Positions 1-64,000 of a stretch of DNA of 64,000 nt are shown here, in pieces (position 1 is the first letter of the stretch; each line of letters opens with the position of its first letter). The position numbers were made by a program, and so were the translations under genes. The stretch is from contig BDGG01000011.1 of assembly GCA_001949185.1 (NCBI GenBank), positions 327,016 to 391,015 on the forward strand. Direction: 5' to 3'. The notes below the pieces were generated by a model. It ran no database searches, had not been told where the DNA came from, and worked only from the letters and a program-made list of their open reading frames with translations. Source of the stretch: Ramazzottius varieornatus (Eukaryota > Animalia > Tardigrada).

Positions 1-3000
1 CCTGAAGGCGAAACCTACGCTTCGTGGCATACCGGCGAATGCCTTGCCAAATTCCAAGCTGACAAAATGAAGTAAGCTTCCTCTTCCTTCAAGTTCTTCA
101 CTTGTCAACCGATCATCTCTTCTCCCACAAAATGCCAAATCTGACTAACTTTTACAGATTGACTTTCCGTTACAAAATTTACCAAATCCCTAAGAGCCGT
201 TGCGACCCCAAGAAAGGAGCCTTGCAAGATACCACCACTCCAAGAAGCGGTTAAAAAACTTCATCAACCAGTTTGATGTCAATCCATTCAACCAGATTTC
301 GTTGTCCATTTGTCCGTTACACTACCTACGTTCAATATCCTCTTCGAAAGAACTTTTCATGAACTGTACGCAACTTCAGCCACGGTACACGTACGTTGAA
401 GATTAGAAGACAATCTACCCATGATATGTTTTACATAACGGAGAAAAACTCCCCACCAACGCATTGATTAGAGGAAAGGGTCGCAGAGAGCAGCGGAAGG
501 AAATGGGCTGAAATACTGCGCGCCTGTGGCTCGAGCTGTCGAGGCGAGCAGCATGTGATCATAAGCGCCTGGAAAAAGCAATCGACATCGAGAACCAGAC
601 AAACCAGTTCCCGGATAGATCATCAGTCGGATGGCGCTCAAATGTAATCATGGTGGTACATGTTGAAGGCGGCAGCTATGGAGTGTAACTATCGGTCAAT
701 GACCAAGTGTACCCTGTGGAAAGATCTTTTAGCTTCCGCCATCAAACACCAACTTCAAACGACTTACCACATCACCAAGGAGACATCCCAACCATCTTAT
801 GGAAATACTCCAGCACAACCCAAATTTTAGCGACAAAGAAAATACTACAGTAAAACCAAATTATAACGATAAAGATTAACCGTAGCAAATTACTGAAATT
901 TTTAATGTCGTCCGTCCGGCCAGTTTTCCTACGAGGCAAAAGACGTATTGTGCGGCTGTGAAGCCTCGTCTCTGCGTAACAAAATGGCCAGAAGGACTCC
1001 ATCATGAATTTTGGAGTTTTGCTTCGGGAAACCCAATGTGTGTGCGGTATTTTTCTACCGCCTTTTTGCGGTGCTGAGTTCGGCAATTTTGCAGCGAATC
1101 TCCGAGTTCTCAGAACCGGACCAAGGGAAAAATTATGAACAAAAATATTGAGGTGGGGCGCCACCTCCACGAAGCGGAAACGCTAAAGCGAAGTTCTTTG
1201 TTGCGCAGACTTTCGAGCCGCTCGTTCTACATTATATACAACGGGGAGGATGGGAATCAGTGAGAGAACAGTAAGTGAAGAAGCAAGGGAGCGCCGGCGT
1301 TTTTGTTCTATCGACCGGAAAGCCAGGCATGCGTTACAGTACATGCCTGTGACATTAGGCGGTCTGCATCCTGCTTCGTGGATTCGCACAATACATAGTG
1401 TTGAACATTGCACAGCAGCAGATAGTCCAGTCCACTCCAGACATAGCGCCCGGCACTGTCACGACTAACATGGGGCGGATATGGGTTGCGAAAGCAGTCA
1501 GCCTTGACTGTATACACGTCCCGTAACCTGTTTCTTCCAGCACCGCGGCCTTGTTTTGCTCACACTGGCATACCTCCATCTACGTGGCTGTACAGGTTAA
1601 CGTAACCCACGTCGACTGGCCAAGCAGGAATAAGCCGCCGATGTATGTAACGGGCGCACTCGAGCACACATACGTCTGTATCAGACAACGTTGCCCCGCT
1701 CGGCTGTATTCCACAGCCAACGATTCATCCTTGTTCCTCTCAGCGCACAACCACGGCGTATGGAATGATCAACAAGTCGAGCCAGCCTTGTGATCGAATG
1801 TTGGCCTCGAGGCGCCAGCGCGTGTGATGTTAAGGCAAGGCTATAGCCAGGACTAGCCAGCTCATTCGTTCGCCTGCTCGCCAGCCCAGCTCTTGCCGCG
1901 AGAGGATAAGCTGCTGAAGCACACTCGTTACAGGGAAAAGTTGCGTGTTTGTCAATCCACGTCCTACCTTCACTCCTACCCTGTTCTACCTGTTGCGCTC
2001 GCATGGTCGATCGACACTTTCTCCTTGAACGTTAACTTCACACAGCTCACTTTATTACTCTTTTTCAAACGTGCACTCCCACCAACCAGCTGGCTCTCCC
2101 AGCCCAAATCGTCGCTTCAATTCCCCCACTTCCTTCCAGTCTTTATACCCATTCCGGTTGGTCTCAACAGAGGTACCACCTTCTTCCCAGTTCCGTCTTT
2201 GGCTATCAACCACTTCCGGACCTTGGGTTCTTCCATCAACCTGACGGTGAGTCTACTTTAAATTTCAGTCGAACTTATTTTAAAATAGTCCAAACTGTGA
2301 AGACAAAATATTCATATTATCTCAGTTCGAGATAACTGATTTTTAAATCAGCGGCTGAACGTGTACTCATATGCATACTCGTATGCTGACCATGGTGTAC
2401 GGTAGTCTGGCATGTTAAAGAAGGCGATGGCTGTACCAGTCAGTCCGTTACGTGACTCCAAGTACGTAGAACATCCGCCAACGCGTTCGGAGAACCATAA
2501 GCACAACATTGGCTGGTTAATGAGCATAAACAAACCATCGCGGTACATATTACCAGACCAAACTGGCACGTCTACATGTACTTGTTGATGATACCTGTAA
2601 ACGAGACTGTCCATGTCATATTTAGGTCTGAGGGACCAGCCCACCTGTCGTAAATCGTTTTCAGATTTTTGAAGAAAACAAAACAACACCTTCTAGCATA
2701 GGTTGGAGGTGAAGAAGATAAAGCGAGGTTGACATGAACCTGTTGCGCTGTCGTGCGCAAACATGGGCAGGTTCTCATGGGACAAACCCTTATCGATTTT
2801 CCTTCCTTCCTTCTTCCTCGATGCGCAGTATCCAGTTTGTCGGTCGGAGTTTAATCTATGCCATGATTAATGCTGACTGGCTTATAGACTGTGAGTGGGT
2901 GCGAAGGCATGTGGCTCACTGGGGTAGCGCCTTTACAGCTCACCCCGGTACAAGTGCATGCGTCCTGTAGATGTGGCATGCGCAAACATGTGCCTGGCTG

Positions 3001-5472
3001 GAATATGGAATAGAGTTCAAGGAGGGACAAACGCTGGTAATGGCCCTGTTGTCGATAACATGGGCCTTTATCAGTTAACACAGGATTCTCGTCGGGCTAG
3101 TTTCGCTCGACTCGACTGGGACAAACACGGCAAATGGCAAACAGGTTTAGCCCCAGCTCATACAAGGAAGCCTTGGCGGGAGCAGTCAACTGTTCATCGC
3201 ACAGTACACTGCACTGATATAGCGGCAGGAAACAGCTAAAGTCCAAAGGCTCAACCACTCTGTCATTTATTCCCACATGGATAAACAGTTGTACACAGTT
3301 GTACACATAGTGCGCGTCTCTGTACATGAGTAGTACACTTGCGCAGCCCGATACTGTCATGAATAAGTCATGGGCGTTTCCCGGGAAAATTTGCGGCACT
3401 AAAAAATCCAAGAACATTTTCCACAATCTGTATTAGCGAATGTGACACTCAGGGAGAAGTCTTCCTAGATTGGAATGGAATATTGGACCGACAATGTGGA
3501 CTCCTCCATGTTTTCAGAAAGCTTTGTTTGGGCGACTTTGCTTTTTGATCCAACGATACAGTGTAAACAGACGTAAGACCCTGAAGTACCCGCGCGGCTG
3601 GTCAGATATGACGTCGGTAATATGAAAGTCAACTTTTGGGATAGTTCAGCAATGCGACCCTCGATTTCGGTCATTGACGTTGATGGTGACGGCTGTTGCC
3701 AGTACCGGTTGTGGGAGCGTCGACGGAAGCTTGGTCTTAATCTCACTGGAGGCACACACACATATTCTATCTGACATATTCTCGATGGAGTTGCGCAGTT
3801 GCCTATACGGCAACAAAGAGGCAGATCATGATGATCCACACATTCAATCTACCATCATAATATCCGGGTGAACGACCTGGCTGGCTGAGCTGCCATTCTG
3901 CACAGCGCTGCTGTAGTCTACATGTCCGCGCAACAGGTTACAGGTTTCATCTGTGTCTTCTCTCCATTACGAGCTACAATGCATGCGCCAGCAAGAAAAT
4001 GTTCAGGCGGTATCTCCATCCTGATTTCAATGTAGCTAGGCTTGACTGTTCAATGAGTGTCTTGAGAAGTAATAGGCTGGGATGGATGGGCATGATTGAG
4101 GTCAGGTAGAGAAGGTAACGCTTTGGTGGCACTGTACTGACACAGCGCTCGAGCGAGCTGACACTCCGCAATGCATCGACCTGGCCTCACTATACCTGCA
4201 TAGCATCACACATGCAACAGGCTTTTCTTGCGGGCCAGATCGGAATATACGCTATAGCCTGCAGCCGGTGCGTTCACCATCCATGATCATTTTTGCTGGA
4301 CCAGATGTACCCGCTCAGAAAGGCACCTCACCTTACAGTCGACTACCACGTTCACAGCAACGCTTCGCTTACTGAGTTGGATAGTGACAAGATTGGGTAG
4401 ACATGGCTGCATTTCGGACAGGGTAACGACTGGGCTTTACGAAAAAGGGTGGTACGTACATGGGCTGCATGTAATGTGTACGGAACAACAGCAAGCCTTC
4501 TTTTACCATCATCATCCGACGCAATCATCCATCCGAATGTCCAAGACAGCTAGCGAGACGCCACATCGCCTATTGAGCTAGCGCGCACAGATCCTAAATC
4601 GGCTAATGGACGCCGTAACGAACGGCACAGAGGTACGCGTAGGCTGGCTCCTCTGTACCTCCACCTGTAGCTGCACACGAAACAGGACGGAGAGATCAGG
4701 TACAGATGAAGCAAGAGACCTGTTGCCCGTACGTACAGTCTTCCGACCTTGGGCGATGTAGCCTGTGTAGTCTCAACATCAGCCTTTCCGAATCTCTCGC
4801 GTAACGACGCACAGGCAACATCTAACGTGGCACACCATGCCTCCATCCATCCATCTAGCCAGGCCATGTCAAGCACCCCTTCATGGAGCCCTTATTGTGT
4901 TACCTGTCGCTGTAACCCCATGATCACGGTGACTGTAGCTGGTCTTTTAGTGCCGCGGGTCCAACACTTGAACCTCTCCGCCGCATGTCCTTCGTCGTCC
5001 TTATACACCCCACTAGCGGCCTCCGTCCTCCTTCGCTCTGATCCGCGCTACTCTATACCACCATCACAACCTTCCTCTGTGTTATCCATCGATCTGTCCC
5101 CCATCCACTGTCCTTGTCCCCCTTTTTTCTCTTGTGTCAACCTGCTGCCTCTCTTGTCTCCCACTGCGCGATCGATAAGGTCCTTCTTTCCCTAGTTTGT
5201 CGCCAAGATCGATTTACATGTACCTGTCGTCCCACTAACAGCCTGTAAGTACTGCGAAAAGTCCATTGTGTATCGTTTTGAGCGTTACCAAATATCCCTC
5301 TAAATTTCGAGCGATGACCCAAAACTTACTTCTTGGCTACGATGATTTTTTCTAAAAATTAGCGAACTCGAAACGCGACTTACGTATTTTGTAATGCTTT
5401 TTAAATTGTGGCGACTGAGTAGTGTGCAACGACAGAATTGGTGGTACGATGATTACGCCATATGCTCTTGTC

Positions 5473-5695
5473 AGGCCGAGCGAAGCGAGGCCCTTTTAAG
5501 TCTGTCGATATTTCAATGGACGATCAGATTCTTCGAGCTTTCACACATCGCAAACTCTGTACCGAAAACAAATGCGTGACTTGATCCGGGTCACAGAAAT
5601 TTTTTACTCGCAAGTGCACCGTAACGCAGTAGAAATGTGTGGCCTATAATCTTTTGCCTCCTTTGCTCGGCCTTCCCCGTGGTCAGAACCACTAG
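5473..5695 (+). mobile_element. Short non-autonomous Helitron/Helentron-like element
   Basis: AGGCCGAGCGAAGCGAGGC (5473-5491) is an imperfect inverted match to GCCTCCTTTGCTCGGCCT (5656-5673). It is followed by a short hairpin GTGGT-caga-ACCAC and a CTAG end. A near-identical 3' end occurs at 59626-59668. Confidence 0.55.
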
Positions 5696-7542
5696 ATAAG
5701 TTATGAAATGCATGCAGATCATTGGGTTGGTTTCTCGTTTGGTCGTCGCTTTAATTGCACGATGGTCAGCATGCAGTGTAGTACGTAAAATTAATGTACA
5801 GACAGTTTATGGCAGCGCGACTGTACCTTTGACTATACGGTCCCAGGTGGCATTTGCGCTGCAGTACCTGGTGGGTACTCCGCCTTGCAAGTGAAGTACA
5901 CTGAACTGCATTCCGCCATTTCCGCCTTCATGGCATGCCTGTCTTACGAGACGGTGCAGATTAGACTGACAGATATAGAGGTAGCCAAGAGAAGAGAGTT
6001 CAAGACTTTTTCTTGTTATTCGTCCTCAATAGATGTGCATGAGCAATCCGAGATGGTAAGCATGAGAGCCTACCTGTCGTATATTCTGCAACTTTGAGGT
6101 ATTTCTCTGCTGTCAGGGTCCAAAACTTCTTCTCCAAAAAAAGGAGGAGCATTTCCGCGTTCTAGTTCAAACCTTTATGGTACTTCATGTAGCATAAGGT
6201 AGCATATTCTTAAAGAAATTCCCATAAAAGCTAATCCACTGTCTGGCGACTCGCATTTACGCCACTTTCCCACGGTACACCGCCCTCATGGATAATTTCG
6301 CTTCATGCGATTTTTCTACGATAATTCAACAGGTGAATTTGAGCTGTCTGCCACAAATCTTTAGCCCCTCTTTACTCATCCCATTTTTACCTAGTCTGGA
6401 CGAGAAAGTCATCAGAGTTAGACTCTGGGGGTATCACTGCATGCCCGTAAAAGGAACTGAGCTCAGGACACGTAAAACATACTGTTGGGAAAGAAGGCGC
6501 AGTCGGTTGAAGGGAAAGGAGGAAGTGAGTCAAGTGACAAAACTTCCTTGTGCAGGGTATCGTCGGCCATCTAACTTTAGCCCATCCAGACACGATCAAA
6601 ATTTCCTAACGGACATGTTGCCAGTGCCAGTAGGGTAAAGCGTGCAGGAGGATAAAGAGTCCATACTCCAAGGAGTAAGGTTGCACATACCAGAATGACA
6701 TTCTGGCTGAGCCTTCCTTCCTTGTGCCTGTTTGCCAAGAAAAGGCATGCAGTCAAACCAGTCTCTTTTATATTTAGCCCGGACAGAATTAAGCTCAAGC
6801 ACAAGGCTGAGCAACGACAAGACACAGAGAAAGATCGGGAATGAGCCCAAGTGGATGGAAGAAAGGGGAGCACGTGCTTGCCTTTCCCATAACATGGCCT
6901 CTGTGGGATCTGTACTTACAGGCTGACTTGTCGGGCAAGTCATGATCATACAGGCACACAGCAGTGATTTCAGCATTTTCCCCAACCAGCGCCACAGGGC
7001 TAAAGATAGACAAACACACACACAGGCTGACAGGACAGGATACAGCTTAAACAGGCACAACCCACCCCAGCCGGTTATTCCTGTCGGCTGTCACCATCGC
7101 GCTGCGTGAACGCCCAACGCTGACGCTCAGCCCGAGCCTGTCACAGTCAGCAACAAGTCCTGTCTTCCTTTTTCCCCCACAGTCTTACTCTCACAGCCTT
7201 TCGCAAGAAGTCTACGCTCTACCATTTTCTCCTTTTGTAGAAACTTGCAGATCTTTCTAGCCCTTCCTTTCTCTGAGTTCCAGCGCTTCAATAACTTTCG
7301 ACAGCCTATTTCTCGTGAGTGCGGGAGAAGGGAAGAGATCCGTGAGAAGATTTTTATGGGAGAAGGGAAATGCTTTTCTGAATTCCGGTGTAGATTGATT
7401 GACTGATACTTGATTTTGTATTTGTTCATCTAATCAATACCGGATTTTTTAGGTGGCGATGACGCCATGGACTGAATTGTGTTTGCTCGTGTAAGTTATC
7501 GACTGATTGGTGATTTTGTTTTAGGTTTTTTAACGTGAAACG

Positions 7543-10360
7543 ATGACGTCAGCCACCTTAGCACGCGGTCCGCCGGTGGACGTGCGGCAAGAGGACGACG
7601 ATGACGAGGACGCCTTGATGGACGAGGAAGAGCTGGCCAGCCTGAATAGTCCTGGAGGACAAGGGAACGGCCGGGAGCAGGAAATGGAACGGGGAGGCGG
7701 ACGAGGCCTGATGATCGACGAGAATGACGGCGACAGCAACAGCGAAGAGGGAATCAACTCGGTCGATGATGTCGTCGACTATTCCGGTCGCCAGAAGGCA
7801 AACAAGAGAAAGCAGCATCAGCCTGCTCCCTCCTCGGGATCCCTGTCGGATACCGAAGGCGACAACGAGATGGGAAACGGTAACCCGGAGGCTGGATATC
7901 TCCAGGTAAGACGTTCTCCAGGAAGAATTTCGAAGATAAAACGCGAAGACAATTAATTTAAATTATTTAATCTATAATGCTCGATAGACCAATCAATGAT
8001 TTACCCGTTATCAAAATCAATCAAAAGAATCCGACTTCCCGGTTTCACGTCAAATGTGGCACAGAATTCACGTGGCAATCAGATGTAGTCATGATGCGAA
8101 TGATCACGTGGTCATTCTGTTGGTTTTGAAAAGGGAATTTGGCTCCTCCCTTTGTCTGACTTTTCGATAACAGGTGGCGCACCAATTCACTTCCGGTTGC
8201 GCTTACCGCCATACATTTCTCCTGGTTTCAACCAAGTTTCTTTCCGTTTTGCAGGATTACGGATACGGAAGAAACGGAGGGGACAACAACGGGACGTATC
8301 CATCAGCTGGCAGTCCAGCAGGTAGTCTGTCCGGAGCGAAAGGCGGCTCAAAGAGCGGCAAGAGTTTCATCTGCGACATCTGCATGAAGACCTTCTCCAA
8401 CGCGGCCAACATGCGCCGTCACCGTGTTCGTCATTCCGGCATCAAGCCTTTCGAGTGTCGCTTCTGTCAGAAACGCTTCTTCCGAAAGGATCACATGCGG
8501 GAACACATGAACCACAAACACAACAACACGCAGGTACGAAACATTTCTCAACCGGTCGTCTGGAGTTAATTCAGGCGCTGAGTAACTTTGTCTTTTACCT
8601 ACGAAAACCTGTCAGGTTCGTGCCGGGCACGAACCTGGCCGTTGCTCCATAGGGGAACAGAAACATACATACCCCGACAAGCTGGTTCTTCCATATGGCG
8701 TACTCCCCCAGCCAATAACACTGCAGTCGTGCGTCACTTTGGAAAACGGTCTTGACGAGTTGGTTTACAGACTACTCGTATAAATCCCAGCAACTGATCA
8801 CCAGTTTTACTATCTACTTATCTGATGGGTATGATTTTCTATAGATGGAATGCTACTTTTGCCAGCAAGTTTTCGATAAAGAAAAGGACCTCTTCCAGCA
8901 CGTTACACGAGACCACGATGTCAACCCTCGCGAGCTGCACTGTCAGTACTGTTCGTTCAGCGCCACGACCATCGGACGCTTCCTCTGGCACATGACAACG
9001 TCTCATCCTCGCAAGAACTCCCACTATAGCTTGAACGACTCGCCCACCGACCACTCAGCCATCTCCATGGCTCCTTCCGTCCATTCCATGGCACCACCCA
9101 GCCCCGACTCGCCACCCTCGCCTTCTCCCAAAGCAAGACCATCCTTCAGCGATCCTTACCAACACCTCTCACAGGCTTCACACTCTCAAACCTCCAGCCC
9201 TTCCAGTAAGACTTTGTCCACAAAAATATATCCATCTTTTACGCACCCGCATACAGCGAACCGTACATTTCATGAAGCTAAAGCTATGCGGGTTCATGTC
9301 GAAGAATGTTTTTCGACTGCTGCCAGAATAAAAACTGGGAAGCCTACGTACAAACCTACGTACATTAGTGCAATGGTAATCACACAATGTATTGGTATGC
9401 AGGTTGAGGAAATCGGTAGGTTCATGTGCTTAGTTTTCTCGTTTCCATCTGTTTGTTTTCTTTGCAGAACGGCGCAAAGTGGCCGAGGATCTGTCTGCAC
9501 ATTCCACCCTCAACGGCCTCGCCGCCTCTCTCAACCGTTCATTCTTCGGTGGGTCCACATCCACGCCCTCCTCGGACCTCCACTCGTTGGCACGTTCCCG
9601 CAGCAGCAACGCCCTCAACGGCAATGACCCCGTTCGCTACGTCTCCATCTTGCCCAACAAATTCTCTTCTTCCATAGGCGACACGAGTGCCGAAGATCTC
9701 AGTAACTACTCTCGTAACAACAACCTCAACAATGGCAGCAGTCACAATGCCGAAGACTATAGCGAAGTCCACAAGATGCTGGCCCGCACACAAACCCACA
9801 AAATGAACGGCAACACCAACTCCGCACTCGTCGCTGCGGCATTCGCCGCCGCTTCCGCCGCCCAGAAAGCCACACAAAATAATAACAACCCCAATTCAAG
9901 CAGTAACACTTCCAGCTCCAGACGAAAGTCTAAAGCGCCAGTTCGGATGGTCGAAGCCGAAGCGCCAGTGAACGGTACCGGTAACGGTAGCGGCTGTTAC
10001 GAGCGAGTAGACACCAACGGTGGTTCGTCGGTAGGTTTCACGCAAAATAACCACCCCGAAGATTACTCGGGCGGGTCGAGGATGACCGCCATGCTGCAGC
10101 AGAGACCGATCAAGCAAGAGAAGGAAGCTTTGTTGAGGTCGCCGGTTGATAGTGCCGATAGTGAGGCCCAGAAGTGTCCGCATTGCTTGATCACGTACCC
10201 CGACAATGTTCTGTATATGCTGCATAAAATGTTGCATGGAAAGGATCATCCCTACAAGTGCGCGCAGTGCTCGATACCTTTTCCCAATCGTTATGAGTTC
10301 TACGCGCATATCGTCAATCACGGCAGCCCGGCGCCTCTCAACGGAACAGCCACGCGATGA
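7543..10360 (+). CDS. Hunchback/Ikaros-family C2H2 zinc-finger transcription factor, about 630 aa. Exons 7543-7905, 8255-8533, 8845-9205, 9468-10360
   Basis: GT-AG junctions keep the frame. There are four central C2H2 fingers (CDICMKTFSNAANMRRHRVRH, CRFCQKRFFRKDHMREHMNHKH, CYFC, CQYC). A C-terminal pair, CPHCLITYPDNVLYMLHKMLH-GKDHPYKCAQCSIPFPNRYEFYAHIVNH, matches the Hunchback/Ikaros dimerisation fingers. Confidence 0.85.
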
Positions 10361-11030
10361 CGAACATGAAGTGAAGAATATTCCGTCAAGTTTTTGTTTT
10401 GCTGTACTCTTTCTCAACTTTCGGTGTTTAATTTGTAATAATATGATTATTGGCAATAAGGTACACAGAGCGGCAAAGTATTGTGTCATATTTATGTCTT
10501 AGTTCTCGTACGTAGCGCTCATTCTTCCGTGGTTTTCCGTTGTTAATTTATACAAACCATACTAAGTCTAAGCTTCAGCTCTGAATAATGTTTTGGTGAT
10601 ACTCGACAAAGACGTTTCCGCCGCTGTTTTTCGTGACACTTTTCTGCTTTTCTCACAGTCCGTTTTCTACCGAATTTCATAAATTTTGTACACATTAGAA
10701 AGTCCGTCGTTTTCAACCTCACAATCCTGGGCAAAAACAGTCACCGGTATTTTATCCTAGAATTTCTGACATGAGCAATTGTGTCATTCAAGTGTAAACA
10801 GAACTAGTTCCATCATTATGGGAAAAAAGACTGTTGTGAAATAAGGAGGAAACAAACACATGATGAAAACAAGGCTACACATGGTATGTAAAACATGAAA
10901 GAATGGACAATAAAGACATAGGTGCATGCACTGTACGGACAGAGCGCTTCCAAATACTGCTACAGAACCAACTGCATTGACCTTTTTCTAGTAAATTTTT
11001 CCAAATCAGATACAAATTTCATGAACTGTG

Positions 11031-14000
11031 CTAAAGTGAGCCATCAGGGTTGTGCTGTCTCTGCTTACTGATATTCATGGTCAAAAATGAGTTCAGGGCA
11101 TCGGCGGGGTTGACGTTACGGTTAGGATTCGTTCCTCCACCTGCCGCGGCCAGGTAGCCTTCCTGCTGCATCAGTGCCATCATCTCACTCATGTCCGAAT
11201 CCGGACCCAGGATCTCCTTTAGCAGCTCGTCAAACAGGTCTTCGTCCCTCGGTCCAACTGCCGACGGATTAACGTTGCTGGTTTCAGGCCTCATCATGGA
11301 GGAAGAAGCCACCACCGTGTCCAGAAGCTCCACCTGAAAACCGAAATAAAGTTCCAGTTTCCGCGTAATACTTTAAACTTGTTTTCCAAAGCAGCGCACC
11401 CCGACAGCCAATCAAACTGGGAAAGTGCGCCACTTGGGAAAGTAACCTGGTCGGAATTGTCTGCCAAGTTACCAGTATGGTTAGTTATCTACCTTATTGG
11501 GTGGATACTGTTGGGCAGTCTGGTATGGTTGGACGTCCTGCGGGTTGCCCATGAGAGGAAGCTGTTGCTGGTTGTAGGCAGCCTGGTTGGAGACAGGGAG
11601 AGTATTGTAGGCCGGTGGGGGCATGACGGACTGAACACCGATCGTGGGCTGTCCCACGACGCTTTGCTCTTGCAGCGGACTCTGGGGAATCGTTATGATG
11701 ATGGGCTGAACGATGCCGGGTAGTTGGATGCAGTACTGCATCTGCCCGCCCTCCACAGCCTGCGAAGTCATGGACGATGGCGTGGTCACGATCAGTGGCT
11801 CTTGCAGCGAGTAGACTGCTTGCTCAGACTGCGGACGAGGCTGGATAGGAACCGGCTGGAAGCACAAAGCATAAAATTATTCTACTATGTTTCAAAACAT
11901 ATCTCAAAAGAATCAACAAATTCAAATGGGCGCTCTGCAGACCAAGTTGACAAGATCGCTTCCCAAGCGGCGCACGCATCCTGACAATAATACTGGAAGT
12001 GTGTGCCGCTTGGGAAAACAATCTTGTCGAGTAAGTATGCTACCGAGAGCTAGTCAGGTATTTAACAATTTTTCAAAAGTCATGAAAATAATTAACAATC
12101 CAGTTCTTTTTCAGCATACAGGAATAAGGAGAAACTTTACTGTTGTTTGGAAAACTTTAAAGTCAGAAAATATATTCGGTATTATTATCGTCGATTTCTG
12201 TTTTCCGATTTCACAATCACCTGACTGACGGCAGTGACGGCCGGGAGAGCATCCCCGTCCGCTGCGACGTTCATCGGTTCCTCGGAGGAATGTGGCTCGA
12301 CAAGCTCCAGCAGAGCTGAAGGTGCCGTAGAGACAGATGGACGGCTTTTGGTCGTTGAAGGCGAACGCGATTGTCGAGCTTCCTCGCCGCGTTCCACTGC
12401 ACACAGAAGCACAAACTGAACGTTAAATTTCAGAATGAATAGTGAACAGAAAGCAGATCTTACCTGGTGTATAACGGAACGGAAAACCTTCGCTAGTCTT
12501 GCCGCCCTTATTGCGGACGAAGACTAGCACTTCCACGGGTTCGGTGATTTCCTTGTCGCAGTACGGCGGAATGGTACCGACGAGATGAACGGGACTGAAG
12601 TGCTCTTGAAGCAGGTTCAGCTCTTGCTCCCATGCACTGGGTGTGTTCACGTTCTCGCCTTCCCCGCTATCTACAATATCAAACATTCCAGGTTACTTCA
12701 CTGACAAGAATTTTGATAAAGAATTAGTTACCGCTGTGATTAAGTCCAGCGTTGTTCTTCTCAGCAATGAAGAGTCGGCTGTCATCTTTGACAAAATTCC
12801 TTCCGATGACGACGACATCCATGTCGCCCGAGGCAGGACAGCTGTTGTGCGAGATGAAGTGAATTTCGGGCACTCCAGGAGAGGGCGCTAAAAGACCGAA
12901 AGAACGGAATATCGGCAAAATTCCAGTCATTTCAACAACTTGTGTACACGTCTGCCCCACTCAGTATACGGGACCATGTACGCAGGTGCACAAACAGGTG
13001 CCAATCTTCCCCTAAAACTGCAACAAAAATCCTCAATGAACTTACTGCAGCTGATGGGACTGGATATAACTTGCAGAGTCTTAGTACTGCCATCCGCCAA
13101 CTGGACATCGGGGCAGCGCATGACCAGGCGGACCTTAGGACTCCGTTTTCGTCTTTTGGTCATTTCTTCAGAATCGACGACCGTTGGGTCGAAGTCGGCA
13201 TTTCGTAACTTTAGTATCCCCAGGCAATCGATGCTAGAACAAACAAAAAATCTCATCATCATTAATTTATGCAATAAATTACTAATGTAGTGTCGTTACG
13301 ACCATAACATTAGGGCCTGATGGCTGACGTTTATGCACACTTCAGAGTATAGTCTTTCTCGCGAGTCATATCCATCTCCAAACATGTTATTCCATCGTCC
13401 AGGACCTTCTCCCGACATGGCGTACTGTGCTTTCCACCGACTTTACATACCCTGTAAACCAAAAGGAAAAGAGAACATGAATTCCAACCAAGCAGAAAAT
13501 CTCAGCAACCTGCATACGGTTGGCCGCATCTGTTGCGAGCCGGAAGTATGCAGGTTGTTACAACCTAGCGTTTTTCCTCACTTCAGTCTTCAAAGATTCC
13601 GCAAAATTTACTGACACGAGGTACAATAAAATCTTGATAGAAGCAAACATTTTGCAGTGTCGGAGGATAAAGATTGTACCGGTAGAGTGGATGTGGGCGA
13701 ATGGGATCCGTCTCCGTTCCGATGTAAGCGTGAAGCAGCAGATTCTTACCGTTGTAGCCTTTCAGCTGAATCGAAGGACACGAACTTCCCGTCCGATCTT
13801 TGATGCATCCACGACTACCTTCCTTCTGATATCTCGCTACAATATAACATTCATTCAAATGGACGTATGAAGACATCAAAAGCGCAATTTCGTACCTCGG
13901 TGGTGACTTTCCGGTTGTCGAACGATAGCCAACTCCACACCGCCCACTTTACAGCTATGAGTGTCAACGGAGGGGTGGCTGGTTGACGGATGACTGGCAG

Positions 14001-15923
14001 CGTTCTGAGCTCTATTCCGCGGAACGGAAGGTCCACTAGTCCTTTTGGAGGATTTATCTACCTGCATTTCCGAGTCTTGGTCGCCAGCCACGCTGGACGA
14101 TGTGTTGGACGGACCACCCTCGTTACCGTAGTCGCTTACGTCCGATTCGACGTCTTCAATCTTGGGAAATTGTCTCTTTACGATAGTCAATGGTGGCTTC
14201 CCCTTCGAAGTGACGCTGACGGAGTTTTGACGGTTGGAAGCGAGCTGGTTGACCTGACCGTCTAACGTGTCGTCTTCTAAGGATCGTTGGTAGGCTCGTA
14301 ACGAGTCTGGAAGCGTGTATCGTCGTTTCTTGTGCTCTGGAGGGCCAGGCGGTGGCTTTACTTGCTTATTTTCTTCTGAACTGCGAGACGAGGAAGTGGA
14401 AGCAAGCTGCAAAGCATAGCAAGATGAAACTTGAGCCGCTGACAAACTTCCGCGATGTAACAGTTTATCCATGTTCCCGCCGAGAACACGCATGCGGAAT
14501 ACTGACGTCAGAAAACCTCGGACAAAGTCGGTAACTTCGTGACGTAACAAATCTGACACTTAAGCTTCCGGCTACAAACACGCTCCGCAGCCGCCAGCAG
14601 CCCGTTCAGCCGCTACGAAATGTTATTGCAGAAGCTGTCGGAAATTAAAATTTAATTGCCAACGCGCTGCGCAGTTCGCATCGATCCCGTTGCATGTTTC
14701 CCTCTTCACCTTGTTCCAACTGACACGATAATTTGGGAAAAAACCAAAGACCAACCTGAGGTTTACGGGAAGTAGTGGGCAGAGGTGAAACAGTACCAGC
14801 CGTCAAGCCACCCGTAGTAAAGTGGCGACTGCGTGGTGTGGGACGGGTACTACTTGTTGTTGATGGGGTCATCAACGGAGAAGTCGGCAGGCTGATACTC
14901 CCATCGTTGATAGCTTGCAATAAACTTCGGAGTTGGTCGGGACTGAAAGCTTCTTGATCCAGTCGTTCAATATTGGGGAATGGTGAAGCATTTCCCGAAG
15001 TGTGGCTGGTGCTATCTTTGCCATTCATGTCAGCCCAGTTGAAGACGCGCGCTTGCTGGAACGATGTGGGCGACAGGTGGTCCGAATCCTGGAAGTGGTA
15101 GTAGTGCTCCTCTTGCTTGATACTTTTACTGCAACCAAGTAACAAGGTAATTGTACAGTACTTGAAGGGGTTCCCAAAACCAAAAGAAAAAATAATTGAC
15201 TCCACAGAAAAATGATTTTCAGACTGATCCTCTGTCTCAATGTCAAAGCGACCATAGGGCGGCGTTCGGATATGTGCATCGTGTGCGCACCCATCGCATA
15301 TCACTTCTGCACCATGCATAACGAAAATTTGATCGACCAATGGCGCTAAACAACATCGAGCAGCTGATCACCCGCAGAACAAACCCGTGTCTAACACCCT
15401 AGAGTGCTAGAGGGTTCCTAATAAGGCGGTGCTCAGCAGCCTCAGCTATCCTAACGTCTGAGGGTACTCTTCCGCACTTCGGACTACTTGTCTACTTCCA
15501 GTCATAGTTTGCTCGAGATTACCTGGAAGCTACTTGCGGTAGAGGATAAGGGTAATTTGGCGACGAATGCGGTAAGGACATGCGTTGTTTGAGAGGTGTA
15601 TTGTGGGCAAAATCCAGGAAGGCAGGGTGAGGTGGATATTCCGAAGGGACGAAGGGTGTGGTCGAGCTCGATGGAATGGGAAACGAAGGTGCATTCGGTG
15701 TGCTTGGACTTATATTATCGTAAAAGTACGGCGGACTGGTGCTGGACAGGTTGGACGGGAAAGATGAGCTTCTTGGGGATAGTTTGAGGGATAAATGGGA
15801 CGGAGCGAGTGCAGGATGGTGGGACCCTCCATGACCGTTTTGTTGATGACTGCGTACCATGACTTGTGCAGAGGGATTTTCCGCGTTGTTTAACGAACTC
15901 ATCAAGTCGTCCCACATGCTCAT
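11031..15923 (-). CDS. NFAT5: NFAT5/TonEBP-like Rel-homology transcription factor (multi-exon; true 5' end may lie further upstream)
   Basis: Spliced RHD reads QPESHHRARYQKEGSRGCIKDRTG, PHPLYRVCKVGGKHSTPC and IDCLGILKLRNADF. The IPT domain reads PGVPEIHFISHNSCPASG...IGRNF...IPPY...FRYTP. The C-terminus is Q/P-rich and the N-terminus S/P-rich. Confidence 0.85.
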
Positions 15924-18900
15924 CTGCAAAAAACACACCAAATCTAGTAAACGTTCTTCTCCGAATCTCCGCACTAGAAAAGGAATGTGAACATGACAGC
16001 GTTTTTTCGAAGAGATGAACAAAACTACTGCCGACGGGATAGTTCAGGAAATGAAATTTTTCTACGATCGTATGATTCGCATCTGCTATCAGCTGTTGAT
16101 GTGTCGGTTTCAATTATCAGCTGATTGACTGGGGTCGGATCGTTCATCGAACATCGCTCCGCTGATTGCCTGCGCGAAACTCCGCCCCAACCTCCACCAA
16201 GTGCCGCGAAATCGCGGTTCGCGAGAGCAGGTGGGAGGAACCCGGAAGTGACCACGGGATGATGGACATGCAATTGTTAACCTGATTCCCCTTTTCTTAG
16301 CTGCTGCAGGTATAGGGTGCACCTCCGGATCGAGTCCCAGGTGCAGCAATATTGATAGCACCTCTTACCTTTTGACAAGGGAAAGAGCTCATGGACAACA
16401 AAGCGGAGAAGCGGATAAAATTCTATATCTCCTTTAGGTCTTTATACCTTAAGAAAAGAAATCATCCTTCGTCAGTTCAATAGGCGAATGCCAAACTCGA
16501 GAAGTATAGGTATTGGGTCAGAGACTTTCATGTGCATGATTTGCTACAGACAAAGATGACTGGTAGCTCGTGTCAAAGTCAATAAGAGACTAATTACGTG
16601 AAAGTCAAATAAGCTGAATTTCTTCATGTCTCTTTCCCGAGCCTGGCAAGCTGAGACTTCGGTTACCTGTTGCAACAATTCCGCTCGAAGCGTCGAGGAC
16701 TTGAGGACCGACCGAGCTAAGCTTCGGCCTTGGGCTTTCCGCGGTCCAGATTCCCTCCTTTCTTCTGTCTCTCTGGATTACTAACCAAGAGCATGCGCTG
16801 ATTGGTGGATCTGGTACAACGGCGAGATCAACAGTCCACTGGTGATGACGTGACTCAACCCATCAATCAATGACAAAGTCAGTTCCGCTATTTTTTGTCA
16901 CCAGCAGGCGGCTGATCTCGACACTGTAGAGCAAGTACTGTCCGCATCCCGCCGGCTTATCTTCTACCCGCAAGTTTCAAGGAACGAGATTTCCCGAAGG
17001 ATGACTTTTGGCACGTTTCCGGAGTGCGCTTGAATCTAGTACCTGATGGCTTTACGATCATTCTTTTGCGGTTTGGTAATTGTCCTAATGATGACTGTTT
17101 TTTGGGTTTTCCCCAGTGTCGATTTTCATGAAATCGAACACAAATTACGAAGTTCGCTGTTCCACTGTGTGGAAGCTCAAAGGACGAACTTGATCGGAGA
17201 TGTCAAGCAAATATTTTCGAGAACCTGAAGTACAGTGAATAATACCGGTGATCAATAATAAGCTAATAACTCTCCAGCAACTAGTCAACAGCACTCATAT
17301 CAATCCTATAATTTGATTTCATTGCTCTACGGGACGCCACTCATTATTCTGCATCTATTGTCACGTATGGTCGTGGAAACTGGTCAAACAAGTTGCGCTC
17401 TTTTGTCGAGAACTGCGGAGTGCTATCGATGTACAAGTCGCTCTGAGTCTTACACTTCGGTAGAACATGGCGGGACAATCAGGTCTGCCTTCGTCTGAAT
17501 GTTCCGGCCGTTATAAATCGTCTTTTTTTACGACATTACCGTTAGACAACGTAAGCTAACTGGTGCGAGTGCGGTACAAGGCACTTGTCACTTCCGGATA
17601 AGACGCTGCACAAACAGCAGCCAGCCGCAGGAAAAACATGGCCGCAATGATCGGACAAGGCTTTTGATCAAGATTGTCTGGCAGACATCCTTAATGCGTT
17701 TCTAATCCATTGCGACGGTTTAATCATTAGAAATCTATTTCCTCCATGAATCTAGGCAGTCAGAGTCAGAGCAAGCGCTAAGTTAGCTATAGTCTGGTCC
17801 TCCTTCGAACTGGCACACGACGTCACTGCGGCCGAGCCTATGGTACACAAAGCTTCAGTTTGCCTTATGACATCACCCCTTGACACTGTGACATAATATT
17901 AATATCATGTTAAGAAAGCAGGTCCACACTCGATAAGAGCGCTCTTCCGAGCGCCGCACGCTCCCAGCCAGTAAAACCATATGGGCGCGCCACTTACGAG
18001 AACAGGCTTGCCGAGCTCTGGTTTTATGTTCCGTACAGAAATGCAGAGACCTCCAGATGCCTTACACTTGAAAACAACAACGAAAACGTCCATGAAGCAT
18101 AAAAAAAATCCAAAAACGAAATATGCATTGCTTAGTTCAGAAGAATTCGAGCGCGTACGTCGACAGAAAACAAAACCGAAATTCATCTGTAAAATAATAC
18201 TAAAAAATGTCACAATTGATAAAACGTAATATGATACTGCCATAGAGGTAAAACAAAAACCCAAACACTGAAGGAAATCAGACCTTTGAACCAGAATGGC
18301 CACAGAGGATGACTAGGGAGAGTAGCGAGCAGACAGACCAGAGCGACGTCGTCCAAACTGCTGCCTGATGAGCATGGCTTCCAAGGGTTGTCTCCATTCA
18401 TCCAGCAGCTGTGCTGTCCGTCCTTCTTCGTCGATAAAGGCTTCCAGACGTTTGCCGACAATCTTCACATTCTGCCGTTGTAACAAGGTCTTCCAGTGAG
18501 CTTCTCGGATGAAATTCAGACTGTGGAATATACCGTAAGTCAGAAAGACAAGTATCAGAACGAAACAGCACGTCACGAAGAGACGCAGGCATTGTGGCGA
18601 AAGACGGGCCAGGATCGTCAACGAGATCCACTTGTTCTACCCTCCGCTGTGAAAAGAAAGATGAAACACGGCAACACAACAGTTAGTACGGTCGGAGAAA
18701 AGTTTTACCGCGATGTGCGATCTCGTCAGTCTTCAGCGTCCGATTTCGTCAAAGTCCTCATCGAGTGCGACTGGCAACCTTGTCCCTCAGAGCCTCTCTT
18801 CCATCGGCCTCGATGTCCTGAAATGGAGCATGCTGAAACAACAAGCAAGCTTGATTTATGATCGATCTCTGAAGAACAGAAGGAGGGATTTATTTTTGCT

Positions 18901-20399
18901 GGCATAGATTTCCTGAACCCGAACAACAGAGAGAAAAATCTGGTTTGAGTTAATCAAACACGAAAGTGCTCGCCACGAATTGGCTTTGCTGAATCATGGT
19001 ATGGCACATTCGTCCTGTGATACAGAGCTCGCGGAATCGAACCTTGGGCAGTCGCGCTTTTCTCGAATCATGTAGTACTGTAGTGGTCCCGTAACCCGTG
19101 TGCAATATCGCAGTCGGTGTCGGGCTATGATCCCCTTGCTTCAACATTACCGTCTAACACATATCCGAAAAGTTTTTTCACTTTTTTGTACCTTCGAGGC
19201 TTCGACTCGAATAGCAACTCCGAATGCATCAGTACGTATCGTGACTGTCTTCCATTTTCTCACCCCGCCCAACCGATCCATACGGAACTCAGACCGAATA
19301 TCTCCGAGCCCAACACATCGTGACTCGTCGACCAACCTCTTCCTGCGTTCCCGCCACAGCCAGCTGATCTGGGTTTACCGCCAGAAGGCGACCGAGAAAG
19401 TGGGCAAAGCTTCAACCGTTCTGATTTCTGCGAGAAATAATGGTAGGAGCCAATATGCACCCACCGCATTCACAACCTGTTTCTACTTTCGTTGTCACAT
19501 ACGACTACCTAAACCGATGCTGCAACTGATTGTCTACCCAAGTGGGAGCACGTTTCTAGCTTTGTTAGCTAGAAGCGTGCGCCACTTTGAAAAATAATCC
19601 TGACGAGTGGGTTATTTACCCCAATTGGCGCATTTTCGCTGTTGATTCGTGACAGCGTCGTATGTCGTTCGCTATCTCGGCAGCCACGTGCTGACCCGTC
19701 TTTCTGGGTATCCTTGGTGAGTGAGGTTTTCATCTCTCGCTGTCTGTTGCGCTTAACTCAACCGTCTCGATATTTCGCTTTCTCAGACCTTTAGCTTTTT
19801 TTTTCCATCGCCGCTTTTTTCGTGTTGATGGAAGTAGTATCAGTAAGGATTCTTCCGTTAGAAACATCCAAACGCGAACGTTTTTCCCGACGTTTGTTTT
19901 GAAGAGCACTGCCGAGCAAGTTCTTGCGGAGCTCCCAAGCAACGACCGAAACCACCGACCCGCATGTCATTATATTTGTGATTTCTAGCCAGCTGCTGGT
20001 ACGAGGTAAAGGACATGGAGTCTTCCAGTGAGAATTTCAGACATGAAATTTTCCAGGTTGTTTTAACGTAGCTGCTGGTCAGATTGCGTCGTACGGTAAG
20101 TCAGTCAATAGAGAAAGTCTTTCTGATCATAGCCAAGCCGTTTTCCGAGTCATTTGACGGTGCAAAGGTGACAAAGGAAGGTTTGTAGGAGACAGGATAA
20201 AATCCAATGTTAAGGAGCCTGGAAAAGAAATAAAACGTAGGCCTGAAGAGGCGCTTGCGTAGTCTTTTACGGAGACATACGCCAAGACGTCGCACCTCAT
20301 ATTCCAGTCTGTAAAACGTCACGTGACAAACAGTCAGATATTGTGATGCCACCCCACACCGCAGTTTGGAAATTTTAATTAATCAGCCGGACATTTAAA

Positions 20400-20680
20400 T
20401 TAATCAGCCGGACATCGATTGTTAGCGCATTTTATGTTCAAGATAACCCCAATCGTGGAAAAACTGACGAGTATTTCGGAGATTTCCGACTCTTCTTCCA
20501 GCGTGAAGGTGTTTGAACGTCCGACCGTCCTCCCGTGTTTCCTGTTCACTCTGTTCGCGAGGGTCCTGTAAGGTATATGATACTTCTCGGCAGCCATCCC
20601 TATGAACATTCTACCATTACAGCAGTTACTGCAGCTTCCATGCTAGGATGAGCCTGTACATATCGCCGTTTCCTAGGCAT
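20400..20680 (-). pseudogene. Frameshifted psq/CENP-B-type helix-turn-helix (pogo-like transposase N-terminus) fragment
   Basis: Reads MPRKRRYVQAHPSMEAAVTAV / IGMAAEKYHIPYRTLANRVNRKHGRTVGRSNTFTLEEESEISEIL. It ends at a tandem duplication of AATTAATCAGCCGGACAT (20377-20394, 20398-20415). Confidence 0.7.
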
Positions 20681-20699
20681 CTCAGAGGGTCGCAGGTAA

Positions 20700-21200
20700 G
20701 CAGGGACAGAAGGGTCGCCTTCGGAAGTCGCAGCTCTTGTTATAGAACGGCATGGATCTGTCATACAACGTAAACATTGACGGTGAAAGAACGAGAAGAA
20801 GGAAAGCCTTCCAGCAAGGAATAACGCAAAGAAGGATTGCGTAAACAATGCATTTTCGCTCTGAAGTGGTGCAAAGTTTTAGCCGTTCAGATTTTGAACA
20901 AAGGAGGTTGTGTTACGTCATTGTAAACCTTGGGCACACCTTCAGAGACATGTGATTGCTACTCGGTTGGCCCATAAGTGGTTTACTTGGTCCGGAATGG
21001 TGTGCCCTCTGCAGAAGCGGGTTCCTTGATATCGAACGAAATTCCTAAACGACTTCCACTGGTGAATTCCTCCCGTCATCGTCTTCCAATTGCTCCCCTT
21101 CTTACCAGATGAAAAAGGAAGCTAGATGTTCATAGATACTTGTAACTAATTTCAGGTTTTTAGGTTATTGCGGAAACCGTCAATGGGTCAAGTATTCGCC
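20700..21200 (+). repeat. Diverged dispersed repeat homologous to 50210-50730
   Basis: Shared collinear blocks, e.g. TTTTCGCT(C)TGAAGTGG..AAAGTTTTAGC.GTTC.GAT, GTGTTACGTCAT, TACTTGG.CCGG, CCCTCTGCAGAA and TGGGT.AAGTATTC. Confidence 0.7.
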
Positions 21201-21981
21201 CGTCTATATATACTGGAAAAAAGTGGTATGTTGGTTCCATCAAAGTATTCCACCACGGAAACCGTGAAAGCCTTCCTGAACCTCGGAACTTTTTTACCGT
21301 GTCCCCTAATGATTTCGGGTTGTTGTTTGGTCTTCCTGATGTTCATCGAGATTCCCGAGTCAGTTCGAGCAAGTACCCCACAGTGGGCTAGAGCCCCTGA
21401 AAATTCCCCACTCACATGACCTATGGCACCTAACAAAGCCTCTGCTATGGCTTGTCCCATTGACCAACGTCGAGCTCTTCAGCCGCCTGCAAATATGAAT
21501 TGAGTCTACAGTACATAAGTATTTCGTTTGATGGTTTGATGGGAGTACGGAATACGGTTGTGCAGTTTCCAAGATGCTGCTACTTTGAGTTACCGTACTA
21601 TTCCCGGTGGTGGACCAGCATTCCCTCTGGTATGCTCAGTACGGGATACAAGTACGGAACAGTATAGGTGACCATGTTTCCCTGGTTGCAGCTCGGTCTG
21701 GACCAGTGATGACTGTTGAGTGTAATAGCTGGTCAGCTCGAATTCGATCCGCTAACCAGCAGTCCTTTTTGTGCGCTACGTTGCATGGCACAGACATGGA
21801 TCGTTTGAATGCACGGTCAACGAAACTTGTTCAACAACAGTACGTTGCCAAGAAAAATTCGGAGTAGCTTCAAAAGCAAAAGTAGACTTGACAAAGTTTA
21901 GTTGACTGGCCTCCGATCTTGAGGAAAACAACTTTTACTGACGGGCGCTTTTTATCCTTAGCATTCACATCAGGTTTTAGC

Positions 21982-22946
21982 ATGGATGATTTCGATATCG
22001 TGGACTTTGGTAACACGTGGGACTTACCCCTAACGGAAAGTTTTTTCGACTCACTTATTGACACCTATCAGCATACAGAACTTACTGAGGTCTATCATGA
22101 CGAGGTCCATAGATTACTGGATGCTCCCTTTTTTGATCCGGGTGCAACCTATTTGGACATCAGCAGCAGTTATCTTGACGCCAACAGTATGCACTTCGAG
22201 CAGTCAGGAGTTACTACGAACCCTCAACAGAATGTGACTGGGATGGACCTTGAGCTTTCGGTCAATGAGCTCGGCCTGATGATCGGCACTATTGGAGTCT
22301 TAAACGCTCACGAGGAGTACGACGAAGGAGTCCTGATTCAAACACCGCCATCTCAGTTATCCGAGACCATGTGCCGACCATTCAGCAGCAGCTCAAAGAC
22401 TTACCACCATTTCCCGTGCCGTCCAATATTGCCTCGCTTCAGGGTTCGATACCCTTTATAATACAAAGTGAAACTCAGCAAGAGCCGCAGTCTAACCAAT
22501 CAGTTCGAACAAGACACTTGAAGAACGAAGCAAAGAAGCCACGAGCCAAATCCCTCAACACGCCGTATCATGATCTCCCCATTACCACTGTCACTACTGT
22601 ACCAATGGGATGGGAAATTGTTTCTGCTATGAATACCTTAGCTGAGTTCCTGCTACCAAATACCCAGATGTGCACTGTGGGTTCCGCCCACTTTACACCG
22701 TTGGCGGGTGCGAGTATTCGAGTCAAAGGTGCTCCAAAGACAAAAGTCACCGTTCTCCTTACCTACCAGGAACTTCTCATGATCGTCAACCTGATCTTGT
22801 CCAGAGAAGTTGATTCAGGAATTTTTCGTACTGGATCTGGAATAATCAGAAAGAAGTCCGTACCAAGCATGGATGATGAGCGACACTACGTCATTAATTC
22901 CACCCTTTGCTGCCATTGGATGTTAAATACTAACAATCACCCTTAG
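21982..22946 (+). pseudogene. Orphan ORF of about 320 codons (acidic/aromatic N-terminus, basic centre), with one frameshift near 22370
   Basis: ORFs 21982-22461 and 22371-22946 overlap and join by a single frameshift. The stop overlaps the convergent IAP gene. Confidence 0.5.
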
Positions 22947-23618
22947 CAAGTTGGTAAGAGCATGAAAACTGATGGAAAACTGAGTTTAGTGCACCGCCTT
23001 CGATACGTGTCGGTTTGCCGCAGTAAGCACAGTGAACATGGTTGACTTCTTATGAGGAAAAGATGAGTCCATCTTGAGCCAAATCTAGTGCTGTGTGCCT
23101 CTTTGGTAACTGACACAGTGGATTCTGAAGTGTGCGGAGTCGCTTTTCCACAGTTTCAGAACCGAGGGCCAAAATGTTTGCCGTCACTTTGTGGTCAGCT
23201 TTCTTTGCTCTGCGCCACCTCAAGAAATCATTAGGATCGTATGCTTCGAAAACCACTCCCAAACGTTTCATGAAGTTCAACCATGATAGGTACTGATTGA
23301 ACGTTGGTCGGCCGTCGATGTTTAGGAAATCGTCTTCTTTTGTCAGTTCAACTCCGTACTCCGTTGCAGATTGATCGACCATCTTCTGCCCGCACTTGAA
23401 TTTTACAAATTCGAATCCTGGCCGGTGGCGAATGTGTTCAATCATCGGTGTGTCAGTTGTCTGCCAGTAACTAAGAGCAAGTCCGCAATGAAAGCACTCC
23501 ACCAGTCCCGTGCTATGCTCCTTGCAGAAAAATCCCGCGCTGGCTAATTCATAAGGCTGCTGGACGTCAAACTTACCCAGTTGTAGAAGGTTACGAACCG
23601 AGTTTCGTGGTTAGTCAT
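22930..23618 (-). pseudogene. Inhibitor-of-apoptosis-like gene with two BIR domains (decayed)
   Basis: BIR1 reads ETRFVTFYNW/..PYELASAGFF..VECFHCGLALSYWQTTDTPMIEHIRHRPG(F)EFVK, with a frameshift near 23575 and the last Cys replaced by Phe. BIR2-like reads EKRLRTL..ALDLAQDGLIFSS*EVNHVHCAYC..FHQFSC, with an internal stop at 23050. Confidence 0.8.
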
Positions 23619-23888
23619 TGGTTTGTAAACGATTGCATCACTCCAGAACCCTTCGTCGTTAGGTCTCATGTTCGGAACAAAACACAAGCGAAAAATTCAA
23701 GACTGGCTCACTTTCGTCCGACGGGTAGAACTGATCAATTCGTGCTGATGGGTACTAGAAAACTGTTGTCGCTTGTGATGGACTGCAAGTGCCACTTACG
23801 GTCCTGTATCTGTTTTACGGTTCACTAGATTACTGTCACGCCCAATACAGTCATTTTGCTTCTTAGCAGCCATGTTACAGTCGCAATT

Positions 23889-24970
23889 ATGGGAACTACC
23901 GTAGTTCTTGATTGTGATTGGTTTATAATTGGGAAGCAAGCTTCGCTCAAAGTTTTGTCTTATGCAGTAGTTAGCGGTACCCTGCACGGCGACATAACGT
24001 TCAAGCTGCCGCAAACTGCCGCTCGATTTGGCGCAGACCTCGCCAGACAACCGCTGCATTCACACGGTCTAGTCTGGTCATCAGAAGGGCAGTTTCAGCA
24101 GCACCCACTTCCAGAAATCTTCGTGTATCTGTTCAATCAAGTCATAAAGAAACGACCAATCGAGATCGAGTTCTACGCTAAAGGCTAGTGCTGGGATAAA
24201 TACGATATGATATTCTCTGATAAATATCTTTCAATATTTATATCTCGTTTTAGATATCAACCACGTATCGATATTTCGATATGATACGTTTCTGATACAT
24301 TTTATTTTTGATTTATCGAATTTTATTACAGTGATTTATCGATATATCAAGCCAGTACCATGTTGAAAACTATCGAAATCAAGAAAGTTCCAAAGTGAAA
24401 CCAAACGGTTGTCGCTCACTACGTTCGAGTCAGAACAAAGTCAAATGTCTTCGTGTACGCGTGTGTTCGTTGCTCATTCTATCAAGATCTGTCGTTACGC
24501 ACCTAGGTACGCTGACTGTTCACTTCTCCGAAGTCAGCTTGGAAGCATGTGCGCGATACATTACGGGCGAGGCTGCGCTGCCTGCGCGGTACCGAACCGG
24601 AGTATTGACTTCCGAAGTTCCGATTCTCAAGTGCGGGTTTGCGATTTATCTATATCAGAAATATATCGATATACCGCGATATGATATTTTCATTTATCAT
24701 ATTCCGCTCAGCGATATTCCGTCCATACCGACATGTCAATATGATATTTTTGTCATATCGAATCACTGTGATGTGATATATTTCGATAAGATACGATATA
24801 TCATATTTATCTTAGCACCACTAAAGGCATACAAAAGTGCCGCTTGCTAGAGTCGTGGTTACATACTGTATATAATCTGGAAGATCTAGGCTGTCCTCGT
24901 TTTGACCAGCTGACAGACAAACCGTAGACCACTTTGAACAAAGCTGTGGTCTTTGGGTCATCGTTAACTA
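23889..24970 (+). pseudogene. DEDD-like exonuclease of the type accessory to Mavericks, interrupted by a hAT MITE
   Basis: Reads MGTTVVLDCDWF..LKVLS..HSHGLVWSSEG..FYAKG. After removing 24186-24828 it continues in frame as IQKCRLLESWL..NLEDLGCPRFDQL, with an in-frame TAG at 24925. Confidence 0.65.
24186..24820. mobile_element. hAT-type MITE, 635 bp
   Basis: Perfect 8-bp TSD CTAAAGGC (24178-24185, 24821-24828). Imperfect TIR TAGTGCTGGGATAAATACGATAT / rc TGGTGCTAAGATAAATATGATAT. Many subterminal CGATAT motifs. Confidence 0.9.
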
Positions 24971-25475
24971 CCCACAGATCCGGAACATCGGCGCGACCTG
25001 CCAGCTAGGATGCAAGTTAGATCTGGATAAAATTGAAGTCAGATTGCCTATGGCTCTTTATACTCCTAAGCGATTTTCTGGGATATCAGTCCGTATCCTG
25101 CAGCCATATAAAGCACACTGTCAACTCTATACTGACGGAAAGATGACAGTCAACGGAGCACGAACGCTGCGCTCTGCGAAACGACTGGCTCGACGATTCT
25201 GCTCGCTTTTGAGAACACTGGACTACGACGTCTCGGTTTCCGACTTTCGAGTGGTCAATATAATTACATTTTTTGACACAGGTCGAAGACCACGTTTGGA
25301 AGAACTCTCCCAGAGAACGAACGCCATGTATTTTCCTGAAATTTTCCCAGGTTTACGGGTTAGACTGAGTGGGTGCAGTGCAATATTATTTCACAGCGGC
25401 AAAGTTAAATTTTTGGGCGCCAGAAACAAACTGGATGTTGACGCTGCGTATTTGGAGCTGTTACTTCATTTATGA
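24960..25475 (+). CDS. Divergent intronless TATA-binding-protein (TBP) homologue, core domain only; the natural start appears mutated (ATC at 24960)
   Basis: The frame is open from 24960: YPQIRNIGATCQLGCKLDLDKI..YTPKRFSGISVRI..QLYTDGKMTVNGART..ARRF..DFRVVNII..RLEEL..YFPEIFPGLRVR..ILFHSGKVKFLGAR. This is collinear with both TBP repeats (PQLQNIVSTVNLGCKLDL, YNPKRF, IFSSGKMVCTGAK, FKIQNMV, YEPELFPGL, IFVSGKVVLTGAK). Confidence 0.9.
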   Translation: MVNYPQIRNIGATCQLGCKLDLDKIEVRLPMALYTPKRFSGISVRILQPYKAHCQLYTDGKMTVNGARTLRSAKRLARRFCSLLRTLDYDVSVSDFRVVNIITFFDTGRRPRLEELSQRTNAMYFPEIFPGLRVRLSGCSAILFHSGKVKFLGARNKLDVDAAYLELLLHL

Positions 25476-28400
25476 ACAGTAGCTGTACGGCTTTGTATTA
25501 TATTCTTCATCTACGATAACACGCTTGTCATAAGTAAATTGACACCGTTTGTTCTGAACAGAAACTTGATGCAACTCCAGATGTTTCTTATTCCGTCGTA
25601 TAAGATCCGTATACGGAACAACTACAACGTCTTTTTCCTTCAGCATTCGTAGCACTGAATCGAGGTTGACCAGTTGTGATGCTTCTCCTTTCAGTGCGAA
25701 GCCCTTCATCTTGACCAAGGATTTATCAACGTTCGTCACGTAGGCGTATGACTTGGGTCCCACGGTGGCAAAACGTGTAATATGCTGCTCCGGTTTAATT
25801 CACTGGATAAGTCACCTAAAAAGTTTTACACCGGTGAATCAGTGTCCCCTTCCCGACTGACAAATATTATGGAATCCGTATTTAAACACCGAAATAGCTT
25901 ACTGCTGTACGTAATATTCGGACGACACACAGAAATTTGTATCTGGTTAATTACCGATATACGGTACGCGGTTTGCGCGTGAACCTTCCACTTAATCCAT
26001 ATACTTAAGTGGCAGTAATCGAGCGTAGCAAGTAGTGAACGCAGCTACAACTACGTTAACGGTGGCGTTAGGTTCCGCAAACCCGTCGGCAGACTTGTAC
26101 GACAACTGTACAGTATTGTCGTTGATGAGGCCCCGTGACGTGACCGTACTTTCGCCCGACAACATTCTCTGCCAAAACTTTCCGGGTTCCGTGAAGAACT
26201 CGGTGTTCGCGCGATTTTCTTGCATACCGAATCGCCCCCAGAAACTGTTGAGGTGCAACTTCGCCAGTGTGCGGAGACCGGGATTGGAGACAATGTTGTC
26301 TGCCTTAAGCGTGATACCCTTGTGTTCTTCAAAGTCTCGTACGTACTGCACTTTCTTTTCATCGGTGTCACCGTCGTCAGGGTATCCGCTAGCCTCCGTT
26401 TTGATTTTATAAAACAGATCAATGTATGGTCGGAATAGCCTTTCTTTGACTTCCTCCCAGTGGTATACCTCACGCACTTTGAAGACCGTGTAGCCATGAT
26501 CGACTGCTGCACGAAGCTCTGGTGTACACCATGTGCCCCGTAACGCGCGCTGGTCGTCACAATGCAAACAAGGATCTTTCTTTTGGGATTCGGCTCAAGA
26601 TCGACACAGCGGGACATCTCTTTTTCCTTTACATCTCACGGGTACTACAGGAATGTGCAACTGTTTTGGGGTGAGCATCTCGCACTTAACGAGACCGAAG
26701 TAATTGGACAAACCGTGAAAGTTTTTGGTAACACTTTGATGGTGGCCAAACGGATAGCGACATGTTTTGTTTACCCAGGGGTACTCAGAAATGACATCCA
26801 AATTGCGGATTTTTTCGTCAGGTGTAACGGAGTGGTACAGTTTCAGTCGATTATTCCGCCCGCCGTAGAACGCATCTCGCGGCACTAGCGGTTCTGTCGG
26901 CTGATATGACTTGACAAAAGCTCGCAAGTCACCATCTTACGGTTTATCTTCGGTAAACTGACACTCCCAGCAAGTAACGACTCCATATCCCTCTTGTTCC
27001 AAAAACCGCTCGCGTGCCTTCGTGTCTTCAAAAACTTCTTTCATGGTTTGCTTCCGGTACGGATGAGTAGCTCCCGGGTAATAGCATTTATGACATCCAT
27101 GATAAAAGCATCTGGTCAGTGGCTTCGCAGAACCCGTCCACGTAGAACGATCCGATCTTTCTTTCCTGGCCGTTGAAACGATGTTCGATATCGATGTTGC
27201 GCGTTCGGGCCACCGACTCCATCCATTGAACAGCTACGACAGACTGCAGGCGGTTCAAGCCGTGATGCGACATCACGCCGATCTGTTTTTCTTCCACAAA
27301 CTTTGTACGCCAGAAAACGTTACACACCCCAGCAATGGTAGCAGCGGAAACAAACGGACATGAACCATCAGTAATGTCCATCTATAACTGACGGAATTGT
27401 TGGCAACACAACCGCAGCACTGTGACGTCCATTCGACAACACGCGTACATTTCTTGCTCAACATGATACCGTCCGTTCTTCTCACCTGATCTTTATTGTA
27501 CCATTCTAGGAACGATGCCCTCTCTCGTTCGCGTATCTTCGAATAGTCAAAGTCGGCTAGTCCAGGATAGTCAATGCCGTCGGGAAGATTCCAGTTTCGC
27601 GAACAATTTAGCTTGTGAGGAAAAGATCCTTTACTAATTCATTGCAGTCTAAAAGTGGCTGGCCATTTGGCTAGAGACTGTGGGTCATAGTAGTGAGTCT
27701 CTAAAACAAATACGATACTTTTCGATATCCATTCGAATGATCTTGTTTCCATTCATGATGAGTTTAAGCATGATTCCGTTATCGATAAGCCACTTCAGAA
27801 CAAAATATCCATCAAAGGCCCGAAAGTTGTGGGCTATGACGTAAAACCCCTTATGTTTTGGCTGAAATATGTAGTTGCAGAGGTCGTCTGATGTCTCTTC
27901 CAAACGGCTCGCCTTCTTCAGGGAACACCGTTTCCTTTCCTTAATCATCCTGGATTGCGGCCATATTAGGGACCAGTACACCCGACTCACTCACATACGT
28001 TCCAAAATCCAAGAACAAAAGGCGAGCGCTTTTGTGGCGCTGTCTGTCCTTATCCGAAAAACGTAACTTTTTCATGTAGCACTTGTGATCCGGCAATTGG
28101 TACGATCCGCAGTATGACAATATGGATCGTTTCATCCGTGTTCATTTCCCGGTGTACGATTCCGATCGTTGATCGTCTTGTAACATTCCTTACATCGATG
28201 GATATAGCTGCACGGGGCATGCCAATTGTTTGGTCCTGCTTTGCCTTCTGACTTGTGGTGGTCGTAGCAGTCTTGTCCGAGGAATACTCTGTTGCAATCG
28301 GGACACGGTATTTCAGGGTCTTCGTCACATGGGCATTGGTGACGTAGGCACAACGGACAGCGATATTCGCACCGATGGTCATGTAGACCGTTGTAACCCT

Positions 28401-29384
28401 TGTCACATTTGTGGAACCCTGAAACATCAGACTACAGATGGTTGTATACAGTAGGCCACGCTGAGTGCATACTCACAGTAGCTTTTCTGAAAAAAACCAG
28501 TGAGTGACATAGCACGTCATAATGGTTACCGTGATGGTAGAGTGGAATTCGGTTCTCGGCTTCAGGACCTTTCTCGACAAAGCTGTCTAAATGATTGGCA
28601 CTGCACACGTTAATTTGGGTGCCGGCAGCACCTAAGGAGGAGTAACTGTTCTAACTGTAGGTGTAGTGCATACGATCCAACACTCCGAAAAATTTCGTAC
28701 CGCTTCGAAGGCAGGAATGTCGGCGATCGAGTAGACTCTGACAGCTAGACCAGCTTCTTCAATGAGTTGTAAAGCCTTGGACTTTTGATGCACAGTGCGC
28801 TTGTCGCAGAGCTTTTTGTATTCTGTGCGGTTTCCTTCGGAATGTGCTATCCCAACGACGATTGCACGAGCCATACAGATTTCGTTGCAGTTATCAATAG
28901 TCACAATGCTCATACTGCGTTTTAAACGCTTTTTCAAGCGACGTGGTATTTTGCCAGAGCCTGCTTCGAATAGCGGTGTTGCGTAGCTGACAATAATATT
29001 GAAAGAATCATCGAACTTGGATTCTTCTTGAGAGTTTAGAACCGTCTGTACCTCGAGCATCCATCGGTCCACGGTCAAGTCGAACTTGAGTACAGGAGGT
29101 GTCCAGATTGGTATCTCCAAAGAACGAGTTTCAATACGTAACCCAACCAAATCCTGATCCGAAACGTTCGCTTGCACAACGTCTAGTATGTGTTGCAGTA
29201 TAGAAAGCATAGTTGCAACGGCATCTTCAAAGCTCACTTCTTGCATATTCCGTATACTGACTTTGTACCGATCGAATGTGAGTCCATAGCGTTTACAAAA
29301 CGATCATCATCCAAAGTTATCGGTATGCTCGCAAGGCCCACTGCAGCCAAATTCTGGCGACTTGGTTACATCAGTTGAAAGCAT
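25470..29384 (-). pseudogene. Protein-primed family B DNA polymerase (Maverick/Polinton type), fragmented, with three introns
   Basis: In order: N-terminal region (NEICMARAIV), Cys-rich module, ExoI LFLDF(G)T, ExoII AHNFRAFDGYF, RDS, KGSFPH, ExoIII CCRMDV, Vsr-like insert FYVDG..HGC..WECQF, RDAFYGGR, motif A DVISEYP, motif B KLHLNSFWGRFG, motif C YI-DTDS, GPKSYAY, KMKGF, YDKR. Many stops and frameshifts. Confidence 0.93.
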
Positions 29385-29602
29385 GGTGTAATGTATGTGT
29401 TATATAATTTTGGCCTGTAGCTTAGCATTCTGTGCCGTGAATGTCTATCAGGTCTTTATTTGAAACCAGAAAATCTGGAGTACATTTCGAGTGAGCGGGC
29501 TTGAATAGTCAACACTCAACAGGACTACGAGGACTGAAAAGTGAACTTCTTCGCCAGTGAATTCATACCGAACCTCTGACAGTCAATAGCTGTCTTCGAT
29601 AA

Positions 29603-32155
29603 TTAGCAGTGCATTCGGTCCGCTGTGTAGGTCTTTGCGGGATACGCCCCTCCGTATGACTGAAAAGATGGATCATCATTAACCTGACATCAAAGCCCAA
29701 ACTTGGGGCAGTAATCGAACGCTCACATCGAAGCTGGAGCCGAGCGACAGTCCGTCTCCCGCAACAATCACGTGTGATCCACTTGCGTCTTCTCCAAAGA
29801 GCAGCAAAAGAGGACTGTCGGGATCGTTGACGCTCTGGATAGCCGTCACTTTGACCATGGGATCAAGTTCTTTGGTCAGTGTGGAGCACAACGGTTGGTT
29901 GGCCTGTGTGGGTTGACCGGTGTAGCTGATACAAAGTTGCTTGGACGCTTCAAACACAACACCAGATTCGAGGTTAACAATGCTAAGACTCATAAAATAA
30001 GTGATGTTTTGTTTTTTATTTATTACAGTTATGGTAGACTATAAACTGGTCCTTGGTCAGCACTGTAGTTGTTGAGTCGGGCGGGAAAGAAGTTGATAAG
30101 GTTCCTGCCAAAGGAGGTGTTGACCAGGTGGCCTGGTAACAGGGCGTGGCTGGCTGGTTTGGTGGATAGCTGCAGGCAGCGGCTTTCGTCGGCTGAAATT
30201 ATCTGGTGTGTGAACACTCAGTGAACCCTCACAAAACAATTCTGGTTTACAAAAAGGGCACGTACGTCGGCCGAGTTGGAGAGGAAGGTCGGGCCATTGT
30301 TACTGGCGACGAAAGCAAAATTAATTGGCAAGGTCTGACCTAGGGAGTCGTATCTCGGGAAGAGTACCGAGAGATCAACGGGGTTGGCTGTTTGACCTGT
30401 GGCCAGAGCGGGGTCGACGGTCGCCACCGTTTGACCCGGGTCATCTGGAGCTGCTTTCTTACCCATGGTGTATGTCATTGCACAGTTTCCTGCGGTAGAA
30501 AAATCCTGAATTTCTGTAAATTCCTTCCCAGTGCTACTGCTCAAGTATTGAAGTTTGATTGAAGGTTTCGGTGCGCATTGTCGATTGTATGCTTCAGTTT
30601 TCGGTACCGTTTATCAGGACGTAAACATCTTGTTCCCTTGTCGCACCAGCTTCGTACAACAAGGAAGCCGTGGGAGCCTTCTTGCAAAAAGTGGAAAAGT
30701 CACCATCGGTACAAGTGCTCTTGACGAAGGGAGGAGCGGTCGTACCAGCGGTCGTTGTGGCCGTCGCTGCTGTTATACCGCTTGGACATGCCGTTGGGGT
30801 ATTGCCTTGAGTATTGGCGGTTACTCCCGTCGTGGAAGCCGCTGTGGTCGACCCGAGAGTTGGGGTGGCAGTCGCAGGTGTGACCGTTGTAGTTGTGTTC
30901 ACTTGCGCGGCGCAGTCCACTGGGAACAATCGATGGCACCGTACACCACTTCGTCTGGATGACAGAACGGAGAAAAGCGCTTACGTGGGTCACATTTCTT
31001 TCGATCACAGCTGGTGGGGTACATCAGACTAATCAACTGGCAGTCACTGTTGCTGAGTCTGTCAAGCGCTGGTACGAAGAAGGGAGCTTTCTTGACCGTG
31101 AAAGCCTGCTGACCAGGTTTGGCCATGTCGGTGGAACGACTGTGGGTGATGGAGCAGTAGTCATACGGAAAGGCAGCCCAATAGGCTTCTTGGGCTGAAT
31201 AAATCCTGTACGCTGTTCCACTGTAGGCATCTTCAGAGCAATTCATCAGATAAATATTCACCAGACAATCAAAATCAATTTTTGCAACAGACCATTTCTA
31301 GAGTTTCACGTGACGGTCGATCTTACTTGCAGCTAAGGCGTCCTGCTTGACGTCAATGTAATCACCGCGATCGCCGCGTTGATGCTCGTTGCGTTTCCCA
31401 ATAGTGACAACAACGAACCTGCAAAACGAATACAGGCATTACTCCATCAAAACACCTACCTCTTGTTCCTTCCAATAGCGTGAGCTACAACTCACTTCAT
31501 CAAGTCACGCAATTTGCCGGTAAAACAGCCGGTTGGACCGCGAGCGAGAACCACACGTTGTTCTGTCTTGCCTGAGACTTGCAGGTCTTTGTAGAAGCCT
31601 GGGTAGGAGTAGCAGTATGGCTCGGCTGTTGTTCTAGGAACAAAAAGAACAGCATCCGGCACTCTTGGACGTGATTGCGACTTGCAAGAACATCGTCCTC
31701 CTACCCGTCATCCGCAAAGGGTGTGATCTTTACTTTATAAGACGGATCCGTGGGAAAAACTTCGGCAAACCCAATGCATGACTTCATATCGGCCACCACC
31801 TTGGCAATAGCAGCTTTGATCTGCGTCCTCTCGTCGGCAGCTACAGTGGAAAGAAGTGTACAGACTCAAACCAGGCAGTTTGGATGAATTGACGATTGGT
31901 GTTCTCAGTTGAGGAACGGGCACATACTGTAAGCAGCGTCGAGATAGTAAGGAATGGCGGTTGGATAAGGCCATCGAAGAAATTGGGCTTGGATGTTGAT
32001 GGTGGCATCTAATCGAACAGAGTAGCATAATGGCGCTGAGAGATCTCTGTCGTGAGAACAGCATACGACCAGTAACAATTGTTTACAGGATGTATCTTAC
32101 AGGTACAAGAGACGGCCAGAAGAAGCAAGGAGAGGGAGAGTAATCCCGCAATCAT
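29603..32155 (-). CDS. Secreted astacin-fold protein lacking catalytic residues, with a Thr-rich linker and C-terminal domain (multi-exon)
   Basis: Signal peptide MIAGLLSLSLLLLAVSC. Astacin landmarks: RWPYPTAIPYYLD, IKAAI..SCIGF, CYSYPG, GC, G..NEHQRGDRGDYI, PYDYCSITH, LSNSDCQLISLMY..C. The last exon ends RMHC* at 29603. Confidence 0.8.
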
Positions 32156-32926
32156 CCTGACGGCGTTTTTTTGCTGGAATAACCACTTGACCGAAAAAAG
32201 GTGCAACACTGACGTCCCACGGATTGTCGACTGACTATTCGAGGTTTGTACGAGTTAGCATGTAAACGGGAGAACCGATCTCATTCGGTGGCGTGCCTTG
32301 TGAGCAAGGTCAGCGAAATTAGCAGGGTCTTTACCGTATGGCTGATTTTGCTTTGCCGCAAAGTTTATCTGTTCGAATCAAAACGACAATCTGTTCTTCT
32401 TAGGCTACGTGAGCCCGAAACAGTTCTTTGCATTTCAGGAAGAATGATGCTTCAAATTAAATGTAAACGGTCTTGCATAAGCCTTGGCCGGCTGTACATC
32501 CTCGGATAGCAATCAAAGTAGATTTTTGTTCGCGCCTGCATGTGATAAGCTGTTATGATACTTTTAGGCGAAGACTGCTCTCTTCGGGTTCCTTCAAGTG
32601 ATCGATGGTAACTACAGTAGAGCTACGCACATCGTTGCATGGTTCATGCTGCGGAATGCGGATCCCTGCACAGATGAATGGGCTACTTCAACATGCGCAT
32701 TACAGCCAATCTTCTTCACTCAACGTACGAAATTATTATGGGTCCTAAAGAAATCTCTCCGTTCCTAGTTTCGGAGCCCGTCTGTAGCCGTCAACTCTGT
32801 TGCATGCGGGCAACAGCTTTAGGCAACACTTCTGCCGGCCGCTGCAGCGCATGGGAGTTCTAACTTCCTAATCCCGCAGTAGCATCCAGGATTTGTCTTC
32901 TGACAAGTTATACAGCTCAAACTGTA

Positions 32927-33124
32927 CACGCAGGACGAGAAATTATGGTACAGTAAATATTATGGGACAGGCCTTTTCGCTACGGCGGTACGGGAGCACG
33001 TACGTACGCGACAGATTTTACAGTAATACATTTTGCGACGCTTTTCTACGGCCGAATTTCCATGTTGTCGTCCTTTCCGCCTGTACCATAATTTTTACTG
33101 TACCGTAATTTCTCGTCCTGCGTG
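32927..33124. mobile_element. MITE, about 200 bp, with about 45-bp TIRs
   Basis: CACGCAGGACGAGAAATTATGGTACAGTAAATATTATGGGACAGGC matches the reverse complement of the right end with 3 mismatches. TA lies on the left flank and TC on the right. Confidence 0.85.
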
Positions 33125-33483
33125 TCGAGAAAACCCGCCTATCTTCCTGCAATATCGGTTTAAGCATCATGATGTAACGGTTGGCGCAATCCCCTTGTGA
33201 GCATATTCTCAGTTACAGGCTCGTCTGTGACCATGACACAGCAGCAAATCTCGGTTTGGTTTTTCCAGAATAGAATCCAGAATTTTGATACGACACTGTG
33301 CGTACTGACAGAGAAACTATTGTGAAGTAAGCCTGGATATCGTAGTTACAATAGGTTAGTTGCAGTCGGTACCAATTACCAAACTGCAGATGGGGTGCAT
33401 AACCTATGTGCCCATAAACTAGTCAAAAAACTGCAACTGCAGGAATGCATTCCTACGTTGTATTCCCACGTACTGACAGTGCC

Positions 33484-36400
33484 TTAATGCCCAGACGCCA
33501 TGTTGTAGTTGCCGAAAATGTCCTCGTGATAGCGGTCCGTGCTCTACAGAACAAAGGATACGATGATTGCTGTGAAGAGTTTACGGCAGAATTGCGCCCA
33601 CATTTCATTACCCGCAAGTGGTTCATGAGGTGCTGCGTTTGGACGGCGGTGAAGCCTCCAGCCTCAAAAGCTTGCCGAATGGCATTATACACACCAGCTG
33701 CCATTCCCACATCTCCACAGACGTAGATATGCGCTTCCCGCACACGCACATCCGGCAACAGCGTTGCCGCAATTTTCGGTATGATATCCTGCACGTACGT
33801 CTAGAAACGAGAACAACCGATGCCCAGAAGATTTTCCCAACAGGAATCTTCAACGTACCTTTGGGACGTTCGCTTGTCGAGACAGAGCCAAGTGAAAACT
33901 TGTCAAAACGCCGTCTCGCTGCAGCTGGTCGATTTCCGCTTGGTAGATATGGTCTAGCTCAGAGTTGCGACAGCCGAAAATGAGGTGGGCTTCCACATTG
34001 TCAGCCCGGTGGCTGGCACGCAGCTTTTCAAAGTGCTGCCAGAAGGAGCGGAAAGGCGCGATACCCGTACCCGCGCCGATCATATAGATGGGCACGGTCA
34101 TTTTTTCCGGCAACCGAAACGTCGACGCCCTGCAATATTCTATCTTTAAAGATGTGAGCGTGAAAATCAAAAAACACCTCTGTGTTACGTACGTTCGAAT
34201 GTAGTAGTGGACAGGGCTGTCCAGTTTGCGCTGGCTCAAGAAGGCGGTACAGACGCCATTGTGGACAGGTCCGGTGCCGTTCTGGGTTCGGTAGGAGATT
34301 AACCCGACAGTGGCGTCGATGACTTTGGGGTTGGTCAATGGTGAGGAACTGATGGAGTAGAAGCGCGGCTGCAGCTGAGGCAGCTCGATCAACAATAACG
34401 TCGCATCCACTTCCACCGATTGGAATTCCTCCAGGACTTCTAACAGTGTCGGCCACTTGAACGTTTTCCATGCTTCGTACTCCTCGGTGTTCTATATTAG
34501 TCCGACGGTACAACTACTCATCGGGCAAGGTTAGCTTGACAATTTTCCTATAGGCGCACCTTGGAAAGTTGAAGAAGCCTGTCGTGCTCTTCGGAGCTTC
34601 TAGCTAGTGAAGCCAAGCTTTCCAGTAGCATTTGCGAGGGTGGAGTGGTGATGTCCAAGAAGGAGGCGAAGAGGACTTCCATGGGCGCCACTGGTAAACG
34701 CACCAGTGCTTTCCAGGACTTGGTCACCGCTACAAAAAACCAGCGCTGACTGACACGAACGCCACATTGTTATTGAACCGTGAAGGAAATTACCCACCCA
34801 TTCCGGAGGCTTTCTCGACCAGCACTTCCACCTGGATCGGTGCCTGGTTGGGTCGCATACCCAGACGGTCCAGCAATGCCGCCACCTGCTGTGGATCATT
34901 TTCGGCAAAGATGGCCACGTGGTCGCCGGGCTGGTACGAAATGTCCTCCTCGCTCTCCAGCTGCACCAAGATGGTCTGTCGCGTCGACTGCTTGCTTTGC
35001 AAGTTGCGCCGACTGAGCAACTTGCACTGCTGCACGTTTTTATTGTATGTCCCACTCAAGGCTACAGCAACAGTATGCCAATTGATCAAGCGATACTGTT
35101 ACTGTTGAGCTTTTTTTTATATTGAGTACCTGTCTGCAGATCTTCGCTGACGGCGGCAGCGTTGGCCCGCAAGCGGTAACGACCCTTGGACCACGAGCTG
35201 TCACCATTGGACAGCGCAGCTTGGGCGTCGACCATGTTGACGTCATCGCCGAGACAGAAGACGTCGCAGGCTACTTTGAAGACCTCGTGGGCCCACAGCT
35301 TGAAGGACTGATCTTGCCCGCGAAGCTCGTCGCCAGTGTGTATGGGCAGGATACACTCGCCACCCAGAGCGCTGAGCGACTGGTCGACGTAGTGAGCGAA
35401 CGCGCAAAAGTGGGGATACGAACTGGAGCCCAGGCCAAAGACGGCGTAGCGCACGTTACTCAACGGACCACCTAAAAATAACCGGACGAATGTCTGTACA
35501 AACTCGGTGCCTTTCGGTATGGAAAATCGGTTTGACGGACACTACACTGACCTGTGTCCATAAAGTTATCTTGGTCAGCAAAGGTGGTCTGCCGGGAGAA
35601 ACTGCCTTCAACACTGCGCGTGTCCATCCGAATATACGATTGGGATTTCTTCCTGTGGAAATACACTCCCAACGTGACTGGGAAGTTCACCAAGTATTAC
35701 TCGCGAATTTGTTTGTTAGTCTTACCCTGAGATGTCATCCGGACAGGAGAGCTGGTGCAAGTAGGCCGCGATCTCCTTGCCATTGTCCGGCGGGTCGCCG
35801 TTGCCGAAGGTACTGGTAACGACCAGCAGCAGTGCTTCGTGCTCGAGGTGGGCCAAGTCGTAGTGTTCCGCACAGACCACGTTGACGTCGAAGCCGTACT
35901 TGAAGACGTCAAAGAGCGTTTTGGCGTACCGCTCCGACTTACCCGTTTCTGTCGCGTAGATGATGGTGGCACGAATGCGACGAGCCAGCGCCTTTGCCAT
36001 CAACTTGGCCGAGAACTTCACCGCTCTAAAGACTCCCACAAATTAATGTAACTTCTTGGGAAAATTCAAACCAACTTATGCGAAGTTTCCATTTTCTTCG
36101 TTGGTTTTACCGCGCGATTTCTCGAAAGCCAAATTTCCGCTTTGGGTTAGATTTTTGCGCCGTCAACTTGACCTTGTCCTTTTTCCACACGTGCGCTTTC
36201 CATGCTTCGTCCTATAGGGAATATCACGTAATACAGAGATTGACAACAGTCTACTGTCCAGATGAGCATTTACCGGGTGCCCAGTCGCAATTTTCATAAA
36301 CTTTCGCACTCGATATCGGTTGTCCCTGCTAACGAAATGCTCCGCTATCATGGGTTATTAATAAACCTTTCTCCCTCCACTGTACCAATAACAGATGGAC

Positions 36401-39400
36401 ACTTGATCAATGCGAAGAGTACCTCGCCACGAAAAAGTGATTCTTTAAGGGAAGGCAAACTCGCTCATTTTTCAACGGCCATCTTTCCTTTACTGTACCT
36501 CGCAATGGAAAACCTTTTACTCGTGTCCTTGACTGGGTATAGCTAATCAAAAATTGCAACAGTTGTTTTTTCGAGACAAACTTCAATTAAGGATGCCCAT
36601 TCCGCCTGACTTGCTTACTGGAACGGAATTCGGATCCGAATTCCGTTCCGTTCCTATCTTCCGTTGTCCAGAACGGCTAGACAAAAAATCGGAATCCCAA
36701 TACGGCAGTTCAAAAACCAGTCGCAAGCTCGGTTTAGCCCCGTCTCTCAGTAAGATCGTGTCCAAGTGGCGCACGAAGCTGACCAGTTATACTGACAATG
36801 TGCGCCACTTAGAGATCAATTTTGTCGAGGTTGTTTGCCGTGCTTCTATGTAGTGAGCAAAGATGACACCAGAACTCGACACTTGGCGCAAAAAGTGGGA
36901 CTTTCGCCGTGGAAAACCGGATTCTGACAAGAGGAATTCTTTGTCCTTGAATTTCGATTCGGAATTCCAGCGTTCCAAGTCGTCCTCAGCCCGAACGCTG
37001 CGGAATTCCGATTGTCCAGGCGGAATTAGGAATGGAACGGAAAAAGGAACGGGCATATTTAACTTCGACAACATTGTGAGTTACTCATGTGACGGCGACC
37101 TCACTGAATGCTTGCCGGCGAACTAGACCTCAAAGGAAGGCACAATTCTCTCTTCCGCCTTTGCAATTGTTTTTGCCACATCTTTGACTGGCGTTTACGA
37201 TTAGTCGGCTTTTCGTAGGAGGAAGCATTTTGTGAAAATTACGAATAACCACCCGGTAATCTTTTCCTCGAATGCCAACCAGTGTCTCACAATAAAACAC
37301 CAGAAAAGCCTTCCGTCAATTCAATGACTACACGTTACCTTTGATTACAAAACTCTAGACTAGTGTCGCAAAAATGTCACTTTACGCGTCGTACCTTCGT
37401 TATCGAAGGTTGATCAGTTCAGACTTAATGGTGTCTTTTGAGTTTAGATTATAGTTGTACTCTTAGTGGAAATGTTTTTCTGTGTGGGGGAAAAAGTACC
37501 TGATAATCGTAGCAGGGGGATAGTCTATAGTCCAGCATTTCCTGGTGGTAAACCGAGACTAAACTGCCCCCCATCGGCGGCACAATCCACACCTGCAAGG
37601 TTGAAGATGAGTACATAGGCAAATGCCTTCCGTTGTTTACACTTTTCCGTGAAAGTTGTTCGACCTACCCAATCAGCCGGACATCCGCCGCGCGCTTTCT
37701 GATAAAGGAAAGCAATAGTTATCAATACAACTAATCATTCACTCCTTAGTCTGGAAAACTGCCGCTTACCTGTTCGTTCTCCAGGTGCTTCATGAAGGAC
37801 TCCGAAGCGGAGTGATGGTCGACAATTGTGACGTTGACAGACTGAAAGCTACTGAGGATAGCCTTGTTTAGCTCTAAGAAGGTCTGGTCTTTCCATAAGG
37901 AGGAGGCGCGACTTGTGTCGAACTCAAAAACGTTGGCTATGTCCTACCGACAGGCAACATCATTCGCTCTCAGCCCTCCTTCCAAATCCAAAAATTCAAA
38001 GCTTTGAAAAATCACACTGACTTCTAACAAGTTGTAACGAGTCGGATCGACGAAATCCCTCGCAATTTCCGTTTGCATGTACCAGCCTACGAGTAACCAC
38101 GCTACAGCTTCAAATCTGTTCTCGTCTCTTGACTGCATATCATGCTGTGAAATTTATTTCGTTTACCGCTAAAAGCGACAGCGGGGAAGAATACTCCGCC
38201 GACGTCGAAGACCATATTGGCCACAGCGGGTAGTGCGTACCATTTCAATCCCATTTCGGCCAAGCCCGGGTACCTGAAATTTCAGGTTTTAATAACTGTC
38301 GCAAATTTTGAAAGATATAAGACCTGCTTTGACTTACTCTGCATGATGTATGGCCACTTGAAGAACAATATCCCGAGGGATGTCAAAGTATTCAGGATCT
38401 TGCCCAGCGGCTGACAGAACTAGTGGAAGCACGTCAAAGCGACCACCGGAACCCTTCCATCCCAACTTGTGACACACCTTGATATCGAAGAAGAGGTGGA
38501 AGTTTTGTTGGATTGTCAGCTTGATGTTCTATACAATGGAGGGAAATTACTTCGGTAAGCTCGACGGAAGCAGGGTCGCCAATGACGCTGCCGTCTTCCT
38601 GTTTGTATCCCGCATAGCGGACCAGCTGGGCGTTCCAAATGCGAAAGTCCTGCTCAGGTGTAGTCCGTTGCTTGAAAATGGTAATTGCTGAACGGAGGTT
38701 ACCGCGGTTGGTGGAGTACTTGATGTGGTTTAGCAGAGCCTCAAACATGGTGCGGGGCGTATTGATAAACCGAGCGTCAAAGACCTTCGAATCGATCATT
38801 GCTAGTTACTCCCATCAAAAGCGTTGTAAACTCAGAGAAAAAATAGTAGTAAAATTAACCCGGCTTGGTACTGTAACAGAAAAATACCTGTAGTTTTGAC
38901 CATTGAATTCGACCGATACATCGTTGTGAATTGCGCCATGCTGATTTTGCGGCAAAGGTCAGTTCCTGCTCCTTGAATTCGTAGTTACCCGTGGCGTGGA
39001 TCTGGGCTTCCACTTCGGCCCAGCGCGCATCGTGAGCCGGTGTGTTCAACCTACAAACACAATTTGTCAGTCTACCCTAGTAACCCCACAGGGTGGCACT
39101 ACTCGAAGAACTGTACCGTTTAGCGGACTCAAAATATTGCCGAATGAAATCCTTGGCCAACAGCAACACTTCCTCAGTCGATCGCGCAAGCGAATTCTGT
39201 GGTCGCGACAAGTTTAACAGCGACGCGGTGCAACGATTTGCGGTACAACCAACACTCTGTACAGAAACCATATGACAAGAAAGAATCAAACTATCAATAC
39301 GACAATCATTTATGATAATCTAATGACTAATTTCGAACAAGTTTTCAGTAATTGTTAAAGTGGTTATTATGGAAGTTTAATGTACAAGTGAAAACGGTAG

Positions 39401-40813
39401 GCCTTACTTGGGCTGTGGATCGATGAAGAGTATCGACGAAGGTTTTGCCATCGAGCAAGTTCTTCAGCTTGATGTACTTCTTGATATGGCTGGGACTGGG
39501 TTGAGGTGACAGATGATGATGGGCTTCAGCGTCCAGTGCGGCACTGGAGCGGGGTCCCAAGCGCGTGTGTTGGCTGTTGACCATCGATCCGTCCTTGACG
39601 GGTCGCTCTTCTGACAGGTCACCCGTTTTTGATGGGATAGCATGTGACGACAGAATACCGTTAGGAGCTGTCATGAAGCTTCGACGTCTCGCAGCAGTTC
39701 GTGCGTTACCTGGAATATCAAGGCACAAATTGTCGTCCCAGAAAACACGACGCATTCTCTATCGTTTAAACCCGGATACCATCGTCCAAATTTTCAAACA
39801 CGCATGCCAATCTTTTCTCGTCGAAAATTTTTGTTCGAAAATTTTGTGCAAAACTAGCGAAAAAGTATTGTAGATGACACTGCAAAAACAAAAAAAAGAC
39901 TGATGAATAAGATCAGCCAATCCAATTGGAAGTATTTGGGAGCTGGATGGATACTTTTGACAAAACTGATCCACCAAGTGGCGCACAGTGTCAATCGAAA
40001 ACACTGAAAAAGTGCGCCACGTGGAAAACGATCTTGCCGATTTAAGTTCTTCCATGCTCCCGTTTGACAAACAACTAAACAAAATTTGAACTGCAACTTG
40101 TAAGTCCTACCCGAAAAGCCACCGTCCAGAATGGCCGAGCTCAATCTTCGGTCTCTCGCATGAAGTTGTTGCTGAACTTGCCGTTCTCGATCACCACCAA
40201 AGCTGCTTGGTGGCGAAGGTCGCGGCGCTTCGAAAACGTCGTCGTCCATCACTTTCCCATGTTCTTTTTTCGCACTCGCATTCAGGTTTAGAAGTCCCTG
40301 CATCATCTCCTCGATCTTCCCCAGCCTTTCCTGCAAGTCCCGATTGAACTTAGCCAGTTGTTCCGCCGAGACCTCGACGCCGTTTCGGTGTTCGCCATTT
40401 TGTTCAACAACGGGACAACTTGCGATCGGATGTCCATTCTGCGCCGCCGTCAACGTTAACGGTTCAGTAATTCTTCGAGTCCTCGGTGTTCCATTCGAAT
40501 CGTAGTACGTCACGACCTGTATGCGACAGTTGAGCGGTCCTTTCAGCAAAATGACCGCGGGTCTTTCGACCGGCAACGCGTCCAGCACGGCCAAGACCTG
40601 CTGAAAGTTCAAAGTTTCCACGTTGACGCCATTGACGGCGCTGAGGCGATCGCCGATCGTCACTAACTGACTTCTCTCGGCATCACAACCCGGTACGAGG
40701 CCAGAGATGACACAAGCATGATTGACCTCGTCGTTGTGCAAAAGGAAACCCAGTCCGTAGGATGTGCGTTTGATAACGCGCAGCTTGATACTATTTCCAG
40801 TAGAACCGTCCAT
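33484..40813 (-). CDS. NOS: Nitric oxide synthase with N-terminal PDZ domain (multi-exon)
   Basis: PDZ plus beta-finger ([23 protein letters not shown]); Zn motif CTANRC; heme motif [14 protein letters not shown]; PAVANM; GWYM-TEI; GGCPADW; CaM helix [15 protein letters not shown]; YATETGKSE; STFGNGDPP; FGLGS; [11 protein letters not shown]; [13 protein letters not shown]; FGCR; HIYVCG; RYHEDIFG. Confidence 0.96.
36588..37061. mobile_element. hAT-like MITE in a NOS intron
   Basis: TIR TAAGGATGCCCATTCC / rc TAAATATGCCCGTTCC. Degenerate 8-bp TSD ACTTCAAT / ACTTCGAC. Subterminal GGAAY/RTTCC repeats. Confidence 0.75.
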
Positions 40814-42650
40814 TTCCGTCAACAACGAGGAAGGAAAAACATGAATGTGGAAATGATACAGGATACAGAAAGGTTTATGGAATGAGAAGTTGTGTATGGA
40901 ATAAAGATGTTTATGGCATGGCACCGGGGTGCTATGGAGGGGATTACATTCAAGATCTGCTGGTGTATTGTAGAAGAGAAGACTTAAGGCTTGTTGTCTG
41001 CTCAATGCACTACAGTATCATAATACTCGGGTTCCCGCAGGCTGCCAGCTTTAAAGGAAACATGTCGGGAAGGATGTGAAGAGCGAGCGGGTGATCTGAG
41101 CTAATCACCATACGCGCACAGGGAGAGCGTTCGTTGTCAGGATGAAGATGATTGAAAGGTGATGGAAGATGACAAGTGGGGAAAGCAAGAAACCATCGAT
41201 GTGAAAATCTCAGTCCAATAACAGACACTCGATATCAAATTAGAATTTCAGGATGATTTCCACGATTACGTAAACGACACACTAGTAATTTGTATTTAAT
41301 GTTGCGATGATTAGTCGTGACTTCACGTTCGTAATCTCGTCAGAACGCAGACAGGAACTCACACCAGATGAAAACTCTTTCAAATAGACATACGACACGC
41401 GGGATAAGAAACCCTCAGCCACGGTCTGCATCAGGTTTGTTAACTGCAGCAACTTAGTCATTATGAAAGATTCCCATCAATGTGAAAAGCCAGAAGATCA
41501 ACCTGAAATTTGCCACAATATTTGTTAAGCTCCGACAAGTAGGCAACTTTCAAGCTGAAATGCACTTCTAGAGACTGTATTATGTTGTGAACGCTGATGT
41601 TGTGAAGAATACGAAGAAAGAGAATGATCGTAGGAAGAAGAAGAAAAAGAAACATGGCGTAATTATAACGGATGTTGGACATGCCACTATATTCCTTCTT
41701 GAAGTGAATACGCAATTACCACTGCGACGTCGACAGGCGACAACTCAGTATATCCGTATGCTTTTCCCTTATGCTTGTCTTTCTGAACTGGTACACCTGT
41801 ACGGTTTCTCTCTAGCGACCCACGTAGAATGTTTAGTCTATCAAGCCAGGTGAATTTCCGTCATCGGGGATATTTCCTCCCAACACGCACTCAGATGGAT
41901 ATGGCCCCGGTTCAGCCTTCATGTTTATTCATGCATGATTATGGCTTGTAAGATCAATTACGAGCGTCAAAATGTTTTCTCAAGGGAATCATGAGAAAAC
42001 CCACGCATTCGATACAATTCCGTATGTGTGCGTACGGAAGATGCTGTTAGTCTCTCTCACAGCCAGCGGCGATGAAAAATTGTTCGAGGAAGACCTTCCT
42101 GGCTTTTGATAATTCCTTTTGAATTGGGCTTATTAACCCTATCTCGTATGACATACCTGGGGCTGAGGGAATTCCATCCGCAAGCAGACCAGCCGTCCAT
42201 GTAACGAAGGTACACGAGTTTCTTCTCTGCAAAGCGAAATCGTAACGTTAACATGTTCAGTCGGGCTAGCTAGAAGAAAATTGCCAATGCTCCATTCGTC
42301 TCAACCGTCCCCGGGTCCTCTGAAGAAGGTCCCGTCACCAGCCTGCATCCTTCTTACATGAAAAGGTTTCGCCAAGCCTTTCTTGCTTGACGGTCGTTGA
42401 GGATGTGGTTCGAATACCTATAAAAAAATCTGGCGTAAACAAACCTGTCATATCTGGGATAACAAAGTGGCGCAATATCCAGCCAATTCCACAAATCCAC
42501 AAACCCATTTCAGACTTGGCACTCCACTGTTGATTGTTGATTAAAGGTTTCAGAAATTGAAATTTTCAATTTTCAAAAAGTTATCCACACAATCTAACTT
42601 TTTCTTCTTCTCAGAAATCTTTTCACAACCGTTTTCCTCCTGACTTACCC

Positions 42651-45641
42651 ATGGCTGATCGCAGCTGTCAGCCTCCATTATGGGGAGATGGTATGCCTTC
42701 GACTTCCAGCGGGATCCGATATGGCGTTTTCGATGCAGGCTTGGCGGGTGTGCAACCGAATACGGAGATGGTTGTCGACGACAGCCAGCCTGAGCCAGAA
42801 CCGGAACCCACTTCATGGCAGCTTGGAGGACTTGCTTCGGCCTTTCTTGTTCCACCGATACCTAAAGACAAAGAGGAACCATCACTCGTCACTGCAGTGA
42901 AGTCAGAAGAAGGAAAGCCAGCCACTTCTGCATCAGGTGAGTTGGGAAATGCTGGAAAATGAAATTCGATGGAAATAAATACAATCCTGAAATTTAGCAC
43001 GCCACGCTGTGTTAAACCAGCTCGGTCAGCTGTAAGACGTCATGAGCTTGTCACGTGTATTTAGACGTTATCGTTGCGGGTTTGATCACGTGGACATTAA
43101 TGTTCTAGGTTATGAAACCACCTTATGGTCTGCTATGTGTATGGTTGTTCCTTTTTATAACAGATGGCCCACCAGTGGTCCGGAAGCGAGGAAGACCACC
43201 GTACGCCAGCCTTTCTCGAGGTGATTCTCCCGCCATGGCGTCGAACTCTGGTACATGTACACCAAAGAAGCTGCTCCGCAAGCTCAAGTCAAAAAAGAAG
43301 CGCCTAACGATGCCCAAAGGCGGCGGCGTGTACCAGCTGAAACGGGTGGTGTCCAACAAGACCTCTCCCAACGCCATCCATCCCTCGGTCCCGAAAGACG
43401 GACTGACTGACGGTGAACGAACAGATCGAATGACGCAGCTCATTCAAAACTGTCCAGAAGAAGTGAGCAAAGGTTTGAAAGACGCAACGGTGGTGGTGGA
43501 GTCCATGATACGCGAAGCGGAAGCCTATCGCAACGAAGTGAAGAAGAATGGGAAGAATATGAAGGCTCTCGACGAGATGACGGTTGCCCTCGCCGAAGAA
43601 ACCAAAGCTAGACAGATCAAACAAGATACGTTGGATCTAAAGATAACGCAGGCTATCTGTCAAAAGTTCCTAACGTTGGAAACCAGTAAGGAGAACGGCG
43701 AAGAGGCCGTCAGAACCTTCTTCACAGACGGGCCTTCGGACAGTCGAATTCACCATCGTAGGAATTTACTTTCCTTACCTCCTCTCGTTGACATGCTGAC
43801 GTTGGATCCTGCTGTCATCCAGAAAGATCCTTTCGAAGATGAAGGTGATTTGGTGGGAAGAGTAAAAAAGCCTCAGCGGCCGCGTAATTTTGAAAAGAAA
43901 CACGATTTGAACCAGTATTCAGCTCTGAAATTCAACTGACTCATGACGTAAACGAAATACTGTGGCTAGTGAGATTGAGGCATCTTCGTAGAGTCGACGT
44001 CATCGGTCAGAGGTTAGTTTGACGATGAGTCGTACGACGGGGATGTTCGTGTGTCGGCTGGCCATCACTTGACAAGTTCTGTACTTGGCATCCGATTGAT
44101 TGGTTGAATGTCTTGCAGGTGCGAAGGTGGTTCCATCCAACGAGCAGAAAGACGGCACAGACACACGCGAGCTGACCAACAAGTTGTACGCTATGCTGGG
44201 TCGACCTTCCCTCTCCACCCATAAACGTCATCTCCAGCGCGCCAAACGCGCGAAGGAAACGGAGAACTTGACAGAGGAACAGGTCAATAAGTCTATCGAC
44301 GAGTACTTTGCCATGTGTCGATCCCTAACACCGAGAGAAACCATCCAACCGGAAAAGACTCCCTACCATTCCTTTAAAGACTACAAGACGATGCACTGTA
44401 CCGAGGCGGATGAGATTGCCGACTGTGCTTCGGCCATCGAAGGGTTTCTGCACAACTTTGTCCATCCTTGCTCATGTAGAGGCAACAAGAAGTGCAGTCG
44501 ATGCTTGGACGTGGAAGTGAACGACTCGACGTGCAGACTTCCGCTGGCCAGCAACGTGACGGTACCTTCGCATGCCGTGGTGTACGACTTTTGCCCGCAG
44601 TGTCAGCAAGCTTTTCCTATGAGCGGTAAGTCAAAGAGTTACCCTACAAAAAAGAAAATTGCTGCTGTGCAATGTCGAAAGAAATAAACTTATCGAGACT
44701 GTTTTCTCAAGTGGCGCACCCTTTTAGCCAGAACAATGGAAACATGCGCCACGACTGGGATGAACTATTGGCAGACGTCCAATTACGGATTTTTTTTACA
44801 GGCAAGCCAGTTACAGATGACCACTCGAAGCATGCTAGGATGAAGGCGGAAAACACGGGTGTGAGTTTCGAGTTGGCTGAGGTGAAAGTACATCCGGATA
44901 GGTGTTCAGCGGAAGAAGAGAATGCCTTGATAAGACTGCTGAATAAGAGGGCATGGATGGAAGGACAAGGGGGGTGCTTCAGACAAGACTATGGACCTGT
45001 TGTCGACTATCAAACAAAAGAGGTATGTGTATTGGTCACCGAAATCACTAAACCAGAATGTTTGAATTTGGGTGATTGTTCGCAGGTGGATCTGGACTCT
45101 TCGACCGGTCTGCCGCAATTCCTGCAGCACGAAATCATCAAGATTAGCCGGATGTACGACAGCGCGCACCCCTTCCCGTGTGCGTCGGTATCTGTTATGG
45201 ATCTGACGTCCGAACGAGCTTCGGCCATCCAGCCGCGGGAAGAGGACGAGTGGATCTGGGGCGAACGCGTCATCTTGATGGCTCTTACTTCGGACGTTGT
45301 CATCACGCTGTCACCTCAAGCTTGGGACGGCGTCAGCGAATACCGCATTGTCCGGCTGAGAATCCCACGCCGTGGCCAGGTAATTTTCCATCGAAACGTC
45401 CCAACGTGTTCTGTGACATCTTATTTTGTGGGTTTTACAGATCGTTCTTCAAGACGATGTAAGACACGAATGGAGTTGGTCCGTCCTATCGGCTGATATC
45501 CGTGAAAAGCAGGTTCTGGTGGTTTTCAGAGAAATCAACGAGGAGTTCGTGAACGGAGCAAGTGCCGAGATCGGCAAGAAGCTGATGGAAATAAATGAAA
45601 AGTTCAGTGGCGAAGTGATAAAGATGGGGGACGGCTACTGA
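42651..45641 (+). CDS. AT-hook-containing protein with a C-terminal ALKBH4/NMAD-1-like domain lacking the Fe(II)/2OG ligands (multi-exon)
   Basis: AT-hook RKRGRPP in exon 2. ALKBH4-like blocks: CSCRGNKKCSRC, EEENALIRLLNKRAW..QDYGPVVDY, GLPQF, ERASAIQPREEDEWIWGERV, IPRRG-IVLQDDVRHEW..VLVVFREI..EF..EIGKKL..FSG. The middle exon joins are less certain. Confidence 0.75.
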
Positions 45642-46316
45642 TCTTTAGGAATTTACAATATACTGATAATTGTTTCTTGATTCCCTTTCCGACTTATATA
45701 CTTCGCAAGACTTATATTTCATATTTGTTGTTTTAATATAGAGCTTTGGTGGAGGTCCTGGAGGAAGGCTGTTTCACTCGTAATCTCTCACAGTGTAAAC
45801 CATTTTACGATATTGTCATTCGCTAATTGTGTCAAGTTGTGTAGTGTTTCAACTGGGTTTCGTAATGAGTTAATGATTGAAAGTTTAGGGGTGGATAAGA
45901 TGAATATTTTGACGGATAGTAGTCTAGGACTACTGTAGCAGTAGCCAGAGCTGATTTGAAGCGAAACTGGGATTATGACACCGGAAGTACGTGGCGGCCT
46001 CAAGTGATTGAGTGTGACGTAACGTGGCCGGCTCGGCGCTGATCACAGGCACCGAACAAGGCCGTGCTCTCAGTTCTTCATTCAGGTTTTCAGAATCAAG
46101 TGTTATATAACTCGTCTTCTCGTTCGATATGTCGTCTTCAGTCTCTAAGTTGTCGTTTGCGGTTACAGAAAGATCTAGAATTCTAATTTGTTGGGTTGTA
46201 AACTGATCGTACAGCGCGACACGTCGGGAAAGTCGTTTGCGCTTGTCTACCAGATTGGTTATTGCACCTTTGATTGCTGATTGGTCTGATTTAACCGGTG
46301 CGAAGTTGTGTGTATC

Positions 46317-47900
46317 ATGGCCCTTCGGCAAATCGGCTCGGACCCTACCGGACGCAATGCTCTTCTGACGCGGGACAAGAACCAAACTGTACAACAGGAA
46401 ACTGCCAAAAGATCTGCAAGCGAGCATGCCGTCAACGCTATCCTCGTTGGACCCCCCGGCTCCGGGAAAGGCACACAGGTACGCACTTCAGTTTACTTTT
46501 GACGTCACACTTTCATGAGGAGCGGTTGCGGCCGTTTGTGAAGCAAAAAGTCCGTCTGTAAAATGACTCTACGACTTATCATGGCTGTGACGTCATGTGC
46601 CAGTGGAGATGGTTTTGCTAGTGTTTGTTGGTGGTTTCTTGCTTTTCGAACCGCGGTAGACGTTTCACGTATGTAAGATTTTCGTTTTTCCGATTACAGG
46701 CGCCGAGGATAGCAGAAAGATATGGGGTGTGTCATTTGGCCACCGGTGAGCAATATAGGAAGCGCAATAGAAGTCTATTGGATGACCGGAAGTTGTCGAC
46801 GACGCGAGATTCTACTGTGGTTGATTGAGACTCCGTTACGGTGACTGATTGATGAGACGCTGAAAGATCTGGCTAATTTCTTTTGTTTTACAGGTGATCT
46901 CCTTCGCGCAGAAATCGCTTCCGGGACAGAACGCTCACAAAAGCTGAAGAAAACGATGGACGAAGGAAAGCTCGTGAGCGATGAGACCGTTGTGGAGTTG
47001 ATCGACCACCGGCTGGACCAGCCAGATTGCAGTCGTGGCTTCCTCCTCGACGGCTTTCCTCGAACGCTCAATCAGGCTCAAATGGTATGAAACTGTTACC
47101 TCTACTTCGTCGAGAGGTTTAGTTAGTTTGTTCTTTTGCAGTTGGATAGTCTTTTAGAGGAGAAGAAGCGCGCACTGGACACTGTGATTGAATTCGGCAT
47201 TGACGATTCAATGCTGGTCAAACGCATCACCGGCCGTTGGGTTCACCCTCCCTCTGGACGCTCATATCACGAAGTCTTCAACCCTCCCATAGTTCCTGGA
47301 ATCGACGATGTACGTATAATGTTGTTGTACATTTGGGACGTTGGCAAACGATTTCACACAGACTTATCCCAAACGGCGCACTTTCTCGTTGCTGCTAGCT
47401 GAAAGTGTGCGCCACTTGAGAAGCGATCTGGTTCAGGTCATTTTCTGAATTTCCATTTGTTTCGCGGTTTGTCAGGACGCTCACTACCTGACGGGTAGCG
47501 ACGCTTTTCATTTCTGTGAATTGGACCGAGTGTGAATCTAGCATTTGCAAATCGCACTAGGGTGACAGATGCGGAATGCACATTATAAATGCGGACATAT
47601 TCGCATGTAGGTAACAGGGGAACCTTTGACCAGGAGAACTGACGACAACGTTCCGACGTTGACGAAGCGTCTCACAGCATACCACGCGCAAACGCAACCT
47701 CTCATCAATTACTACCAGAAGAGACACATACACCACGCCATCGATGCTTCGAGAGAACCCGACACTGTGGAGAAGGAAATCGAAAAAATCATCGCTACAA
47801 CAAAATCCAAAGATAAGGTAAGAATATTAGAATATCTGTTTGCATGTTTCGAAACTTTCACCTGGTTTTCTTCCAGGTTTCCTTCTGCTCGCTTCAGTAA
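46317..47900 (+). CDS. AK2: Adenylate kinase 2 (long LID type), multi-exon
   Basis: Reads [95 protein letters not shown] introns keep the frame. Confidence 0.93.
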
Positions 47901-48507
47901 AGCAGTGGGAAGAAGAGCGACAGTTCTACCTGGTCCGAGAATGCCGGTTTCGCTTTCGCGAAGTTTGATGGTAGCGTATTTGTTACTTTCTTCCTTTTTC
48001 TTCGAGCAGATTAAATGTTGATTGTTGGCGGCACTTTTTATGTTAAGCTTTGGACGCTTAGAATGTTCTTTTGAGAATGTTCTTTGGAAATCTTAGATGT
48101 CGCATTTGAATTTTTACCGGTTGTTCTGTCCAAGAAAGGAATTTATTTCCGTGCTGCCCCGTCAGACTTACTACCATGAAACGAACACCGTCATGACTGT
48201 TTAGAAATTCTTATCGTCCTGGCAGAATTAGCCAGAGTTTGAATTGTCAATGCTTTTAGAAAGAAAGCGTCCTGCTGTGCTTGACGTCTTGAAAGATCGT
48301 CAAGGTCTGGGCGTCTTTTTTGGGAAGTTTGGCGTCATCCAAATCACAGCGAAAATTGTTCGACAATCGATAGTCAACTCTGCTCCTGTGCAAAGTACGG
48401 CTAATCAGGATCTGTCACAGTAATCACAGGAATCAAATTCATCCAAGGTGTGCCCTTGCCTTTGACAGATTTCGGAGCCCTGACTAATGTCCTCTCGAGT
48501 AACCGTG

Positions 48508-48515
48508 TATATAAA
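48508..48515 (+). promoter_or_regulatory. Putative TATA box of the peptide-precursor gene
   Basis: TATATAAA about 130 bp upstream of ATG 48642. Confidence 0.5.
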
Positions 48516-48641
48516 CGCCCGAAAACCATTTAGAGAGCCATGTAACTTTCAACACTCCAATCTCGTTCAAGTTACTTTCTTCCCAACTTTGCACTGCCAG
48601 CTGCCAGTCTCTTCATTTCTTTACCATTTTTTAACTCTGCC

Positions 48642-49022
48642 ATGTTGAACAGGCTGGTTTTCCTCACCTTGCTGTTGGCCGGAGTGTTAGTGGCCAAAGA
48701 GATGGCCGATGGATGTGGCATGAACCCTTTGATGGCTCTTGTGGCGGTTGCTGATAAGACAAGTAAGCAAAGTAACTACTGGCGATTTCGATATTCGACC
48801 GAAACCCCGAAACTTAATGCGCCTTTGCTTCTAAAGTCAGTCTCCTTTGTAGATCAATCGGTGGAGAACCTGATGGGTAAATTTTCGGCGGACAAGATGG
48901 CTTTCCGAGAGTTCGTGATGCTACTGGGTCGCTACGAAAGCTGTATCCGCGTAGGGTCCGGGACGAGATACCGGAAGCGCTCACCAGAGCAACAAGTCGC
49001 AGACTTGATCGGCCTCCTTTAA
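48642..49022 (+). CDS. Neuropeptide/peptide-hormone-like precursor (96 aa after splicing intron 48763-48852)
   Basis: Signal peptide, two Cys, tribasic RKR site, short C-terminal peptide. The GTAAGC...TTTGTAG intron is 90 nt. Confidence 0.7.
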   Translation: MLNRLVFLTLLLAGVLVAKEMADGCGMNPLMALVAVADKTSKQSNYWRFRYSTETPKLNAPLLLKSVSFVDQSVENLMGKFSADKMAFREFVMLLGRYESCIRVGSGTRYRKRSPEQQVADLIGLL

Positions 49023-49530
49023 CCTCGCCAGATACACCTCTTACCCTACGGCTTGAGTGTCACCCTGCACACCCCATGCTTCGCCTGTTCCTGTCCGCAG
49101 ACACCGACTCTATGGAATTTCGTTCCCGCTAAGCGGCTGACGAAATTATCAAAGTATCGAATCCCTTCTATCACCGTGTCCCGTTATGTACTGTATGGCA
49201 TAAGGTAGTAAACTAGCAATTGTCCAAACGCAATGAAGTTGGTCGCAGAAGGTTACTTCTATTGTGGTATGCTGGTCCACCGTAATAATCTGCCAGAGCG
49301 CGAGACGCTCCCGCGTATGCAGGGCATTTCGTGATACCAGCTGTTACCAGATACTCGTTACTCCTTAGCTCTATAGTTGGAGACTTTCCAGTCCGCTATA
49401 TCATACTGTCAAATATTATAGTGGTCTTTAAGTGTTGGTTTCCAAACTCAGAGCTTCCTGATTTTAAACGTATCACGCATCCCGAGTAAAGCCCTGCCAG
49501 CCCGCCTACATAACCTTTGGGTATACTTAA

Positions 49531-51253
49531 TACCTTGAGCACCGGGTGGGAAACTCACTTTCCCGGCGCACACTACCGGTAATATGTACGAGAAGCGAGG
49601 TCCAAGTCTCACTGGTAAACTTTACCCAGTCAAGTTCTGAAGGCGGCGCTGCCATGCGAAATTAGCTGGCGTTTATCAGGCGGACTCGGGAAAAGTGGGT
49701 AAAGTTTTAATCGTTCCGCAGTCGAAATGCAGTGCAGGCCTTGATCCGATGATTGCCCAGACGGGCTGCGCCGAAGTACAGCACGGTGCTACGTTTTGAA
49801 GACAGTATTTCATGTGGCCATATCTCTCTGAAACTTGGACAGATTTCGCTGATTCTGCTTCCAGAACGCAACCAAAGGCTTACTCCCGATGTCACAGCCA
49901 AGGAGGGGGAAAGAAAACTAACTGTAACTGACGCATACCCCTCAAAACAACTATTTTTCAGTCGGAAATTTTGACTTCCGCTGACGTGATGCGCCATTAG
50001 AATACGAAAAAACGGCACTTGGTTAAACCAGCGCAACTCCTTCCTTTCGCATCTCTTCCCTCCCACTCAACTCTCAGAACTAAGAATTAGTTTTAAGCAA
50101 CAATCCAGTACCTGGAGTGTTTTGATCCGACCATTGTGGGCTGGGATATGAGGATGAGAAGGTTCTCAAAATAATATGGCGTCTCTCCCTGGTTTATCAA
50201 GGGATATCAGGTGTATTGCAACAAAAAGGACAGCCTACAAAATTCGCAGAGCTCGTTGAAGATCATCCCGTAAAGAACAGCCACAAGCCAGGTAAATTTT
50301 GGAAGATGAAAAGGGAGCAAAGCAAGGATAGGCTTCACTGGTGCAGTTGGCTAAATCTTGCAAAAGCAAACGTTTTCGCTTGAAGTGGGTAAAGTTTTAG
50401 CTGTTCTGATATCGAATAAAAAGGGTAGTGTTACGTCATCACTAGCCTAAGGCACACGTTTCAGAAGAGTGTGATTTTGCTCGGTCGGGCACATAGGCGT
50501 TCTACTTGGCCCGGCTTGCTGTTCCCTCTGCAGAAAGCGTGCTCCCTAATATCGGAAGAGATTTTCGATCGACTTCCGTTCTCGAATCCCATCACTCATG
50601 ATCTTCCACGAACTCTCACTCTAGTCAGGCTCAGCACGAGGCAGGTTATTGGGAGATGGTTGAGAATCAATTTGAAAGGTTGGGAGCGGCAGGTTTTTGA
50701 GAAATCTTCAGTGGGTAAAGTATTCATGAGTCCGGCAAACGGGTAAAGTAACTTTACTAAAGTTGGATCTCGCTCGTACGTGGCGAGATTTCAGATTAAC
50801 TTTTGCTGCTTCCTTTTTGCCCTTTGCGATGAATCAACTTCCCTCCGATCTATCAGATACAACCAGCAGCCACTCGACAGTCTATCTGCAAAACTGTCTG
50901 GAGCTTTTCCCGTTTTCGATGGAAATTTCGTCCTAGCCAGCAAATTATTCTTCAGTCAGGCTCTCGGTTGGGCCAGAGTGTCCAAAAACTTCCAGCTCTA
51001 GTCCAAACATCTCTGCACCTAGCGCGTGTTTCAGATTCGAGAAATGGTTTTTCCGGTGGTCGAGAAAAAAAACATGAAGGTTGGCCGTTTCAAGTTTATA
51101 GATGGCGCACTGTACACCATATTCTCAAATTTCGGCCAGTCGAGAAGGTGGACCTGTTTGACGACGCCCTTCAGTTTCTACCAGTCAAAAAGGGCGAAAG
51201 TGACCTTCCCACCCGGTATTCTGAAAGCCCAAAATCGCGTGGTGCTCAAGGTG
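49531..51253. mobile_element. Non-autonomous piggyBac-like element, 1.72 kb
   Basis: TTAA on both flanks (49527-49530, 51254-51257). 13-bp TIR (T/C)ACCTTGAGCACC. Asymmetric 19-bp subterminal IR GGGTGGGAA..TCACTTTC (49544-49562; 51196-51214). Confidence 0.8.
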
Positions 51254-51523
51254 TTAAAAGCCTCGTCTCTTCACAGAATCCAAATTAATTACCCCGATGA
51301 GTGTATGTTATGTCATGTGCGTGTACAGTATAGGCAAATAAGGTACTTTAAAAGGGGGAGGGCCAAAATCGAGTTTTCGACAAGTGACGTGGAAACTCCG
51401 GCTCGAAGTAATCAGCAGATCAAGCGGCAGTTCACGTCTCTGGATTGCAGCTTGATCAGCTGTTTGCTTTCTGCGTCACGTCGATTTTGGCCTTGCCCCC
51501 TTTTAGAGTACCTTATTTACCTA

Positions 51524-51708
51524 CACTCTACCAGTCCTGCGGAGCTATTTAACTCGTTTAGCTCATTTCGCTATTCTTCTACGAGGTTTTTACAAAGAGT
51601 GCATCCAGGTTCGTTTGCTGCATAACCCTGTTTTGCGTTTTCGTAGAAAAAAAGGCAGATTTAGCTCGCGAGCTGAAACGAGCTAAATAGCTCCGCAGCT
51701 CGGCCGTG
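51524..51708. mobile_element. MITE, about 185 bp
   Basis: Inverted repeat CTGCGGAGCTATTTA(A/G)CTCGTTT at 51537-51559 and 51676-51698. TA-CAC...GTG-TA ends. Confidence 0.65.
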
Positions 51709-51713
51709 TACTA

Positions 51714-51817
51714 CAGTGCTGAAAATGCATCCCTTCCGGTGGTCACGGGACGTCATCTACCATTGATTAATGTTATAAGACCACATGACCGCCGGAAGGG
51801 ATGCATTTTTAACACTG
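51714..51817. mobile_element. Tc1/mariner-type MITE, 104 bp
   Basis: TA TSD and about 32-bp TIR CAGTGCTGAAAATGCATCCCTTCCGGTGGTCA / rc CAGTGTTAAAAATGCATCCCTTCCGGCGGTCA. Confidence 0.88.
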
Positions 51818-52313
51818 TACAATCTGATGACTGGTGGAAAGAGACCGGTTTCATCACGCAGGTAAACTAATGAGGAAACCGCTTCCGAATTTCTGAACGT
51901 GGTGAATCGATGCATTTGCCGATGGTTAACCGGTATAACTTTGCGGTAAGGTACGGTTATCGGTTTATCGAAGACTCGAACAAGTTGCTTTTTGTGTTAA
52001 AACAGCATTGATATTGCATAAAACATGCAAGAACATTCGCTCACAGAGCATACGATAAATTAAAGGCACTTCAACACTGCGCGTTACACCGATCACAGAT
52101 TTTTATACAAATGAAAGAGATGACACTGTCCATCGACCTCTACACAGTAGGGGGAACACGAAAAGTATGCATCAGCTGACAAAGCGACGTGTCATGGTAG
52201 GTGGTGTGTTCGATTCATTCCGTCAACAAGGTAGCAATATACAGCGGAGTGATTTCGAGGCACTATGGGTAAGCGAAGGAACTTTGGCGAAGAGTGTCAT
52301 CGTGGCGAAAAAC

Positions 52314-52837
52314 TCAAACGTTCCTTATCTGCAAGAAAAAGAGCCAGAATTAACAACTGAGCAAATACTTTGCTGTAGTTGAAAAAATTTGAAGAGACTG
52401 TTGCTTACCGATGAGCTTTTCCTTCTGAGTTCAAGTAATATGTTGCGGTCAAAGACTGGCAAATCTGGTACCACTTCGACGTTACCCAGCTGAGCGAACT
52501 GTTGATCGGTTGATTGTTCGGTCGCAGGCAGCGGACTGGGCGTACTCGGAGTTTGGGTCGCTTCTTCTCCGGTAGGCTTGAACGGCTTAGGGTCTTTGGG
52601 AATCTCGTTCAGACTGTCGAAGTTGGCACTTTGAGGAAAAAAGTCATCTTCCGAGTTATCCTCCACGACGTCGTCTCCGAGTTCCACCACTTGAACCGAC
52701 GAGACAGTTGTGCTTTCGGCTGTCGCTTGAAGAGCCAGCGACCACAAGGGTGAGCTATCCAGCGGTCGTCCGTTGACCGAAAGGAGATCGCTGAGGAAAA
52801 CGAGGGCCGAACTGAACAGAAACACGGAAGGATTCAT
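52314..52837 (-). CDS. Small secreted acidic, P/T-rich protein of unknown function
   Basis: Signal peptide MNPSVFLFSSALVFLSDLLSVNG|RP, an acidic low-complexity body, and RRK near the C-terminus. Probable last intron gives ...SSSIRNV*. TATATAAG lies about 145 bp upstream on the minus strand. Confidence 0.6.
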
Positions 52838-55800
52838 TGTGACTAGCAAGGAGAGTATTGGAGTCTTCGAAATAAAGAGAACAGACGAGAACTAAGAGAA
52901 GAATAGTTGAGATTTGCAAGGGGAAGGAAACTTCGGAAAGTTGTGAGAATGATTGGATTGTATGAACTGTGCCGTACTTATATACGACCCGTCCCTTGTT
53001 ATTGTTGTTGAGAAGCCGTAGCTGTCAATCTTGGTCATGAGTCAGATATTCAAAAAAACATCAATGACGACAAATAAAGCTGGTGGTTTTTTTGTGAGCT
53101 GCGATAGCCAGCGGCTGGAGAAAATACGGTATGCACAGCAGGTAGCGTTTTTGCCGTCATGCATGTCTCTGCGCTCTTGTGGCATCTACCGGGATTTGAG
53201 TAACGGTCATACCCCCATAGTACTCTACGTACGCTGTTTTGTGCGTCACAAGTCATAAATCACCACCGAAGGCCATCGTTTTGTCTGTTTCATTGCTACA
53301 ACAAATGAATGGCGCCAGACTGCATCGGCGTCATACCAAAATGTTGTCGCCGCATTCCGCGCCGACTATGCAAGCCCGAGCAAAACAATAAGCGGTCCGA
53401 ATAACATACCTGTCAATCTGCATTACCACAGAACAATAAGCAAACATGTTGTTTAGAACTCTTCCCACTGGGAAAGAGACGTGCGTTTCCACGTCCACAA
53501 TCCATATACAGCTTCTCGCCTGGAAGCTCTACAGAGTTCTCCATCCGGGACAGAAAAGTTTTCGTGGCAGCAAATAACTTTTGCGACAGTCACCGGGAAT
53601 TTATTTCAGCTTCAAGTTGGAGCAGTACTCTGATAACCCAGTAGATAACCTTCTTGAAATTCAAGGGCGAGTCGCGTTTGAGTCAGCCGACAAGGTGTTA
53701 GACATCAGATTCGAGAAACCTGTCCAGCACTGTGATGTCAGCAGTGAAATTCGCTTCCGCAAGATGTACAAAGGCGACATCGTGCTTGTTTTCGTGATTG
53801 ATGCACTTCAGCCTGATAATGAAAGCCAGTTTTCGCTTGCTCCGGCAGCCAGAGGTATGCACCGTGCAAAACCATTTTATTATTTCTGGTTCAGGTTGTG
53901 AAAACCATTAAAAAAAACCCTTACAAAAACTGTGAAAATCTTTGATATATGTCCTGCGCCAAAAATGAACATACTGTACGTGAGTATTACTGTACTTTGG
54001 TAATCAGAATGTTTCGAGGCTGCCTAATCGTCGTGTGAATGCGTACAATCGAAGGGTAAATTGCAGGTCAGTTTTAGTTCCATTTCAACTAAGAATATTT
54101 CAGGACTGGTGGCTGTTCCAGCATACATGTCGCTCGTCAGTACTGCTCGTTATTATGAAAAGAAAGCCATTTTTTCGCCATATTTCGCCACTTTCATATT
54201 GTCAAGTAAAGCGCTTCCACATATCTTGTCAGACGTCACACGTGTGACATTGACGTGTCTGATTGTACTCGAGAGTCTCAAGTCCCTTCTTTTATTTTTG
54301 GTGCACATCGACTTGTACGAAGTAGTTCTGTTTTGCTTCATTTAGAATTAGTGATGCGTCTTTTTCTGACTACATCCGCACCGATGTTGCAGCACGAGAC
54401 TTTTCATACCTGCTTGTCGAGGTGAACGTTCGGTAGAGTAGCTGTATCTTCTCGCAACTATCTACATCTTGCGCCCGCTCAAGCGTAGAGTAACAAAGCC
54501 ATTTGAGCTAATGGTATGCGACAACATCGAAGGCGCAATCGACTTGTTTTCCCATACGGATGATAGCGTACTGTTCGGAAGTGAAAACAACAACAACAGC
54601 TTCCGGCTGTCATTAACGTTGTTATCGGAAGCATGGCGCCCATTCTGTCCCGTGGCAGTCGTCGCTGTTGTTCCACGCCGAATTAGTACACTCTTAGTGT
54701 TTTGCGTGAGAGTTCTTCATTGGAGCATTTAAGGCAACCGGTCAACGACAAAGGACTGTAGTTTCGCACCGAAAAGCGCTATTGCTCAGCAAACCTACCT
54801 AAAAAAATCGAATAATTAAAATATTTCTCATTCTCAAAAGGGAGAGGTTTCTGAGCTCACCAGGGACCTTTGAGTTTTGCTCCTTCTTATGACAGAACAC
54901 AGCCTTGGGCAACTTTCACCAAGTACAAGATACCCGCCGGAATACCAGTCTCAAAACTCCGAGAAATTTTGAAGTGTACGGGTTCACTGTGACCATTGCA
55001 ATGTCCTACTTTTCAATCACAGTGATCAGACTTGCGTGATCACCAGATCTGATCACAGATGTCACCGTCGACGATGGAACTGCTCTAGATCTTTTTAGTA
55101 GCTATCTGCTGTTTCGTTTCAACGAAACAAACGTTCTGTCATTTTGCTGAACTTTCGTGGTAAGGTCTCCACTCTGCACCACTCGACAATGGCTGCACTG
55201 GCAGTTCTTCGAAAAGTTCAAAATACTGGTTCCGTTAATCTTACAGTGAACCTTTCATTTGGAGATTTCTCCAAGTTCAAAGTGGTATTCCGCCGGGTCT
55301 GCTGCTTCATGAAAGTTTCCAAGAACCTTGTCTATCATCAGGACGAGCGAAGCGAGGAGTTTATAAGTCTGTCACGATTTCAATGGATGTCGCAAATGCC
55401 GAAGCTTTCTGAAATCGCAACCTCTGCAGTGTAAAATAATGCTTCAGTTGATCCGGGTGCAGAAAAGCTCTACTCGTGAACCCTGTGCGTCTACGCATTC
55501 GCTCGTTCTCTCCAGTGGTCAGAATCACCGGCTAGTGTTAAAAAGTAGAAGTCGAAGATTTCGGGTGAGCTAAGTAACCGTTCTCTTGTCAGTACAGTCC
55601 GGTCGCTCGAAATTTGGTACCTACAGGTTGATCCTAATTGACTGAATGGATTTTGCAAAGTTTTTGTACAACTATTCTTCTTCGGCAGATATCGTCAAGC
55701 TTCTGCTCGTTCGATACATCTCTTAAGATCCTGCTATTTATGTTGAACAAGCTGTTCGCTCGCCTTCGGCTCGCTCGCAGCTTGCTGTGTCGTAGGAAAA

Positions 55801-56233
55801 GATACCGTTGAAGTGCGTTAGCCCAACACCAAAACCGAGTCAGAATGGGACACAATTGTATAGGCGTGGACCCCTTGGAAAGGGACTAACTGGAAACTAA
55901 AATCACCCCATGTTAGGTCATGACCAGAACTCAAGGTGAAACCGGAAACAAAGTACTCTCCGACAACGGGATAAACTGCCTTAACACCTGCAGCACCACG
56001 TGTTTTATGTCAAAATTGAACCATGGGGTGCGAAACGATCCCAGAGTTTCTGACTGGTTTAGAAACGAGCGCCACCGTCCCTTGACCAATAGCAACGTCC
56101 CCATTCTAACCGGCGCATGACACCATGTGTAGTAATCATTTAATCCACCACTTCATCGGGGAAACACAGGACAGAAGAACAAACAGCCTCCCCAAGTTTA
56201 CTAATACGAGTGAAACTATTCTTCTCACACTCA

Positions 56234-58580
56234 CGAGGGGATTATGCCTGTCCCCACCTCTTTTTGGTCAAACTGTCCTGGCGGACCGAGAGAGGAGAGT
56301 CTCTTCTAGGATCTGAGCCAGTGAGCTAAATCCCGCGTCGATCCTGGAACAAACTACAGGGACTCGGGAGTGACGTCAAAAGTAGGGCGGTATATAAGCA
56401 GAGTAATGAACAATCAAGACTTGATTGTTCGATGGTTGATTTGGTTGTTGATTGAGCATGCGCTTCCTGCTCATCAAGTTTTCTGTTGTTTTTCAACCTT
56501 CTCTAATTTGCTCATTCACTCCCGCGCTTCTCTGAAATGGAATCCATCAACTTGCTGAATGTTATCAAGCTGCTGGAATGGGACTAAAAACTGCACTGCC
56601 GTATCGACGTCTTTCCAAGCGAAGCTGACAGGCAGTTCAAGGACATAGTTAAAGGTAATCCTGCTGTGCACTGGAGCTCAAAAACAAAAAAGATACTGAT
56701 TTGATTCGTAATATTTCCTAGATTTCATCGACCGAAGATCACCCAAAGTGTTACTCCTGTGTATGCCGTTGAAGAAGACCTCCAGTATGATCTGCAGGTC
56801 CGCGTCGAGTCATTTGAAGATTACGAAGCATCTGTTGTCCAGTGCAACCTGCTGAATGGCCGGAGTGAAGCTGACTTCGACGTTACGGAATCTGATAGAC
56901 TGCTTGAGCCTGTTTTCAGCGGAACTGTACCTTCTTCCTATGAGCTATACATCCCACGACTTCCTAACCTCAAGCTTCCAGTGGATCAGTTAGTCAACTT
57001 GGAGTACAAGAAACGTGCGGTTACATACTGGAGAAACGCCGTGAAGAAGAAGCGTCTCACGTTGGCCACTGTTCAGAGAAGTTTTAGTAAAGTAACCAGC
57101 ATACGACAGCTGTACGACTGAGAAAAGCAGGTAGTGGAAGGCGGTTCCAGGCTGGACAAGTTGAAGGCTATACGTTTGGATGTCGGTAAACAGTTCTTCC
57201 TCGCTAAAAGGAAAAAGCAAGTGGTCAAGGATTTGGACTTACGTCGATGGGCTCTCACTGCGAACGAAACGGTGGACTTGGCCGGTTTCACTGCTTCCCC
57301 AGACTGGATCGGAAAACTCAAACGGTACCAACAGTTTTTTGTGCTTCGATTTCCTTCAAAAACGAAATTAGTATTTTCTAGATATTATGGGATCGTTGAC
57401 CGGAAAATAACCAAGTTCGTCACCAAGAAATCGTACAAGAAGCGCCTCACGTCAAGGAAAATGCTGAAGCCTGCGTTGCGCTTGTCAGATCAAGGATCAC
57501 AGAGTACGGGTTAGACTGTCTGTGGAATGCGGATCAGTGAGGCTTTGAGTATGAGGTCAGACCAAGAAGAAATTTCGAACTTGCTGGAGTAAAACACGTG
57601 GAAGCGATCACCCAGTTGGAGAATTCCATGACACATAGCTACACTGTGATGATGGCGGTCTCCCCGGGCAGGCGTAAGTTTCTTCCTGTTCTTTTCCTAA
57701 CGCTGAAAGAAGAGAAAGGAGTGTTTGGTCCAATCGTGTCGAGAACGATGTTCAAGGCTGATAATCTGTATGTCACTGCTCCGACATCCGGGAAGATGAC
57801 CAAGAAGCTCTACTTAGAGTGGTCAGAAAAAGTTCTTTTCCCTCATATGGAAGAGCGGTGCGTTTTCTTGGCCGACTCGTGGAAGACCTTCACAGATCAA
57901 GATTCTGTGATTGAACTGAAGCTGGAAGAGCTGGAGTACGAAATGCTGACCATCCCTCCGAAAGTTACCGATCAAATTCAACCGCTGGATGTGTTATGCT
58001 TTAGGATGTACAAAGGCTGCTTCAAGAAGATATCCGACTTTGTCTTTTTGCACGATTTACCAGTTCAAGTGCATCATCGCGATGTGATTCTGAGATTGCA
58101 CTCTTTGCTGTATCAACAGTTTCAGTCGCCCAGGTTCGAAAATTTGATAGCTGAAGCTTGGCATAAGTCGGGATATACCGACGAACGTTTCATGTATGTT
58201 AATCCAGCCAAGTTTGTTTTTGATAAGCTGAAAGCCAGTTGTCTTCACGAGAACTGCAGAGACATTGTTCTTCTGGTTTGCGGGTGGTGCAAGGCCCGTC
58301 TTTGCTTCCATCACTTGTATGACGCTCATCTACTTGCCGTAACAAGTTTGTTTACTGATGGGTTTCAGGGTTCGTTTGTTAGGTCTAACGTGGACCTACA
58401 AGACATCACGTTTCTACGTTATTGGCATAAATTTCTGATGTCAATTCCGAGTCCCTGTAGTTTGTTCCAGGATCGACGCGGGATTTAGCTCACTGGCTCA
58501 GATCCTAGAAGAGACTCTCCTCTTTCGTTCCGCCAGGACAGTTTGACCAAAAAGAGGTGGGGACAGGCATAATCCCCTCG
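56234..58580 (+). mobile_element. Full-length Tc4/Tc5-like DNA transposon (2347 bp)
   Basis: 134-bp TIRs (56234-56367, 58447-58580; 2 mismatches). TCA duplication within a CTNAG target site. Internal transposase. Confidence 0.93.
56537..58488 (+). pseudogene. Tc4/Tc5-like DD37D transposase, inactivated
   Basis: CENP-B-like HTH (FTASPDWIGKLKR); triad LWNADQ / FLADSW / QPLDV; C-terminal CGWCKARLCFHH. In-frame TGA at 57119 and 57538 plus a frameshift near 57435. Confidence 0.85.
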
Positions 58581-58767
58581 TCAGAACAGATTACTTGTGG
58601 TGCAATTCACAGACAGGGATATCGAATGTACTGCAGTAAAGCAGGAGGATAAACCAGGACAGATTTTAAACGGGATGGGGCGTGAATGACGCTTTCAACG
58701 TACTAGAAAAAACACGATCTGAAGGCCAGTTAGATTCCGAGCATTGTGAAATACAGCTCTGAAGTTT

Positions 58768-58771
<4 letters not shown>

Positions 58772-58813
<42 letters not shown>

Positions 58814-58875
58814 TACGGTATATATACATATATACGGTATATATGTATATACCACATATATGTATATACCATATA
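58772..58875. repeat. (TA)n microsatellite with a degenerate tail
   Basis: About 17 perfect TA units followed by TATATAC variants. Confidence 0.95.
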
Positions 58876-59595
58876 ACCACTTTCTCAATTCCACTTTACC
58901 TTTAACTGTGACTATTCTCAGAGGATAGAAGTTGATGACTGATCCGGTTCAGCTTTCAGAACCACAACCGACAATCTCTCATACCCGTATGCCAATTTGA
59001 ATTCGAAGTGTTGTTCAGTTTGATATCTCGATCTGAACTAATCTTCAAAAAATATTTTTGTAAATGCTCCTGGAAAACTTACGCTAATCGCGGGCTTCGA
59101 TTAGCGAGTCTCAACCTCTCGTGATTAGAGCAAAGAGTGGGCGGATTAAATCATCAGGACTAATCAAATATCCTACGCTAGTCAAGTTTGATATCAACCT
59201 CCCCAGTGACTCGGTTGAATCGACTGAAGATCATGATTTTACGGGACCTTCGTTCAGTCCCATCGTACCTAGGATCGCTCCTATCGATCCATTCAAAAGG
59301 ACATGGTTCAGCCCTTCGGGAAAGCCGCCATCACGGAATCAAATTCCCTTTCACTCGCACATACGGCTACGGTGGACAAGGCGCAAGGGACAACCCTGCC
59401 AAGATTGGTTCTTGATTTATGAAAGAACGAGTTTGCGATAGGGCTATCATTTATTGGCTGTTCTCGAGTACGGTCGTTGTCCGACCTAGCGTTTCTGCTA
59501 TATTTTGATTTTGACCGCCTTGCTAAGCTGGCAAATTCTCCTTTAATACAAGAGAAAGTTGCCGAGGAAAAACGATTACTTGCATTAGGCAACAC

Positions 59596-59668
59596 AACGC
59601 AGTAAAAGTGCTCGCTCTACAATGGTTTGCCTCCTTTGCTCGGCCTTTCTAGTGGTCACAACCACTAG
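59596..59668 (+). mobile_element. Helitron/Helentron-like 3' terminus, same family as 5473-5695
   Basis: TTTGCCTCCTTTGCTCGGCCTT, then the hairpin CTAGTGGT-caca-ACCACTAG, then CTAGT. Confidence 0.55.
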
Positions 59669-59758
59669 CTAGTAGTTTAGATAAGTTTCTCCGGTGTGAG
59701 GTGGTCGTTTGATTATTACAATCCACGGAGAACCACCCATCTGGTCGGTCTGGCTACG

Positions 59759-60071
59759 CTATTGAGCGGGTCGCGGGGGTCGACGGTTCACGTTGACGTT
59801 TCGGTAGTTGTTCATCATATTAATGTTACGGTATGGACCGTTCATGTTCATCTGACGAGCCGGTACTGGTCCAGTAAAAGGGTTCATCGGTCCGTTTCCG
59901 GCACCGGGCATTGGCAGTGGTACGGGGCCGCCCATCTGCCCATGAACTACGGCTCCTGTCACAGACAAAAATCCTTTCGAGATGCAATTCCGGTAAATTT
60001 GAGGAGAAAGCAAGGTTGAGCTTGAACTTACCGCAGCACAAGGCAACAGCCAATAAAATGAGGTGTTCCAT
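59759..60071 (-). CDS. Small secreted Pro/Gly/Asn/Met/Arg-rich peptide, 78 aa (exons 60071-60032, 59955-59759)
   Basis: A 76-nt GTAAGT...ACAG intron joins MEHLILLAVALCC to GAVVHG|QMGGPVPLP..., completing a signal peptide in frame. Confidence 0.75.
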
Positions 60072-61559
60072 CTTTTCTGGATAAATTTATGTTTTTTCTT
60101 TATCAGCTCAAACCAACGTTGACGACGACTGAAATGGTTCCTTATTCTGTTCGTGTTCAGCGGTTCATAAGAAGAGAGACCAAGGTAACGTCGGTCGGCT
60201 TTGTCCGCCGAAAAGCCACCGGCGGGACAAACCGGTTAAAAATCGGGGTAAGAGCTAATAATTTTGCCATATTACCATGGAGAGCCGCACGAAGACTCCT
60301 CGCAGATGAGGTCTCTCGTCGTCGTTCTCGCAGGTGACTTTATTGGCAATCAGCCAACCGAAGACTAAACACCAGGGCAGGCGTGTTGATTCTTTGGTCG
60401 ATTCTCCTCGCTGTTCACTGCGTCCACCGTAAGTACAGTCATTTAACCGTTAACCGAAAAGTGGAACGTTGGCAAAATGCAGCGGTGGGAACGGCGGTTA
60501 GCAACACTTACTGAACCCCACCTACTGTATGCGATGAGTTTTAGGGTTTATTTTCCTCTTCATACTTGTATCGCTAGCGGGTTCTTGTGTACTTGGTAAA
60601 GGCACGGGTGTTAGCAGACAGGATCCATTGTAAAATGCGCATTTTTTGGGGCGGGCGCACTCGCACTGTGTTTCAAACTTGTACCGCTGCGGTGGGTAGC
60701 GGGCAGTTCTGACTTTGCACATTACTCAGGCTCACAATCAATCGATACAGCATTGTGCACGCCATGCGCGACCGCGGAACTGCCTGCCGCTTCGTAACTG
60801 ACTGTAAAAGGTGCCAGTAGTGTAACCGCAACCCATTTGTCCAGTTTCCATGCGTAACGTCGTCTCCACGCAGTTTTACAGCATTTTGTTCGACTGGGAT
60901 TAAGACACTGAGGAAACCAACGCCTGATACATATGCAAGCTCTAAACATGCGTGTGGTTCGCAGTGGATGGAAATGTTCGACGACTCGCTAGCTGACGAG
61001 CGGGTCTTGTGGACTTAGGACGAGCGGGTATGTCAGGCCATTGGTTTGAATGTTGGAACATTTCAGAACAGTAACCTTTCACATCACGACTATTGCAACA
61101 GTCCACATGATCGTTCCAGAAGCAGTCTTTCAGAAGTCTAAACCGGTACAGTCCCCACGCTCGAAATGTGTAGTTACGAACAGCCATCAGCGTAGAGGTT
61201 CAATATGTGATTAAGCAGTTTCAATTGCACGTTTCGAGCGTGGGACTTCAGTTCTAAACGACCTTTGACTGACCTCGAACGGTTTGCTTACATTTCGTTT
61301 TCAGGCTATGGATGAGCTCCAATTAGCTTAACTGAAAGTAATGAAACCTAAACTAATATAAGAACAAGCACGTTCAGTTTTTCTTCCCTAAAATATAAAC
61401 TAGCGTTATTCGGAAGAGCTGCAAATATGCTTGTGTAGTTTTCGTTGAGAAATTTCTTCCGTAAAGGTCCACGTGCTCGTCACAAGGTTTTTTGGGTTAC
61501 AATAGTATAGGGGTAGGATACTGCTGTTAAGTTAGAGCAGACTTCATGAACGTCAGAAT

Positions 61560-63066
61560 TACTGTCTGAAATACGCACAGTTTTTCTGCTCGGTATATCC
61601 TTCGTTTTAGCACGCCATACTCGGTTTAGAACATAGGATCGCACGTCAGAACGTTGCGAAGTGCCGTAACATTTTTGTCTTAGTTTTGACATATCTCTGA
61701 ACACGTCGCCACACTGCTTGCGACAAATGAAAGTAAAACGCTATGAATTGCAGTCAAAAAGTTGGGCCATCGGCAGGGTCAAAAGAGATAAAATTGCATT
61801 GACTCTAAACTACATCAGATTTTGTACCTTGAATACGGGCATGCGGAAAGATCTTGCCTGCGGTGTTGATCATAGCTCGCTTAAAGTCGACCACATTGTC
61901 CTTTGGCTTCGGTCCTTCATCAAGGCGGGATGGCGTAGCTTCCAGCTCGTCGCGAATTCCGCGAAAGAGCCTTACGTTTGTGGCTCCGCTCTTTTTTGGC
62001 AATTGCGCTTTCAACAGAAGAATTCGATAAACGAAAGTTTAGACGAAACGACTACATTCAGAAATGTTTTCAACATGCTCAAACCATCTGTAAATGTAGT
62101 CGTTTCGTTTAAACGTTCGTTCATCGAATCCCTCTGCCGAAAGTGCTACTTCCCTAACAAGAGCGGAACAATACCGGAGAACCTAGATCGTATACAGCTG
62201 GGGAAACAGCTTGGGAACAGTTTGAATCGTCTCATCCAATTATCCATAATCCAAATTGTAGGGGAACGCAGGTAATGGAAGTCTTCCCCTTGAGGACGAT
62301 CATGCGCTGCGGATCAGTCTCGTGTCGAACAAAACACTACCCCACCCGAGGTCGCTCTTTTCCATATACGTGTTGACATCGATGTCTTCCAGCTTCTCTG
62401 GGACTGGCATTTGCATCCTTATTTGCTGCCGCGCGATTCGATGTGTGCGGACGGAAGATGGCCGTTTACTTCTATCGGGATATTCTGAACCAGGTCGCTG
62501 AACAATCGTCGAGGTTTGATCAAGCTCTGTCTGACGCGTTCTCTTAAGGCCGCTTTGGCATTTCCCGCTTCCGTTTCGTTCGCGTTGGCCACATGGGTAT
62601 GTTCGGCAGAAGACAGGACATTTTTCTGACGAACCAGAGTAATTATCCCCTTGAAGCCTTAACTCTTTTCTCCTGCGATTCTAGTAGGTGCGGTCATGAA
62701 GCGAATTCCGGTCTTGGTGCAGGTGTAGCCTCCATACACAATCCAGTCGCTCGAGATGGGGACAAAAATTTTCCGATTTCAAAACACGAAATCATTCGAG
62801 GTAAAGACAACGTCTCGCTAAGTCCACTACAGCCGAATACGTGCCATTTGATACTAGATTACATCGGTTAAGGCATTGTGTCCTACCCCTGTCTTAATAT
62901 AACGTGGATTCTTTCCCATTCTGAGCTCCCAGAGTGTCAACCTTAGTTTCCGGCCATCTTCATCTTCAGGAATGGATCTTCTTCGGCCTTAGCCACCGCA
63001 GTTTGCGCTGAAACGTCCGATGGCTGCTCAGGTCCGTTGCTGGCTGCCGCGGTGGTGGTAGACATG
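61560..63066 (-). pseudogene. Decayed FLYWCH-MULE (Mutator) transposase
   Basis: Fragments in order: IVYGGYTCTK..EHTH (FLYWCH-like), IWIMD../TVPKLFPQLYTI, LPKKS, VVDFKRAMINTAGKIFPHARIQG, FYFHLSQAVWRRVQ. Confidence 0.75.
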
Positions 63067-64000
63067 TCGCGTAATGGCAGGGAGCAGTTGCTCCACAAAC
63101 AATGCGTTGATTGATAGAAGGGACGGAACAGTAATTCTACAAAGTTCCTAGGGAGCACGGTGCTCATCAGAATCACTCCAAACTTCACACGTATGATCTT
63201 ACAAACGTATAGAAAAACTTCATCCAGAAAGATGTTGGGAATGGGAGAGTGCGACAAAGTTAGCGGAAGAGATTTTTCGATCGAAAGGGACAAATCTTAA
63301 TAATGACACGGAACACGGATCCTCCATTAATTTTGTAACAAAAGTTATGATGTAGCGCAGCCGTCCAGTTTGCATTCTGGCACCTCACACCCGGCATCTG
63401 TTTTCCAACACTCTGCAAAGTTTTGTGTATCGACTGTCAAACCATATATAGCACTTATCCGGCTGCAGCACGCGTCATATGGCATCGCGTTGATAAGGTT
63501 AACGCTGTTGCGGTAGTCTAGCTTTCACCATAATTGCCACTGGTTCCATCCGGTCCCATCAACAAACAAACACCCTTGTTTCATGTGGTTAGTAGTCGTC
63601 CTTTCAGCAAAATCACCAAACAGGCCCAGCAGTCCTATCTCGGAGAGCAAACAAGGATCAGTCGAACACAAGAAAAGTCAGCCATATATAGTTTCGTTTT
63701 CCCACTCACCTTGCTCTCATTGAGTAAGCGACCTCCGTACGAAGCTATCTGCGCTTCGGAAAAATGTCGTCTTTTGCGCAAGGCGATCTTCCGCTCTCAG
63801 TTCGCGAGAAGCAATCCGCCCAGTGGATATCGTCTTTACCCCAATATTATTTCTTAGCGTTCTTTCGATTCTCCGGGACTACTTCCACAGCCACAGGCCG
63901 TGCAAGAACACTGTGCCGGCATATGATATTTCTAATGGGTCTGTTCTACCTGTGTGCTTGCTGGGGCCACTTCGCATACCGGATGTCGGCATATATCGCG

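Follow-up and report, generated by a model that had tools for sequence, protein, structure and literature searches.

A decayed Maverick/polinton segment in a tardigrade genome and its lineage, with a conserved TBP gene and a candidate late promoter box

Genes of the tardigrade segment

The segment lies in a 64-kb window (the whole stretch of DNA that was analysed) and holds an orphan ORF, an IAP-like remnant, an exonuclease-like (exo-like) gene, a gene for a TATA-binding protein (TBP) and one for a protein-primed DNA polymerase B (pPolB) (Table 1). The five ORFs claimed in a preliminary description at 21982..29384 are real, as are both overlaps at their stops, where the orphan stop (22944-46) meets the IAP end (22930) and the TBP stop (25473-75) meets that of pPolB (25470-72). 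Pfam matches in the window are BIR (23053-23610, minus strand, E 6.6e-12), TBP as two repeats (24906-25472, plus strand, E 2e-30) and DNA_pol_B_2 as three pieces inside 25995-27990 (minus strand).

Table 1. Features of the segment, in window positions
Feature	Position	Strand	Remarks
Orphan ORF	21982..22946	+	acidic N-terminal third; frame change near 22400-22470
IAP-like remnant	22930..23610	-	two BIR stretches, internal stop, no in-frame ATG before first BIR
Exo-like gene, 5′ half	23889..24185	+	60% identical to residues 1-99 of P0192 (intact relative)
MITE, 635 bp, high-copy in host	24186..24820		short terminal inverted repeats, 8-bp target duplication
Exo-like gene, 3′ half	24823..25008	+	66% identical to residues 98-162 of P0192; one internal stop
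Maverick TBP	24960..25475	+	two-lobed core of about 170 aa, without N-terminal extension
pPolB	25470..29303	-	Pfam PF03175; 6 frame changes, several stops

The orphan ORF, of which residues 1-120 are 20% D/E, is an uncertain part of the element. Its frame change corresponds to a 53-nt intron (22416-22468) in the public annotation, which one contig of run X12 crosses unspliced. A single homologue was found among 91 candidates, its own annotated protein; there was no Pfam match, no usable Atlas match, no similarity to the ORF upstream of the exo-like gene in the related contig L003, and none of the LxCxE, CR1 and CxxC motifs that were sought.

An end of the exo-like gene at 24188 is rejected, because the MITE, missed in the preliminary description, splits the gene, which runs to about 25008, its tail overlapping the 5′ end of TBP. 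The MITE is flanked by the target duplication 24178-24185 / 24821-24828, has a summed contig depth of 459-579 against about 24 on both sides, and from the 8-bp duplication is presumably hAT-like. The 3′ half gives a profile match of E 1.3e-12. Modelled on the orthologue in the related contig L001 (pLDDT 91.6), the protein has an RNase H-like DEDD/DnaQ/Maelstrom fold that matches RNase AS, RNase T, ERI3 and Maelstrom (E 8e-4 to 2e-2, TM 0.4-0.6); among viral matches of the fold, the second best (E 7e-8) is to a protein of Drosophila-associated adintovirus 2. The first acidic pair, D/E-x-D, is conserved among 27 homologues, in which the C-terminal motif shows no invariant acidic residue or His nearby. 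The earlier name of exonuclease is apt for the fold only, and enzymatic activity is putative.

The pPolB gene is collinear by tblastn with that of the related contig L002 (28-52% identity), and also with L001, over about 3.8 kb. The homology extends only to 29291, and an ATG at 29384 is a candidate start. An intron-like insert of about 80 nt lies at the catalytic motif, and from its Cys/His motifs we take the N-terminal region to be OTU-like. The pPolB genes of L001 and L002 have short GT-AG introns, which suggests that Pol II transcribes them in the nucleus; intact vertebrate Mavericks, by contrast, are said to lack introns in the passages available.

The preliminary description held all genes to be similarly decayed, but the form of decay differs from gene to gene: pPolB carries frame changes and stops, whereas TBP is free of stops and frameshifts but has no ATG where its homologues start. 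These breaks are unlikely to be assembly errors: contigs of DNA run X1, possibly the source of the assembly, show 0 differences from the element, and so do the pieces listed for a second sample (X4, X5). A contig of run X23 departs from the window sequence at 29387. Presumed RNA runs X8, X12 and X14, all of one study, give low-depth contigs over 21689-23340, and X16 and X23 give none; the missing cover of TBP and most of pPolB in these runs was not counted as evidence.

Integrase, packaging ATPase, adenain protease and capsids are absent from the window (tblastn with L001 proteins, best E 0.19). No inverted match longer than 11 nt was found between 20900-22100 and 29200-30100, and another search for terminal inverted repeats was likewise empty. 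The preliminary description proposed looking for intact copies with terminal repeats, capsid, ATPase and integrase; copy number was judged from the contigs of run X1, which contain no further copy at ≥80% identity. The segment is a decayed replication end of a Maverick/polinton lineage that has its own conserved TBP; we file the copy as a remnant of that lineage and not as a complete Maverick. With broken genes and no structural block, the copy most likely does nothing today.

A conserved TBP gene in related Maverick contigs

The TBP of the window is 59-64% identical to members of its family, most of which are about 170-180 aa, and 66% identical in an alignment with P0001, and about 30-35% identical to cellular TBP. 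Among 39 conserved columns, it departs from the consensus at 6, whereas the two relatives nearest to it each do so at only 1 of 38. Pfam and the model (pLDDT 89) agree that the two repeats form a saddle, with Z 22.4 and rmsd 1.6 over 170 residues against human TBP and rmsd 1.6-2.6 against PDB 5fur_A, 7o4i_O and 1mp9_B; the best viral matches of the fold are NCLDV TBPs, at 9-18% identity. In a tree built without KSHV ORF24, it falls, with support 100/91, into a clade of 38 rows, of which 37 belong to the family and one is a long branch; the canonical and archaeal rows lie outside this clade.

The gene block is recurrent. The order exo-like gene, TBP and, tail to tail, pPolB is found in the window and in three of four related Maverick contigs (L001-L003), so that the proposed test of whether TBP is repeatedly adjacent to pPolB has a positive outcome, with the reservation that L002 and L003 are near-copies of each other. 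The TBP and pPolB stops are ≤7 nt apart in all three. In the fourth contig, L004, TBP adjoins an ATPase-integrase block, as judged from ORF inspection and an ATPase alignment. Genomic context thus covers 5 of the 37 family rows; two of six loci, L005 and L006, are archaeal TBP pairs and were left out of the count. The related contigs are incomplete elements, in which neither TFIIB nor an RNA polymerase gene was identified. L001 carries an A32-like ATPase, an rve integrase, an adenain protease, PC4 and a pX-like motif on the same contig as the exo-like gene, TBP and pPolB. The capsids of L001, L003 and L004 are putative, assigned from position or order and size, with no Pfam, NCBIfam or PDB sequence match.

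The overlap of the exo-like gene with TBP is also visible at the protein level: in 9 of 27 exo-like homologues, the C-terminal tail is compatible with an overlapping frame that encodes a TBP N-terminus, with scores of 41-69 that none of 40 shuffles per homologue reached (highest shuffle score ≤34). Of the rest, 17 were uninformative and 1 borderline, and the test is blind to short tails, such as that of L002, whose overlap is visible in its DNA. Further relatives or controls were not found in viral contigs with TBP, pPolB, ATPase, putative capsid and exo-like queries, nor in genome contigs with TBP or in a phage collection with ATPase; a pPolB query of genome contigs gave two short loci. The single control, L007, is a pPolB end in which a profile search found no TBP or exo-like gene, and it lacks a capsid block.

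The IAP-like gene is a different case. Read with X at its stops, it matches Pfam BIR at E 3.5e-15 in two stretches, has no RING domain by Pfam, and scored 0.92-0.93 with Atlas BIR clusters. Its second BIR bears a weak likeness (E 0.036) to a BIR-like ORF of L001. At the corresponding position, L001 has a short unnamed ORF followed by a PC4 gene, and L002 and L003 have an ORF without a Pfam match, followed in L003 by a PC4 gene; elsewhere in L001 there are only weak BIR-like ORFs. The preliminary description had proposed a polinton-like lineage with both its own TBP and a distinctive anti-apoptosis module. The lineage with its own TBP stands; the module does not, there being no IAP at that position in L001-L003, and adintoviruses having already been reported with IAP homologues (PMC8502044, in part). 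IAP plus TBP as a conserved module is likewise rejected, since IAP is not kept alongside TBP in the relatives.

The DNA face of TBP and the TATTWAA box

Residues were counted in 36 members of the TBP family, in yeast numbering. The intercalating aromatics F99, F190 and F207 are kept in 36/36, position 116 being Y in 34/36, and so are the asparagines N159 (36/36) and N69 (31/36). The TATA-reading face is remodelled: T112H (35/36), L114Q (30/36), V122T (34/36), T124N (36/36), V213N (35/36) and T215L (35/36) replace all six of its positions in 30-36 of the 36 members, and Q158V is found in 36/36. These replacements, together with the separate clade, set the family apart from canonical cellular TBP. 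Among the glutamates that contact TFIIB, E188 is kept in 34/36 and the first one, E186, in only 13/36. The N-lobe surface residues E93 and R107, presumably contacts of TFIIA, are not kept.

Upstream of the structural genes lies a candidate box. TATTWAA occurs on the sense strand ≤200 nt from structural-block starts in 5 of 5 instances in L001 and 4 of 4 in L004, before packaging, integrase or putative capsid genes; these 200-nt intervals cover 6% of L001 and 13% of L004. It is the sole one of 448 AT-only patterns with at least three matches per locus, all inside the intervals, and the longer word TATTWAAR is observed 5 times against 1.5 expected in L001 and 4 against 0.68 in L004. Of the structural starts, only 4 of 8 (L001) and 4 of 7 (L004) carry the box, at a distance from the ATG that scatters from 26 to 196 nt; the words lie upstream of genes and not at contig ends. 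None precedes a TBP gene. One of two matches in L003 precedes the exo-like gene, L002 has none, and canonical TATA words stand before several non-structural genes. The P values of 7e-7 and 3e-4 are naive and err on the optimistic side, because the motif was chosen after the upstream list had been viewed, with a non-standard box already in mind, and start codons were assigned by the analyst. The evidence comes from two TBP-bearing contigs, L001 and L004, the window contributing none; since the box was counted in TBP-bearing loci only, it could be common to Mavericks in general and be recognised by a factor of the host.

A possible early-to-late switch

A reasonably likely interpretation of these sequence patterns is that the lineage's remodelled TBP serves as a late-gene switch, reading TATTWAA before the packaging, integrase and putative capsid genes. 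At first, ordinary TATA boxes would serve for transcription of the polymerase and accessory genes by the TBP and Pol II of the host; the element TBP would then bind TATTWAA, bend the DNA with its retained aromatic residues, and recruit host Pol II. TFIIB would be the probable route of this recruitment, given that position E188 is kept, and the residues used by N-lobe regulators would have been lost.

There are other scenarios for such a protein. The element TBP might generally stand in for host TBP or boost it, or might act as a decoy, binding the partners of host TBP and so dampening host transcription; TATTWAA would then be recognised by a different protein of the element or by one of the host. 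The near-identity of its fold to that of cellular TBP despite low sequence identity, the PC4-like genes near by in L001 and L003, which indicate that other transcription helpers exist, and the restriction of the TATTWAA comparison to TBP-bearing Mavericks would all suit such a role. Still, the family-specific changes that are most invariant sit on the DNA-reading face, E93 and R107 are lost, and a decoy would be expected to keep its partner surfaces rather than remodel its DNA face; we regard this scenario as unlikely. Less likely again is a non-transcriptional role on DNA, in which TBP and the linked exonuclease-fold protein might act together, for example by bending AT-rich termini or origins during protein-primed replication or packaging. 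It would explain why TBP is tightly linked to the exo-like gene and pPolB in 4 of 5 loci and why reading frames overlap there, but the TBP of L004 adjoins an ATPase instead, and the TATTWAA words have a sense-strand position upstream of genes. A decayed host TBP retrocopy that came by chance to lie beside a Maverick polymerase fragment can be rejected as extremely improbable. The window copy is indeed alone among the contigs of run X1 at ≥80% identity and has neither start codon nor terminal repeats; against this, the same gene block recurs in three other contigs, and the protein groups with its family, to which it is far closer than to cellular TBP (about 32% identity).

The proposed late-gene switch has a parallel in the TBP-like protein ORF24 of KSHV, which, in the part of PMC12529657 available, is described as reading TATTWAA and as having N at both T124 and V122, S at L114 and T at V213. 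The two proteins share the TBP fold, in which the four intercalating aromatics are kept along with N69 and N159, and both have polar substitutions at yeast positions 114, 122, 124 and 213, T124N being identical. The word before the structural genes of L001 and L004 is also that of the herpesvirus late box, and the one upstream of the L001 ATPase equals the K8.1 promoter core as quoted in the same source. The differences are considerable. ORF24, a multidomain protein of 752 aa, works within a viral complex of six proteins, is without the TFIIB-contact glutamates and makes direct contact with Pol II (PMC12529657, same part); the Maverick TBP is a bare core that resembles cellular TBP far more closely, retains E188, and is not known to have viral partners, none of the partner genes of the six-protein complex having been identified in L001. 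The Maverick TBP may therefore work like the herpesvirus late system, by analogy, but is not a member of it, and we infer that the likeness reflects convergence rather than descent, ORF24 being absent from the tree. On a broader view, to which we give an even chance, a widespread invertebrate Maverick lineage would have evolved a one-protein early-to-late switch independently of herpesviruses, built on a captured TBP core whose DNA face converged on the ORF24 substitutions and which would read the same box but depend on the TFIIB and Pol II of the host.

Other known systems differ in other ways. With Mavericks, Polintons and Alpha adintoviruses, the lineage shares a pfam03175-type pPolB and, in L001, the A32-like ATPase, rve integrase, adenain protease and pX-like motif; the conserved TBP gene and the TATTWAA box set it apart, and the window copy differs further in having neither terminal repeats nor structural block. 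Cellular TBP and TRF (PF00352) and NCLDV TBPs have the same two-lobed saddle, but the Maverick TBP forms a clade apart from the cellular rows, with a remodelled concave face and without an N-terminal extension. Several NCLDVs encode their own TFIIB (PMC7221094, in part), whereas none was identified in the related Maverick contigs.

The preliminary description knew of no report of such a combination, which is slightly too strong: "TBP" stands as a label in the Fig. 5 legend of Starrett 2021 (PMC8502044), in the available text only there, for MELD viruses in a non-animal section. Otherwise, the claim agrees with the literature covered, in which no text treats TBP as a routine Maverick gene; Repbase, subscription journals and part of the PMC8502044 supplement lie outside this scope. 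TBP and TATA terms are absent from the matched passages of PMC8097293, PMC10748475 and PMC11131425 (figures outside the scope) and of 10.1101/2022.07.12.499685, 10.64898/2026.10.13.758929 and 10.64898/2026.06.19.733378 (bioRxiv supplements outside the scope). Nothing on Maverick promoters was found in print.

Finally, we note that the matching promoter box, missed in the preliminary description, is the more interesting part of these findings. Maverick virions have not been observed, according to the available part of Barreat and Katzourakis 2021 (PMC8097293), and a late box with a matching element TBP offers a direct test of whether Mavericks run an early/late programme like true viruses. If the proposal is true, the pair would be a minimal orthogonal TBP-promoter system and sequence evidence for a timed, virus-like programme of Maverick expression. 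The parallel with ORF24, which extends to the box, to T124N and to four polar positions in all, would serve as a natural experiment in re-specifying a TBP saddle, and the Maverick protein, at about 170 aa, would be far easier to purify than ORF24, which is poorly amenable to purification (PMC12529657, in part). The window copy is a fossil record of this lineage in a tardigrade, and its value rests in the family to which it belongs.

Gene decay in the window copy

The window is animal DNA, and the Maverick copy within it is a fossil fragment. The five ORFs of the preliminary description are all present, as are its two stop overlaps. Contigs of sequencing run X1 (possibly the source of the assembly) show no differences from the element, and neither do those of a second sample (X4/X5), among the matches listed. 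In the run contigs, no extra contig at ≥80% identity lifted the depth over the TBP gene, so they give no sign of a close second copy. A high-copy MITE of 635 bp (24186-24820), flanked by an 8-bp target duplication, divides the exonuclease-like gene in two, and the halves correspond to residues 1-99 (60%) and 98-162 (66%) of one intact relative. The pPolB gene has six frame changes and several stops, and the IAP gene has two BIR stretches and one internal stop. The TBP frame is open, but the start codon is absent at the site where homologues begin; 6 of 39 conserved columns are altered, whereas the two closest relatives each differ at 1 of 38. Within the 64-kb window, we found no terminal repeats and no gene for ATPase, integrase, protease or capsid.

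Transposon debris bearing HTH_psq forms the left border of the remnant. On the right, a contig of run X23 tracks the window from about 29390 upward and has a loose end before 29387 (region 29387-29660); because of this loose end, the element's boundary could lie near 29387, and pPolB might not include the ATG at 29384. The window pPolB also holds an intron-like insert, placed differently from the introns of its relatives. The orphan ORF is identical to a database protein labelled Ramazzottius varieornatus (tardigrade). Low-depth, zero-difference contigs from three runs of one study, which we guess to be RNA, cover 21689-23340 over this gene, a faint indication that it is transcribed or belongs to the host.

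The rest of the window contains zinc-finger genes, astacin-like genes and DDE transposons. The PDZ and FAD/NAD-binding gene is likely nitric oxide synthase, a name that we infer. Short inverted repeats (39975/44704 and 47375-47422) lie near the three long ORFs.

Features of the window and of the compared contigs
Feature	Location	Strand	Remarks
Host gene, N-terminal PDZ ORF and FAD/NAD-binding exons	33450-41020	-	spliced joints in run contigs
Tc5/pogo-like DDE transposon	56230-58584		152-nt inverted arms, 95% complementary
Multi-copy transposon debris, HTH_psq fragment	19068-21200 and 49690-50740		related repeats about 30 kb downstream
Inverted-repeat element (MITE), 200 bp	32926-33125		very high-copy
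Three long ORFs (276, 195, 288 aa)	43109-45493	+	no convincing Pfam match
Two tandem TBP genes, archaeal-type contigs	L005 9410-10549; L006 7-1146		unrelated to element
Fic-domain gene	L002 5805-6644	+	head-to-head with pPolB; canonical TATA word in front
Maverick-type pPolB	L007 1-2070		contig titled bacterial MAG
pPolB introns, short GT-AG, about 40-70 nt	L001 11015-12340 and L002 2455-4420	-	

Gene order in related Mavericks

Searching with the TBP gave 18 proteins out of 226 candidates (41-66% identity, mostly about 170 aa), and a profile search of representatives gave about 20 further relatives. Of 295 stretches from a metagenome scan, 6 held up, namely the four Maverick contigs L001-L004 and two archaeal TBP loci. 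L001 carries, in order, BIR-like ORFs, an A32 ATPase, a pX-like gene, integrase, putative capsids, adenain, PC4, the exonuclease-like gene, TBP and an opposing pPolB. The last three genes recur as a block in L002 and L003, which are near-copies of each other, and the TBP and pPolB stops are at most 7 nt apart in all three contigs. The proposal that TBP repeatedly stands beside pPolB is thus borne out in L001-L003 but not in L004, where TBP adjoins, and is divergent from, an ATPase-integrase-putative capsid block. Among 27 exonuclease-like homologues, nine end in a tail compatible with the start of TBP in an overlapping frame, a fit reached by none of 40 shuffles in each case; one is borderline and 17 have tails too short to judge. 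The IAP gene had been counted as part of a distinctive module, a view we abandon: its position is not conserved, and IAPs are already in print for adintoviruses (excerpts of PMC8502044). The Fic-domain gene is possibly Maverick cargo. The L007 pPolB, which has no TBP downstream, is probably eukaryotic contamination.

The TBP reading face and TATTWAA words

The predicted TBP structure resembles human TBP (Z 22.4, rmsd 1.6 across 170 residues). The exonuclease-like protein has a predicted DnaQ/Maelstrom-type fold and a close adintovirus match; it is exonuclease-like by fold, its catalytic set not being clear-cut from homologue comparison. In an unrooted tree of 86 rows picked from 169 full-length cores, with no named viral TBPs among them, one side of a 100/91 branch holds 37 family rows and one long-branch row. 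The 36 family members compared (yeast numbering) retain the DNA-bending aromatics and both asparagines, and their DNA-reading face is altered almost invariantly (T112H 35, L114Q 30, V122T 34, T124N 36, Q158V 36, V213N 35, T215L 35). E188 is retained in 34 and E186 in 13; E93 and R107 are mostly lost. KSHV ORF24, a reader of TATTWAA, is polar at positions 114, 122, 124 and 213 (Table 1, in excerpts of PMC12529657), and the family shares its N at 124.

TATTWAA occurs five times in L001 and four times in L004, always on the sense strand and ≤200 nt from a structural-block start. It alone of 448 AT-only patterns behaves so in both, as a word picked post hoc after data inspection, with start codons assigned by us, and scored only in the TBP-bearing L001-L004. 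Scans of viral contigs, genome contigs and a phage collection yielded no TBP-less element with a capsid block to set beside them. The word precedes 4/8 structural starts in L001 and 4/7 in L004, at 26-196 nt. One of two words in L003 precedes the exonuclease-like gene, and L002 has none. As for the canonical TATAWAW, two of five words in L001 precede BIR-like ORFs; all three in L002 stand in front of pPolB, Fic and an unnamed ORF, the last also preceded by the only word in L003. The single L004 word has no start behind it. No TATTWAA box lies ahead of a gene in the window, because the structural block of this copy is gone.

A possible transcription programme

Early genes would be driven from ordinary TATA boxes by host TBP; the element's TBP would next bind TATTWAA, and there bring host Pol II to the packaging and capsid genes. 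We consider this programme probable, and infer its binding, timing and TFIIB use. The short pPolB introns of L001 and L002 fit nuclear Pol II transcription, and differ from intact vertebrate Mavericks, described as intronless (excerpts of PMC8097293). The element's TBP might instead be a booster or decoy, which we regard as unlikely, or serve replication or packaging, which seems more doubtful still. That it came to lie beside pPolB by chance is extremely improbable.

TBPs with a TATT box are already known in beta/gamma-herpesviruses (excerpts of PMC12529657), and NCLDVs are known to have TBPs (excerpts of PMC7221094). For Mavericks, the open-access text that was searched yielded nothing beyond a 'TBP' label in a figure legend on MELD viruses (excerpts of PMC8502044), and no description of their promoters. 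Set against described adintoviruses and Mavericks, the distinguishing features of this lineage are a conserved TBP gene and a candidate TATTWAA box.
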